In this document: piece by piece, positions 1-60,000 of the stretch
Position numbering within the stretch: position 1 is the first letter of the stretch
How the letters are laid out: each line of letters opens with the position of its first letter
Source of the DNA: Malacoraja senta
Taxonomy: Eukaryota
DNA: 60,000 nt
Reading direction: 5' to 3'
Assembly (NCBI GenBank): GCA_038087875.1
Contig: CM075989.1
Location: 15,750,001 to 15,810,000 of the forward strand
Translations under genes and position numbers: made by a program
The notes under the pieces: model-generated
What the model saw: the letters and a program-made list of their open reading frames with translations, nothing else
Databases searched by the model: none
Told to the model about the DNA's origin: nothing

Positions 1-148
1 GAAGGACTGTCAGTAGCCATGACACCAGATGCCAGCTTGTTTGGGGGAAGTGGTGTCAATATGAAGGAATGAATAGAACTCACAAATGTAGGCAAGTGGA
101 AGAGGTGTTTGACCATGGGAGTGAAGGAGTAGGAGCATCTGCCTGAAA

Positions 149-1170
149 CAGGGACGTGCGGTCAGGGGAGGCAGGGGAGGCTCTGCCTCCCCTGTCATAC
201 TCCCAATGAAAATAGCTGTTTAGAAAAGTAAAGAAAAATAATAATAAAATAAAATAAATATAAAGATTTTTCCACTGATCTGTGTTATAAATGTCATTTC
301 TATATGAATCCAATCATTTTTTATAGTAAAAATTGCCAAATTTGCGCAGCTCTGCTGCAAATACAGGAAGAGATGAGAGGTGGGGCAGCGACGAGCTGAG
401 CCTCCCCTCTGATTGCACAACCCCTCAGAAACTGCATGGAGCGCGGACAATAAGCGTGCGCCTGTTACTATCTCCCTGTATGTCACCAATGTAATGTTTG
501 TAGATCCCTTCATTACATGTCCTCACCTTCCATAGTCCAGGTAACTTATTTCACGTATAAATATATTAAATTTAGGCTCGCTGATCTCTTCATAAAACTG
601 CAATGAAAAAGCAGCAGGGGAGGCAGCGATCACGTCTGCCTCACTGAGGGGGCGTTTCTTGAGCCCAGTGGAAGGAGAGGGAGCGTCAATTATGTAGGCT
701 CACATAATTGGCGCTGCCTCGCTCTCCCTCCACGTTAGCTAGCTTCAGCAGCGGCGGCGCAGCACTGGATTCCACCACGTGCGGCGCTGAGTGGTTGGTT
801 GATTCGTTGATTTGTAATGACCGATTCGGAGGCTCTGGGCCGCTGAGAGCTCCCAATTGGGCGCCACGCTGGAGTAATCTACTCTCAGCTCGGGACCCCG
901 GCATCCACTCCCGCCGCCGGCCCTCTCCCTCCCTTCTCTCCTTCCCTTCCCTCCCTCCCTTCCCTTCTTCCCTCCCTTCTTTCTCTCCTTCCCTCCCTCC
1001 CTTCTCTCCTTCCTCCCTTCTCTCCCTCCCTCCAATCCTTCTCTCCTTTCCTCCCAGACACATCAAGCACAGACAACTAACACACACACAACTAACACAC
1101 ACACACAACTAAGTTAAGATGGGGTAGAAGCCAGTGCCTCCCCAGCCATTGACCTCACCGCATGTCACTG
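149..1170. mobile_element. Non-autonomous hAT-type DNA transposon (~1.0 kb)
   Basis: Imperfect TIRs: CAGGGACGTGCGGT (149-162) vs reverse complement of 1157-1170, CAGTGACATGCGGT (12/14). Flanked by a near-perfect 8-bp TSD, GCCTGAAA (141-148) / GCCTGAAC (1171-1178); 8 bp is the hAT length. Repeated subterminal GGGGAGGCA motifs; no transposase ORF. Confidence 0.7.
920..1112 (+). repeat. Polypyrimidine (CCTT/CCCT-like) tract followed by (CA)n/CAACTAA repeats, inside the hAT element
   Basis: Directly visible low-complexity sequence; source of the overlapping spurious ORFs at 686-1112. Confidence 0.85.
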
Positions 1171-1689
1171 GCCTGAACAGGAATGTACAGAACCTACCTT
1201 TGGTTTTCCTGGCTAACTCTGGATGAGTTTCACTTCCTCTGGTGGATCTACCATCCTTCCTTACGTATAAGCTTCTGTCACACATCTACTTTAAGTCACT
1301 CTGTGATAGTCATGTGGATTTTAAATTTCACCATGAACTTTAGCAGTTGGCTTATCGCTGGGGTGTAAAGAAGCCTTTATGGTTTCTACACTCATTTCCC
1401 AAATTTAAAAATATTAAACAATTGACAGGCAAATTGTGAAATCAACGTAATTCCCGAAACTCTGAAGGTTGAGAGTCACCAACTGTGTGGGTGAAAAACA
1501 ATTTGAGAACTTTATTGATTCATAATCATTACTTGTCATAGACAAGTGGAAGCCCTGGACTGATGGAAGGCAAGGCCACTCAGTCCACTGCATCTGCTAG
1601 CTCCTTGTTAAAGATATATCCAACATCACAGCACATCTCTCCCATCAAGGCGAGGGATATAAAGCCTGAACCTGACTGAGTTCAGTCGT

Positions 1690-2180
1690 AAAGACAGTAA
1701 GAACCTTTCACCCAGGGTGGACATGTCAAGGACTGGAAAGCATAGCTTTAAGGTGAGATGGAGTAAAGTTTAAAGGATATTTATGAGTCTTGATCTACTA
1801 ACCTCTTGGGCACGTTTTTTTACATAGAGGATGATGGGTGCATGAAACGCTTGGCCAGGGGTGGTGGTGGAGGCCGATACGAAGTGGAATTTATGAGGCT
1901 TGTAGACAAGCACATGGATATAGATACATAGATACATAGAAAATAGGTGCAGGAGTAGGCCATTCGGCCCTTCGAGCCTGCACCGCCATTCAATATGATC
2001 ATGGCTGATCATCCAACTCAGTATCCCGTACCTGCCTTCTCTCCATACCCCCTGATCCCTTTAGCCACATATGCAGGTAATGGGGTGATATGGATCACCT
2101 GCAGGCAGAGGAGATTAGTTTATCTTGGCATCATCTTCACCATTGTGGGCCTGTTCCTGCACTGTACTGTTCTAGGATGT
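1690..2180 (+). mobile_element. CR1/HER1-type LINE 3' fragment, interrupted by an opposite-strand CR1 3' end (~1921-2068)
   Basis: CR1 ORF2 C-terminal-like sequence (GCATAGCTTTAAGGTGAG...GGTGGTGGAGGC) and tail GGGCCTGTTCCTG...TGTTCTA. The nested piece starts with CATAGATA/CATAGAAA repeats and GGCCATTCGGCCC. Confidence 0.65.
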
Positions 2181-2353
2181 ATGTTCTGTAATGTGCGACC
2201 ATTGGTATTTAATGGGTCAGTGATTAGTTAAAAATGAAAGCCAATAGTAGAGAGTTCAAAGATGAGTGTGTAAAATTAAGATGTGTGGTATCGGGACAGT
2301 GAATAGGCATCGATTGAAAACTGGCTGACACCAAGGAAGCAGTCGGAATAAAC

Positions 2354-3183
2354 TTGCGCTAAGATGGCGGATGTGCAGGAGTGGGCGCCGTTTGTATGGC
2401 AGCCTGCCTGCAGTCCGTCGTCTAACTTTTTTATTGTCTGAAACATTTTTTTTTTATTGGAGTCTATTCTTTCTATGTGGGGGGGGAACTGTTTTAACCC
2501 CAGTCCTACCTGGTCGGAGATGCGGTTTTCCTCCTAATCGCGTCTCCGATCTCCCCATGCGGCCTTCCATCGGGCTGGAGCGGCGTTCCTGCCGGGGACC
2601 ACAGCTTCGGCGGCACAGTGCTGGGACACCAACGGGGAGCGGGCGATGCCTTGCCGGGTCGCCGCTCCGGAGTGCTGTGGCCGCCGACCACCAACATCGG
2701 GCAGCCGCGGTCTGTGGTTTGAGGGCATCCCGCCGCGGGCGGGCGACGCTGGATCAGGAACACCGCGGAGTCGAAGCTCCAACCGGCGCGGCCTGAAGTC
2801 CGCGGGCGTCGCAGTCTCCGGGGAAGGAGCGGCCGCTTCAGACATTTTCAAGCTGCTGAGGACTTTTCCACCCGATGCGGGTGGGCAGACAACATCGGGC
2901 TGCCGTTACGGCGACTGGCTGCAGTGGCCTCAGACTGGCCCCGACCTCGGGTGGACTAGGAGGAGGAGGAGGACTGGACATTTTAGTGCCTTCCCTCACA
3001 GTGGAGAGTGTAGATTCTACTGTGGGGGGATGTTCGTGTTTGTGTAAAATCTCTTATAGTGTGTTGTCATTTTTTCTATCTCTTTTTATTATTTGTATGG
3101 TTAGTTAACTGTAAAGCACTTTGGCTTTTGATTTAATTCAATTGGAAAATGTGCTATATAAATAAACTTATTATTATTATTAT
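2354..3183 (+). mobile_element. CpG-rich non-autonomous retroelement with an L2-like 3' tail
   Basis: Sharp GC/CpG-rich block starting near AAGATGGCGG. Ends GTAAAGCACTTTGG...GTGCTATATAAATAAA(TTA)n, typical of L2-type tails. Possible TAAAC TSD (2349-2353 / 3184-3188). Splits the older CR1. Confidence 0.55.
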
Positions 3184-3444
3184 TAAACAAGTCCTCTTTG
3201 GGGTGGGAAATGGTGTTGTACAGCAGGGTTCAATGTTTAGACCGCAGCCATTCACAACGAACATCAATGGCTTTGATTTTTTGACAGTAACATGACACCG
3301 AGTGAGAAGGTTACAAAGGGGCTTCAGGGCGACTTAGACAGACTGAGTGACTGGCCCAAAGCATGGAGATGCAGCATATTATGCATAAATATGTAGTTAT
3401 CCTCTTCAGTAAGAGAAACAAAGAGGCAATGTACTATTTAGTAT

Positions 3445-4030
3445 GTCTGAACAAGAGCCTCGACCCAGAACATCGCCTATCCATGTTCTCCTGAGAAGCT
3501 GCTTGATTTGTTGAGTTACTCCAGCACTCTGCGCCTTTTGTAAACCAGCATCTGTAGTGTCTTGTTCCTACATTTTATTGCTCCACTGCAAAATCTCCTC
3601 AAAGAGTCTACTTTGAATAAGTTCTCCTCCTCTTTCTAACGGTTCTGTGAGACTCTCTCTCACTGTTCACCTTGAGTCTGAAGAAGGGTTCCGAACAGAA
3701 ACATCGCCTATGCACGCTATCCTGAGATGCTGCCTGACCCGCTGAGACTCCAATACTCGGTGTCTCCTCTTTCTGCTTAAATTCTTTTAGGAAATGTTAA
3801 TTTGCAAAGAGACTTGGCTGTTCTTACAGATCAAACACTGACAGTAACCATAAACAAAAATCCCTGAAGAACTCAGCCAGTGAAGCAGCATCTGTGGAGA
3901 GAAAAACCCGTCAATGTTTCTGGTCAACGACCCTTCCTCAGAACTGAGAGACATTGACGTTTCTCTTTCCCTGGATGCTGGCCGAGTTCTTCCACTACTA
4001 TTGTTGTTTCAGATCCCAGCCTCTGTTGTT
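3445..4030. mobile_element. Cluster of three degenerate Penelope-derived short repeats (~3445-3572, ~3676-3770, ~3850-4030)
   Basis: Share CTGAAGAAGGG...GAAAC and GAGATGCTGCCTGACCCGCTGAG...CTCCAGCA motifs with the other copies in the window. Confidence 0.6.
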
Positions 4031-5556
4031 TTATTTGTTTTACAGTGAAACCAAACATGCGGGTACAGCAAGCAGTTAAGAAGGCAAATTATATGTGCCC
4101 TTCGTAATAAAAGTAGTTTGTCTTGCTGCAATTCTATGGATGCTGGTGAGACTCCACTTGAAGTGGAAGTGAGTAGTTTTGGTCCTTTTACCCAAGAAAG
4201 GTTATGTTTGCCAGAGAGGAAGTGCATCTTATTAATACTTACAAAATTCCAACAGAGCTAGACAGACTGAATTTGGGTGACAAGAATAAAGGTTTACACT
4301 TTTAAGTCATATAGGGCAAGATATTTCAGAATGAGATGAGAAATGGCTTTGTGTTTAGATTGGTGAATCCCTGGAATTCACTGCTGCAGAAGGTTGTGGA
4401 GGCCAAGTCACAGAATATATTTTAAAATGAGTTGGATTTATTGCTGCACACATCAGGCATCGAAGGATACGGAGAACAAATAGAAATTAAACTGTTGAGA
4501 GAGAAATAGAGTCATATATAGCATGGAAAGATGCCCCATGCCAACCAAGATACCCAATCTAAGCCAGTCCCATTTGCCTGCATTTGGCCCATATCTCTCT
4601 GAACCTTCCATATCCATGTATCTGTCTCAATGTCGTTATTTGTAATTGATGGTGTTGTAATTGTAATTGTTAATTTAATTGATGTTGTGGCCATGATTGT
4701 ATTGAACGATGAAGAGGCTTGAAGTTCTGAACAGCTTGCTACTGCTGTCTACTGTTTCCATGTTTAATAGACTCAATCTTTATGGAATCCAAATTGTTTA
4801 GAAAAGACATTCCTCTTTCACTATAGAACAGCTCATATTTTGAAATTGTTCCTCCCAGTTGTTCTATGTTGCAAACAATGACTTTGTGAAATAGTAGAGA
4901 CTCTCCTGAGGTGTTTACACAACATGCTCAATGCTCAACATACTTGTTAAAACAACGAGTTGCTATATAATATAAATAAAAGTGAAGATGGAAAGCGTCT
5001 GTTATCTGCCTTTTCAATGGTTGGTAATCTGAGTTCAGATAAAAAAATACTGGGCCTTTGGATATATCATCCGCTGTATAAACAGCACAATGCCTACTGT
5101 TCGTGCCAATGGAATCTGTGTTGACTTAATGTTCTCTTTAGAATCGATGCTGCATAAACACAGGAAGGGAAAAGAATGGAATTTAACCCCTGGGCTGGAA
5201 AGGAAGTATCCTACTCTCCACAATCCGTGCTGAGAGAGTTACCTGACTCCTTGCATTTATATATCGCCTGTTATGAATGAAGTGAGTATTAATGATGCAC
5301 CGATACGTTGTGTAGGTAACATGGAGTCATGGTTTCTATATGGTCATCTCTTAGGGTTTGGGCAAGGCCAATATTTATCACCCAACCCTAATTGGCCTTG
5401 AGAAGTTATGCTGAACAATTAAACCATGGACATTCTTCTAGTGAAGTTTCTTCCACAACCTTGTTCGAGAAGGTGTTCAAGATTTAGACCCGGCCAGTGA
5501 GATATTCTCAAGTTAGGAAGGGGGATTGACTTGAGGGGAATCTGCAGAAATGGTTA

Positions 5557-5705
5557 GGAAGGAACTGCAGATGTTGGTTTAAACCGAAGATAGACACAAA
5601 TGCTGATATCATGTCGGAAGAAGGGTCACGATCCGAAACGTCACCCATTCCTTCTCTCCAGAGATGCTACCTGTCCCGCTGAGTTACTCCAGCATTTTGT
5701 GTCTA
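5557..5705 (+). mobile_element. Penelope-derived short module with an inverted 5' piece
   Basis: GAAGAAGGGTCACGATCCGAAACGTCACCCATTCC...CTGAGTTACTCCAGCATTTTGTGTCTATC. Imperfect TSD ATCTGCAGAAATGGTTA / ATCTGCTGATAATGGTTA. Confidence 0.65.
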
Positions 5706-5970
5706 TCTGCTGATAATGGTTAATCTTTTGCGTAACGCACAAGCTTTGTTGTAGATATCACAGGTCTGGGAGGTGGTGTCGGAGTATCCCAGGTGAGTAG
5801 CTGCTGTGTGTTGTGTAGATGGTGCATATTGTAACCACGGAGGGCACCAGTGTTTAGGGCGGATGGTGGACTGCAAATTAAATGGGCTACTTTGCTCTCT
5901 ATGGTCTTGAGCTTCTTAAATATTGTTGGATCTGCACTCATCCAGGCATGTGGGAGGCATTAAAACACAC

Positions 5971-6177
5971 AATGCTGGAGTAACTCAGCGGGACAGGCAG
6001 CATCTCTGGATAGAAGGAATAGGTGATGTTTTGGGTCGAGCCCCTTCGTCTGAAGAAGAGTCTCGACCTGAAATGTCACCCATTCCTTCTATCCAGAGAT
6101 GCTGCCTGTTCCTTTGAGTTGCTCCAGCATTTTGTGTCTATCTTCGGAGTAAATCAGCATCTGCAGTTCCTTGCTAT
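5971..6177. mobile_element. Palindromic Penelope-derived module
   Basis: Two inverted ~80-bp arms around an axis at ~6048. Perfect 14-bp TSD GCATTAAAACACAC (5957-5970 / 6178-6191). Confidence 0.75.
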
Positions 6178-6799
6178 GCATTAAAACACACCACTGCCTT
6201 GTGCTTTGTAGATGGTGGACAGTATTTGGAGTGTTAGACAGTGAATTACCCAGTCTCTGAGTTGTGTGGCCAGTTCAATGGAGTTTGTGGTCAATGGTAA
6301 CAAGAACTCTGTGATGGTGATTCCATTGAATGTCATGTGGAGGTGAGTCTTTGCCTGGCACTATCAGCGCAAATGTGAACCCGACAGGACATGGGCTGGG
6401 GCATCGAACATTGGCTGGTCCATCTCAACTCCTTCCTCAGATCCCCCTGTCACAGAAGCCAATTTGATTCAATCCAAAAATTGGCTGGAATCGCTGGAGA
6501 CAGCAAAGGCCTTGGAATTAGACAGCACCGCAGCTGAGGGGCCTCCAGTCTACTGCTCCAGAACCAGCTGTGCCTCAAGCCAAGTTGCTCCATTATGGTT
6601 ACAACTCCGGCATTGATCCAACAATGTCCAGGAATGTACTGGTTACAAAATGCTGGATAAATCCAATCCAATGAATCACCCCCAATCAGCCCAGTGCCAA
6701 ACCTCACAGAGGGGGAAGTCCCATCAACGGGGCTGACACTCAGCGATAACTCACTCACTAATGGCCAATTTGGGTGCAGAGCATGTTTCCATATATGGC

Positions 6800-7045
6800 A
6801 ATATGATAATGTGGACAATCTCATTTGGTGCCGTTGGTTGAGAGGGAAACACTGGCCAGAAGGTGAGGAACAACTCCTCTGCTCTTCTTTAGAACACAGC
6901 ATTCAGGATAGACCAGGGTTTGATTCAGTCGCTCATACAGAAAGCTGGCACACCTGACTCTGCGGCAATCCCAGGCGAATTGTCTTCAACAAAGAGAATT
7001 GCCAGCTTAGGTTTTGTGCACAAGCCTCGCGAGTAGCTCTTGAAG
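6800..7045 (-). mobile_element. Degenerate Deu-domain SINE fragment (SacSINE1/AmnSINE-like)
   Basis: Reverse complement resembles the Deu-domain (GAAGAGCAGAGGAGTT...CTGGCCAGTGTTTCCCTCTCAACCAAC); recalled consensus, not aligned. Confidence 0.4.
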
Positions 7046-7059
7046 TTGAACTTGGAGAC

Positions 7060-7243
7060 GCAACTGTAGGAATCTTGTGTAAAACACAAGGTGCTAGTGG
7101 AACTCAGTGGTCAGGCAACGTCTGTGAAGGAAATGGACGGATGACGTTTCGGATCGGGACCCTGCTTTAGATCCGAAACATCATCTGTCCATTTCCTCCA
7201 CTGATGTTGCCTGACCCGCTGAGTTCCTCCAGCACTTTGTCAT
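7060..7243. mobile_element. Palindromic Penelope-derived module
   Basis: Inverted arms GTGCTAGTGGAACTCAG...ACGTTTCGGATC / GATCCGAAACATC...CTGAGTTCCTCCAGCAC. Confidence 0.6.
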
Positions 7244-8537
7244 CAACTTGCACTTGACTGGCTCAGGGGTGAGAGTGCTGGCTCCAATTCTTTCTCCAAC
7301 TTTTATCACATCTGGCCAAAAAAATAGACGGTTCCATGGGGCTTGGTTGATTATTCGCGGAGTAGAAGGTCACTAAAAATGCTGGAGAGGATGGTGGAAG
7401 AAGAGTCGCTGACACATGAGCACTTGAATTGTCTCAGCCTAGAGAGCTACGTGCTGGTAGACGTGATGTGATGGGCCGAATGGTCTGTTCCCGTGCTCTC
7501 TGACTCGATGTAATCCCTTTTCCTGAATAAATCTAAATGTTCCCTTATCTCACATGGGATGTTTGCTGAATCATCTAATGAATACAGCTGGCTACACAAT
7601 TCAGTGTTAGATTGTGTCAGCGGTAACAATTTAATTTCTAAATCATGACATTCTGAAGCTAACTTCAACTCCAAGACAATTTCAAACCAGACAGACAGCT
7701 GCAGAGCCCGAAATACCATTTTACAGACAATAAACCAAACTCTTAGTTTATTCCTTTTGCATTTTTAGGTTTAAATTCAAAATCTATTCATCCTACACTG
7801 GCGAATATCCCTCCATTAATAAAAATTAACTGTTTCTTCAGATTAAAAAAAAGCAGACTTGCATTTCAACTGCAGCTTTCACAACCCTTTGTGTAAACTC
7901 TTGAGTCCATTTCAGTCAGTGAAGTGTAGTTCAGTCAAGTTGCTTGTTATTGGAGGGATGTCCAATGTCCACGATAGCAACGTATTAATGGCGAGAATAG
8001 AATGAAAATAGAGTGACTTCACTCCCAAACCCCCACAATCTTCTTCCAAACTTCCTTTACAGCAACCTGGGCAATGAGGACCTCGCTCCGGCACCTTGCC
8101 CGCAAACAATGTTTCCAACATTGCCTCAGTCCTACAAGGTGGGATGCTAAACTTTCTTCTCAGAGCCCTGATGCTGGCCTTAAACCCACCATTTATCTGA
8201 CTGAGGCAAGAGTGTGTCTAACCATGATACAGCTGGCAAAGAACTTGTTGGTGATATCTTCACACTTCTGATTTATTATGTGGAAAAGTTTGAAGCATCC
8301 CTCAGAGTTATGACTAGCTATTGTGAATTGCTGATCTGATTTCCCCTGTGAGATCTCCACCGTTGATTCCAATCCAGTTGATTTTAATCAGCTCAAAGGT
8401 TTTCCATTTGACAGTCAAAGTGAGTGCCGCACAGCACAGGCCATTCAGCCCTCTGCATCTCATTGACTGTAATGTTGACAACTAAACTACTCCAATTCTT
8501 CACCTTGCAACCCCATTAACTTCCTCCCCTCAATCTC

Positions 8538-8735
8538 CACACACACTCACTCACACTCACTGACTCACACACGCTCAGTCATTCACACACACACTCAATC
8601 ACTCACTCGCTCACACAGATACCCACACAGACGCGCACACTCACACTAACACGCACACAGATGCGCATACACTCTCACTCACTCGCTCACTTGCGCACAT
8701 AGACACACACAGACGCAGACACACACACAGACGCA

Positions 8736-8828
<93 letters not shown>

Positions 8829-8891
8829 ACATACATACATACATACACACATACATACATACATACATACATACATACATACATACATACA

Positions 8892-8938
<47 letters not shown>
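8538..8938 (+). repeat. Compound microsatellite (CACT)n-(CA)n-(CATA)n-(TA)n
   Basis: Directly visible; includes a long perfect (CA)n run at ~8737-8822. Confidence 0.95.
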
Positions 8939-10289
8939 CTCTGGCCACCCACCTACTCCAGAAGAAATTTACGGTTGTCAATTAACCTACCAGCAGGCAC
9001 CTCTTTGGACATGAGAGGATCCCTGTCCTTCGGCTGCAACAGACCCTGCACCGTTTTGCATTAGTGTGCACTAAAGCACACACAATGAAATTTAGGATCC
9101 ATTATAGTCTGCAGCAGAGGATGAATGGAGATCTAACGAGAAACTAATATGTTTCTGGCAAAATGTACAGAGGTAGGTCTGGTTCATTATGTGTAAGAAA
9201 AGCAGACACAGTTGACTAAATTATACCAATCTACGGGCTCAATGAGCCAAAGGCTTTCCTTTCCTTTTGTTCAACTACAAAAGTTTTTTATTCCCTCTTT
9301 TCAATACACCTCCCGTGTTTCTCACCGTTCTCAATATTCCTGTAATTAAACGAGTTTAACTTCCCTTTGCTCTGTTCTATTCTTGCAGAACAGCAAGAGA
9401 AAATCAACTAATCTCATCGTACCGTGGCATGAAACAGGCGAGCCGATCAAAGTAATAGGCATGTTCTCTTGGAGTGGAGCACTGTTAATCTGTTGCAGTT
9501 ACATCTGTTCGTAATCCAATCATGAAAAGGAAAAAAATGAAGGAAGGCCATTTCTAGCCATGCCACCGTCCCCTGCGCACATTATTCTAATTTGTGCATT
9601 TTTCTGTGCAGTTTAAACAAGCTATTTTTCTGCTGATTGTTATTCAGTCAGGCTCCAGAGGTTTCTTAGATTTCAGTGACTCTGTCAACCATTTTGCAGA
9701 ACAATGCAACCATTTTTAGTTCTACTGGAAGGACAGGATTGTCGTTATTTTGGCTGGATTCTTGTTGTTAAGGTATTGCTCTGGACTGAACGAGGAGGGC
9801 TTGCTTTTTCCAGCTATTCTGAATCTTGGCTCCACTCACAAGCTTGCTTGAGCTTCCTGAGTTACGAGGTTTCTATTACAACCTCAAAGGTTTACAGTAC
9901 AAAAAATGTTGGATCAGAGGGCAGGTACATTACGACGGATGAGGAAAGTCACGAGGTGGGGAGAACCTGTTACCACCCTCATCCTGCCCGTCCTGCACTC
10001 ACCAGGACGAGAGGAACACTTTAACTTCCACTGTCTACGGCTGGGATGGAGTGGTGACTAAAAGAGGCAAATACTGATTCCAGCTGCCGCAGTGTTTAGT
10101 TTCTGAGTGAAAGTAGTCTAATTCCGACACCTGCAAGCTAGTCTGTCAGCCTGATTCCGTCAGAAGGAGTGAGACGTGGAGTTTAAAATGTTGAGAGATG
10201 TTGATTTTGCAGACGATGGGACGTAGGGTTGGGGATGAGGCAGGAGGCAGAGTTAGTCAGTGATTGCGGGCTGGTCTGGCTGATGTCCA

Positions 10290-10820
10290 TGGGTTGAGGT
10301 GGCAGTACTGTACTCTCTCAGCTAGTGTTGGTCGCTTGTGGGTTCAAGCCCCAGCTCAGCAACGCACAACTTTAGGTTGGAGCTTCAGTGCAGTATTGAG
10401 CAAGTGCAATGGTGCTGCCATTTGGATGTGTTGTTACCCTGAGGCCCTGTTGCCTTCACCAGGCTAGATGTCCTATTGCACAGGTTGGAAGAAGAGTGTT
10501 GCTTATCCCTCGTGTCCAGACCAATACATATTCTGCAGTCAGCATCGATTAAAAAACAAGATTGTGATCTCACTTTGTCATTGAAGCTGGGTGAGTGTGA
10601 ATTGGTCACGTGCTATCTCACCTGAACAGTGACTGTACTGAACAGTGAGTGTCTGGAGAAGGGTCTCAACCCTATTCCTTTTCTCCAGAAATGCTGCCTG
10701 ACTCCAGCATTTTGTGCCTATCTTAACTGTACTTCAAAACCTGCTTCATTGCTGGCTATAAAGAGTATTCGGAGATTAATGATTATGAAAGGCACTAAGT
10801 AAATGCAGTTCCTTTCTTTT
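10290..10820 (+). mobile_element. Degenerate near-full-length Deu-domain SINE (SacSINE1/AmnSINE-like), interrupted by a Penelope-derived fragment (~10650-10725)
   Basis: tRNA-like head (GTGGGTTCAAGCCCC), Deu-like core (CAGTGCAGTATTGAG...TGAGGCCCTG...GAAGAAGAG...GTGTCCAGACCAATA) and tail (TGAAAGGCACTAAGTAAATGCAG). Matches recalled consensus order. Confidence 0.5.
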
Positions 10821-10947
10821 CATGCAATTTAATTTACAAGAGCACAGTAATAATCTATCAAATCCATTTTAACCTGTATAATAAAGTATGTCACAGAAGC
10901 CTGTTTGCATCAATGCCCATTACATTGAATTGAACTCGATAATATTT

Positions 10948-11046
10948 TCAAAGATAGACAAAAAGTGCTGGAGTAACTCAGCAGGTTGGGCAGCATCTTT
11001 GGAGAAAAAGGATAGGTGATGTTTAGGGTCGGGACCCTTCTTCAGA
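10948..11046 (-). mobile_element. Penelope-derived short module
   Basis: Minus strand reads CTGAAGAAGGGTCCCGACCCTAAACATCACC...; GATAATATTT is duplicated on both sides. Confidence 0.65.
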
Positions 11047-14000
11047 TAATATTTCCTTTTGGTAATGTTTCTACAGTTAACCGTTTACATTTATATTTTC
11101 CTTCACCCAGGATAGGTCCTCAGAGCAAGGTTCCGGGGGCGAGTGTGCTGGGGGAGCAAGCAGAGGGAAGGGGGGGTGGCGGTGGTGGTGGGGGGGGGGG
11201 GGGGGGGTGAGGGACAGCAGTGCATGAAGACACCACATCCTCTCCACTCCACTTGGTCAACTCTGTGTCCGCAGGCATCCCGCTGAAGTTCACTCTGTGA
11301 ATAAAGCAATGCCATTTGCAGTGCGGAGCCTCTTTCATTCACTATTCAAGAATAGATTCACATTGATGCCATGTCTGAGAGCAGTCCACGTGTAATGAAT
11401 TATTCTGAAGTGCAGGAATCAAAGTTTCCCACTGTGAGGGAAGGCACCAAAGTTCAGTCATCCTCCTCTTTGTTGTAGAGAGGTTGGAATACAAAGATGA
11501 GTCAACTGGGCAGGCACACGTACATTCATTGTAGATAGGGTAGACAGTCAGAACCTTTATCCCAGCATGGAAATGTCAAAGACGAGAGGACTATAAGGTC
11601 AGAGGGGGGTAAGTTTAAAGTAGATGAGTGGGGCAAGTTCTTTACACAAGAGTATTGGGTGGCTGGGACGCGCTGTCGGTGGTGGTGGAAGCAGATATGA
11701 TCGTCATTTTTAAGAGGCTTTTAGACAGAAAGATCCCGACCCAAAACATCATCTGCCCATGTTCTCCAGAAATGCTGTCTGACCTGCCGATAGTTCCAGC
11801 ACTTTGTGTCCTATTGATTTTTATGTTCCTATCTATTTCCTTCTTTGCTGAACAATGTTTTTAAAGAAATGGAAAATAATTTTATTTTGAAATTGAACTC
11901 AAGACTTGGATGCAATATTCACTTAATATTCCTGTATTAATTTGCCATTGCAAAGTATAAGGAGCAGAGATAATTCACCAGAGAGAGAGAGACAGAGAGA
12001 GCTGTGGATTCCTTGGGTCAGGTTTCCTTTAACAACCGAGTGGTTCCTGTAATTGGCCAATGTAACTGGAGTCCACGGCTGATAATTCACAGAGAAATGG
12101 TTCATGCCTTTACACTTTCATTTATTCACGCTTGACACCGCTGTGAACAACTGGGATGGATATCTCTTTTATCTTGTTTCTAAGGAACATCCCTGCTGGT
12201 GATCCCAGCATCCCACAGCACTGTCCTGAGCTCACTTTCTCCATGTTCAACCTCAAGGGTCAATGCTGTTTTTGATGTGGACATGGGTATCTCCAGTATA
12301 GTGTAGAACTGGAAAGAGCGCGTTTTCAATTCTTAGTGCTACACATGCTTGTGTCTGGCTCTCTCTAAACGGCCACATCTCCCTGGACAGTGGCTGCAAT
12401 TCTCTACGACTGACTTCAATGAAACAAAATCCCAGTAGAAGGCTGTGGGTAGGAAGCTGAGAACAAATGCAAATGGCTTGACGCGTTGTTTGCAGCTGTG
12501 TTTTTTGCACCATTTTATCCAGCATGTAAAACAAAATGAGTGAGGTGCAAGGGCCGAGAATGTTGAAGTTCAAATTAACATGTCTTTCATTTGGCAGACC
12601 TCTGGGGGACTTGAAGTGGAAAGTTTACCCAGTGGCACTGTGAAGCTGCTGTGAGCAACACAGACACACTTGGATTATCACCTTGTTATCTTCACAGTTA
12701 CTTAAGAAAGCAAATGGCCTGGACTGATATGCGAGCACTGGGACTGAAAAGGACTTTGCGACTGGTATTTGTCAACTGTACAAATTTACAAGCAAAGGTG
12801 TGTGCGTTTAACAGAGAAACCTACCATGGCTGTTGAGAAGCAGCCACAACAGCAGACTGCATATTGTGAAATCAGGGGTTCTCCTTTAGATTGGTTTCCA
12901 AAGACATTGACCAACATCTGAGGGCAAACATTTAATTCAATCTCTGAAACGTGCCGATTTTTTAAACGTGTTCAAGCAACAGGCCCTGTATAAAATAATC
13001 CATTGTAGGTGTGAACGAGGTAGATGTCTTGCTGCAGGAGGTTGAGGTGCAGTCTCCCAGTCCATTCTGCTCTTGACCCTGGCCACACTGCCTCTGGGAA
13101 CAGGGCATCACCTGCAGTAAACCTGCTGTGGGCAACAATTAAAGCAAGGTCTCTGGCTTAGCCTTCTGACCCTGTTGCTGTTCCGCTATATTCCAAGGTT
13201 AACCTGCAGTTTGGAGCAAGTGAGTGGGATTGCCCGCAGAAAGTGAGGGGAGTTATTTTAAATGTCAACTGGGGTCCTTGTTCACATTGAACAGACAAGG
13301 GTCCAAACTGGGACCCCCCCCCCCCCCCCCACTATCAAATTTCCCACTCCTGTCTCAATTAAGTGGGGGATGTAACTGGCTTTCAAGTGGAGAAATATTA
13401 TAGATGTTATACATAAGATCTCTGTTCTGGCCAATACCTTTGGAGTATTGATCCTGTTCCCGCTAACAATAGGACATTCCACCACCTAGGGGAGAACTTT
13501 GCCATTGATTGCCAATGCTAAATGCATCCTTGAATATCTGAGCTATTTGATCTTACCTGCACATATTTAGCTCTGTTGAAGTCAATGGAACTGAAGAATG
13601 AGAGATGGCTCTCATACTCCTGTGTGTTTAGTGTAGATGACCGCAGCTGAATGCCTTGTTTATGATATACATGCTTTCATTACATAGTTATACAATTTAT
13701 TAACATTTGCCCGTATGTAACAACTATTATATTTCAGAAAATAACTAATTAGCTATTGTGCTTTAAGATGTCCTAAAGACATGATATAAATGCAAGTTCT
13801 TTCTTACTGTTTTAAGATAGGTTTTAAGGTTTATTTTCAGTCTTTTCTTATATCCTGCATTTTTCTGTTCTTAGATGTATACAAACGTAAGATCTGACGT
13901 ATTTGTCGGTTGCAAAGAAAACTACTAATAATTTGCCATTAAATTAACTTCCCTAATTGTTCACTGAAATGTATGGAACTGCTTCACTAGATGTCTCCTG

Positions 14001-15952
14001 CTCCTGCTTTGAAACTGGTGGATCTGATTCTGCCTCAAGACGTTAGCGATGGTTCCACTGAGAGCGACTTAAGATAAAACAACAAAATCACCTTGACTTT
14101 ATTATCTATGTCAATGCTGATACCTTAGTGTTTTAAGGAACGCACTGGGGTAATGAATCTAACAACAGCAAAAGAAGTGGAATCAAAAAACTGTAGACTA
14201 CAGTGTGAAGAATGGTCCCGACCCAAAACAGCACCCATCCGTTATCTCCAGAGATGCTGCCTGACCCGCTGAGTTACTCCAGTACTTTGTGTCTATCATT
14301 GCAAAAGAAGCCCTGGGTTGTAACACAGTGACATATTAACAATTCCTTAATATGTAAGTGACAGGAGCTTGGGATTTCTATGCGCGGTAGTTTAGTGCAG
14401 GAAGCTCGAACTTGTGGTGTGTGATTCGGCTCCAGTCAAGATAGCTTTGCACCCTTCTGCATGGTTGTGGCAACATGCTCATTCAATGATGTGACGAGCA
14501 CTGGGATATTCATGAACTGGATTTGCTGAAAAATAGCCTAAAAATGTCATGTTTTGGTATGTGAGATATAATTATTTTTTTTAAGCATCCCTAGTATTAT
14601 TGCTCAGCAAACTCTGGCCTCAACGTTATTTCTGCAGATATTTCTGCTATAGCGCATGTTTCTATCACGTGAACTAGATATAACATGAGTGATGAATCAG
14701 GGAGCATTATTTGTATTACAGCAGCTGAATTGGTTACAATGCAATTTAGATGATGGACTAGAGATGGAAATTGACAAACAGAATAAAGCTGTCTTGGATT
14801 TAAACTGTACAGGGAAAATAAAATTGCTTCCATGTAACGTCCCGTGATCAGACACCATTGTCTCTTAAGTACACATCTGCTACTTTACTGCCGATGGCCA
14901 TTAAAATTGACAACCAATTGTTTTTATTGACACTTCTGCAAAGAGACTCTATGAAACAATGTACCTTTAGTATTTTTCATTTGTGGTAACAAAAATAAAC
15001 TAAAGACATTGAAAAGACCTTTATTTTTTGATAATTCTATGGGAAATATATCTTGAGTTTGAGTTTAGTATATTGTCACGTGTACCGAGTTACGGTGAAA
15101 AGCTTTGTTAGCCTTTCTGGCCCCTGATCTCCTTTCCCCATTGACAGAATTATCTTTATCATAGATTTTCTGTAACACTAGGTTCCTAAGGAACACAACT
15201 ATCACGTTATAGCAAAACTACCTGCATACAGGGAAGATATTCCTTCAGATAAATATTTCAAAATATACTGCACTTCAGATCCCATTTGTATATTTTCCTA
15301 TATATTTAGCATTCTATAAAGTGATTCAAATATGATTGCTTTTTCCTTCCTGGTTTGTTTTTCATATGAATTCTTTTATACGATCAGATGTTCAGTGAGC
15401 TCGTTGATATCATTTTGCTGCATTAAACGTAAAGTACTGCAGTTGTTGGAAATCTGAAATTGAAGATAAAATTATTGAAATGTGCAGGAAGGAAGTGCAG
15501 ATGCTGGGTTAAACCAGAGATAGACACAAAAAGCTGGAGTAGCTCAGCGGGACAGGCAGCATCTCTGGAGAGAAGGGATGGGTGACGTTTCGGGTAGAGA
15601 CCCTTCTTCGGACAATTATGGAAGTGAAGAGCGAGAAATACTCATTGACCTAAAAATATCATTCTTTCCGCATGCTGCATTACTTTCTGAGTATTTCTGG
15701 AAGCCGGATATTTCATTGAACTAATGGCTGGCAGCAAACAATTTGGGGAAAGAGGAATGACTCAGCATAAAGACCTAATGACTCACAATAGAGATCTTTG
15801 TGTGCATGCTTCCTCAGTAAGCCCAGTTGCTTTATTGCTGATTGGAATATACATTGATAGTTGGCTCCATTGAGATTGTTTTAGCAATCCTTGCCTCAGT
15901 GACCAGAACAGACATGGAATTTATAACCAAGGAATCTTTATAGTTAATTACT

Positions 15953-16231
15953 CGGGTCGAGACCCTTCTTCAGACTGCGGGTCAGTGGAAAGGGAAACAA
16001 GAGACATAGACGGTGATATAGAGAGATATACAACAAATGAATAAAAGATATGCAAAAAAGTAACGATGATAAAGGAGACATGCCATTGTTAGCCGTGGCC
16101 TAAGTGAAAACGAGTTACATACAATGAGACTCAACAAGACGACTTTGAAGCTAGTACAACAACCTGGGTGGGGAAGGGACGGAGAGAGAGGGTTGTAAGG
16201 GTTGCTTGATATTAGAGAAATCAATATTCAT
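15953..16231 (-). mobile_element. 3' end of a Penelope-like element (ORF C-terminus, 3' UTR, ribozyme-like motif)
   Basis: Minus strand starts ATGAATATTGATTTCTCTAAT (MNIDFSN), resembling the C-terminus of GIY-YIG Penelope/Poseidon ORFs. A pyrimidine-rich UTR follows and ends in CTGAAGAAGGGTCTCGACCCGA, the motif shared by the short modules. Confidence 0.55.
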
Positions 16232-17289
16232 CCATCTACAATGTTTTGTTCTCCATATAAGCTCTTGCCACCCAGTTTACCTGCAAAACCTTCCATTCAC
16301 TTTCCCTCTTGTAATTATCTAGCATATCCCAGTCTGTTCATCCCTTCCTGATAAGCAAGTCTTGGTACCATTGTTGCGTATCCTTTCTCCACTCCCTCTA
16401 CATGCTTCCTGGAGCAGGACTGTGAGCAGGACTATTCACAGTGCATGTGTGTGGTCTAACAAAGCTCGGAAGGGCATGATTATCCCTTTACACGGAACAA
16501 CAGGACTTGATTCTTGAGGTCTACGAGCATTAACACATTACAAATATCAAATAACACTCATTGTGCATTTGAGTTGAATTCAAAGCTGTGGTGGTCCATT
16601 CAAAAACACTTGTCCCTTGAATGAAACTTCTTTAACCTGACCCCTAGCAGTTCTGTCAGAGACGGCAGAGTCTTTGTGTTCTTGTTCTCTGTGGGGCCCA
16701 GGGCAGTGTTGTTGCTTGCGTTATGCAACATTTTCTGTTTCCTTCAATATGAGTGCAATCAACAATCATTCATGCTTTACCCTTTGATTTGATCTTTACG
16801 GGTAGCAGAGTCATAATCATGTAGGAATCAGTGAGAATGGTGAGACCAAGCCAGAGATTTCTTTGTGGGAAAACTGTCTGACTTTCAAGCTTTGTGCTTC
16901 AGTTGTAGAGTACTCTTGTGTGGGCCGGTTGGTCATTAGCCTTTGCAGTCAGGTATTGAGACACACACACGTTAGGATGTCGCCAAGTTCAGTTGTTCAA
17001 TTACAGGCAGCTTTGACTATTTGCCTCAGTTCCTTTGGCCAAAGAAGGAACTAGATTTCCTCTTCTCTGCACTGAATCATTGCTGGTGACAGATTCCTGT
17101 GTGTGGTTGTCAGACAGAGCAAGCATTTGGTTTTCATTGAGATGACCCTAAATTGAATCAAGTTTTCCACTGTCAGTCCAGGTTGGGGCTGAGGGGGCTG
17201 CTGGTGTCCATACGTACAATACTCTCGTGTCCTGAAAAGAAATGGGACAAAAACCTTCACAGTTTTTCTTCTGAGTTCCTGCTTTAAGA

Positions 17290-17625
17290 GCTCTGGGCAA
17301 AAGCTTCAGGAGTAGAGAATGTACTGTATCATGGGACTTCCTGTAACTAAGTCCATTTTCTCGCCTGATCCCCAATATCTCTTGACACTGTTTCTTCCCT
17401 GTGGGTATCAAACTGTACAACTCCTCCCCCTTCTGTTGTGGGGTAGTCTGACTCCCCTCTCCCCCCCCCCCCACCCAAATCTTTGCACATCCCCAATCTT
17501 TTCCACTCGTCACTTTAATTTCATGTTTCATGTATCTTGTATTTTAAGACTGTCGGCAGATCAATTTCCCTCCTAGGATAAATAAAGTTCTATCGTATCA
17601 TCTCGTATTGTATCGTATGGTATCG
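17290..17625 (+). mobile_element. Rex1/Babar-like LINE 3' fragment
   Basis: TTCTTCCCTGTGGGTATCAAACTG...GGATAAATAAAGTTCTATC followed by an (ATCGT)n-like tail. Confidence 0.45.
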
Positions 17626-18238
17626 ACACACCTTAATTTATATTATCAGGCTTTATAAATCAGTAATCCAGTGTACCGCTGGGCGAATGGTTTAATGTTA
17701 GGTGAAAGTGGAACCAAGGCTGATAGTTTAATGTTAGATTAGTTAAGATTAGTTTAGTTTGTCACGTGTAACGAGGTACAGTGAAAAGCCTTTGTTGCGT
17801 GCTAACAGGTCAGCGGATTACAATCGAGGTCTCCACAGTGTACAAAGGGAGTGGTCTTACATTATCATGAGTGGTCTTACTTTATCATGTTGTCTATCAT
17901 GATCAAGGGAATAACGTTTAGTGCATGATAGAGTCCAGTAACGTCTGATCAAAGAGAAACCATTTGAAATAAGGCTTAGCAGAGAAGCTATAGTTATAAT
18001 GTATAGCTGCACTAACCTTCTCATATACTGCGTCAGTCATTTTACTGTTATAGCTCAGAAGTGCACGAAGCCAATATTACTTGGCCTCTAGGTGTGAGGA
18101 ATTGTACCGGGTCATCCAATGGCTGGTAGCCGGTTGAGAATTTGCTTTACATGCAAATTAAAATGTTTTGTTATCCCCATTATTTTATGTGGAATAGGAC
18201 AAGGGACATGTCTAAAATGGATTGCCTGTAACTATTGG

Positions 18239-18426
18239 GGAAGTGTGTTGCTCCTGTTCGGTCGGCAACTTGCTCGAAGCGAGCAAGGCATTTGCTAATG
18301 GTTTGCTAGGGATTGGCAAATCTTCCATGCAAAATCTCTGAAGAAGGGTTTTGGCCCGAAACGTTGCCTATTTCCTTCGCTCCATAGATGCTGCCTCATC
18401 CGCTGAGTTTCTCCAGCACTTTTGTC
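18239..18426 (+). mobile_element. Chimeric insertion: ~99-bp copy of nearby DNA fused to a Penelope-derived module
   Basis: 16-bp direct repeat TGCCTGTAACTATTGG at 18223-18238 and 18427-18442. 18242-18340 matches 19213-19275 joined to 19456-19495. 18338-18426 is the module. Confidence 0.7.
18338..18365 (+). ncRNA. Candidate minimal type I hammerhead ribozyme core
   Basis: CTGAAGA-A-GGGT(TTTG)GCCC-GAAACGTT. Confidence 0.4.
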
Positions 18427-18789
18427 TGCCTGTAACTATTGGCTGCTCTGCTGCTTATGACTAATTTCAACTCCAATGTCTGAGTGAGTGTTTCTAAATT
18501 CCTGAAAATATTAAAATCTTTTTAAATCGGATGTGGAGAATATTGAAAGAAGCAGGGATTAATTTGCATGAGAAACGATACACACTCACCTTGCAGTCAT
18601 TTCACACCCAGGCCAGGTTCTATCACACACGGATTCATCAATGTGTGGCCAACAAGGAGATGAAAGAAGCAATCTTGCTCTTCGAGAGTGAGTGCCGTGC
18701 CTCTCACCACACTGCAGGGTACATTAAGCATTGGGTGTTACGTAGGTAAACACAGCAGGTTGTTTTTGCATAATGGAAGGTTCCACAAG

Positions 18790-19020
18790 CAACACAGCGA
18801 TGAATGCCTTGTAACCCAGCTTCTTTGGTAGTCACATTTGAAGGAGAAAATAGCGGGCAAAACTCCAGGCATTCTCCTCCTCCTCCTCATCAGATAGTGC
18901 TGTGAGATCTTTCACAATGATCTGAAGCCAGGGAAGAACCTGGTTTAGCATTTCCCCCAAAGGAATTGGTACTGCACCTGAACATTAGTTTAGATTATGT
19001 GCATAACCATGACGTCAATC
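18790..19020 (-). mobile_element. Degenerate Deu-domain SINE fragment
   Basis: Minus strand resembles the Deu core (AAACCAGG...GAAAGATCTCACAGCACTAT...GGAGAATGCCTGGAG). Confidence 0.4.
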
Positions 19021-19275
19021 TCTTTGAATCCGTGACAAAGAGCTGTGATCAGGCAATGCACTTAAACACAAAATCTAGTCTCCCAAGATTTTCTTCAACT
19101 AATTAACTGTATGGTGGATCCAATCTCTTGACCACCTGTAGTTATCCTGATGACTAGGTCCATTGGATTGGTTCATTACATTGTTTTTAATGCGAGTTTG
19201 ATGCCAACTCCCAGTGTGTTGCTCCTGTCCGGTCGGTCGGCAACTTGCTCGAAGCCAGCATGGCATTTGTTAATG

Positions 19276-19440
19276 TTTAAGAAGGAACTGCAGATGCTGG
19301 AAAATCGAAGGTAGACAAAAATGCTGGAGAAACTCAGTGGGTGAGGCAGCATCTATGGAGCGAAGGAAACAGGCAACGTTCCGGGCTGAAACCCGAAGGG
19401 TTTCGGCCCGAAACGTTGCCTATTTCCTTTGCTCCATACC
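19276..19440. mobile_element. Partly palindromic Penelope-derived module (subfamily with CGCTCCATAGATG)
   Basis: Perfect 15-bp TSD TGGCATTTGTTAATG (19261-19275 / 19441-19455). Inverted arms around GGGCTGAAACCCGAAGGGTTTCGGCCC. Confidence 0.75.
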
Positions 19441-20309
19441 TGGCATTTGTTAATGGTTTGCTAGGGATTGGCAAATCTGCCATGCAAAATCTCTGCACTG
19501 GGAACTGCGGCAAGCTACTGAGCCCAGTTGAAAGCAGGATGGGCCTGACTCTTGCTAACATACGTTTAGCCCCACTTCTCCGTCTGTGCCTGCTGGTTGT
19601 GGTGCCCCACTCTGCTGCATTAGTTTACAAGTATTAACGTCATTTTTTGAAGGTGGCCCAGACAATACTCCTGCTTCCAATCAGTTCTCCCAACAAAGAT
19701 AAACAGTTCTTGATTGCAAGAGGTTTTTGCTCATGATGTAACGGTGCAATGCATTTTCAAGTTGTGAACAGTTTAGTATTTAACTGTTTTTGAATGTATT
19801 GCTTTAATGGCTTCAAATGGGAGTCTAAATCAACCCCTTCATCTGCACATTAACCTTGACAAAAAGTCCGATGTGGGGGGAGGAATGTGCCGCAAAGTCC
19901 TTTGATCACCTGGCAAGAGTAGGAAACATGAAGAGCAATTCCCTGCTCCTTGTAATCCTTGCAATAAGTGGAGGGACTGCTGGAATCCATTTCATGCAAT
20001 TTGTAAGACATGTGGTGAGTGCCTGGGGAGGATCATTGATTGGATTTCTTTTGCTCTCTGGCAGATTCCGACTATACCACGGACCATGCCTCAATTGACA
20101 TCTCTCATGACACGAAAGGAAAAGAAGGAACTTGAAAATGATTTAAATGCCACCCTGCCCTCCATAACCTCTCATTTATTTCATGTGATGAGGTTACTCG
20201 CGTCACGTGTTCCCATCCACTCCGTTTGTGGACGACTAATCGTGGATTCAAAACGCAACAAAAAGGTTGCAATGACAGATAATTATTGATGGGCCTCGCA
20301 GTTCTGTGC

Positions 20310-20660
20310 TTGAGTTTGGTTTATTGTCAGGTGTGAAAGCTTTTGTTGGGTGGAAAGACAATACATGATTACAATCGAGCTATTCACTGTGTACAGATAT
20401 ATGATAAGGGAATAACCATGAAAAACACAGTGCCAGATAAAGCCAGTAAAGTCTGATAACGAGGGTCTCCAAGTGGGTACATAGTAGCTCGGGACTGCTC
20501 TCGTGTTGTGGTAGGATGGTTCAGTTGTCTGATAACTGCTGGGAAGCAACTGTCCCTGAATCTGGAGGTGTGTGTTTTCACACTTCTGTACTTTTTGCCC
20601 GATGGGAGAGGGGAGAAGAGGGAGTGGCCGGGGTGCGACTCGTCCTTGATTATGCTGACG
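20310..20660 (-). mobile_element. Rex1/Babar-like LINE 3' fragment
   Basis: Translates HPGHSLFSPLPSGKKYRSVKTHTSRFRDSCFPAVIRQLN, the typical Rex1/Babar ORF C-terminus, followed by an ACAATAAAC tail. A related + strand tail lies at ~20970-21215. Confidence 0.7.
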
Positions 20661-21832
20661 GACAATAGCTTTAACTTTTGCATAAAGTCCCACTCACTTT
20701 GATGCTGTGGCTCTAACAAACAGTACCACACGCTGTTAGGAAGCTGCACGTGATGGGGACATGCTGCCTCGTGTGATGCTACAGCTAGTCACAGCTGCTG
20801 CCCACCTCACCCTCTGCCCAACGCCTCTGTGAGACTCGTCAACACAGTGACATCTCAATGCTGACATTCCTGCCAGTGGGGTAGCAGAGATTAGCTTCTC
20901 TTATGTTTAAGTGGTTATCTGCAACAAAGCAATAGATTTGCAATCTGCGTCAGGCTAAGAGACAGACAGTAACTCTATCAACAACTAGAGAGCAGTCCTG
21001 AGCAACTCTCTATCTCATTGGGAGTCTGATTATCTTCATTCGGACTTTATTGAACCTTATCTTGCACAAAATGTCATTCCTTTTATCATCTATCTGTACA
21101 CTGTTGATGGCTCGATTGTAATCATGTATAGCCTTTCTGCTGACTGGTTAACAAGTGAGAAAAGCTTTTCACTGCACCTCGGTATATGTGACAACAAACT
21201 AAAGTAACTAACTAACAAAAAATATCGAGGCTTTGGTTTAATTGTGGATTGGAACTTTATCTAAGTGTGATGGCAAATTAGTTCTGCAGGACACAAACAC
21301 ATTGTTCACACATTTTACAGCAGATCACAACAATATATAAAGTGGTTTTATTTTGTTTGCAACGTTCCCACCAAGTCACACACCATCCTGATTTGGAAAG
21401 ATATTGTGTTCCTTTATTGTTCCTGGTCTGAATCCAAGAACACCAACCTAACAAGACTGGGAGGATCTTGACTAGAAGGCCTGCAGTGGTTCAAGAAGGT
21501 GATGTTTCGGGCGGTTGGAGAGGAGTAATACAAGTCAGCCTTGCCAGCAATAATAAGCTAATGACGCATCATTTATGTAGGCAGTGATAAGAAGAGGAAG
21601 TGGAATGATTACGTTCTGGAGAATAGTTTTTGGAGGAACTCGACAAATGGTCCTGGAATGTGATGCTGCTTTGGAGCAGCACTATATCCGGTTTTCCCAG
21701 TCCCTCAGTCGCCCCAATAGTAACCATTAAGGCTGCGCATTTGTTTGGTATTACCTCGTACTTTATTTGTCACATGTACTGAGGTACAGTGAAATTCATT
21801 TTTGTTTACAGTTAAGTACTAGTATCACTATA

Positions 21833-21918
21833 AGGGTTTCGGCCCGAAACGTTGCCTATTTCCTTCGCTCCATAGATGCTGCTGCACCCGCTGAGTTTCT
21901 CCAGCAATTTTGTCTACT
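21833..21918 (+). mobile_element. 5'-truncated Penelope-derived module
   Basis: AGGGTTTCGGCCCGAAACGTTGCCTATTTCCTTCGCTCCATAGATG...; ACTATAA duplicated at both junctions. Confidence 0.65.
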
Positions 21919-24900
21919 ATAAATAAGCACTTAGATACATAAGCATCTTCGGTAAGCATCTCAGATACTTTCCAAATCTCAGTTTGCAAGTGCGGCTTTC
22001 TTGACCTGACCATAAAGGTCTGTTGTTCTGGTGACATTACAGGGTCGATCTGGCCAAGTGTAGCCAAGTTTGCGTTGACCGAGATATGAATCCCCTGAAT
22101 GGTGGAGGAAAGGCATTGACTTACTGTACCCTTGCAAGTTATTAGGTCTTTGTATGATTCATCGCCTTGATTGGCCAGATGAGCTCATGGAACAAAGGAA
22201 AACAGCGACAAGATCCAATTTCCTTCCTGAAATCCCAACATCCCACCGAGACAACATATTCCCATGTCCCAGGGCAACTTTTTGTTTAGTGATTGTGTGT
22301 GGTGTTGCCTTGTTTTCTTCATTCTGGTGGGAATGGTAAAAATGTTCATTGCTGTAAATTAATCTGGGATGTCCTGAAGTTATGATGGGGGTTAAATCTA
22401 TGCTCGTTATGTCCTTTATCTTAATATTCCTGTTGTGCTATGAACATATCCCACACAAAGCAAACGATGAATTGGTGCAATGATCTTTAATATAGCACAC
22501 GATTAATTTAAAGGAAAGAACATATGGGCAAGTGGATTAGTTTCAACCAATATACTCACCGGTGTTTTTCGCTGTGTAAACAGCTAGAGAGACCAGTGAG
22601 GCAACGCACTGCGGTGCCCACAGACAGCGAGGGAACCAGCTCTGTGGCCCCTCATCACAATTACCCCTCCTGTGGCTAATCATAGTTCAGCGTCGGTAAG
22701 GCACATGTTTGTGTCTTGGACAACTTCCTAGTTAAGCAACAGAAGGCAAAAAGTGCCAGAGGAAATAAGAAGTAAACATTTATAAAAACATTATACTGCC
22801 CCGCAATCTTCAAACTAGCTTTGAATCGACTGAGTTTAGTTGCATAATAAAAATGTTTAGACAATTGTGTTTATTAAGTCCTGTGCAGCTTTCAAACTCA
22901 GTTTATTGGTTGCAATATGTCTCCTTCTCTTGGTATGCCATGAAATATTCCCAATTTCTAATCAAGAAATGGCAGTCATTTTGTATCTTCTACCAGAGCT
23001 TGAGGGCAATCATTGAGATTCAGGTGCGCCTGAGAGCGTACATAAACTGTGCATGGATCATATGTTAAAGACCTACATTTATAGATCTAATGCTGCAAAT
23101 GGGAAACAGTACAGTCCCGACTAATAGCATGTGTGCCGTGTGAGTGCAGCCCTGTCATCACCTGCATGCCCGAATCAGCAAACATCTGCTTCCTATTTCG
23201 TTTTATGCAAGGTGCAAGTGTTTTCCACTTGAGGTTCTTGTAATATATGCAGCTTTGTCAGAATCATTTTAGACAAACTTTTGTAAACAGACGTTTTCAG
23301 CAGGGATTCAGATATTCCGCTGAAACTGTACACTGTTATATTGTCAAAACTCTTTTCCTGAAACTTAATCCATTCGGACACATTTCACTACTGGAAAATA
23401 CACCTTGTAAATGTTCCCATTAGTTAGCTTTGCACACTTTGATAAAGAGAGTTTGTTGTTCTGAGCAAGATTCTCACTCTGAGATGTCATTGAGGCTGTG
23501 AGCAATTCCTTCTCTCAGCAGAAAATCACTCCCAAACATCTGGCTCCCAGGCTACTGAATTGACTGTTCTCTCAAACATATTTTTTTTCTTTTTCCATTC
23601 ATTCAAACTTTTTATTAATAATTTCCTGTTTTCCCATACTTAACTATCTGGACTGATGTGCTACTTCTACAATAAAGCTGGACATAAATGGCATTAACAT
23701 TTTGGCTGCTCCCACTGTTGTCTCCACCATTTCTCAAGGTTCTTCCCTTGTCCCCTCTCTGCTTCTTACTTCTTAGCACCATCGTTCACCAGTCTCCACA
23801 CATACACTCTTCGCCCCCAACTCCAGCTCACCAGTAGCTCTCTCCACCCCACCTCTCTCTTTCCTTCGGTCATGTACAGTGTGACATCCAGTGGAGACAT
23901 CCAGTGGAAACAGTGGAGACAAACACCCTGTTCCTATCGCAAACTCTCAACGTAGTCTCCAACCCCATCCCTCTCCCATTGCCCATTCCAACATTGACCC
24001 ATGCTGTTTGTTATAATAAAACAGGAACACTTAGCCAGTCAGGCAGCATCTGTGGAAAGAGCAACATTGATCAGAAGTCTGAAGAAGGGTCTCACCCATT
24101 CCTTCTCTCCAGAGATGCTGCCTGTCCCGAGTTACTCCAGCAATTTGTGTCATCTTGATCAGAACCTTGACTCAAAATGTTAACCCTGGTTCTCTCTCCA
24201 CAGAGCCTGTTTTTTATAGCCTGCACCTCTAGCTTTAGCTCTTTATCCCCTTTGGTTTGAAGGAAGGATGTTCCATAGCACTTACTACTGCCAGAAGCAG
24301 TGGTGGTACCTGTTAGATTTATCTCAGTTATTATAAGAACCCTCATCACTGCCATGTTGATATATTGTGCCACCATTACATATTCAGAACCAGAGTGTGT
24401 AGATAATATCTGAAGAGATTTGGTGCTGAGGTTCCTATGACCTTAACTCAATCTCCCGCAGTCAAAATGGTGAAAACCAGTCCTTGAGAGCTCCACTATC
24501 GGGAACGTTCAGGCACCCAATATATAGGGCTGGTGCATCTTGGTTCCTATCACGTATCAGCTGTTGAAGTTGTTCATCTGCCCAAAGTAAAACAGCAGGC
24601 AAAAGAGAGAACCAGATGATTCAGGAGTGGGGCTGGAGGAATCCCTGGCCTGGATCACACATTGCGCATTGCATCGCAACCTTGGCCAGCTCTTTCCTCA
24701 CAGCTACTCCTGCTTCACCACAGGAAGCTTCCCAGATGTGTGGCGGAAATCTCATTTGCAGATAAAGATTCCGTCAAAGTTGTGGCTCTGGAGCAGGAGC
24801 AGGTCCAGTCAGTGCGTTCTCTGGCCACCCGTCAGCATAGAGGCAAGCTTCTGTTGGCTTGAACACAGACATGTTCTCCAGTTGTATTTTCACTCTTTCC

Positions 24901-24959
24901 ATACAGATGTTTCTCTGCTGGTCTTTATTAATATAGTTCAGCTTAAAAATCAAATCCTG

Positions 24960-26078
24960 AATGTATCAATCCCAAACAACCTATCAAACCCCCCCACTTA
25001 TGTATCCAATTATCACTTGCTTGGCTTTCTACTGCCCCACCTCGCTTCCAGCTTTCTTCCCATCCCACCACTATCAGCCTGAAGAAGGGTCCCAATCGAA
25101 ATGTCATCTATCCACGATCTCCAGAGATGCTGCTTGTCCCGCTGAGTTACTCCGGCACTTTGTGTTCTTTACACACATTCTCTATATGGACACAAGCCAA
25201 TAGGGACATGTGCCAGATACCCCCTACATGTCACAGTGCACCGTGGCATCCTCCGCCCAGCACCACCCCTACCCCAACCCCTGTGCCTTCTGCACCCCAA
25301 CCCCATCACTATCTCTCAGTCTGTTGATTGCATTTGAAGACTGAGTCTGGAGTATTATCTTGAATGTATGATTAGGAACTAAGATGGTTCGATCCCCAAT
25401 GTTGGGAAGCTGGAAGGTAATAAAATGAAACCACAGATGCTGGTTTATACCAAAGATAGACACAAAGTGCTGGAGTAATTCAGCGGGTCAGGCAGCATCT
25501 CTGGAGAAAATGGATAGGTAATATTATGGGTTGGGACCCTTCTTCAAACCCGATCTGAAATGTCACCTATCTGTTGGAAAGATGGACCTTGCTTTCTTTG
25601 TGATTCTAATCTGTAAACCTCCTTTATATGTGTACGAGATTCTTGTTAAAGGGAACGTTAGCTGCTTTCCCCAAACTCAGGATCACTGCCAGATGACATT
25701 GACTGAAACCTGGCAGCTATCCTGGGCCTGTCGATACTGAGAAGTCTAATGAAATTACCTCATGCTACAAACTCCCTGCTTCATGTGATGGTGCTGCCGT
25801 ATTTTCACACCGTTCTTTTAGGTTTGGATGGAAAATTATGTACCCAAAAGTTCGAACATTGAACAGAGGGCCTGATTTGTTCTGGCCTTTTCTCGACCCC
25901 CCCCCCCCCCCCGCAACCCCACCATCCCACCCGCCATCTCTACTTTCAATCTGAAGAAGGGTCTCGACCTGAAACGTCACCTATTCCTTTTCTCCAGAGA
26001 GGCTACTTGACCCGTTGGGAGCTACTCCAGCATTTTGTGTCTATCTTCAGTATAAATCAGCATCTGCAGTTCCTTCCT
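24960..26078. mobile_element. Three Penelope-derived fragments (~24960-25170 +, ~25430-25572, ~25890-26078 +)
   Basis: Pyrimidine-rich UTR leading into CTGAAGAAGGGTC...GAAA and the shared CCAGAGA(T/G)GCT...TACTCC(A/G)GCA body. Confidence 0.6.
25951..25978 (+). ncRNA. Candidate minimal type I hammerhead ribozyme core
   Basis: CTGAAGA-A-GGGT(CTCG)ACCT-GAAAC-GTC: CUGANGA and GAAA boxes, 4-bp stem II, GUC cleavage triplet. Confidence 0.45.
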
Positions 26079-26084
26079 CAATAA

Positions 26085-26320
26085 AACAGTGCAGCACAGG
26101 AACAATGTTTGTGCCGAACATGATGCCAAGTTAAACTGATCTCATCTGCCTGTACATGATCCATATCCCGCTATTCCTTGCACTTCCATGTGCTTATCCA
26201 AAAGACTCTTCACCACCACCCCTGGCAGTGTGTTTCAGGCCCTGCACCACGCTCTGTGTAAAAAAAGAACTTGCCCTGCAAATCTCCATTAAACTTTCCC
26301 CCTCTCACCTTAGTGAGATC
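26085..26320 (-). mobile_element. CR1/HER1 LINE 3' fragment
   Basis: CATGATGCCAAG...CCATATCCC...CACCACCCCTGGCAG...TTTCCCCCTCTCACCTTA is the reverse complement of a CR1 3' end. Confidence 0.55.
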
Positions 26321-26739
26321 TAATTCCTCGTGACACATTTCTCTGCCCTGTACAAGTGTAGCTGCCACTTCAGTTGCAACAGCAGACTTCTCTCAGTCAA
26401 CAGATGGAATGTTTTCACCCAGCATCCTGTTACACTGAGGGGAGGAAGCTCTGTGCAGCTGATCTGGAAAATTGTCAGGAGACCTTGTGCAGTTTGAGAG
26501 CTGGGCCTCGCTGCACAGATGCTGTGCTTCCCAACCTTGGTTGGACGTGTTCCAGGAGCTTTCTTCACACAGTATTCCCCCTACCTCAGGGCACCTGGTC
26601 AGCCCGCAGTTCCAGCGTACACCCTGATTGCCATCGACTTTAGAGCTGAAATTAGGACACAGAATGTACACACTTTTGCTAACAGCTCGAAGACTTCACT
26701 GGTGCTCCTCCTGAGAACCTGTAACTCTTGGAGGCTCCA

Positions 26740-27670
26740 GGACAATCCCGGCTTGTGAGATATGGAGCCAGATACATTGGCGCGGACCAACAGTGATGAT
26801 AGGTGACAAATCATCCTCCACGATAATCCTCAACACTGGTGCACCACAAGGATGTGTTCTCAGCCCCCTTCTATACTCCTTACACACACTCATAACTGTG
26901 CAGCCAAATCAAACTCGATTTACAAATTTATAGACGAAAGAGCTATAGTGCACAGGATATCAAGTAATGTCGCGACAGAGTACAGGAAGGAGATTAAGAC
27001 CCTCATAACCTGGTGCTAAGACAACAACCTCTCCCTCAATGTCAGCAAGACAAAGGAGATTGTGATCGAAATCAGGAAGCCTTTTTGCCTCCGAAGTAGA
27101 GATAGTTGATAGCTTCAAGTTGTTAGGAGTATATATTTGTCTTGGACCAGCCAATGGCCAAAAAAGCAGATCAATGGCTTTACTTCTTTAGAAGGCTTAG
27201 GAAGTTCAGCATGTCCCCAACAACCCTCGCCAACGTCATAGAAAGTATTTTATTGCGATGCGTCACAGCGTGGTTTGGGAACAGCTGCAACCAGGGCTGT
27301 AAGAAATTGCAGAGAGTTGTGGACGCAACCCAGTCCATCACACAAACCAACCACCCTTCCATTGACACCATCTACATTTCAAGCTGCCTCGGCGAGTTCA
27401 CTCTCTGCTGTCACTCCCCCTTCTCCTTTCTCCCCTCAGGCAAGAGGTACAGATGTTTGAGCTCCCATCTATCTCATTGGAGACCCTCAGACTTTCATTG
27501 GACTTTACTGGACTTTATCTTGCAATAAATATTATTTCCCTCATCCTGTATCTGTACACTGTTCATGGCTTGAATGTAATCATGTATAGTCTTTTTGCTG
27601 ACTGGATAGCATGCAATAAAAAAAGCTTTTCACTGTACCTTGTTACACGAGACAATAATAAACTAAACTA
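26740..27670 (+). mobile_element. Rex1/Babar-type LINE, decayed RT and 3' end
   Basis: Translates IILNTGAPQGCVLSPLLYSL, WC.DNNLSLNVSKTKEIVI, LYFFRRLRKFSMS and KKLQRVV, with frameshifts and stops; ends in an AATAAACTAAAC tail. Confidence 0.75.
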
Positions 27671-27778
27671 CCCTCCAAGGTTCTATCTAGTTTCACAAAT
27701 TTAATTAATTGCTGTTAGTTCTGTCTGCCCTTTAGTAAGGCCACCAGAGGCTTCAGAGCTCATTCAGCCTGAATTAGG

Positions 27779-28087
27779 ATGGCACGGTGGCATAGTGGTA
27801 GAGTTGCTGCTTTACAGCGCCAGACCCAGGTTCGATCCTGACTACGGGTGCTGTCTGAACGGAGTTTGTACGTTCTCCCTGTGACCGCGTAGGTTTTCTC
27901 CGAGATTTTCGGTTCCCTCCCACACTCCAAAGACGTTGAGGTTTGTCGGTTAATTGGCTTGGTATAAATGTAAATTGTCGCTAGTGTGTGTAGGGTTGTG
28001 TTAATGTGCGGGGATCGGTGCGGACTCGGTGGGCCGAGGGGCCTGTTTCCAAGCTGTATGTCTAAACTAAACTAAACTAAACTAAAC
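27779..28087 (+). mobile_element. HE1 (V-SINE) tRNA-derived SINE, full length
   Basis: A box TGGCATAGTGG, B box GGTTCGATCC, V-domain GGAGTTTGTACGTTCTCCCTGTGACCGCGT, CR1-like tail GGGCCTGTTTCC and (CTAAA)n. Confidence 0.8.
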
Positions 28088-30769
28088 GCCCAGCCATGTT
28101 CTCCAGAAATACTACCTGACCTGCTGAGTTATTCTAGCACTTTGTGTCCTTTTGTATATTAACCAGCATCTGCAGTTCTTTGTTTCTTTACTCTTCCCAG
28201 TGTTGGGCTATGAAAGCAGTCTGCCTTCTGTGTCCCTGATTTGCTCAGTAACAGGGGCAGTACCTGAGGAAGATGTCCGTCTATTGGGCAACCTATCTGA
28301 AGTAAGAATCAACAAGTGGGACTTGCTACGGGTTTCCCCATGGGTCTGAAGCCAGGCGTACCAGTGAAAATATTCCCAGAAGACTTCCCCTTTAGCTACA
28401 GTGCAGTCCGCTTTTAATTAACGATCCATTAAAAGGGCAATTTCTTTCCGAGATTGAGCCAGAGACCAATAAACCACTCATTTCTATTTCTTTATCTTCC
28501 TTCACTCACCAAATGGCGTCAAAACACAGAAATAGAATGCGTTGAGTAATTACTGTGCTTTAGAACATTATATAATAGGTATCCCAATCTACCAAGCTTT
28601 GACAAAGGCATCCGTGTAGAAGACAAATCAAGCATGATCTAATTAGACCTAAATGAAAGGAGAATCTTGCACAACAAAAGCACAAACAGATGGAATAACT
28701 GCTGCCTTGGTTGCGTTTAAAGGGCCTGGTCATCATAAACATTCACAAAGCTATCCGAACCCGGAGATGGAGTTACAACCTTGTAACATATACTTTATGG
28801 CAGCTGTTATTATTTATAATGTATACAACCTGTGTATCTTCAAAAATAAATGTAAACCTCGAGTACCGGAAGTCTTTCAGCTTTCAAACTATGCTCACTC
28901 TTTCTCACATAACATCTGCAAAAATGGTATTCTGCAAATTTATAATATTTAACAATAATGGACCTCTTGTGGGTTTGCTTATGTTTGGCCTTCTAAGCCT
29001 TAATAACAGCCATTCCTCCCACTTCCTGCATAGTTTCATGTCTTCTTCTTTTGGCAAAGGTCTTTCCTTCTTTGTTCCCTGAACCACACTCAGTAGGGGA
29101 TTGGTGTGCCCAAGGGTATTTTTTGCAAACAGTCTCATTCTCATCCACAACCCTGCCTCCATCTCTTCACTGTTCAAAACTGCTCACAAAGATAGTCCCC
29201 TGTCTATCCTTCTAGCATGGAATTACGTAGAACATATAGTTGGAAAACAGACCATTCAGCCCAACCAGCCCATGTTGGTGGTTAAGCCCCACTCAAGCTT
29301 CAGCTTCATCTAACTTATTAACTCAACGCACTGCGGGAGGAGGTGGTGGAATCAGATACAATCACTATATTTAAGAGGCATTTTGACAAATTCTTAAATA
29401 GACAAGGCTTAGAACAATACAGTCTTAATGAAGATGAGCGCAAAGGTCAGCATGGATGTAACGGGCTGAAGGGCCTGTTTCTGTGCCATATGATTCTATG
29501 GCTATTACCTTCCTAATGCACGCTAATCGTTATATTATTTCATTATTAATGCAGTAACAGCCTTGACTCTTGACACCTTGAGCTACATATCCTCAACCTC
29601 TTTGCTCCTTTCTGATTTTGTGGTAGCTATCATGTATTGGTGGCCCCTTCACATGGAGATACTTTTGTGAAGGAGACATCTTTGGCCAGATGAAGAAATG
29701 TCTTCCACAGGTTAGTTGACTTTGCCCCTGGACCTCCGTAATGGAAGAGTGTCACGTTGGAAGAGGACCCATTGTTACATTTTACTTACACCAGGCAACT
29801 GAAGGCGGGAAGCTGGCTGACCATTTGGGGATCATAAATAATGGGGCAGAGGCACAGCTGGAGGCCAGATGTTCAGAGGCCCATTAGGATACGTTGCGCG
29901 GTTTATGAGAGTTGCTGGAGCTAAGTTTCTATGCCTTTCTCCGGTTGCTCTCCTTCTGCCATCATCAGCTCATCTTGTCCATGAGCTCACCCCACTGACT
30001 CCATTCCCACTGACTGCTGACGACCAACTCCGCTTCCCCTTCACCCATCAGCCCAACATGAAGAGTGCTCCCTGGTAATCCGGCACTCTCCCCCAGCCCC
30101 ACCTCTCTCCACACAAACATTGCCCCTTTTCCCTGCTATCAACACCTACCTCCGTAACAACCTTGCTCTGTATGGTTCTTAGTCATTGTTAACTCCCATA
30201 TTCCTGCCTCTTTTCCAACAAAACACTGCATTGCCCAAGCACAGCAGTGTGACAGTGTACATCACCCCCTCCTCCAATACTCTTTGCACAGTACTACCTC
30301 CCCTTGCCTTCCTGCGTGTGCATCTCGATGGGCTCACTTACACCTGGTCCCATCTGCTGGCAGTCAAAGCATTTCCAGTAATTGCTTCTTTCCCTGATCT
30401 GACATTAATCCCAAGGGGTTCCCTCAATGTTTCCCTTCATTCATACAGACTACATGAGTGCAGAGACATGGAAGCAAGGGAATGCATTTTAGTGACTGGC
30501 AGAGGTGTTTTGAATTCTTCCTAAGAATCTCTGTTTCATCTTACCTAGAATGAAAAACTGGGAGCAGGAGAGCTTCACATTTCACCCAGATAATTTATGT
30601 TGCTTCCCCTAGAACACTGAGCCACGTGCACCTTTCTAACGTGGAAATTACATATTAAGTTGATCTTAAGCACCTGTGCTTTGCACAGATTAGATGGCAT
30701 ACAACCATTGATTACTAGGCCTGAGCATTTGTAGATGCAATGCTCAATCGTTGGTCAATTGTTTTCCAA

Positions 30770-31000
30770 ACAACAGATGCATATCCAATGGGAACAACAT
30801 CGAATGCCATTATATCCAATAGCCCAATACCATCCAATCCATTGTCATTCAATCCAATGCCACAGTATCCCATGCCATCCAATCCAATGCCCATCCAATC
30901 CAATGCCCATCCAAAGACAATGCCAACTAGCAGCACCCAATTCAACACCACTCAGTTGTACGGCATGCAATTCAACTCTGTCCCAGCCAACACTCATCCA
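30770..31000 (+). repeat. Degenerate pentamer repeat (CCAAT/CCATC/ATGCC)
   Basis: Directly visible 5-nt periodicity, e.g. ATCCAATCCAATGCCCATCCAATCCAATGCCCATCC. Confidence 0.7.
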
Positions 31001-33046
31001 ATGATATCATTAGGGACTGCAGGACCTGCTGCCATATACAATGACAAAAATTTCCGGTCATATGTACAATTTGCAATTCTAAATCTCCAAACACTAAGGA
31101 CTAGACGCTGCTGTAGATCAGCAAGGAGGAATGACTTAAAGCCACCCCGGTGTTCTTTCGACATTTGTCTCTTTGCTTCTGACAACTACAGCCTTTATTC
31201 CGCAGCATATTTCTAACATTGCTGTATATTTTCTGATTTATAGTGGCCCCCCCCCCCACATAATTCACCACACACCTGAGTGGTGCCCCCCTCTGTCAGT
31301 GTGACGAGTCCATGCAGTAATTGGTCCACTCCTGGTGTGGGACAAGCCTTATCATGTGTCTATACACTGTAAAAGGATCGATGTATTGTCTTTCTGCTGA
31401 CTGGTTAGCACACAACAAAAAGCTTTTCACCTCGGTACACGTGGCAATAAACTAAACTGAACAGAAGCTGTGTTGACTATCATGGATCGTGGCCACCCAA
31501 CCTCTGTCTTCCCACCACATGCTCCATGGTTGCCATGGCGAGAGGTTCTTTAAGGCTCTGACAAAACAAGACATGGTTGTCAGGGTCCATGACACAGCAG
31601 TCTTGGCCTTCAACAAATGTGCAGGTAAGGTTGTTAAGAGTGAACCAGGTGAAAAATCACGCTAGCCATTTGTTACGTCAAGTGTTTTTACCAACTTGCT
31701 ATTTTCAGCCAGGTGGTCCAACTGGACATTTGTGCATTCATTTAGCTGTGCAAAAAATAGTGAACTTGGCAATAGTGTGACACGTTAGACCCTCCTGCTG
31801 TTGGTGCAGGGATAAACTGTCCCCCCATGATCCTGATCGTCTGAAAGTTGCTTCGATATTTGTGGAGCAAATTGTGTAAGGAGATATATGTGCTGGGAAA
31901 TTGAACACATGGGAGTGGGTTTCTTTACGTGTAAGTCACTTTACGTTGCTTGGTGGACATTGGGAAATTGGATTGGGAGCTGCCATGCACGACTCCCCTA
32001 GTTTTACACGAATCCCGCACCAATCTTGCAGCCAACAGTGTCATCACCTGTGCAGCAGCTATTTCTGTGATTACTGAACTACCTTGGTGTGTTAACCTAC
32101 CGCCTGCATTTAATTAGCACAAAGAAAGCAAGGAACAAACCGCAGGGCAGATTGGCAGAGAGACGTGAATTAAGGAGTCGCCAGTGTGTGCCATGACTTC
32201 ACTCACAGCTTCGATCACAATATTCAGTCCCATGGGCAAGCACCATTGTCGGCTCCCTCAATGATCGCAGCATAGCCAGACTGATCGAGTCATACGCTGC
32301 AGAAGTTCATGTCCGTAAATGATAGGAGCAGAATTGAACCATTCGGCCCATCAAGTCTACTCCGCCATTCAATCGTGGCTGATCTATCTTTCCCTCCCAA
32401 CCCCATTCTCCTGCTTTCTCCCCATAACCCCTGACACCCGTACTAATCAGGGCAGGGTCCCTCACAGCACAGGGCTCTTTCAGTGCATTAAAATGCTGCT
32501 TTCAATGTAAATTTGCAGTTTTGCAAACGGTTTCCAGAGAGGGCTTTAGTGTCACTCAGTAGATGTTTAACACCAGAGAAGGGTGAAGCTCAATCTCTAC
32601 GCATTAGACTTTCAAAATCTGACGTGAGGTGATTTGAGACAAGGCCTCTTAATAGGTTCCAGCTTTTATGTACAGGATAGAGCACAACCTGCAGCAGATT
32701 ACGTGTCTGAAGCCCTGAAGACCTTATATCATAAAGAACATTGCATTCAATGGTTCAATGGCACCTTATTGTCATGTGTACCTAAGTACAGTGTAACGTT
32801 TTTTGCATACAGTTCAGGGACATCCAGAAGGAGGAACAGTCCATTTAATTCATTGGGGTCATTGTGGCATTTAACATAATATGGGTAATCTATTATCTAA
32901 CTTTGTACTCTCTCCCTAAGATCAGGTCCCTTCATTGCCTTGATTTCTAAAGAAAGCAGCAATGATAAGCTTCTGACAATTTATTTAAAGGAAAGGTTAC
33001 AGAGGCATTTGCCTAATCCAACTTGTGGATTTACAAAATACTCTGG

Positions 33047-33602
33047 GTTTAGTTTAGTGTAATTGAGAGATATAGCATGGAACCAGGCCCTTCAGCCCGT
33101 CGAGTCCATGCTCACCATCGATCACCATTCACACTGGTTACATGTTATTCCACTTTCACATCCACACACTAGGGGCAATTTTACAGAGGCCAATTAACAC
33201 TACAAATCACATGTCTTTGGGATATGGGAAACTGGATCATCCAGAGGAAATCCATGCAATCACAGGGACAGCATGAGGTCAGGGTTGCACCCGGGTCTCT
33301 GGCGTGTGAGGTAGAGCTGCTGCCACACAGTGCCAAACCTGTTCCAGGGTTCAATCCTGACCTTGGGTGCTGTCTGTGTGGAGTTTGCATGTTTTCCCTG
33401 TGAACACGTTGATTTCCTCTGGGTGCTGCGATTTCCTCCCACATCCCAAAGGCGTGTGGCTTTGTAGGTTAATTGGCCTGTATAAAATTGCCCCATGCGT
33501 CTAGAGTGGATGTGTAAGTGGGATAACTTGTGTAAACTGGTGATCGATGTTCAACATGGACTTATGGGCCGAAGAGCCTGTTTTTCCACTCTGCATTTCT
33601 AA
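33047..33602. mobile_element. Two HE1 SINEs fused head-to-head (- copy ~33047-33310, + copy ~33309-33602)
   Basis: (TTTAG)n and CAGGCCCTTCAGCCC at the left end; V-domain GTGTGGAGTTTGCATGTTTTCCCTGTG and GGGCCGAAGAGCCTGTTT at the right. Confidence 0.65.
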
Positions 33603-35908
33603 ATGACAGCTAAAAGCTGCACCAGTTGTATCATACATGGTTGTATCAATAACCAATGTGAATGAATCATTCCCACTTAGTATTATCAGTGCGATTGAAA
33701 AGGTGCGTTATAAAAGTATTCGGTAATAAAAGCAATGGTTGCTTCTGATAGAGATCTCTCCCACTCACTACCTGCATGTCAATGTAAACACATCCAAGTC
33801 TTCCTAACACTTCAGAAGTGGAGGAGGCTGATACTTGGAGCTGGAAAACAGAGAGCTGACAAACTCCAGTCTATGTTGGCTATCAGCTGGAAAGGCTGGT
33901 TACTGCCACATGGCCCAACATTAAGTGATGTTAGATCTGATCATTTCAACAGGAATGATATTAAATGTACTTCACTTGGGAATAGGGCAGCCAGCACCTG
34001 TTTGATTCCACTTACTATTCAGTCCTCTCTTATTTTACTCCGACCTCTCGTCTCCCAAGGATGGTAAATCACGACCCACAAGTGCCCACAGCTCAACCTC
34101 TTGCAGCCCAAGAGCTCCAGGTCACCCGTCCACATGGTGAGCCCCTTCCCTTCAGCTAATCATTTGCACATTGCATCAGCATTGAATGGGAGGTGGATAC
34201 AACAGATATTCCGCAATGTTACTGATCGTTTTTACACAAAATGAATTACAACTTGAGGGGAATGGCTTTTGTTTTGGCAGAAATCCTGGCATCCTGCTTT
34301 GCCAACTTGAATTTAGCTCAGAGGGAGTGGATGCCTGACTCTAGGCAGAAAACAACTTTAAATCAATTACTTAGGGACATATCCCACTTGCCAAACCTTC
34401 ATGCGACTATTTTTCAAACCATTTATTCCTCAAATGTTGAAAATCTAGTTTGAGCAAGGTTTCAACACCTCCCATTGACCCACTTCAACATGTCCGTTGA
34501 TTTATTTGATATTGTTTTAAAGTTATCACAGTTCATTGTGTGATCAGGCAATGAGATCTTCACATGATGTGTGCTGAAGGGTGTAACAGTTTCATTGTTT
34601 GATACATGGGCTGCAATAGACATTTCCAAACATGACATCAATAAAAACGCAATAAAATCAAACTGAGTTTTTTGATTTAACTGGCACAGACTCGTCAGCT
34701 TTGACATGAATATATTAATGAGCAGCGTTTAGACTTTGTGCCAGAATATGTCAGGAACTGAAAGCTGCAGACACGAGGCTGTTTCTCAACACAGCTCAAA
34801 CCATTTTATAGATGAGGTAGTAAAAGATCAGGGGCAGCAAGGGGGAAAAGATACTGACAAAAACAATGCAGAACGGCTTTTAAAGATTTGTTAATATTGA
34901 TCCATTACAAAAAACAATGCTATACTTTACGCAACATATCTTGAATTACTGTCAGAACTTGAAATATAGTGCAGGATGATGTAAATGGGTAACTGTGCAT
35001 AGATGGGTTATCAACTTCTGCATCACCAGAGGCCATTCAGCCCATTGCAAATGTACCTGTTCTTCGAATCTTTTAACTGTCCAGCCCTATCCTTAACTTC
35101 ATCCATCACTGGAAGGACACAAAGTGCTGGAGTAACTCAGTGGGTCAGGCGGCATCTCTGGAGAACACGGATAGGTTTTGCAAACTGGCATCTGCCGTTT
35201 CACATCAAGAATTGATGTTAGAAGTGACACATGTAGCTACTTGCGGCTGTCTAATAACCACATAGATTGGCTTTCAGTCGACACACATCAGAAGGTTGAA
35301 TGGCTGTGTTGGTGCAACATTTGAAAATTGAAGCTCTAGTTGTACGCCAGCATTGTGAAGAGATTGTACAAGGGCAAAGAGATGCATAACTCGGATGATG
35401 TGTAGCACAGGGTTCAGCTTGGAGCCGACCACAGAAGCATGCATCGTATGCCCTTGAATTTCAGAGGCTGAAGGGCAATTTATTTAAGGTCCCTGCAAGT
35501 GAGAGAAAAAATTGATAAAGTGAACTTCAAGAGGCTATTTCCTCTCGAAGGGTTATCTAGATAATGGGTTATCACAAGATAATGGCCAAAATCTTAAGTT
35601 TCGAGGCTGGAAGCAATATTAAAAGGGGACTGGAAATGTGGACTCACGCCTGCCTCAAGGCAGAGAGAGGCACTGAGTCACAGACTGAGATTGACCGTTT
35701 TTTAGACTTTAATAGACGTTAGAGATACAGAGCGGAAACAGGCCCTTTGGCTCATCGGGTTTGCACTGACCAGCAATCACGCCATGCACTACCACTATCC
35801 TACGCAATAGGGCTCATTTACAATTTTTTTATGGAAGCCAATTAATCTGCAAACCTGCACGTCTTTGGAATGTGGGAGGAAACAAGTGCACCCAGAAAAA
35901 CCCCATGG

Positions 35909-36712
35909 TTTCAAAGGTTTCAAAGGTTTCAAATGTAGACAAAAATGCTGGAGAAACTCAGCGGGTGCGGCAGCATCTATGGAGCGAAGGAAATAGGCAA
36001 CGTTTCGGGCCGAAACCCTTCTTCAGACTTTTGTCTACCTTCGATTTTCCAGCATCTACAGTTCCTTCTTGATCAAAGGTTTCAAAGGTCTTTTATTGTC
36101 ACCTGTACCAATTAAGGTACAGTGATATGCGAATTACCATACAGCCACACTAAAAAATCAACAAGACACACAACTACATAAAAGTTAACATAAACATCCA
36201 CCACAACTGATTCCCCACATTCCTCTGTGATGGAAGGCAATAAAGTCTAATCTTCTTCCCTCATTTTTCTCCCGTGGTTGGGGCAGTTGAACCATCGGTC
36301 GGGGTGATCGAAGCTCCCGCAGCCGGCGGTCGAAGTCTCCACGACGGGGCGATTGAAGCTCCCGCGTCGGGGCGGTCGAAACTCCTACGGCATGGAGCTT
36401 CTGAAGTCGGTCTCTAACCAGAGACCGCGATGTTAAAGTCCCGCAGGCTCCCGTGGTGGAGATCTCGAAGTCGGTCTCCAACAAAGGCCGCCAACTCCTC
36501 GATGTTAGGCTGCAGTGAGGACAGAGATACGATACAGAAAAAAATCACATCTCCGTCGAGGTAAGAGATTAGAAAACGTTTCCCCTAACACCCTCCCCCA
36601 CATAAAAACAAGCTAAAGAACATTAAAAACATACATTTAACACATACTAAAGAAACAATGAAGAAGAAAGGGACAGACAGACTGTTGGCGAGGCAGCCAT
36701 TGCTGGTGCCAC
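35909..36712 (-). mobile_element. CpG-rich non-autonomous retroelement with a Rex/RTE-like tail and (TTTGAAACC)n terminal repeats
   Basis: The + strand shows (TTCAAAGGT)n, then CTTTTATTGTCAC, then a CpG-rich body with repeated GAAGCTCCCGC / GAAGTCGGTCTC units. Confidence 0.55.
35999..36026 (-). ncRNA. Candidate minimal type I hammerhead ribozyme core (best-preserved copy) in the Penelope-derived module 35934-36071
   Basis: Minus strand: CTGAAGA-A-GGGT(TTCG)GCCC-GAAACGTT; stem II capped by a UUCG tetraloop. Confidence 0.5.
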
Positions 36713-37334
36713 CTGGGAGATCGTAAAAACTTTGTACAAATAGCACCTGTAGTCAGGTTCGAACCCGGGTCTCTGGCGCTGTAAGGCAGCAACTCTACCA
36801 CTGTGCCATTGTGAATGGATATAATAAACTGGATATAATACAGCTAAAAGAAGTAATCAATGCATTTCACAAAGAAATAAGATGAAGGCCATAACCAAAA
36901 TGAGCCAGTGACAAATCTATTTCATGTTTCCTGTGCTTTATAGTTCAGTATTAGGTTGAATCATTCATCCTTGAGTGGATTTGACTCTGAAATCTCCTGT
37001 ATTGACTTCTTTACCCATGTTATACAGGCTAAGAGAACTGCCAGCCCATCCATTCACTGCTGGAGCAAGCAGAACCAGTTGGTTCTTCATTCAATTTGCA
37101 TTCATTGCATTAGTTAAATTATATGAGAGCTGGTTAAGTGGGTCAGAAGGTGGCGCCACACGCAAACTGAGCCACAAGACTTTCTCAGTAGTAAAGGAAT
37201 GGAGGTAGCTTCATACAAGGAGGAGCCAGGGTGGTCATGTTTCTCACTCACGGTTGTGGAGCCCTTGGACAATTAGGGTTTGTAATATTCCACAAGACTC
37301 TTACCGTATGCTCTTGTTGAGAATATGATAGATA

Positions 37335-37700
37335 TCAGCTGTGATGGGAATAGGTTGGAAATTTAATTATAATTGGAATGGGATTAATGTCCGTAGTTGT
37401 TGGGAATACAATGGATATATCTACATTGCTGGGAATGGGATGGATACCCGCTGTTGTTGGGAATGGGTCTGAAATTTGCTGTTGCTAGGAATGGGATGGT
37501 ATCCACTGTTACCGGGAATGTGATGGATATTTCCGGGGGGTTGGGAATGAGATGGATATCCACTGTGGCTGAGATTGCTGTGTATATTTGCAATGTGGGA
37601 ATAGGATAAATATCTGCTGAGTTGGGAATGGGGTGGATCCCTGGTCTGGTTGGGAATGCTGTGGATGTGGCTGGGAATGGCGTGGATATCTGCTGTGGCT
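37335..37700 (+). repeat. Degenerate minisatellite, ~28-30-bp unit (TGGGAATGGGATGGATATCC.CTG)
   Basis: About a dozen recurrences of GGGAAT...GGATAT...CTG. Confidence 0.75.
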
Positions 37701-38859
37701 GACGTCTGGCCACGTCAGCAATGATCCCATTTTCCTGATGGTTCCCTGCAGCCAGTGGAAGCACTGACGTATGTCAATGTGGCAGAATCTGTCCTGTTTT
37801 TAATCATCTTTACAAAGCGACTCCAGGGTTGCTAGGCATCCTGGAAAAAGACAAAAGAGAATGTACTGTGTTTAGATTAAATGTGTACTGCTGTTGGAAA
37901 TGCCACAATGCCGCCTTTTGTTTTGGTTTATTTTTATCCTTTTCCTGAACTACTAATTGAGCTTCCACTCTTGCTGCAGTGGTTACAATTCCCCCCTTTC
38001 CTTAAACCCCATTTCCACTTGGAATTGATGCCCAGAGACGGACGGAGGGCCAGATGGCATCAACTGGCGGCACTGCCCCTGGAAGGGAAAGACACACCCC
38101 TGGATCAAGCACCAACACAGATTCCCAGGCTCACACCCAGCAACACAGCAGGGTTTGGTTACACTATTCCACCACAATAAGAACGGAGCCGCACCACAGG
38201 CAGGACAATGCCTTCACCCTGACGACCACAACCATTCACATGTCGTGCCAAGGGATCGTTCCAGGATGACGTTGACCAAACTGCACAGAAGCACAAAGTA
38301 AGTTGTAGAGACGTGGTTCACGAAATCTAGCGACGCCTTCAGCTTGTCTCTGGGCAATGGGTGCCAGCGCCGCGGGGACCTTCTCACCCACACGTCTGGG
38401 ATACATGGATTGGGCCCATCCTCATTCTGCTCAGCAGGACCTACATCTGTGTCTGTCTGAGGAGAACCACTTCACAGCCAACAGAAAGCTTTTCCAGAAA
38501 TTCCATCCTGTTACAAAAATAACTTGTCCCCTTCCAGTAATATCTTAAGAGAGCTGTTAGAAGTTTCACTGACAACACAGGGACCAACATGGTTCGCATT
38601 TAACAGTGTCATTCTGGGAGGAAGGAGATCTTGTTGTATTCTGATGCCAGCTGTGCTGAAGGGGATGAGGTACAAGAGGGGCAATAATACAAGGATGACA
38701 GCCCAGCGTGAAGGTGTGGTACCGTACCTGATACAGAACCCAAACACAGCAGGTACTGAAGATTCATTACGTCCCCATGGTTTAATGAAGGCTGGGATAA
38801 TACCAGCGAACGCCTCAGCCAAACCAGATGCGTTGATCTCAGCCAGTGTAGGAATGGAG

Positions 38860-39050
38860 CACAGCAGCACAGCTGGAAGAACCACTGCCTCACCGCTCCA
38901 GCAACCCTTGTTCGATCCTGACCCCGGCCGCTGTCTGTGTGGAGTTTGCAAGTATTTCCCGTGACCGTGTAGGTTCACCCCTGGGTGCTCTGGTTTCCTC
39001 TCACATCCCAAAGACGTGTGAGTTAGGGGGTTAATTGGCTGCTGTCTGTT
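38860..39050 (+). mobile_element. Partial HE1 SINE
   Basis: GTTCGATCCTGAC B box and V-domain GTGTGGAGTTTGCA...GGTTTCCTCTCACATCCCAAAGACGTG. Confidence 0.6.
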
Positions 39051-40212
39051 AGGAGTCTGCCTGTGTCCAATGGCTGGATGTGGGGAGGCTGAGGGGAATG
39101 TGGTGAGGATAAAGTGGATGAGTGCAGGCTGAGTGCAGTGGGATCTCGATGTTGGCTCAAAGCTCCCATATTCTATGTTCCTAATGTTTTAGAGGCACGA
39201 CTCTGAGGGGCGGGGGTGAGCGACTGATGGGGACCAGTTGCAAACACAATCAAGTGGAGAGGGAGGGTTGGGACACGTTGGGAGCTCACGGCTGTGCTGC
39301 CGCAGAGGACAAGCTATTGAGTGGACCTCGAGAATGGCTCCCATTACCAGAGTTGGTGAACAGCTCATGCAGATCTGCCGTAAGTAGCGAGAAGAGTTCA
39401 CTGAGAAGCAGAAACATTTATGACACAGAAGAAGGTTATTTGGTGTCTGTGTTGGTTGAGAGCTGCACAGATCGATCGAACCTTCCTGAAGTGGCTCTGT
39501 GGGCCTGCAGGGTAGAACTCCTCGAGTCCACGGACAAACACTTCTTCAGGCAGTTTCCAGATCCTCACTACCCTCTTTCTCTCATCTCCTGTCTAATCCT
39601 TTTATCAAGTGCTTTTGATTTATGCCCCTGGTTTTAGACCACCTTCCTAAATTCTCATCCCTCATAATTCTATCACCTTAATTAAACCTCCCTTCAGCCT
39701 TCTCAGTTCCAGGGAAAACAACCCTAGCTTATTCAATCTTTCCTTATGGTTAAAGTTTTCCAGTCTTGGCAACTTTGTTATATATCATTTCTGCACCCTC
39801 TCCAATGCAATCACAGCTTTCCTATAATGTGTTTACACAGTACAGGTAATTCTGCTACAACTTGTGTCTCCATAACACTAATTGGATTTAATAAGATTGA
39901 TGATTTAGTGAACACTATTTGAATTATAAGGGCTGAAATTTTTTTAACTGCAGTAACAAAAATAAACGTATAGCTATTAAAAAGTCTTTTATTTTTGCAA
40001 ATTCTGTGGGGAAATATAACTTTGCTATAGTGAGTCTGAAACTCTCTCACCCCTAACCCCCTTTTCCCCATTGACATTATTTGTTTTTATAATATAATTT
40101 TCTATAATGTGAGCTTTGTTAGGAATGCAACTATCGTGTTCTAGCAGAACTGCCTGGACTCAAAATGTGGTATTGTGTGTAATTTTAGTATTATCTACTT
40201 GCATTTGTTTTT

Positions 40213-40515
40213 TTAGTTTAGTTTAGGAATATAGCATGGAAAAAGGTCCTTGAGCCCATCGAGTCTATGTTGCCTGTCGATCACCCCTTCACACTAGTTC
40301 TATTTTATTCCACTTTCTCAGCCAGTTACCTACACACTAGGGGGCAAGTTATAGAGACCAATTAACTCACAAACCTGCATGTCTTTGGGATGCAGGGGGA
40401 AACCCAGGGAGAACCCTGCGCAAACCCCACGCAGACAGCACCCAAGGACATGATCGAACACCGGTCTCTGGCGCTGTGAGGCAGCAGCACTATCAGCTGT
40501 GCCACTGTGCTGCCC
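40213..40515 (-). mobile_element. HE1 SINE
   Basis: (TTTAG)n tail, then ACCTGCATGTCTTTGGGA and GGTCTCTGGCGCTGTGAGGCAGCAGC head. Confidence 0.7.
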
Positions 40516-42889
40516 TTTAGTCCTGGACTCCGAGTCACTTTCTCAGCACATCACCTTACAAAGGGAAGCAATCCAATCCATTTTCAACATTTTTATTGAC
40601 CTATCTGAAGTTTTCTATCTGGCGTTTTCAGCCTTAATGTCAACCGTTTGGCCAGTGTTTGCATCAGCAGACCATGATAGAAGTTATTCTTCTTCTCACT
40701 CCTTTTCGAGCTTGTACAGACACAGAGTTGGACATTGGAACTTTGATTTTGTTCTTCTCATTGCTTTGTAAATATTGATTGTAATGTCCAATTGTTTGAT
40801 AATTTCGATTTTGTTAATATTAATGTCTTTAATGTCTTTACTTGTTCGGAATAAATAAATAAATAAATAAATAAATAAAATGCATCAACTTCCTTGTGCA
40901 CAGTAAACTTTGATCAGGTTTGTTATATATATTACATACAATCTCGCATTAGGCATGCGGGCTGTCTTTGCAAGAATGGGCTGCAGTGTTAGTGAGTTGT
41001 ACATGATTTAATGACAAGCACGGGAGTGATGGTTCGCACGCATGTTGTGTGTGGGTGCCAGTCTATGTCAGGGAACCTCTCTGCTATTTGAGGATATATG
41101 GAGCAATTTGAAAGAATGTTATACTTCCCAGTTGTATTTTACTTTGTTGGATTGTGTGGCTTTCATAGAAATTGCACTAGAGGCTATTATTTCTAGGCCA
41201 TAGTGCCATAACATCATAGTTTGGGTATTGTTGATAGAGGCTTAGTTTTCTCCTGATACAGTCTAGCTGGATCATATGACTAATGTTAAAAAAAACTAGA
41301 CACCATCTTTCAAGCAATTCTCATAGCTTCTATAATATCAGTCACAGGAAGACAATTAGCTCAGTCTCTGCCTGAACAAAGAGGGGATTCCTGGCCCTTC
41401 TAGTCAAATAGTCTCAGAATAAAATGACTGTAATAAGGAAAAAAAGTCCTGGCCAAGGAAAGCGTAGATCTTTACCCAGAGAGTGTGAGTTATCAGTTAT
41501 TAGGCACATTATTGACTGAGATCTTTGGGCGATCAGACAGGAAAATGGATTTGAGATATTAGATTAGGATTAGGATTCGCCAGGATCTCATTGGATGGTC
41601 AAGATGTTTTACATTATTCCTGCTGCTATTTCTTATGTTTTTCAAGATGCTACAGGAATTAGTTGTCATGTCAACAAAGTATCGGTTTAACATCTCGTCC
41701 AAAGGATAGCACCTCCCAAGGCTCTGTACTCTCATAAAACTGGTATTATGAGCCAGTTTAAATTATATACCCATATCGTTGGAACGAGTCGTGAACACAC
41801 AACATTCTGACTAAGAGACAGGAGTGATACCATTGGAATATTTTTTTCCGTTCTTTCCAAGGGACATCTGGGCAACATTCTAATCCACTAGGCCAAAACT
41901 GCCCAGTGAAAATCTCTCGGCAGATTGGTCCATTGATAGTGGATAGTGGTCCAGGGGCCATGTGTCACAGTGGTTGAAACCCTGTGGCAACTTCCAGCAG
42001 ACCTTGATCCAGCTGTTACAATCATCAGATTGTAGGGATGAAGGGAGCGATTTTTTTTTTTGAGCGGAAAAACCTTAGTGTAAACATTTTGTTAATACAA
42101 AACAGGAGTTGCACTATGTGCTTGGACCTGTTGTAATTTTCCAGCAAAATTGTTTGTGGGAAATATGTTGTCCTTAAGTGTCTGAGTTGAGCTGACCAGC
42201 AAATAAACCTTCATTAAGGAATATAGGTTTGTCCGTGACCAGCGCATGTGTGGGAAAAGTGACCCAGTCTGGACTGATTTGCTCATACACTAAGAGTTTG
42301 CTTTTCCTCTCAGCAGTATGGAAACCGTGCCAGATTTTTCTGCAGATGTAAGCAGGAGCAGATAATGAGCTCCGGAGAAAAACAACACCAGTTGAGCTGG
42401 GCTTTGGCCAAGGCTCATTTGGCCTGTGGTCTCAAGTTGGGGACCAATCGTGCTTTCTTGCTTTCTGTGGCCTCCAATATCTCTCCCAGGAGTTAAGGAA
42501 AACAAAATGATGTGGTACAATTACAGCTTCCCAATATGCCAGCTTGGACAATGAGATGTGAGGGGAAGATAATAAAAATGCTATTTTTGCTTTACTTTAT
42601 AAGAGAAAAACAATGATTAAATCAAGACAATATGAATAACAGCTGCAGCAGGTTACCATTGATGTTTAAAGAGCGAAATGAGAAGAAAGTAATTTAGTAT
42701 TTCCGATAAGATCACTAAAGCAACAGTAAAGAGAAACAGTGGAAATTGTACAAGCAAGACACCAGCTGATACCCAACATGTGATTATTTTACCATTAACT
42801 TATTCACTCACTGAAGTGATACACATTATTCATGGGAAATGGAAACAGTTTTCTACAGTTCTGAGCGCTTATAATATGACTCGATGAAA

Positions 42890-43913
42890 TCTATATATTA
42901 CTAAAACTCTTTGTTTGTTTGTTTGTTTGTATGTGTGCGTGTGCGTGATATTTCAAAACCCCGCCAAAATGGTGCACGATAGCGCTACAATTTTTGGCCC
43001 ACCTTACTCACCATTGTACTTGGGTGTAAATGAAACAAGTTTAGTTCGGATTAATGTTATATTTTACAAGTTATTGAAATTTTAAACTTTACAAAAATCA
43101 CTTTTCAACCACTTTTCCACTTGCCCTGCCCATCAGCCGCGTTCGACGTCACAATGACGTAACAATGGGATCCCGAATCCCATTTAAAAAATCACAATAA
43201 AAAAAAAAAAACGGGTTTAAATCAAATTCTTCTGATTTCATTAACATCTAACATTGCGTTTAGGTTATTTTTTTTTAAATTGCGATTTTCATTGTGGAGG
43301 GGTGGGATAGGGGGGAGGTTTCATTTTAAAAATAAACATCGCGTTTTTCCATTGTAGGGGGTGGGATAGGGGGAGATGAGCAGTGGGGAAGCAGGGTGAT
43401 AGAGGGAGAGGAGGGGGTAGGGAGGGGAGAGGGAGGGGAAAGTGGGGGAGGTGAGGAGGGAGAATGGGGAGGAGGGGGGATAGAGGGAGAGGGCAGTGGG
43501 GGAGGTGAGGAGGGAGAGTGGGGGTGGGATAATGGGGGAGGTGAGGAGTAGGGGAGCAGGAGGATAGAGGGAGAGGAGGGGGTAGGGAGGGGAGAGGGGT
43601 TATGGAGGGAGGGAGGGAGTGACTGAGGGTAAGGGAAAGGAGAGGGAGGGAGAGGTGAGGAAGGGAGTGGGGTAGGGGAGGAGGAGGGGAAAAAAGAGGG
43701 AGGGTGAAGAGGAGGGGGAGGGAGTGCTGGGGAGGAGGGGCAACGGAGGAGGATAGGGGTAGGAAGAGGGTGGCGAGGCGCAGTTGCGGGTGGGTTGCCG
43801 TGACTCGCATCACAACGGGAAGCCCTCAGCCGCGCCTGCGCAGTTGTGGGCTATGGGTATGTGGTGGAATTTTGCCTTGGGGGACGGGCCCAACGGGTCC
43901 GCACCTGGTCTAG
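42890..43913 (+). mobile_element. Non-autonomous Helitron (1024 bp) with an internal G-rich minisatellite
   Basis: 5' A|TCTATATATTACTAAAA; 3' GC-rich hairpin CGGGCCC-AAC-GGGTCCG (43885-43901) 8 nt upstream of terminal CTAG|T. Inserted between A and T with no TSD. Confidence 0.8.
43355..43780 (+). repeat. G-rich purine minisatellite (GGGATAGAGGGAGAGG / GGGGAGGTGAGGAG units)
   Basis: Directly visible; many GGG runs with short spacers. Confidence 0.85.
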
Positions 43914-44017
43914 TGTAATAATAATGCTTCCCATTTAGAACAGTAAAGGGTGGGGTACTATGTCCTTGCCAATGGAAAATTGCTGTCTGGTGAAATTAAT
44001 CTTCACTAATGGAGAGA

Positions 44018-44303
44018 TTAGTTTAGTTTAGCTTAGTTTAGAGATATAGCATGGAAACAAACCCTTCGGCCCACTGAGTCCATGCTCGCCTGTACACTAG
44101 CACGAGCCTACACACTAGGGAAAATTTACAGAAGCCAATTAACCTACACGCCTGTGGGAGGAAACCGGAGAACCTGGAGAAAACCCACAAGGTCGCAGGG
44201 AGAACGTACACACTCCATACAGACAGCACCCGTAGTCATGATCGAACCTGGGTCTCTGGCGTTGTAAGGCAGCAGCTCTACCGTTGCGCCACCGTGCTGC
44301 CCC
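44018..44303 (-). mobile_element. HE1 SINE, near full length
   Basis: (TTTAG)n tail; head is the reverse complement of GCACGGTGGCGCAACGGTAGAGCTGCTGCC...GGTTCGATC. Confidence 0.8.
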
Positions 44304-44889
44304 AAAATGAAGTGTTAAAGGCTTGACCATGTAGTTCAGGAAAAAGTCCAGTGAATTTACAGAGACTGCCAAGGTAAGATTCTCTTCACTGTTCTCGTGC
44401 GCTGTACACAAATATGAAGACCTGCTGCCCCAGTTCCCCGTATCCCTGGAATATCAATCCTTCTTTCCCTATTTTTATGCTGCTGCTACAAATGCAATGG
44501 AACATCTCACGATATCTCACCATATCTCCTTCTTTTATTCACGTGCTTACACATTACCTGACATAAGAGGCGCTAAAATATGCCAACCGTACATTAGTGG
44601 GTTGTGAAAAAGAATGTCACTGTGCTGTGCATACAGGACAATAAAGAATCATTGAACCATTGAACGTCAAAAAGACACAAAGTGTTGGAATAACTCAGCC
44701 GGTCAGGTCGCATCTCTGGAGAACATGGATAGAGACGCCGCTTGACCAGCTGCTGAATTACTCCAGTGCTGTTTGTCTTTTATTTCTGTAAACCAGCACC
44801 TTGTTTCTCTCTCTTTCTCTCCTCTCTACCACATTATCATGCTTGCTGACTCTTCCCCTCAGAATACACACTATCCTAAGATACTTTAT

Positions 44890-45720
44890 CCATTGTCAGA
44901 GCTACAACTACACGGTAAATGGTAGCGAATTGAGGAATGCAGTTGAACAGAGGGATCTAGGAATAACTGTGCATAGTTCCCTGAAGGTGGAATCTCATGT
45001 AGATAGGGTGGTAAAGAAAGCTTTTGGTGTGCTGGCCTTTATAAATCAGAGCATTGAATATAGAAGTTGGGATGTAATGTTAAAATTGTACAAGGCATTG
45101 GTGAGGCCAATTCTGGAGTATGGAGTACAATTTTGGTCGCCTAATTATAGGAAGGATGTCAACAAAATAGAGAGAGTACAGAGGAGATTTACTAGAATGT
45201 TGTCTGGGTTTCAGCAACTAAGTTACAGAGAAAGGTTGAACAAGTTAGGTCTTTATTCTTTGGAGCGCAGAAGGTTAAGAGGGGACTTGATAGAGGTCTT
45301 TAAAATTATGAGCGGGTTAGACAGAGTGGACGTGGATAAGCTTTTCCCATTGAGAGTAGGGAAGATTCAAACAAGGGGACATGACTTGAGAATTAAGGGA
45401 CAGAAGTTTAGGGGGAACATTAGGGGGAGCTTCTTTACTCATTGAGTGGTAGCTGTGTGGAATGAGCTTCCAGTGGAAGTGGTGGAGGCAGGTTCGATGT
45501 TATCCTTTAAAAATAGATTGGATGGGTATATGGACGGGAATGGAATGGAGGGTTATGGTCTGAGTGCAGGTAGATGGGACTAGGGGGAAGTATTTATTTT
45601 TAATTTAAAAATAAATAAATAAATAAATAAAATTAAAAAAAATTTAAATGTTCGGCACGGACTTGAAGGGCCGAGATGGCCTGTTTCCGTGCTGTTATGG
45701 TTATATGGTTATATGGTTAT
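44890..45720 (+). mobile_element. Relatively young 5'-truncated CR1/HER1 LINE (ORF2 C-terminal part, premature stop)
   Basis: ORF 44801-45445 encodes QRDLGITVHSSLK...LYKALVRPILEYGVQFWSP...IERVQRRFTRM...SLERRRLRGDLIEVFKI...TRGH, the classic CR1 ORF2 C-terminus. Ends in an (ATGGTTAT)n tail. Confidence 0.9.
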
Positions 45721-46034
45721 CTGGGCACAGTAGCCACTGGCACCATGAAGATGAGACTCAATCAGAGAGAACTCAATTAGAAAGGGAACTTAACACCAAC
45801 CTGACGATTCCTGACACTGATGAATTAATCAGATCTTGGCACCAATGATATATATAGGTGGTTAGTCATGTTTGAAGTGGCCAAGAACAATTTTGCCAAT
45901 TTACTCTCTCATTTTCTGCTTAACAGATTTCAAAAGGACAATTTTAAATAAGTATCTCTGCTGCCTCTAAGCCCCAATGTTGGTTACATTCAATCATTTC
46001 AAACAAGGTGGTTCATAACTATAATTTAACAAGA

Positions 46035-46344
46035 TGACACGGTGACGCAGTGGTAGAGTTGCTGCCTTACAGCGCCAGAGACCCGGGTTCGATCCTGACT
46101 ACGGGTGCTGTCTGTGCGGAATTTGTACGTGCTCCCCGTGACCGCGTGGGTTTTCTCCGGGTGCTCCGGATTCCTCCCACAAATCAAAGACGTGCAGGTT
46201 TGTAGGTTAATTGGCTTTGTTAAAAAAAATGTATATTGTCCCTAGTGTGTAGGATAGTGCTGTAGTGTATGGGGATCGCTGGTCGGCACGGACTCTGTGC
46301 GCCGAAGGACATGTTTCCGCGCTGTATCTCTAAACTAAACTAAA
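46035..46344 (+). mobile_element. HE1 SINE, full length
   Basis: ACGGTGACGCAGTGGTAGAG...GGGTTCGATCC, V-domain, (CTAAA)n tail. Confidence 0.85.
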
Positions 46345-46932
46345 TTCAAAATATTTTTAAAATATCGAGCACATGAGAGTGGAATATGCTCTCTCTGATA
46401 ATACTGGGATCATTGTTGGGATTGTAACTGAAAACTGATAGACAGATCATTGGGAAATTAATGTTGGAGTTGCCTGTTTAAACACTTTATCTTTTTGCCA
46501 CACATAGTGATAAATGCCAGATTTTCCGTATCAACATCATTTTAATGGTAGAGGTAACATTTATTTTAATGAATTATGATCAGTACTAAAATAAGCCCAA
46601 CAGGAAAAAAGTAGGATCATAGTTCATTATAATTCAGCACTGAAATACTGACTTTTAAAACACATTTATTTTCATTAGTAGAAATGCATTTGCATGCAGA
46701 TGCAGTTAGGGGGTGAGATGCATGACAAACAGACAGACCGATACAGAGACGCACACATATGCATACACAGATGTTGCACAGACATACATGACAAACACAT
46801 ATGGTGCACACACACACACATACACATAAGATAGACACAAAATGCTGAACTCAGCGGGACAGGCAACATCTCTGGAGAGAAGGAATGGGTGACATTTCGG
46901 GTCGAGACTGAAGAAGGGTCTCCAGAGATGCT

Positions 46933-47159
46933 TATCGAATTATTCTTATAATGAGGCTCGTACAACGACGTAATCGGAGTCTGTCTTTATTTAGCAACTC
47001 ACTACAGCAGCTGCCTCGTGCTGCATCCCCGGGCCCTGCTGCTAGGCCTCTCTCCGGTTACGCCCACAGCCCCACCTTCAGGCCGGATGCTGTCACTGCA
47101 GCCTGACCACTGGCAGCAGAATAAAGGCATTCCTTACTCTATTATTCCATAATACCACA
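46933..47159 (-). repeat. 3' LTR
   Basis: Direct repeat of 51302-51528 with one mismatch (47037 T vs 51406 G). Minus-strand AATAAA at 46986-46991. Confidence 0.95.
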
Positions 47160-47172
47160 TCTCCCTTTCTTT
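47160..47172 (-). other. Polypurine tract
   Basis: AAAGAAAGGGAGA immediately 5' of the 3' LTR on the minus strand. Confidence 0.9.
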
Positions 47173-47270
47173 GAGAACAAATGGTGGACTACCTTTGTCT
47201 CTGCAGGTCTTAAGGGGTTTATTCTGCCCTTTTGCTGAAAGACCTGTCCCTGATCAAATAAATCAATAAA

Positions 47271-50200
47271 TCACCAATCAAGTCTCTGCGGCTTTCTAAC
47301 CTCTCTCCCACACCTGGTCCGCACAGGCTCTGTGGTGGGGCCCTCTCTGCTGGGTGATGTTGTCACTGGTGGAGCTGGCTCTGGTGTAGGTGAATCTTCT
47401 CCCACCGGTGGCTCATCAGCATCGACTACCCCACTGTTGGTCTGCAGCGGCACCAAGTGATGCCGGTTCCTCCTCAGTGTGCCCTGAGGCACCTGGACGA
47501 TATAAGAGCGAGGGGTGTTGTGTGTAGATAGCACTGTGCCCTGGACTCGTGCATCGGTGATCCACACATCCTCCCCAGGTACGAGTGGCTCCAGGTTTCT
47601 CGCTCCGTGCCTCTTGTCGAAGGATCTTGCGTCGTTCCTCCTCTTCTCCCTTTCTTTGGCCCCCAGCGCGTTGTAGTCAGGCAAAACTGGATTCAGCAGG
47701 GTTGGAAGGGCAGGAACTGTAGTGCGGAGGCGGCGCCCCATCAACAGCTCGGCCGGGCTATAGCCGTTCTGTAGAGGGGTTGCTCTGTAGGCCAGCAATG
47801 CAAGATATGGGTCTGATGCCTTTGTTAGCAGGTTTTTCACGGTTTGTACAGCGCGTTCCGCCTCCCCATTGCTCTGAGGAAACTTGGGGCTGCTCGTGAT
47901 GTGCACAAAGCCATACTCTGCTGCAAAGGCTTTAAAGTGGCTACCTGAGAACTGGGGCCCATTGTCACTTTTAAGAAATTCCCCAATTCCATGACGACAA
48001 AACATGGATTTCAGGTGCACCACCACATCTGTGGACCTTGTGTGTGTCAGCAGCGCAACTTCCACATACCTTGAGAAATAATCTACTACTAGCAGATAAG
48101 TCTTGTTTTTCAGCGTGAACAGGTCAGCTCCCAAGGTTTGCCAAGGCCTGTCTGGCATCTCCGTTGGCATCAGCGGCTCTTTGACGTTCCTTCTCTCTTG
48201 GATGCAGGTTCTACATTTCAGCACCATGTCATTCAGCTGGCTGCTGAGTCCTGGCCACCATACCGTCTGTTTGGCCCGGCCCCTGCACTTTGTCACCCCC
48301 AGGTGTCCCTCATGTAGTCTCTGCAGCACATCACCTTGTAAGGCTGTTGGGATGACGAGTCTCGTGCCCCGCAGCAGCAGCCCATCGTGCACAGTCAGCA
48401 CTGCTCTATCAGCCCAGTAATGTCTCAGCACTCCCTGCAGTTGGCTTTTGTCGGGCCACCCGTCTGTGCAGTACTCCATCAGTGCAGAGCATGTGCTGTC
48501 TGCCTTCAGGTGCTCACGTAGGCTGCTCAGATAATCTCCACTGACAGGAATGTTGCTGATGACAGAGTCTACATAGATGTTGGTGTCCTCTAATAGGCTT
48601 ATGTCTGTGTGTGCTCTTGCGGCTCTCAGAGGAGCACGAGATAAGGTGTCGGCTGTCCACAGGCTTTTGCCAGGGACATGATTGACTGTATAGTTGTACC
48701 TCATGAGTCTCATCCTAAATCTTTGGATTCTTGGTGGGAGGTCATCCAAAGCTTTCCTTCCCAGCAGACTCACCAACGGCTTATGGTCAGTTTCCAGCTC
48801 GAATGGTCTTCCCAGGATGAAACAGCTGAACCTTTCACATGCCCACGTTGCAGCCAATGCCTCCTTCTCTACTTGAGCATAGCGCTGCTCTGTTGGCGTC
48901 ATTGACCTGGACGCATATGCCACAGGTGACCACATGGCATCGCTCTTCTGCAGCAGGACTGCCCCCAGGCCAAAGGAAGAAGCATCAGCAGAGATCTTTA
49001 AAGCACTGTTTGGGTTGTATAATGTGAGCACTGGTGTGGATGACAGCTCTGTTTTTAACTGATCAAAGGCGGCCTGCTGCTCTGTCCCCCAGTACCAGTG
49101 GTTCTTCTTGGACAGCAGGTCTCGTAGCACTTTGTCTTTTTCAGCCAGGTTAGGCAAGAAGCGGCCCAGCTGATTGACCATGCCCAGAAAACTCCTGAGT
49201 TCGCTGACATTTTTGGGTGCATCCATCTCTTGTACTGCTCTCGTCTTCTCTGGATCTGGCTTCACTCCATCTGCTGAAATCACATGACCCAGGAATCTGA
49301 CTGTGTGGCGTGTGAGCTCACATTTGTCCATGTTGAGCGTAATGCCGGCCTTTTGTGCCTTCTTTAGCACCGCATGTAGCCGCACATCATGCTCCTCCTG
49401 CGTCTGTCCCCAGACCAGGATGTCGTCCATGTGACACAGTACCCCCTCCAGGCCACCGGTCACTTCTGTCACCATCATCCTTTGAAAGTGCTCGGGGGCT
49501 GATGCTATGCCAAAGGGTAGACGGTTAAAATAGTAGCGCCCATAAGGCGTGATGAAGGTGGTGTATTTGGCAGACTCTTTTGTCAATGGTACTTGCCAAA
49601 AGCCCATGTTGGCATCTAATTTGCTGAAGACTGTTGCGCCAGCTAGCATGCCCAGAGTGTGCTCGACAGAAGGCAGGATAAACTTTTCTCTGCATACTGA
49701 TTCATTCATCATTGTGAAATCCACACAAATGCGAACATCACCTGCTTTTTTCGGCACCACCACCATCCCGGCACACCAATCAGTCGGCTCCTCAATCTTG
49801 GTGATTACGCCCATCTTCTCCATACGGTCTATCTCCTCCTTCACTTTTCCCATAAGCGGCAGAGGGACTCTGCGTGGTGTGTGGAGAGAGAAGGGCACAG
49901 CCTCTGGCTTTAATTTAATTGAGTATGGCCTCAGAACAAGACCCAAGCCGCTACACAGCTTCGGATATTGTTGTTTCATTGATTCCATGGTGATGCTGTC
50001 AACCCTGCACACAAGCTGAAGCTGTTCTATGGCAGGCCTTCCCAACAGTGCAGTGTGCAGGTCTTTTACTACATAAATGTTCTCTATGGCTGTCTTTTTG
50101 CCTCTGCGCAGTGTTTCTCTGGCTACACCTAGGACAGAGAGTGCATTGCCCCCTGGCCCAAACAACGGGCGTGTCGGCACTGCCAGGCGCTTCACATCAT

Positions 50201-51206
50201 GCCCCCCTGTAATGTCATGGTACACCTCGGCTGGCATGGCGGTGACATCAGCACCAGTGTCTATTTTAAAGCACACTTTTTTTTGTCTCACTTGTAGCTG
50301 CACCGTCCACGGGTCTTTTCCAGCATCCACGGCTCCCAGGAAAAAGCTCTCTTCTTCCTCTGTAGTGACAGCATTCAGAGATTTTGCACTGTTTCTGCAC
50401 ACTTTGCCATAATGTCCCTTTTTGCCACAGTTGTGACACACAGCATCTTTAGCAGGGCATTCCCATTTTCCATGCGAGGGCATTTTTCCACATCTATAAC
50501 AGGCCTTTGAACCTGGCTGTGGCCGTGTATTAAGTCTATTTTTGCCTGGTGTTTGTGCTTGTGGCTGAGGCTTTGAGGGAAATTTGGGTTTTCTGTAGCT
50601 TTTAGCATGCACAGCATCAACATTAGAGCACTTGCTAGCACCGCCATTTTCTCCTCTTAAGTCAGACCGCTGTCGTCTAACTTCTTCAGACTGCCTTGTC
50701 TTTGTTATCGCAGTTCCAAGGGTTAGGTCTCTGTCTAGCTGTAGCTTTTCTGACAATGAGACGTTTCTCAGTCCGACCACTAACCTGTCGCGGATCAACT
50801 CGTTCTGTAACTGTCCATAGTTGCAGTGTTCAGCTAATCCGTATAGAGCAGTGATGAAGGAATCCACCGTTTCTTCTGGCAGTTGCACACGCTGATTGAA
50901 CTTGGCTCTTTCGTAGATTACATTCTTTTTAGGCACAAAAAATGCATCAAAGCCAGCCTTAACATCCGTGTACACCTTCCTCTCATCTGCAGTTAGCGTT
51001 AGCCCCTTTAGCACATCTTCGGCTTCATCACCCATGCAGTACACTAACGTGTTCACCTGGTTTACTTCCGACGTTGCGTTTAAGTTGCTTGCAAGCCGAA
51101 AGCGGTCGAATCTCCTGATCCAACGCTCCCATTCTTGAGGCTTGGTAAAATCGAATGGCTCTGGAGGTTGTATTGTGAACGTAGCAGTTGGTGTAGGTTG
51201 CGCCAT
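47271..51206 (-). CDS. Gag-Pol polyprotein, 1311 aa
   Basis: Zinc knuckles CYRCGKMPSHGKWEC and CHNCGKKGHYGKVC; protease DTGA; RT RLPFGI...CHMDDILV; RNase H ADASSFGLGAVL...EKEAL...TDHKPL; integrase HEGH...CRTC, ADLF, SDNGPQF, GEAERAV. Confidence 0.95.
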   Translation of the reverse strand: MAQPTPTATFTIQPPEPFDFTKPQEWERWIRRFDRFRLASNLNATSEVNQVNTLVYCMGDEAEDVLKGLTLTADERKVYTDVKAGFDAFFVPKKNVIYERAKFNQRVQLPEETVDSFITALYGLAEHCNYGQLQNELIRDRLVVGLRNVSLSEKLQLDRDLTLGTAITKTRQSEEVRRQRSDLRGENGGASKCSNVDAVHAKSYRKPKFPSKPQPQAQTPGKNRLNTRPQPGSKACYRCGKMPSHGKWECPAKDAVCHNCGKKGHYGKVCRNSAKSLNAVTTEEEESFFLGAVDAGKDPWTVQLQVRQKKVCFKIDTGADVTAMPAEVYHDITGGHDVKRLAVPTRPLFGPGGNALSVLGVARETLRRGKKTAIENIYVVKDLHTALLGRPAIEQLQLVCRVDSITMESMKQQYPKLCSGLGLVLRPYSIKLKPEAVPFSLHTPRRVPLPLMGKVKEEIDRMEKMGVITKIEEPTDWCAGMVVVPKKAGDVRICVDFTMMNESVCREKFILPSVEHTLGMLAGATVFSKLDANMGFWQVPLTKESAKYTTFITPYGRYYFNRLPFGIASAPEHFQRMMVTEVTGGLEGVLCHMDDILVWGQTQEEHDVRLHAVLKKAQKAGITLNMDKCELTRHTVRFLGHVISADGVKPDPEKTRAVQEMDAPKNVSELRSFLGMVNQLGRFLPNLAEKDKVLRDLLSKKNHWYWGTEQQAAFDQLKTELSSTPVLTLYNPNSALKISADASSFGLGAVLLQKSDAMWSPVAYASRSMTPTEQRYAQVEKEALAATWACERFSCFILGRPFELETDHKPLVSLLGRKALDDLPPRIQRFRMRLMRYNYTVNHVPGKSLWTADTLSRAPLRAARAHTDISLLEDTNIYVDSVISNIPVSGDYLSSLREHLKADSTCSALMEYCTDGWPDKSQLQGVLRHYWADRAVLTVHDGLLLRGTRLVIPTALQGDVLQRLHEGHLGVTKCRGRAKQTVWWPGLSSQLNDMVLKCRTCIQERRNVKEPLMPTEMPDRPWQTLGADLFTLKNKTYLLVVDYFSRYVEVALLTHTRSTDVVVHLKSMFCRHGIGEFLKSDNGPQFSGSHFKAFAAEYGFVHITSSPKFPQSNGEAERAVQTVKNLLTKASDPYLALLAYRATPLQNGYSPAELLMGRRLRTTVPALPTLLNPVLPDYNALGAKEREKRRNDARSFDKRHGARNLEPLVPGEDVWITDARVQGTVLSTHNTPRSYIVQVPQGTLRRNRHHLVPLQTNSGVVDADEPPVGEDSPTPEPAPPVTTSPSREGPTTEPVRTRCGREVRKPQRLDW

Positions 51207-51283
51207 ATCTGCCAGCTCATCTCACCTTTCTCCGCCAAAACGATACACTTTCCTCTTCTTCTTTTTTTTTTTCGCTTACAAGT

Positions 51284-51301
51284 ATCCCGTTTCTGACACC
51301 A
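51284..51301 (-). other. Primer-binding site, tRNA-Leu type
   Basis: TGGTGTCAGAAACGGGAT abuts the 5' LTR; 16/18 complementary to the recalled tRNA-Leu 3' end (...ATCCCACTTCTGACACCA). Confidence 0.8.
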
Positions 51302-51528
51302 TATCGAATTATTCTTATAATGAGGCTCGTACAACGACGTAATCGGAGTCTGTCTTTATTTAGCAACTCACTACAGCAGCTGCCTCGTGCTGCATCCCCG
51401 GGCCCGGCTGCTAGGCCTCTCTCCGGTTACGCCCACAGCCCCACCTTCAGGCCGGATGCTGTCACTGCAGCCTGACCACTGGCAGCAGAATAAAGGCATT
51501 CCTTACTCTATTATTCCATAATACCACA
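51302..51528 (-). repeat. 5' LTR
   Basis: TGTGGTATT...AATTCGATA on the minus strand; 226/227 identical to the 3' LTR. Confidence 0.95.
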
Positions 51529-51654
51529 ATGCTGTCTGTCCCACTGAGTTACTCCAGCATTTTGTGTCTATCTTCGGTTTAAACCAGCATCTGCAGTTCC
51601 ATCCCACACACATAAGGGAAGCTTACAAGCACACTAAAAACATACTAAAATAAT

Positions 51655-52070
51655 GAGAGAGACAGGCATAGACACAGAGAGAGACAGAGAGACACAGAGA
51701 GAGACACAGAGAGACACAGAGAGACACAGAGAGAGACACAGAGAGAGACACAGAGAGACACAGAGAGACACAGAGAGAGACACAGAGAGACACAGAGAGA
51801 CATAGAGAGAGACACAGAGAGAGACACAGAGAGACATAGAGAGAGACACAGAGAGAGACACAGAGAGAGACACAGAGAGAGACACAGAGAGAGACACAGA
51901 GAGAGACACAGAGAGAGACACAGAGAGAGACACAGAGAGACACAGAGAGACACAGAGAGACACAGGGAGACACAGAGAGAGACATCGAGAGAGACACAGA
52001 GAGAGACACAGAGAGACACAGAGAGACAGGCATAGACACAGAGAGACACATAGAGAGACACAAACACAGA
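51655..52070 (+). repeat. (GAGACACA/GAGAGACACA)n microsatellite-like array
   Basis: Directly visible mixed 8/10-nt units. Confidence 0.95.
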
Positions 52071-54504
52071 GTTGGGTCCCACTTGTGTGGCAGATCATAA
52101 ATGTATGCAAAATCTTCCTTCTGCTTGCCACACCAGCAGGCTTTGTGTCGCCACTGACACTTAAATCACAACTGTTCTTTGTGGAAAATGTAAGTTGCCC
52201 ACGAACCAAATCAGTCTCAGCAGAAATCCAAGTTAATACAAAAAATTAACAAGAAAATTACAAATACTTAAATAAATAAATCATTTGTGTGTTTACATTG
52301 AGGCGAGACTCGAGACAATCCCCAGATAACAACTTCCATTCTGAGGCTGGTCCTTTGATGTGAATATGTATTCTCTGAAATTCTAAGGCTAGTGAGGATG
52401 TGAGAATAATTTCATTCACGGAGAATTGTAACCATGATGCAATATTATGAAGACATTTCTAAAAATTGAAACCCAATGGACAAGCACTGCATGGTTGGAA
52501 TCACAACTCACACAAAGGGAGATGGTGGTGTTTGCTGGAGGTCCATAATCCTGGCCCTGGACATGACTGTAGGAGTTCCTCAGGGCAGGATCCTCGATCC
52601 CAGCTATCTTCAGCTCAATGAGTTTCCTTCCATCCTGACTGATGTACCACCATCAACTTTTTGAGGGTTGCAACCAACATGAAATTCAACTGGAACAGCG
52701 AAATAAATCCTCCAATTATGAGGTCGGAAGCATGGCAAGTGGACCAGCTCCATAATCCTTGAAGGTCACCCCAGGACAAGTCAGGAGGGCCTGGATGAAT
52801 GGAGCTCCAAAGGCACTGAAGAAGCCCAACATCATCTACTTTGCACCCTTGCAACACTCAATTATTTCTTCCCTAGTGTGTGGATGAGCATCACAGCCTG
52901 GGAGAGTTGACAGAAATGTGGGGAGAATAAAAATGGATTCTTGTAGGATTTGTGTAAATGGGCGGCTGACGTTTGGTGCAGACTTGGTCTGCCAAAGGGC
53001 CTGTCTGTCTCCGTGCTCTATCTTTCTGTGACTCCATTACTTTAAAATTCATGAGGCATTCATGAATTGGAGGAAAGCCAGAACGAAAAAAATCATTAAC
53101 CATTCAGTAAATAACTATCAGCCAGCTCTTTAACTTCATAATATGATTTGACAGGATCCAAAATGATTTGATAACCAAAGGGGAGGAAAATGTGCATTGG
53201 TTTGGGAATGATGCGTTCCCTCCACCATCTTGATTCATAACATCAATGGCATTTGTGAGGCAAAGCAAGGCCATGTATAGTGGTGGATGTTACTCCTCAG
53301 TGTAGATCACACCCACCAATAGATAGAATCCACACTGTGATTTGGGGAGTTGCTCAGTGGCCACCAAAAGAGGCAAAAGGGTAGCCTGGTACTAACTTTC
53401 CCTCTGGCAAAGAGTAGGAAGACCCCCTGTAGTTACAGTCACTGGAGCGGTCTCCTCATTTAGTTCTGATACTACAATCTCTGATGTTCCCTGGCATGTT
53501 CTTGTCTTCCTGATGGTGCTTTCTGATACTGAAGCCAAGAAGATCTTCATGGGTGCTAATTATGGTGGACTTCAGGGCAGTTCAGACCCTGCGGTCACTA
53601 TGCATCTCCTGTTAGTTTAACGTGTGCGATGTACAGTTATGAGTCACTTGAGACCTGCAATGTCGGTGTTAGAAACATAGAAAATAGGTGCAGGAGTAGG
53701 CCCCTCGAGCCAGCACCACCATTCAATATGATCATGGCTCATCATCCGAAATCAGTACCTCATTCCTGCTTTTTCCCGATATTCCTTGATTCTGTTAGCC
53801 CTAAGAGCTAAATCTAACTCTTGAAAATATCCAGTGAATTGGCCTCCACTGCCTTCTGTGGCACCGTGCTGTTGGTTTGGTTTGATGGAGGTAACAGATG
53901 GAGTAGACAGTGTTCAGTCCACCATTTGACAATCAGAGACCAAACAATATATTATGGTTTATCCAGAGACAATCTCCAGCTCTTTAAAGAAGAGATATTG
54001 CTTGGCTTGGGTTTTGCGGTCAGCAAGGCAAGTTTATCACAACATTTTTAATTAACTTTTTGAACATTTTACAGAGCATGGAATCAAGATCGGAACGCGC
54101 ATGGGATTAAGTTGGAAACTGAAGCATCATAAACTTTAAAAATTAAGATTAAAATATTTTCCAATATTTTAAACGTATTACATTTTGAATTCCTTGACTG
54201 AGGAAATGACAATCCAAGTTGTAAAATTAGTTTATTGAAGTCAAATGGCTTCCTGGACAATAATTATAGCCTAGTCTGATTGTGGAACCATACTTACGCC
54301 ACATGCAAAACTTTTCAGAGATCTTAACAAGAATAATAATTTGCAAGCACCGGAACTTCCTATTAGTTTATTACTTTCTCCAGATTTCATTGGGGAAGCT
54401 GCAATCATGTTCCCTGTGAGGGGCGGATTGTCATCAACTTCATTTCTATGACTATGCATTCTCCAGTTATTGCTTTAAATTCTCTCAGTTGTATAGTGTG
54501 TACA

Positions 54505-54850
54505 GAGAGGCATAGGGTCAGACAGCACAGAAACAGGCCCTTCGGCCCAACTAGTCCATGCCGACCAAGGTGTCCACTCTTAGCTAGTTCCATTTGCTGG
54601 CATTTGGTCCATATCCCTCCAAACCTTTCCTATCCATGTACCTATCCAAGTGTCTCTTAAATGCTATTATTGTACTTGCCTCAACTAGCTCCTCTGGCAG
54701 CTCCTTCCATGTACTCACCACCTTCTGAGTGGAAAAAGTTGCCACTAAGGTTCCCAGTAAATCTTTCTCCTCTCACCTGAAACCTGTGTCGTCCGATTTT
54801 TGATTCCCCTACCTTGGGTAAAAGGTTCTGAGCATTCACCCCATCTGAGA
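54505..54850 (-). mobile_element. CR1/HER1 LINE 3' fragment
   Basis: CAGCACAGAAACAGGCCCTTCGGCCC...TCCTCTGGCAGCTC...CTCTCACCTGAAACC. Confidence 0.7.
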
Positions 54851-56219
54851 GCCTCACATTTATTTCTAATCTTATGTTCTGTCCTTCACAGTTGCTGATT
54901 TATTAGAAGAAACAAGATACGAAGGACCACCGTATTTTACAATAGATGATCAGTCCTTCTGTAACCATTGCAAGGGAAAGAGTACTTCCATCCTGTTTGT
55001 CCCCACTTCTGTTGTCAAACAAAGGGGATGGAGTCAAGAGCACCTCATGAGAAGGAAGAGCTAGATTTATATCCAGTCGTAGGTTTAGTTCATGTGTCAT
55101 TGGTTATAGTGTTTGAAGCTTTGACCACTTGTTTGTTTAATAGTATGGCTTACACTTTTGGCAGCGTATTATTCAGAGCATTAAATGATTCAATCAGGAG
55201 ACATTCGTCAAACAGAAAGATCAAGAGAAAATAAACATATTGAGCAAACCCACAAAAGTGGACATTTGTAAGGCCAGAAATTAAAATAACAACAGCCAAA
55301 ATCAAGCACAGATGTGGGATGTGGACAGCTGTGTACAACTTTGGAATAGTTTTCTTAATATTTGAATGAACGAGGTAATATTATCCTTTTTGATATTGAG
55401 TCAAGTGCAAAGAATGTCATGCTAAGACAACAGAATGGAAGGGAGTGGAGTAAAAACTAGAACACGAGAGAATGAGACATTTGACAAGACAAAGTGTTTG
55501 TCTCCTGTTTGATATTGTGGAGAGGTGAGACTGGTGCTTGTGCAGTACCTGCGAATTTGTAGAGCAACAGGTTTGAGCTGCACAAGTCTCTGGCATACAT
55601 GGGTATTCAACAATATTCAAAGGTTTACACCAGTGTTCCAACACTTCACTTCAGTCAGAGTATACTGTTACCATAATGCTACAATTTGATCAACACCTTT
55701 CAAATGCAAATGACAGGCAAACTGCTCCTGGAGGCACTTTATGGGAAGTTTTCATTTAAAACGGAAGTTTATAGATCAGCAAATACCAAGGAACCAGAGC
55801 CATGCCAAGTAAACAAATATCTTTCATACCTTGTAAACTTTTTATTTTGTTTTGTGTATGGTGCCAGTTTGGCCAGTGATCTATGTTCAATAGCTTCAAG
55901 GAGTGACTTATGACTGACAATGTTCTAGTTGTACAAAACAAGAGTTGGCAACCAAAGATGATTACCGTTCACCACATCTTTATCAGTTAATGATTGGGAT
56001 GAAATATTCTCTAGATTGGCACATGGAAATATTTAGTTTTTTTTTAAAAATTTCAGCAGAAAATCCTCAGATGATTAGATACAATCATTTCTGAAGATGA
56101 TTAAGAAAGACTTGCTATGGTGCAGCTACTCAATGGAACATTGCATGGATTATTGCAGAGAATTACTTTTACCCAGGTGCTACAGTATTTTGGTATGCTG
56201 CTGTCCATGCCCTTCTCAG

Positions 56220-56522
56220 AGTTTAGTTTCATTTAGTATAGAGATACAGCAGGGAAACAGGCCCTTCGGCCCAATGAATCCGCACCGAGAAATGATCTCC
56301 CGTACTATCTCCCGTTCTATCCTACACATTAGGGATAATTTACAGCAGCCAATTAACCTAAAAACCTGCACGTCTTGGGAACGTGGGAGGAAACAGGAGC
56401 ACCCGGAGAAAACCCACGTAGTGACAGGGAGAACGTACAAACTCCACACAGACAGGACCCGTAGTCAGGATGGAACCCGGGACCCTGGTGCAGCAGCTCT
56501 ACCGTTGCACCACCGTGCCACC
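56220..56522 (-). mobile_element. HE1 SINE
   Basis: AAACAGGCCCTTCGGCCC tail, V-domain reverse complement, GCACCACCGTGCC head. Confidence 0.8.
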
Positions 56523-56883
56523 CTGGTTCGAGTGAACCTCATGTTGGGCGACAGTGATTGGCTGTAATAGAGCTGAATGCTGTGTGAGTTTCTATCCATG
56601 TCAGAAAAGACCAACATGAGCAGAGGAGTGAGGGAAGAATGGGATTGTTCCTCCTCTGCGTTGTTGTGGTTCTCCTGTCATAGGCTTGGGGCAGCTGTGA
56701 AGGGACATCTGGAGAAAGACTGGGCTACTGGCTTCCTGTTTCCATGGAAAAGTGAACGTAATTGGAGAATAAGATTTACAAAACACAGATAGAAGTCCAA
56801 GAATTCCATGTAATGAAAATCTGAATTGATTTTTTACAGCCTCTGTAAATCAGTTGCGCTTGTAATGTCCTGTCTGCAATATG

Positions 56884-57450
56884 ATAGATAGATAGATAGA
56901 TAGAATCTTTATTTGCCACACGACCAGTGTTGGTGGTATTTGGGTTCGGTACATGATGGTACACTGCTTTAGTCCCATTAACACTAATAACAACACAGAT
57001 CATAGTAATAAAGTGCATCCATACCACATCACAAATCACAAATCTCACCAACAATACATAGTGCAAAAGGACAGACAAAGACCATAGACAAGACACTGTA
57101 TACATCAAAAGTCCTTAGTATTGTCTGTTATTGGAGGGAATTGAGTGTTCTTATTGCTGAGGGGAAGAAACTGTTTTTAAAGCGGGTGGATTTTGTAGCA
57201 AGTGACCTAAGGCGCCTCCCTGAAGGGAGAGACTGGAAAAGGTGGTTTGCTGGATGGGAGGGGTCCGAGATGATCTTTATTGCCCGTTTTGAGCTACGTT
57301 GGAGGTAAATGGTATGGATTGAGGGGAGGGGAGAGTTGATCCTAGAGGCCTTGGAGACAATGCACTGTATTCTGTGTAGTGAGTGACTGTCAGTGTTTCC
57401 GTACCAGACTGTGATTGAGGAGGTGATGATGCTTTCAATGATGGATTGAT
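56884..57450 (-). mobile_element. Rex1/Babar-like LINE 3' fragment with (TATC)n tail
   Basis: (GATA)n then CTTTATTTGCCAC. Minus strand encodes DPSHPANHLFQSLPSGRRLRSL...FKNSFFPSAIR. Confidence 0.65.
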
Positions 57451-57650
57451 AGAAACGGACCAGGAGGTGTTCTGGTCCTTGTGCTTGTCAACAAGAATGG
57501 AGCAACTTGGAGCCAGCATCTTAAATTGCTGCCATTTCCAACCTCCTCTGATGTACATTTTATGCTCTTAGAATGTCCGATCATGTCTGTTCTTTCCTTA
57601 GTACTAAGCATGAGATAAGCATTTCCCTCATCCAGCCCTATCTTTCCCAT

Positions 57651-57774
57651 TGAGACTCTTTGAAATGTCACCCATTCCTTCTCTCCAGAGATGCTGCCTG
57701 TCCCGCTGAGTTACTCCAGCTTTTTGTGTCTATCTGCGGTTTGAACCAGCATCTGCAGTTTCTTCCTACACCTA
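57651..57774 (+). mobile_element. Penelope-derived short module
   Basis: GAAATGTCACCCATTCC...CCAGCATCTGCAG; perfect 14-bp TSD CCTATCTTTCCCAT (57637-57650 / 57775-57788). Confidence 0.7.
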
Positions 57775-57839
57775 CCTATCTTTCCCATCTCTGTATTCCC
57801 AATTCCCAAACCATTGATTCATCAGCAGTTCAATCCTAA

Positions 57840-58780
57840 TAGAGTCATAGCGTTATACATCACAGAAATAAACCCTTCAGCCCATCACATTCATGCCAAC
57901 CTTTTTGCCCGCCTATACTGCTCCCTGTTTGCCCACATTATGTGTGCATCCTCCTATGTCTGATCTCTTCATGTGCCAGTCTAATTGTCTTTTTAAACAG
58001 GATGATTGTATCTGATTCCACCATGTCTTATGAGATAAACAGAAGATAACAATGGTTCTCCATATTTTAAAAAGTCTCCTCTTCTTTTAAAACTGCTTCC
58101 TCTCAGCTTAAACCTGTGCCCTCTTATTAATGATACCCCTGCTATGGTGAAACGATCCTGACTATCTATTCTATCTATGCCTCTATCAGGTTACCCCTTA
58201 GCCTCCTTCATTCTAGGGAAAGCAAGCCCAGCCTATCCCCATAAATAAAGTCCTGCAATCCAGGCAACATCCTGATGCATCTCCTCTGCACCCTCTCCAG
58301 TGCAACTACACCCTTCCTCGAGCTTGGCGACCAGAACTGCACACAATAAAATTGCAACATTACACAACAGTTTTTGTATGCTATGCCCTGACCAGTGAAG
58401 TCAACTGTGCCATATGCCTTCCTTCTTCACTGTACTAAAGACCTCTGTAGTCACTTTAAGGAAACTATGGATTTGAACCCAAGGTCCTTCTGTTCATCAA
58501 TACTCCTTGATGCCCTATCACTTACTGTCCATGTCCACCCCATTTGACTTCCCAAAATGCATCACATTGCACACGTCAGGATCAAATTCCATGTGTCAAT
58601 GCCCTGCTCAACTTTCCATCTGATCTACATCTTGGTTGTAGACTTAGATCTATATCCTGCCATAACCTTTCTCAATATCCATAACACACTGGCCCACATG
58701 TCATCTGTAGACTTGCTAATCATGTCTGCTACGTCCGTATCCAAGAAGATATGAACACGTGGGCAGCTTTCACCAATCTC
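57840..58780 (-). mobile_element. Old CR1 LINE RT/3' fragment
   Basis: CCAGGCAACATCCTG...CTCTGCACCCTCTCCAG...GACCAGAACTGCACACAAT...GTCATCTGTAGACTT is the reverse complement of CR1 ORF2 motifs, including a degenerate FADD-region match. Confidence 0.65.
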
Positions 58781-58814
58781 TGAGAAAAATCTCCATGCAT
58801 TTTAGCGTATTGTT

Positions 58815-59105
58815 TTTCCTCTTAAGAGACATAAGGTTAAGGTGAAGGGGAAAAGATTTAAAAGGAATCTGAGGGTTAGCATTTTCACACAACAGGTGGT
58901 GGGTGTATGGAACAAGGTGCCAGAGGAGGTAGTTGAGGCAGGGACTATCCCAACGTTTAAGAAACAGTTAGACAGGTACATGGATAGGACAGATTTGGAG
59001 GGATATGGGCCAAACTTAAGCAGGTGGGGTAGCTGGGATATGTTGGCCGATATGGGCAAGTTGGGCTGAAGGGCCTGTTTACACGCTGTATCACTCTATG
59101 ACTAT
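58815..59105 (+). mobile_element. CR1/HER1 LINE 3' fragment
   Basis: Translates KGKRFKRNLR..IFTQQVVGVWNKVPEEVVEAGTI..FKKQLDRYM; GAAGGGCCTGTTT...CTCTATGACT tail. Confidence 0.8.
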
Positions 59106-59144
59106 ATAATTCTCCCCATCTTCCTTACAGAAGAAGCCGGATGA

Positions 59145-59196
59145 TTTCGGGTTACGGGCCGGATCCGGCCCCTGGGCCGTAGGTTGCCGACCCCTG
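59145..59196. mobile_element. Solitary hAT/Charlie-type MITE end
   Basis: GGGCCGGATCCGGCCC...GTTGCCGACCCCTG (reverse complement CAGGGGTCGGCAAC); no partner TIR seen nearby. Confidence 0.45.
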
Positions 59197-59629
59197 CTTT
59201 AGAATGACAACTTTCTTTTATGCAGTACCTGTAGTAGAACAGAAATGCTCCAATAACTGTAAAAGGTTTCAAAGCACTTCAGAAAAAGGTTAACAAACAA
59301 AATCTGGAACACATCCATGGAAGGAGATTCTAGGACAGGTGAACAAAATATTGATCAGAGAGGTGGTTTTAAAGAATCTGAAAACTGAAGGCTTAGGCCC
59401 AGGCTACATTTCACCAGATTATGATACTTTCGAAGTAAAGATTATCAAAATTGCGTGACAATAACCTCTGATCAATAACTTTAATGAAAGAGTTTGACTA
59501 TTCGCAAAAGATGAAACCATATTCAGGATTCACAGTGAACTTTCTATTAAAATCATCGACAAGAACAATAATTTAATGCTTGATATCTTTGTTATCTAAC
59601 AGGTTTAATGGAACATTTGACTTTGGTTC

Positions 59630-60000
59630 AACATTTTTTATTTTTCATGTGAGAATAAGTCCTGGAGCGACGTTTCCCTGAGGGGACCTGGCCAGAACAT
59701 CGGCTTTGGCGGCGGCGCAGAACATCGGCTTTGGCGGCGGTGCAGCGCTGGAGTGCTGTCGTGGAGCGGGCGATGCTTTTCCTGGGTCGCCGCGTTGGAA
59801 CTCCAGTATGCTGGGACCGCCGATGAGAACATCGTGGAGCAGCGGTTCTGTGGAGCGGCCAGCTGCGACGCTGAACGGTACATCCCGGAGCCTGGGATCT
59901 CTCGCTGAGATTGCCAGTGTGTGGAGCTCCGTCCGGCGCGGTCTGTTGTCTTCGGTGGGAAGGTGGTCGTTCCTGGTACCCCAAGCCGCTGGGATTCTCC
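59630..60000 (+). mobile_element. Start of another CpG-rich repeat, truncated by the window end
   Basis: Abrupt CpG enrichment, tandem CAGAACATCGGCTTTGGCGGCGG x2, and AACATCG motifs like those in 2354-3183. Confidence 0.4.

Follow-up and report, generated by a model that had tools for sequence, protein, structure and literature searches.

A Penelope-type insertion that very probably captured a 99-bp copy of neighbouring DNA, and a sister insertion in the donor

How does a 99-bp copy of nearby DNA come to lie between the same pair of target-site duplications (TSDs) as a short retroelement module, when the donor of that copy is itself split by a module of the same subfamily? This question is raised by a locus in the window studied here, a stretch of 60,000 nucleotides analysed as a whole (Table 1). 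Insertion A occupies 18239-18426 between identical 16-bp TSDs (16/16) and contains a segment that aligns to 19213-19275 plus 19456-19495, the two parts of a donor now interrupted by insertion B. A sequence-only reading of this DNA had given coordinates for insertion A, the copy, the donor and the TSDs, and all of them hold. Alignment also recovers the four substitutions it had counted between copy and donor (18281/19256, 18286/19261, 18295/19270 and 18324/19479) and its 4-bp indel, which consists of four extra donor bases at 19229-19232. The TSDs are as perfect as it had claimed (16/16 at A, 15/15 at B), and the TCTG microhomology at which it placed the fusion of copy and module can be read in the junction letters, 18337-18340 being at once the final four donor bases and the first four of module A. 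The same module start letters recur in another copy of the module, copy D, at 36027. Our data indicate that a cDNA very probably switched onto local DNA during insertion A; the fuller account, in which a separate insertion B later entered the donor, we hold with somewhat better than even confidence.

Table 1. Coordinates of the features of insertions A and B and of the donor in the window.
Feature	Position	Strand	Remarks
Left TSD of insertion A	18223-18238	+	16 bp, identical to 18427-18442
Filler, 3 nt	18239-18241	+	without match in donor
Captured 99-bp copy	18242-18340	+	from uninterrupted donor, same orientation; B target site present once; last 4 nt (TCTG) common with module A
Module A, Penelope-type pLTR-like fragment	18337-18426	+	~90 bp, stops at the family's internal 3' end
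Minimal-hammerhead-like core	18338-18365	+	CUGANGA, one extra base, 4-bp helix II with tetraloop, GAAA, palindromic ACGU, NUH
Right TSD of insertion A	18427-18442	+	16/16 against left TSD; abuts 3' end of module A
Donor, left part	19213-19275	+	48 bp plus left TSD B (19261-19275); includes four extra bases 19229-19232
Insertion B, main arm	19276-19394	-	same-subfamily module including distal tail
Insertion B, inverted arm	19395-19440 (plus-strand arm 19395-19438)	+	head-to-head with main arm, palindromic junction
Right TSD of insertion B	19441-19455	+	15 bp
Donor, right part	19456-19495	+	40 bp, TCTG at end

Insertion A has the anatomy of a retrotransposition-associated templated insertion. 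One TSD pair encloses a non-element segment together with the element, the segment duplicates single-copy genomic DNA and not the element consensus, and its 99 bp lie within the usual size (<250 bp). The tendency of such pieces to derive from within 15 bp of the site, which is not a rule, is not followed, the donor having stood ~770-870 bp to the right of the A target before B was inserted. Within the 60-kb window the two donor halves are the only matches to the copy (blastn, word size 7; E values 5e-21 and 8e-19). An exact repeat of at least 16 nt between a 40-nt and a 300-nt stretch was found at 42 of 5000 random window positions, a figure for which the repeat was allowed anywhere and did not have to abut an element end. 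Base 18239 of the filler is A in all three relatives examined below. The captured segment folds with a z score of -1.84; nine of 200 shuffles reach an equally good fold, and the value carries no weight here.

The donor gives the order of the two insertions. Its interruption by a same-subfamily module that the copy lacks, as the sequence-only reading had proposed, is confirmed by the 15-bp TSD B (19261-19275 and 19441-19455, 15/15 identical), and B splits the donor near its middle (48 / 15 / 40 bp). Since the copy carries the B target once, it was taken from an empty donor, and A is therefore no later than B.

Contigs of four out of 24 listed runs, one from the same species (X20) and three from relatives (X2, X21 and X23), were aligned to 18050-19650 at 85% likeness, with 52,541-122,411 aligned contigs per run, most of the other 20 having shares too small to count as evidence; X20, whose depth is below 5, may be the source sample itself. 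The X20 contigs (18050-18364, 18404-19298 and 19409-19650) show 0 substitutions and one gap relative to the window. Depth over the copy equals that of a single local contig in every run (3.65 in X20, 23.9 in X2, 20.1 in X21 and 7.6-7.8 in X23), and the bins of 18212-18319 are at single-copy depth in X20, X2 and X21, whereas module bins sum to depths of 10^5-10^7 and those of module A (18337-18426) exceed 10^6 in all four runs. At 85% likeness the segment is thus neither a repeat nor part of the element. The two findings that the sequence-only reading had named as fatal to its proposal did not materialise: the copy is single-copy while the module bins reach 10^5-10^7, which disposes of a multi-copy repeat or element consensus, and the contigs of four runs match, with 0 substitutions in the same species, which largely disposes of an assembly artefact.

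Individual joints are covered to different extents. The joint between left TSD A and the copy is spanned by more than 31 letters on each side in all four runs, while the copy-module joint and the right joint of A are spanned by 20-25 letters only, below the 31-letter standard, and in X23 the copy-module joint is not spanned. At B, the left joint is spanned by 40 letters in X23 and by 23-24 in X20 and X21, and the right joint by 32 letters in X20. One X23 contig (contig 25) joins 18285 to 19441 and omits 1155 bp. A deletion allele was rejected, the intervening contig 28 standing at equal depth (7.76 vs 8.02), and the evidence suggests an assembly-graph collapse of the shared ~55 bp. As an aside, this junction has the geometry of a single-strand-annealing deletion.

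The relatives also bear on the age of the two insertions. They are ~5-7% diverged from the window (e.g. 33 of ~690 and 45 of 910 letters). Insertion A with its capture is present in all three and the left junction of B in two, X21 and X23; X2 is without coverage there, and its right-hand contig begins exactly as that of X21 does. The empty sites for which the sequence-only reading had advised looking were not seen in the same-species run or the three relatives, and among the four runs no lineage has A alone or B alone, both insertions being present wherever there is coverage. A 42-bp deletion at a microhomology has probably shortened the plus-strand arm of B in the window's lineage, since the X2 and X21 contigs open with 26 unaligned letters ahead of 19442 that fit an arm reaching the family's internal 3' end.

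The rows listed for the relatives (40 of 118) span 805 bases, with 15 changes on the window's lineage, 21 on the X2 side and 4 ambiguous (~1.9% and 2.6%); among them no relative differs in left TSD A. Of the four sites substituted in the copy, three have the letter of the donor in relatives: 18281 in all three, 18286 and 18324 in X2 and X21 (X23 uncovered). This would leave copy and donor about one base apart at the common ancestor if the relatives' donors match the window's. Such a difference amounts to 0.5% per lineage (upper bound 2.8%) and would place both insertions within one fairly short, old interval before the sampled lineages split; the four substitutions would then mostly have arisen after the species split. 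The X21 donor is without the four extra bases 19229-19232, and no such gap is found for X23 among the rows listed. At 18295 the window has C in the copy and T in both copies of TSD B, and X2 has no row for this position among the 40 of 118 listed; the C seems to be old.

What kind of element carried out these insertions? The family has ~24 module loci in 60 kb, four of them in one subfamily (A, B, 21832 and 35929), and no autonomous RT/GIY-YIG open reading frame was found in the window. By motif and architecture the module is likely Penelope-derived, and any hammerhead-like cleavage of its RNA is putative. The core boxes CUGANGA, GAAA and NUH occur together with a palindromic 15.2-16.2, and the hammerhead-like pattern has three exact matches in the window against 0.02 expected, a number reached by 0 of 100 shuffles. 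Positions 9 and 10.1 are separated by an extra base; column 9 is A in 12 of the 13 copies, and the pair 10.1-11.1 is GC in eight of them, GU in two and unpaired in three. Minimal hammerheads associated with Penelope are described as having an extra base, a G10.1-C11.1 pair at the base of helix II, and a palindromic ACGU (PMC4209133), with a helix II of 6-8 bp and a helix I of 4-5 bp, or 2 bp in a D. virilis variant. Helix II has 4 bp here; 86% of its cells are paired, and sliding the whole structure gives 52% at most. The pairing does not exceed that of shuffles, however, and across 13 copies helix II shows no two-sided changes. Helix I shows just 2 bp, and the fold of the module A monomer has a z score of 0.21. 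Rfam returned no hammerhead match and 0 matches at the gathering score; its 14 sub-threshold matches, mostly miRNA models on the B hairpin, were taken as chance. The 41-bp arms of B form a long hairpin, which draws these sub-threshold miRNA model matches.

An inverted 5' copy with an optional tail at one end is found in B, in D (36019-36070) and in at least three older loci, and the family shows two recurrent 3' ends; the same inverted copy and optional tail are reported for Penelope architecture (PMC8557442, PMC3846280). The family thereby resembles PLE pLTR fragments with minimal hammerheads (Cervera and de la Pena PMC4209133; Craig et al. PMC8557442; Frangieh et al. PMC11167929) both in its core boxes, the extra base before helix II and the palindromic ACGU, and in its dispersed truncated copies with inverted 5' copy, tail, two 3' ends and TSDs. 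It differs from those fragments, as they are described in these papers, in the shorter helix II and visible helix I noted above and in having no autonomous partner in the window. A non-LTR retrozyme, on the definition available (10.64898/2026.07.22.740005), was rejected: the copies are dispersed monomers or inverted pairs, not head-to-tail hammerhead tandems. Head-to-head arms are present at five or more module loci (5554-5708, 5965-6175, 7084-7240, 19276-19440 and 35929-36070), and insertions nested in one another occur in the window.

A model consistent with this anatomy, in which a non-autonomous Penelope-type module underwent target-primed reverse transcription, begins with an endonuclease cut at site A, whose 16-nt stagger the TSD shows. 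The bottom strand would then have primed cDNA synthesis at the internal 3' end of the module, a point at which four of five target bases agree with those that follow in the element, and synthesis would have proceeded for ~90 nt to the usual 5' end. By its TCTG, the cDNA end would have annealed to the top strand ~0.85 kb to the right, presumably by strand invasion, and been extended 99 nt leftward. Release of the cDNA, addition of three untemplated bases and joining to the left target end would have followed, probably in that order. Finally, the sister module B, part of the same burst of activity, would have entered the donor at a time when the four sampled lineages had not yet diverged. The direction of copying follows from the microhomology at the module end and the untemplated bases at the far end; no homology is found where the reverse path, primed from the left target end, would have begun. 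The product is an inert, inherited 99-bp local duplication, and the locus is non-coding and without evident function. The sequence-only reading had ascribed the copy to a switch onto local genomic DNA by the RT or by repair synthesis. The local switch stands, on the single TSD pair, the TCTG, the filler and the single-copy donor, and of the two enzymes, RT and repair polymerase, neither is favoured.

Comparable events are known from L1. Zumalave et al. (10.1101/2024.08.27.596794) report 22 L1 templated insertions, for which they propose a strand-transfer model and which are usually shorter than 250 bp and taken from no more than 15 bp away; in the L1-driven insertions of Mendez-Dorantes et al. 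(PMC11702581), templated pieces lie ~0.5 and 1 kb from the site, as read from the text of Fig. S10B, and other pieces were traced to a second retrotransposition site. In both reports, as here, short (<250 bp) nearby single-copy DNA is joined to the element in one insertion, an SDSA-like transfer of the cDNA strand is proposed, and the ~0.5-1 kb of Fig. S10B is close to the distance seen here. In contrast to the L1 cases described, the present one concerns a ~90-nt Penelope-type module without poly(A) and a germline event common to several species, and its donor lies ~0.8 kb away instead of the typical 15 bp and holds a sister insertion. The capture would work like a known L1 templated insertion in another element class, the defining features being present except for the usual short distance. 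Addition of untemplated bases before a jump is reported for the R2 RT (PMC8857657). In the rotifer Adineta vaga, Penelope elements captured host DNA such that non-element DNA and a pLTR share one TSD pair, and template jumps were proposed (Arkhipova et al. PMC3846280); there the host DNA lies between pLTRs or in an ORF and was moved in trans, whereas here it precedes a single module on the 5' side and was copied from close to the insertion itself. Our search of titles and abstracts, in which subscription literature was sparsely covered, found no report of local templated capture by Penelope-type elements. How Penelope-like elements complete their 5' junction is regarded as an open question (PMC11167929, PMC8557442), and a clean, dated case would provide direct in vivo evidence for cDNA strand transfer onto local genomic sequence at that step.

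In favour of a separate B are the density of modules (~24 loci in 60 kb, 4 of the subfamily, with nested insertions), the perfect TSDs at both sites and a 0.8-kb spacer without rearrangement. Both copies of TSD B have T against the C of the copy at 18295, and X2 apparently shows the same; this agrees with a change in the donor after A and before B, an argument that rests on the absence of a row among those listed (40 of 118), the relatives' donor letters being outside them. Against a separate B, the density of the window gives a same-subfamily insertion into a given 99 bp a probability of 0.0049, or 0.037 if any module is allowed, and the second insertion had to fall within the short pre-split interval (~0.5% per lineage, upper bound 2.8%). 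In addition, B lies near the middle of the donor, A and B have a variant base in common that copies C and D lack, and no A-only lineage was seen. A possible alternative, raised by the sequence-only reading and given less than even probability here, is that both insertions were one coupled event: a second RNP would have nicked and peeled the bottom strand at B, the A cDNA would have annealed to the exposed top strand and crossed the still-empty site, and both insertions would then have been completed. An independent same-subfamily strike on 99 bp is expected in only ~0.5% of cases, and at the 0.0049 background coupling beats chance once more than roughly 0.5-5% of captures of this kind arise by it, or 1.5-27% at higher backgrounds (calculated with assumed ranges). 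Both insertions predate the same split with an ancestral copy-donor difference of ~1 base, the copy is roughly centred on the B cut, and B was apparently primed from both ends, having an arm at each. In vitro, a Penelope protein is reported to cleave each of the two strands and extend it (PMC11167929), which makes it possible that the bottom strand was nicked first; a top-strand-first nick at B would have broken the template. Concurrent L1 insertions and templates from other retrotransposition sites have been reported (10.1101/2024.08.27.596794; PMC11702581; PMC13526784), and synchronous L1 insertions (10.1101/2024.08.27.596794; PMC13526784) likewise involve two insertions in progress that interact; in those described, cDNA ends are exchanged and translocations or inversions result, whereas coupling here would have left a clean local duplication and two intact insertions. 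Two staggered cuts 0.8 kb apart caused no deletion or inversion, which speaks against coupling. The C at 18295, against T in both TSD B copies, would need a copying error or an early mutation of the copy and leans slightly the same way, and the variant base common to A and B is probably an ordinary subfamily variant. Finally, the case is a single example chosen after the fact, and the 23 other module loci screened gave no local single-copy capture. If coupling were true, two Penelope-type insertions would have occurred 0.8 kb apart in one germ cell at one time, with RNPs acting in local clusters and cDNA ends finding their DNA templates at cut sites nearby; the module copies, which number tens of thousands in these genomes, would then preserve intermediates formed in vivo and steadily supply short local duplications.

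There are two further explanations. A nascent plus-strand RNA of the locus, in place of DNA, is compatible with either order of A and B, and we consider it unlikely. The copy has the same orientation as the module, as RNA template switching predicts (PMC13174262), and a broken RNA 5' end would account for both the run-off and the three filler bases. However, no host gene or transcript orientation was found, 260 reading frames giving only retroelement domains in Pfam (E <0.001), and one candidate exon is frameshifted in a relative; a protein search with the relatives' open frames over the donor (one candidate) gave 0 matches. The internal 4-nt microhomology join also looks more like annealing than like an end-to-end jump. 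We regard as very improbable that the 99 bp arrived by some other route, whether a host repair duplication followed by a later module, 5' transduction, a repeat or an assembly error. Copy-and-paste templated insertions without retroelements are described in cancer genomes (PMC7025897), but here there is a single 16-bp TSD pair and no inner TSD, the join sits at the family's usual 5' end, and single-copy depth and matching contigs are found in four runs. The donor is not followed by a module and hence is no upstream flank of a source element; 5' transduction was rejected on its sequence, which runs into unique DNA after 19495 and contains B, absent from the copy. Local cDNA transfer onto DNA at insertion A remains our preferred reading.

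The sequence-only reading had also advised a screen of other module copies for 5' extensions matching DNA within a few kb. Comparison of the 200 bp upstream of 24 loci with the window gave no further case: local single-copy matches were confined to A and B, and the remaining upstream matches of module loci are dispersed repeats. At four other gaps between TSD and module, matches of 7-14 nt were background or module sequence. This screen is a weak negative, most older loci being without a clear TSD and the locus split by an LTR element (46828/51529) being left out. At 14178-14205, 28 extra bases with a short palindrome inside lie between a 10-bp TSD and the module; their best local match is 9 nt, at background.

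Other features were seen elsewhere in the window. On the minus strand, 38514-39188 is a 225-codon open frame with hydrophobic stretches and no Pfam or Atlas match, and may not be a gene. LINE-like fragments lie at 26715-27525, with weak RVT_1 and ALKBH8_N matches, and at 44792-45442, where a 217-aa frame without Pfam match looks like a CR1-type C-terminus. A young Ty3/gypsy-type LTR retrotransposon occupies 46933-51528 on the minus strand, with LTRs at 46933-47159 and 51302-51528 that are 99.6% identical over 227 bp, a 5-bp target duplication and a single frame of 1315 aa in which RT, RNase H and integrase domains are recognised. It interrupts an older hammerhead-like module (46828-46932 / 51529-51610) within the inverted arm, and its LTR appears to finish in TA, not CA.

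Follow-up and report, generated by a model that had tools for sequence, protein, structure and literature searches.

Hammerhead repeats in the window

The window analysed here is a 60,000-nt stretch of the Malacoraja senta genome (GCA_038087875.1, CM075989.1, positions 15,750,001 to 15,810,000). At 35999..36026 on its minus strand lies a minimal type I hammerhead core, with C3 at 36026 and H17 at 35999, which by direct reading is CTGAAGA-A-GGGT(TTCG)GCCC-GAAA-CGTT (28 nt). It has a 4-bp stem II, an extra A, a palindromic helix III and a 2-bp helix I, and its predicted cut falls between 35999 and 35998 on the same strand. The core is part of a forward arm at 35935..36029 (-), a young-subfamily copy of the leader of a Penelope-like element (PLE) that begins 3 nt before the core and stops at the nearer (short) of the two 3' end points described below (compare L082:1525-1620). 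Joined head-to-head to this arm is an inverted, 5'-truncated partner at 36029..36070 (+), which carries the ~37-nt PLE tail (at L082:1621-1657). The pair lies within a 14-nt flanking duplication (left copy 36073..36086, right copy 35920..35933), a possible target-site duplication whose status is uncertain because it falls within a local 9-nt repeat.

A profile made from the window's own copies gave 31 matches, spanning 3446..57734, and none in the reversed window, in agreement with a preliminary description of the sequence that had reported dispersed repeats with a common body. The cores it cited at 36026-35999 (-), 25951 and 18338 are present by direct reading, and its degenerate copies were found where it placed them, to within 1 nt. 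It had also held that many copies retain the core. Some do, but all catalytic bases together with a paired stem II are found in only 2 of the 31 (36026 and 18338), and of the two only the 36026 copy has the 2-bp helix I. The 18338 copy (18337..18428, +), likewise of the young subfamily, has a TTTG loop and no helix I, and the tail-bearing copy at 25950..26079 (+) has C11.1>T.

Other copies show further arrangements. An older one at 25030..25167 (+, start approximate) continues upstream into the element's pyrimidine-rich 3' UTR, one at 35114..35176 (-) begins exactly at the first base past the predicted cut, and one at 3851..3942 (-) comes from a related family, older and less common, in which about 5 bp of helix I could form. 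Head-to-head pairs are joined at the core (5962..6177, comprising 5962-6052 - and 6049-6177 +) or in stem II (19290..19438, comprising 19311-19394 - with a tail and 19395-19438 +), and an older pair lies at 7080..7240. The other matches are at 3446, 3677, 5615, 10653, 10953, 11727, 14206, 15519, 15952, 21832, 24029, 24078, 25455, 28087, 44671, 44731, 46830, 51528 and 57662. No PLE coding remnant was found within the window.

The window also holds other elements. One is an LTR retrotransposon at 46933-51528, whose two 227-nt repeats are identical and whose minus strand carries an open gag-pol-like frame of 1,316 aa (47271-51221; Ty3/Gypsy-like, as judged by eye); it sits inside a hammerhead module with an apparent 5-nt target duplication. 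Dispersed repeats that are probably SINE or LINE ends lie at 27822-27968, 33341-33487, 36671-36813, 44154-44296, 46079-46225 and 56383-56525, and at 33047, 35702, 40206, 44021, 54497, 56221 and 57832; a LINE-like coding remnant lies at 44792-45445.

Abundance and structure of the core

The very high copy number suggested earlier is real: an exact 27-nt core pattern matched 42,315 times in the 1.94-Gb genome, and a control pattern never. In a 1.46-Mb sample, made up of the window and 140 evenly spaced stretches of 10 kb each, we counted 623 fragments, and none in the reversed sequence, which extrapolates from this non-random sample to ~8 x 10^5 genome-wide. Strictly intact cores, in which every catalytic base is in place and stem II is paired, made up 65 of the 623, and 50 of these also had the 2-bp helix I. 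By extrapolation the genome would hold about 9 x 10^4 intact cores, compared with about 4,000-9,000 reported for coelacanth and Xenopus (Cervera & de la Peña 2014, PMC4209133), a paper whose main text does not contain the word "shark".

The identification as a minimal type I hammerhead is supported. The CUGANGA and GAAA boxes and U16.1-H17 are present in all abundant subfamily consensuses, and a hammerhead descriptor matched 90 times in the 1.46 Mb and never in its reverse, with the extra base in 89 of the 90. Helix I was 2 bp long in 54 of 86 descriptor matches and at least 3 bp in 8; the motif is thus not the canonical type I hammerhead, which has a 6-bp helix I and loop 1-loop 2 contacts. 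An Rfam scan returned 7 weak matches at E<=5, none of them to a hammerhead family.

Stem II had been said to vary while keeping its pairing. Apart from loop changes, the copies show a single one-sided change, U-A to U.G at the subfamily level (208 vs 45 of 285 copies), and no two-sided compensatory pair; otherwise only scattered decay departs from the G-C or U-A of the four pairs. Of the three stem II variants given in that description, two occur in the window solely within broken or truncated copies (11045 and 15973).

These features are those reported for the minimal hammerheads of metazoan PLEs (PMC4209133): location in the pLTR, an extra base between 9 and 10.1, G10.1-C11.1 and a palindromic 15.2-16.2. 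Here the palindrome gives a self-duplex of -5.5 to -5.7 kcal/mol. The extra A had earlier been likened to that of a viroid hammerhead; the base is there, and the parallel is unneeded, as the extra base is a general feature of metazoan PLE hammerheads (PMC4209133). Helix I has 2 bp, as in D. virilis, whereas helix II has 4 bp here compared with 7-8 bp in Schistosoma and 6 bp in D. virilis (PMC4209133).

The parent Penelope-like element

The proposed Penelope origin is supported by L082, L085 and L093, three among 15 loci chosen for their long frames: in each, a copy of the module stands on either side of a full RT + GIY-YIG ORF, in the order module, start codon, ORF, module. In L082 the module occupies 1528-1619, its tail extends to about 1657 and the ATG is at 1692; the 1,212-aa ORF ends at 5330, and a second module, without tail, follows at 5446-5536. 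In Pfam the ORF matched RVT_1 (E 5.9e-4) and GIY-YIG (E 1.3e-3), both below cut-off, and in Atlas it scored 0.98 to RT/GIY-YIG/HTH_animal clusters. The RT motif is YINDC in the L082 ORF and YIDDC in an adjacent partial copy. A 110-aa piece of the PLE had 24,750 candidate matches, and all 150 that were scored were 100% identical. The parent element is young and resident in the same genome; the L082 ORF is open and at most a candidate for activity, YINDC being a point against it.

In the 1.46-Mb sample the module follows 29 of 37 PLE C-termini (protein identity 42-98%) within 520 nt, and sequence encoding a GIY-YIG C-terminus lies upstream of several cores. Seven subfamilies have distinct upstream sequences and 3' UTRs and converge from about -4 of the core onward (C3 = 0). 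On this evidence the module forms the pLTR end and the 5' leader in a PLE lineage that has gone through several waves of activity, with 3-18% divergence from cluster consensus. Similar repeats occur in skates and rays, and the element may already have a name in Repbase or Dfam. A partial literature search of titles and abstracts returned no paper on the repeat in cartilaginous fishes, nor on the pile-up of 5' ends described below.

The linker CNRKRCNTC in P0001 (C-x4-C-x2-C) fits the CX2-5CxxC pattern between RT and EN and points to an element of Neptune/Nematis type. As described for Neptune-clade EN+ PLEs (Craig et al., 10.1101/2021.04.23.441226), it has a C-terminal GIY-YIG, the cysteine linker, partial tandems, an inverted 5'-truncated partner and an optional tail. 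Unlike them, it has a long Pro-rich N-terminal region within its 1,212-aa ORF.

A second, unrelated PLE family was seen at L011-L035 (e.g. L017, L025 and L012:1165), with 759-aa frames containing RVT_1 and GIY-YIG. It forms tandem arrays on small contigs and near the ends of C14 and C17, and at L017 continues into a telomere-like tandem repeat. In 4 of its 25 loci there is another type of hammerhead-like core, whose helix I could reach 5 bp and lies at an unusual distance from GAAA.

Ends of the copies

We mapped the ends of the copies relative to C3. The 3' part was reached by 562 of the 623 fragments, of which 11 from one tandem array (L156) were removed, leaving 551. Among 349 well-preserved copies, 3' ends fell at +85..100 in 179, at +122..135 in 123 and elsewhere in 47. 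The two modes lie about 37 nt apart and differ by the presence of the optional 30-40-nt PLE tail.

The 5' ends were concentrated at -7..0, where 199 of 317 copies at risk end (0.079 per nt, about 13x background). Rates elsewhere were mostly 0.005-0.009 per nt (0.006 in the body, 0.005-0.007 upstream of the peak), with a climb through the first half of the core before the peak. Genome-wide, about 11% and 16% of the 42,315 cores begin at -3 and -2, respectively, and flanks past about -6 are random in sequence. An apparent 5'-end peak at G12 was discarded, being due to the single array in L156 (G000:C2:195000001-195010000). This tandem array of a ~67-nt module piece starts at G12, has no CUGA box and is a minisatellite born from a pLTR. 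At G000:C1:3870000-4030000, modules of the young subfamily recur regularly on the two strands, about 1-2.5 kb apart; this array is probably a satellite derived from a PLE inverted unit.

Inverted partners accompanied 64 of 272 copies by a strict count, or 218 of 551 by a loose and uncalibrated one, and the ends of the two arms often coincide. Duplications of at least 8 nt flank 30 of 109 truncated copies, compared with 5 of 109 shuffled ones. Close pairs on opposite strands amid mostly single copies are also what was described for PLE hammerheads in PMC4209133, where most motifs are single copies and are ascribed to truncated PLEs.

Is the core a working ribozyme?

Comparing 9/10 subfamily consensus rows, we found variation in 0 of 13 catalytic columns and in 23 of the 67 body columns (p=0.015) after post hoc exclusion of single-row CpG decay; when such decay is counted, the figures are 2 of 13 and 24 of 67 (p=0.20). 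Conservation is high in the body as well, and RT binding or promoter function could be what preserves the core. Non-CpG decay per copy was 6.1% at catalytic positions and 8.3% in the body, a difference that is unusable as evidence of conservation because the copies were chosen by their core match. Helices I and II showed one-sided changes only, among sequences that are little diverged.

In recent subfamilies the core may no longer be a working ribozyme, being kept instead as a promoter or RT-binding leader and sequestered by alternative pairings; we regard this as a substantial possibility, short of even. Helix I is just 2 bp, and ViennaRNA gave it a probability of at most 0.06. The probability of stem II was 0.00-0.06 in four younger subfamilies and 0.34-0.95 in two older ones; in the young subfamilies the CUGAAGAAGG strand is predicted to pair with downstream pyrimidines or with the tail, and in the youngest a predicted 6-bp hairpin occupies GAAA. 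For L082:1530-1657 the predicted structure has long-range pairing of the CUGAAGAAGG strand with the tail and of the body with the tail (z-score only -1.18), which is predicted to keep the core inaccessible as long as the tail is neither bound nor copied. The rarer older family, by comparison, could form about 5 bp of helix I; its members (window 3851-3942 (-), L054:5767-5854, L120:5014-5107, L061:7204-7291) include some that have U at position 7 and could form a longer helix I. This suggests that the abundant subfamilies shortened helix I.

Against a loss of function, every change between abundant subfamilies within the 28-nt motif is of a tolerated kind (in the loop, U-A to U.G, H17 C/U and 1.1 A/G), as are those in the other organisms described below, except for a CpG-type G>A near 10%. 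The hammerhead of the Anolis carolinensis Poseidon element PAc likewise requires protein for cleavage (Frangieh et al. 2024, PMC11167929).

The 5' ends of the copies pile up upstream of the cut and the core is kept, so the templates were mostly uncleaved, which is also what a non-catalytic leader would give. In the 1.46-Mb sample no peak was seen at the cleavage site, with 12 of 468 ends at +27..30 (0.0064 per nt). For the 53,025 copies of the young subfamilies, patterns that fix the exact start, normalised for flank composition, gave 817 starts at the base directly following the predicted cut (180 matches), 214 at two bases before (66 matches), and 334, 108, 201 and 505 at 1, 2, 4 and 5 bases after (48, 15, 44 and 154 matches). 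The cut position is thus the highest of six, at 1.6-8x its neighbours and about 1/80-1.5% of young copies, with controls that vary 5-fold among themselves. By eye, in 100 listed of the 180 matches, about 1/4-1/2 of the cut-site junctions resemble microhomology joins to the element. This small excess, a weak and confounded hint, counts against a dead core and is a lead on cleavage in vivo rather than evidence of it. A non-ribozyme leader is compatible with the explanation of origin that we favour below and differs from it on catalysis.

Nature of the 5' boundary

The pile-up of 5' ends would mark an RNA end, most likely the start of transcription in the pLTR. No excess of a cap-derived G was seen at -3 (26 G among 100 listed starts, by eye, vs 25.8% expected), and an apparent excess of G before -2, counted by eye as 21 among the first 50 starts listed, was rejected as a cap signal, being largely self-derived microhomology. 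With ends that cover about 8 nt and lack a cap G, the transcription start is no more than a candidate. In contigs of four public runs from four other organisms we found the same module with the same rise of cover at its 5' boundary; variation upstream inflates the rise, and the runs used, eight in all, consist of contigs of uncertain kind that have no bearing on starts, ends or expression.

The spread of the ends and the absent cap G would also suit an RT stop or nuclease trimming at the edge of a protein-bound or folded leader, or use of a polypyrimidine-CAG 3' splice site, readings that together we consider rather unlikely. A pyrimidine tract and YAG precede the core in all seven subfamilies, but the boundary also fits TCAGT, which we take to be an initiator-like motif. 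In D. virilis an intron is reported to end at helix I (PMC4209133); here, in contrast, 111 truncated copies shared no upstream exon of the kind a spliced leader would leave, and no GT..AG joint was seen among the 15 of 57 joints listed.

Origin of the short copies

We consider it likely that the repeat is the pLTR and 5' leader of an autonomous PLE, and that its short copies are stubs left by abortive insertions off mostly uncleaved RNA. In this scheme RT would start at two internal sites in the leader, matching the 3' ends ~37 nt apart, and would run off after 95-135 nt at a transcript 5' end just upstream of the core. Extension on one or on both target strands would give single stubs or stubs with inverted partners, and longer copies would require a read-through tandem template. 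The hammerhead is predicted to be a weak, dimer- or protein-dependent ribozyme, relevant if at all in full-element transcripts, and the dispersed stubs would decay as fossils. Short and long copies of each subfamily are similarly diverged, as expected of truncated products of an autonomous element.

The two 3' points are read as RT start sites, and both target strands as primers, by analogy with PAc, in which the tail lies between two RT start sites, cleavage by the hammerhead is protein-assisted and uncleaved RNA was the main template in vitro (PMC11167929). The skate element would resemble PAc in having two 3' points that bound a 30-40-nt tail, extension of both target strands, an uncleaved template and a hammerhead at the pLTR-ORF junction. 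It differs in the position of the hammerhead and of the two 3' end points, all of them upstream of the start codon, and in having an ORF with a Cys linker of Neptune/Nematis type (PMC11167929).

The preliminary description had instead seen non-autonomous, retrozyme-like units. Like non-LTR retrozymes (PMC7229834; Li et al., 10.64898/2026.07.22.740005), the stubs are short, non-coding, hammerhead-bearing, related to a PLE pLTR and present in high copy. Retrozymes are reported as 150-450-bp tandem repeats with a hammerhead in each unit and a circRNA (same sources), and their hammerhead is canonical (Cervera & de la Peña 2020, PMC7229834), whereas here the stubs are about 95-135 bp, dispersed singly or head-to-head, and carry a minimal hammerhead. 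Among 350 copies with a core, just 43 have a neighbour on the same strand within 500 nt, and the retrozyme-like classification is not supported.

A separate SINE- or retrozyme-like family of ~95-135 nt, transcribed and remobilised by the PLE protein, would account for the defined 5' boundary with flanking duplications, for the numbers by which short copies exceed coding ones (7 of 169 core-bearing matches in the first 460 kb have upstream coding sequence) and for the one local tandem array of a 67-nt piece (L156), and secondary mobilisation is conceivable because the stubs hold the likely RT start sites; it is nevertheless very unlikely, for no sequence is shared upstream of the boundary, same-strand neighbours are scarce, the hammerhead is non-canonical, and short copies occur in all six subfamilies compared, about as diverged as the long ones. 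Among these six we found no lineage independent of the autonomous element, in a comparison confined to the 1.46-Mb sample and in which the short copies of two same-body subfamilies are indistinguishable.

Implications

The kind of hammerhead that PLEs carry, and single copies that derive from truncated PLEs, were known already; the mapping of the ends is the part worth following. As just 65 of the 623 fragments are intact, a count of hammerheads in a genome of this sort is for the most part a tally of dead stubs. The PLE hammerhead cleaves poorly in vitro, and the one element that has been reconstituted inserted without need for cleavage and gave no reads ending at the cut. The stubs could be a fossil record of the RNA ends of a PLE in the germ line, with the minor peak reflecting cleavage in vivo that is probably protein-dependent, a suggestion that we put forward tentatively and think unlikely on balance. 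If it is true, the main peak would mark the 5' end of the RNA at the edge of the ribozyme with nucleotide resolution, and a minimal hammerhead with a 2-bp helix I would cleave in vivo, probably only when the element's protein unfolds the leader that hides the core. The abundant failed insertions of a young element would provide numbers large enough to test cleavage in vivo statistically.
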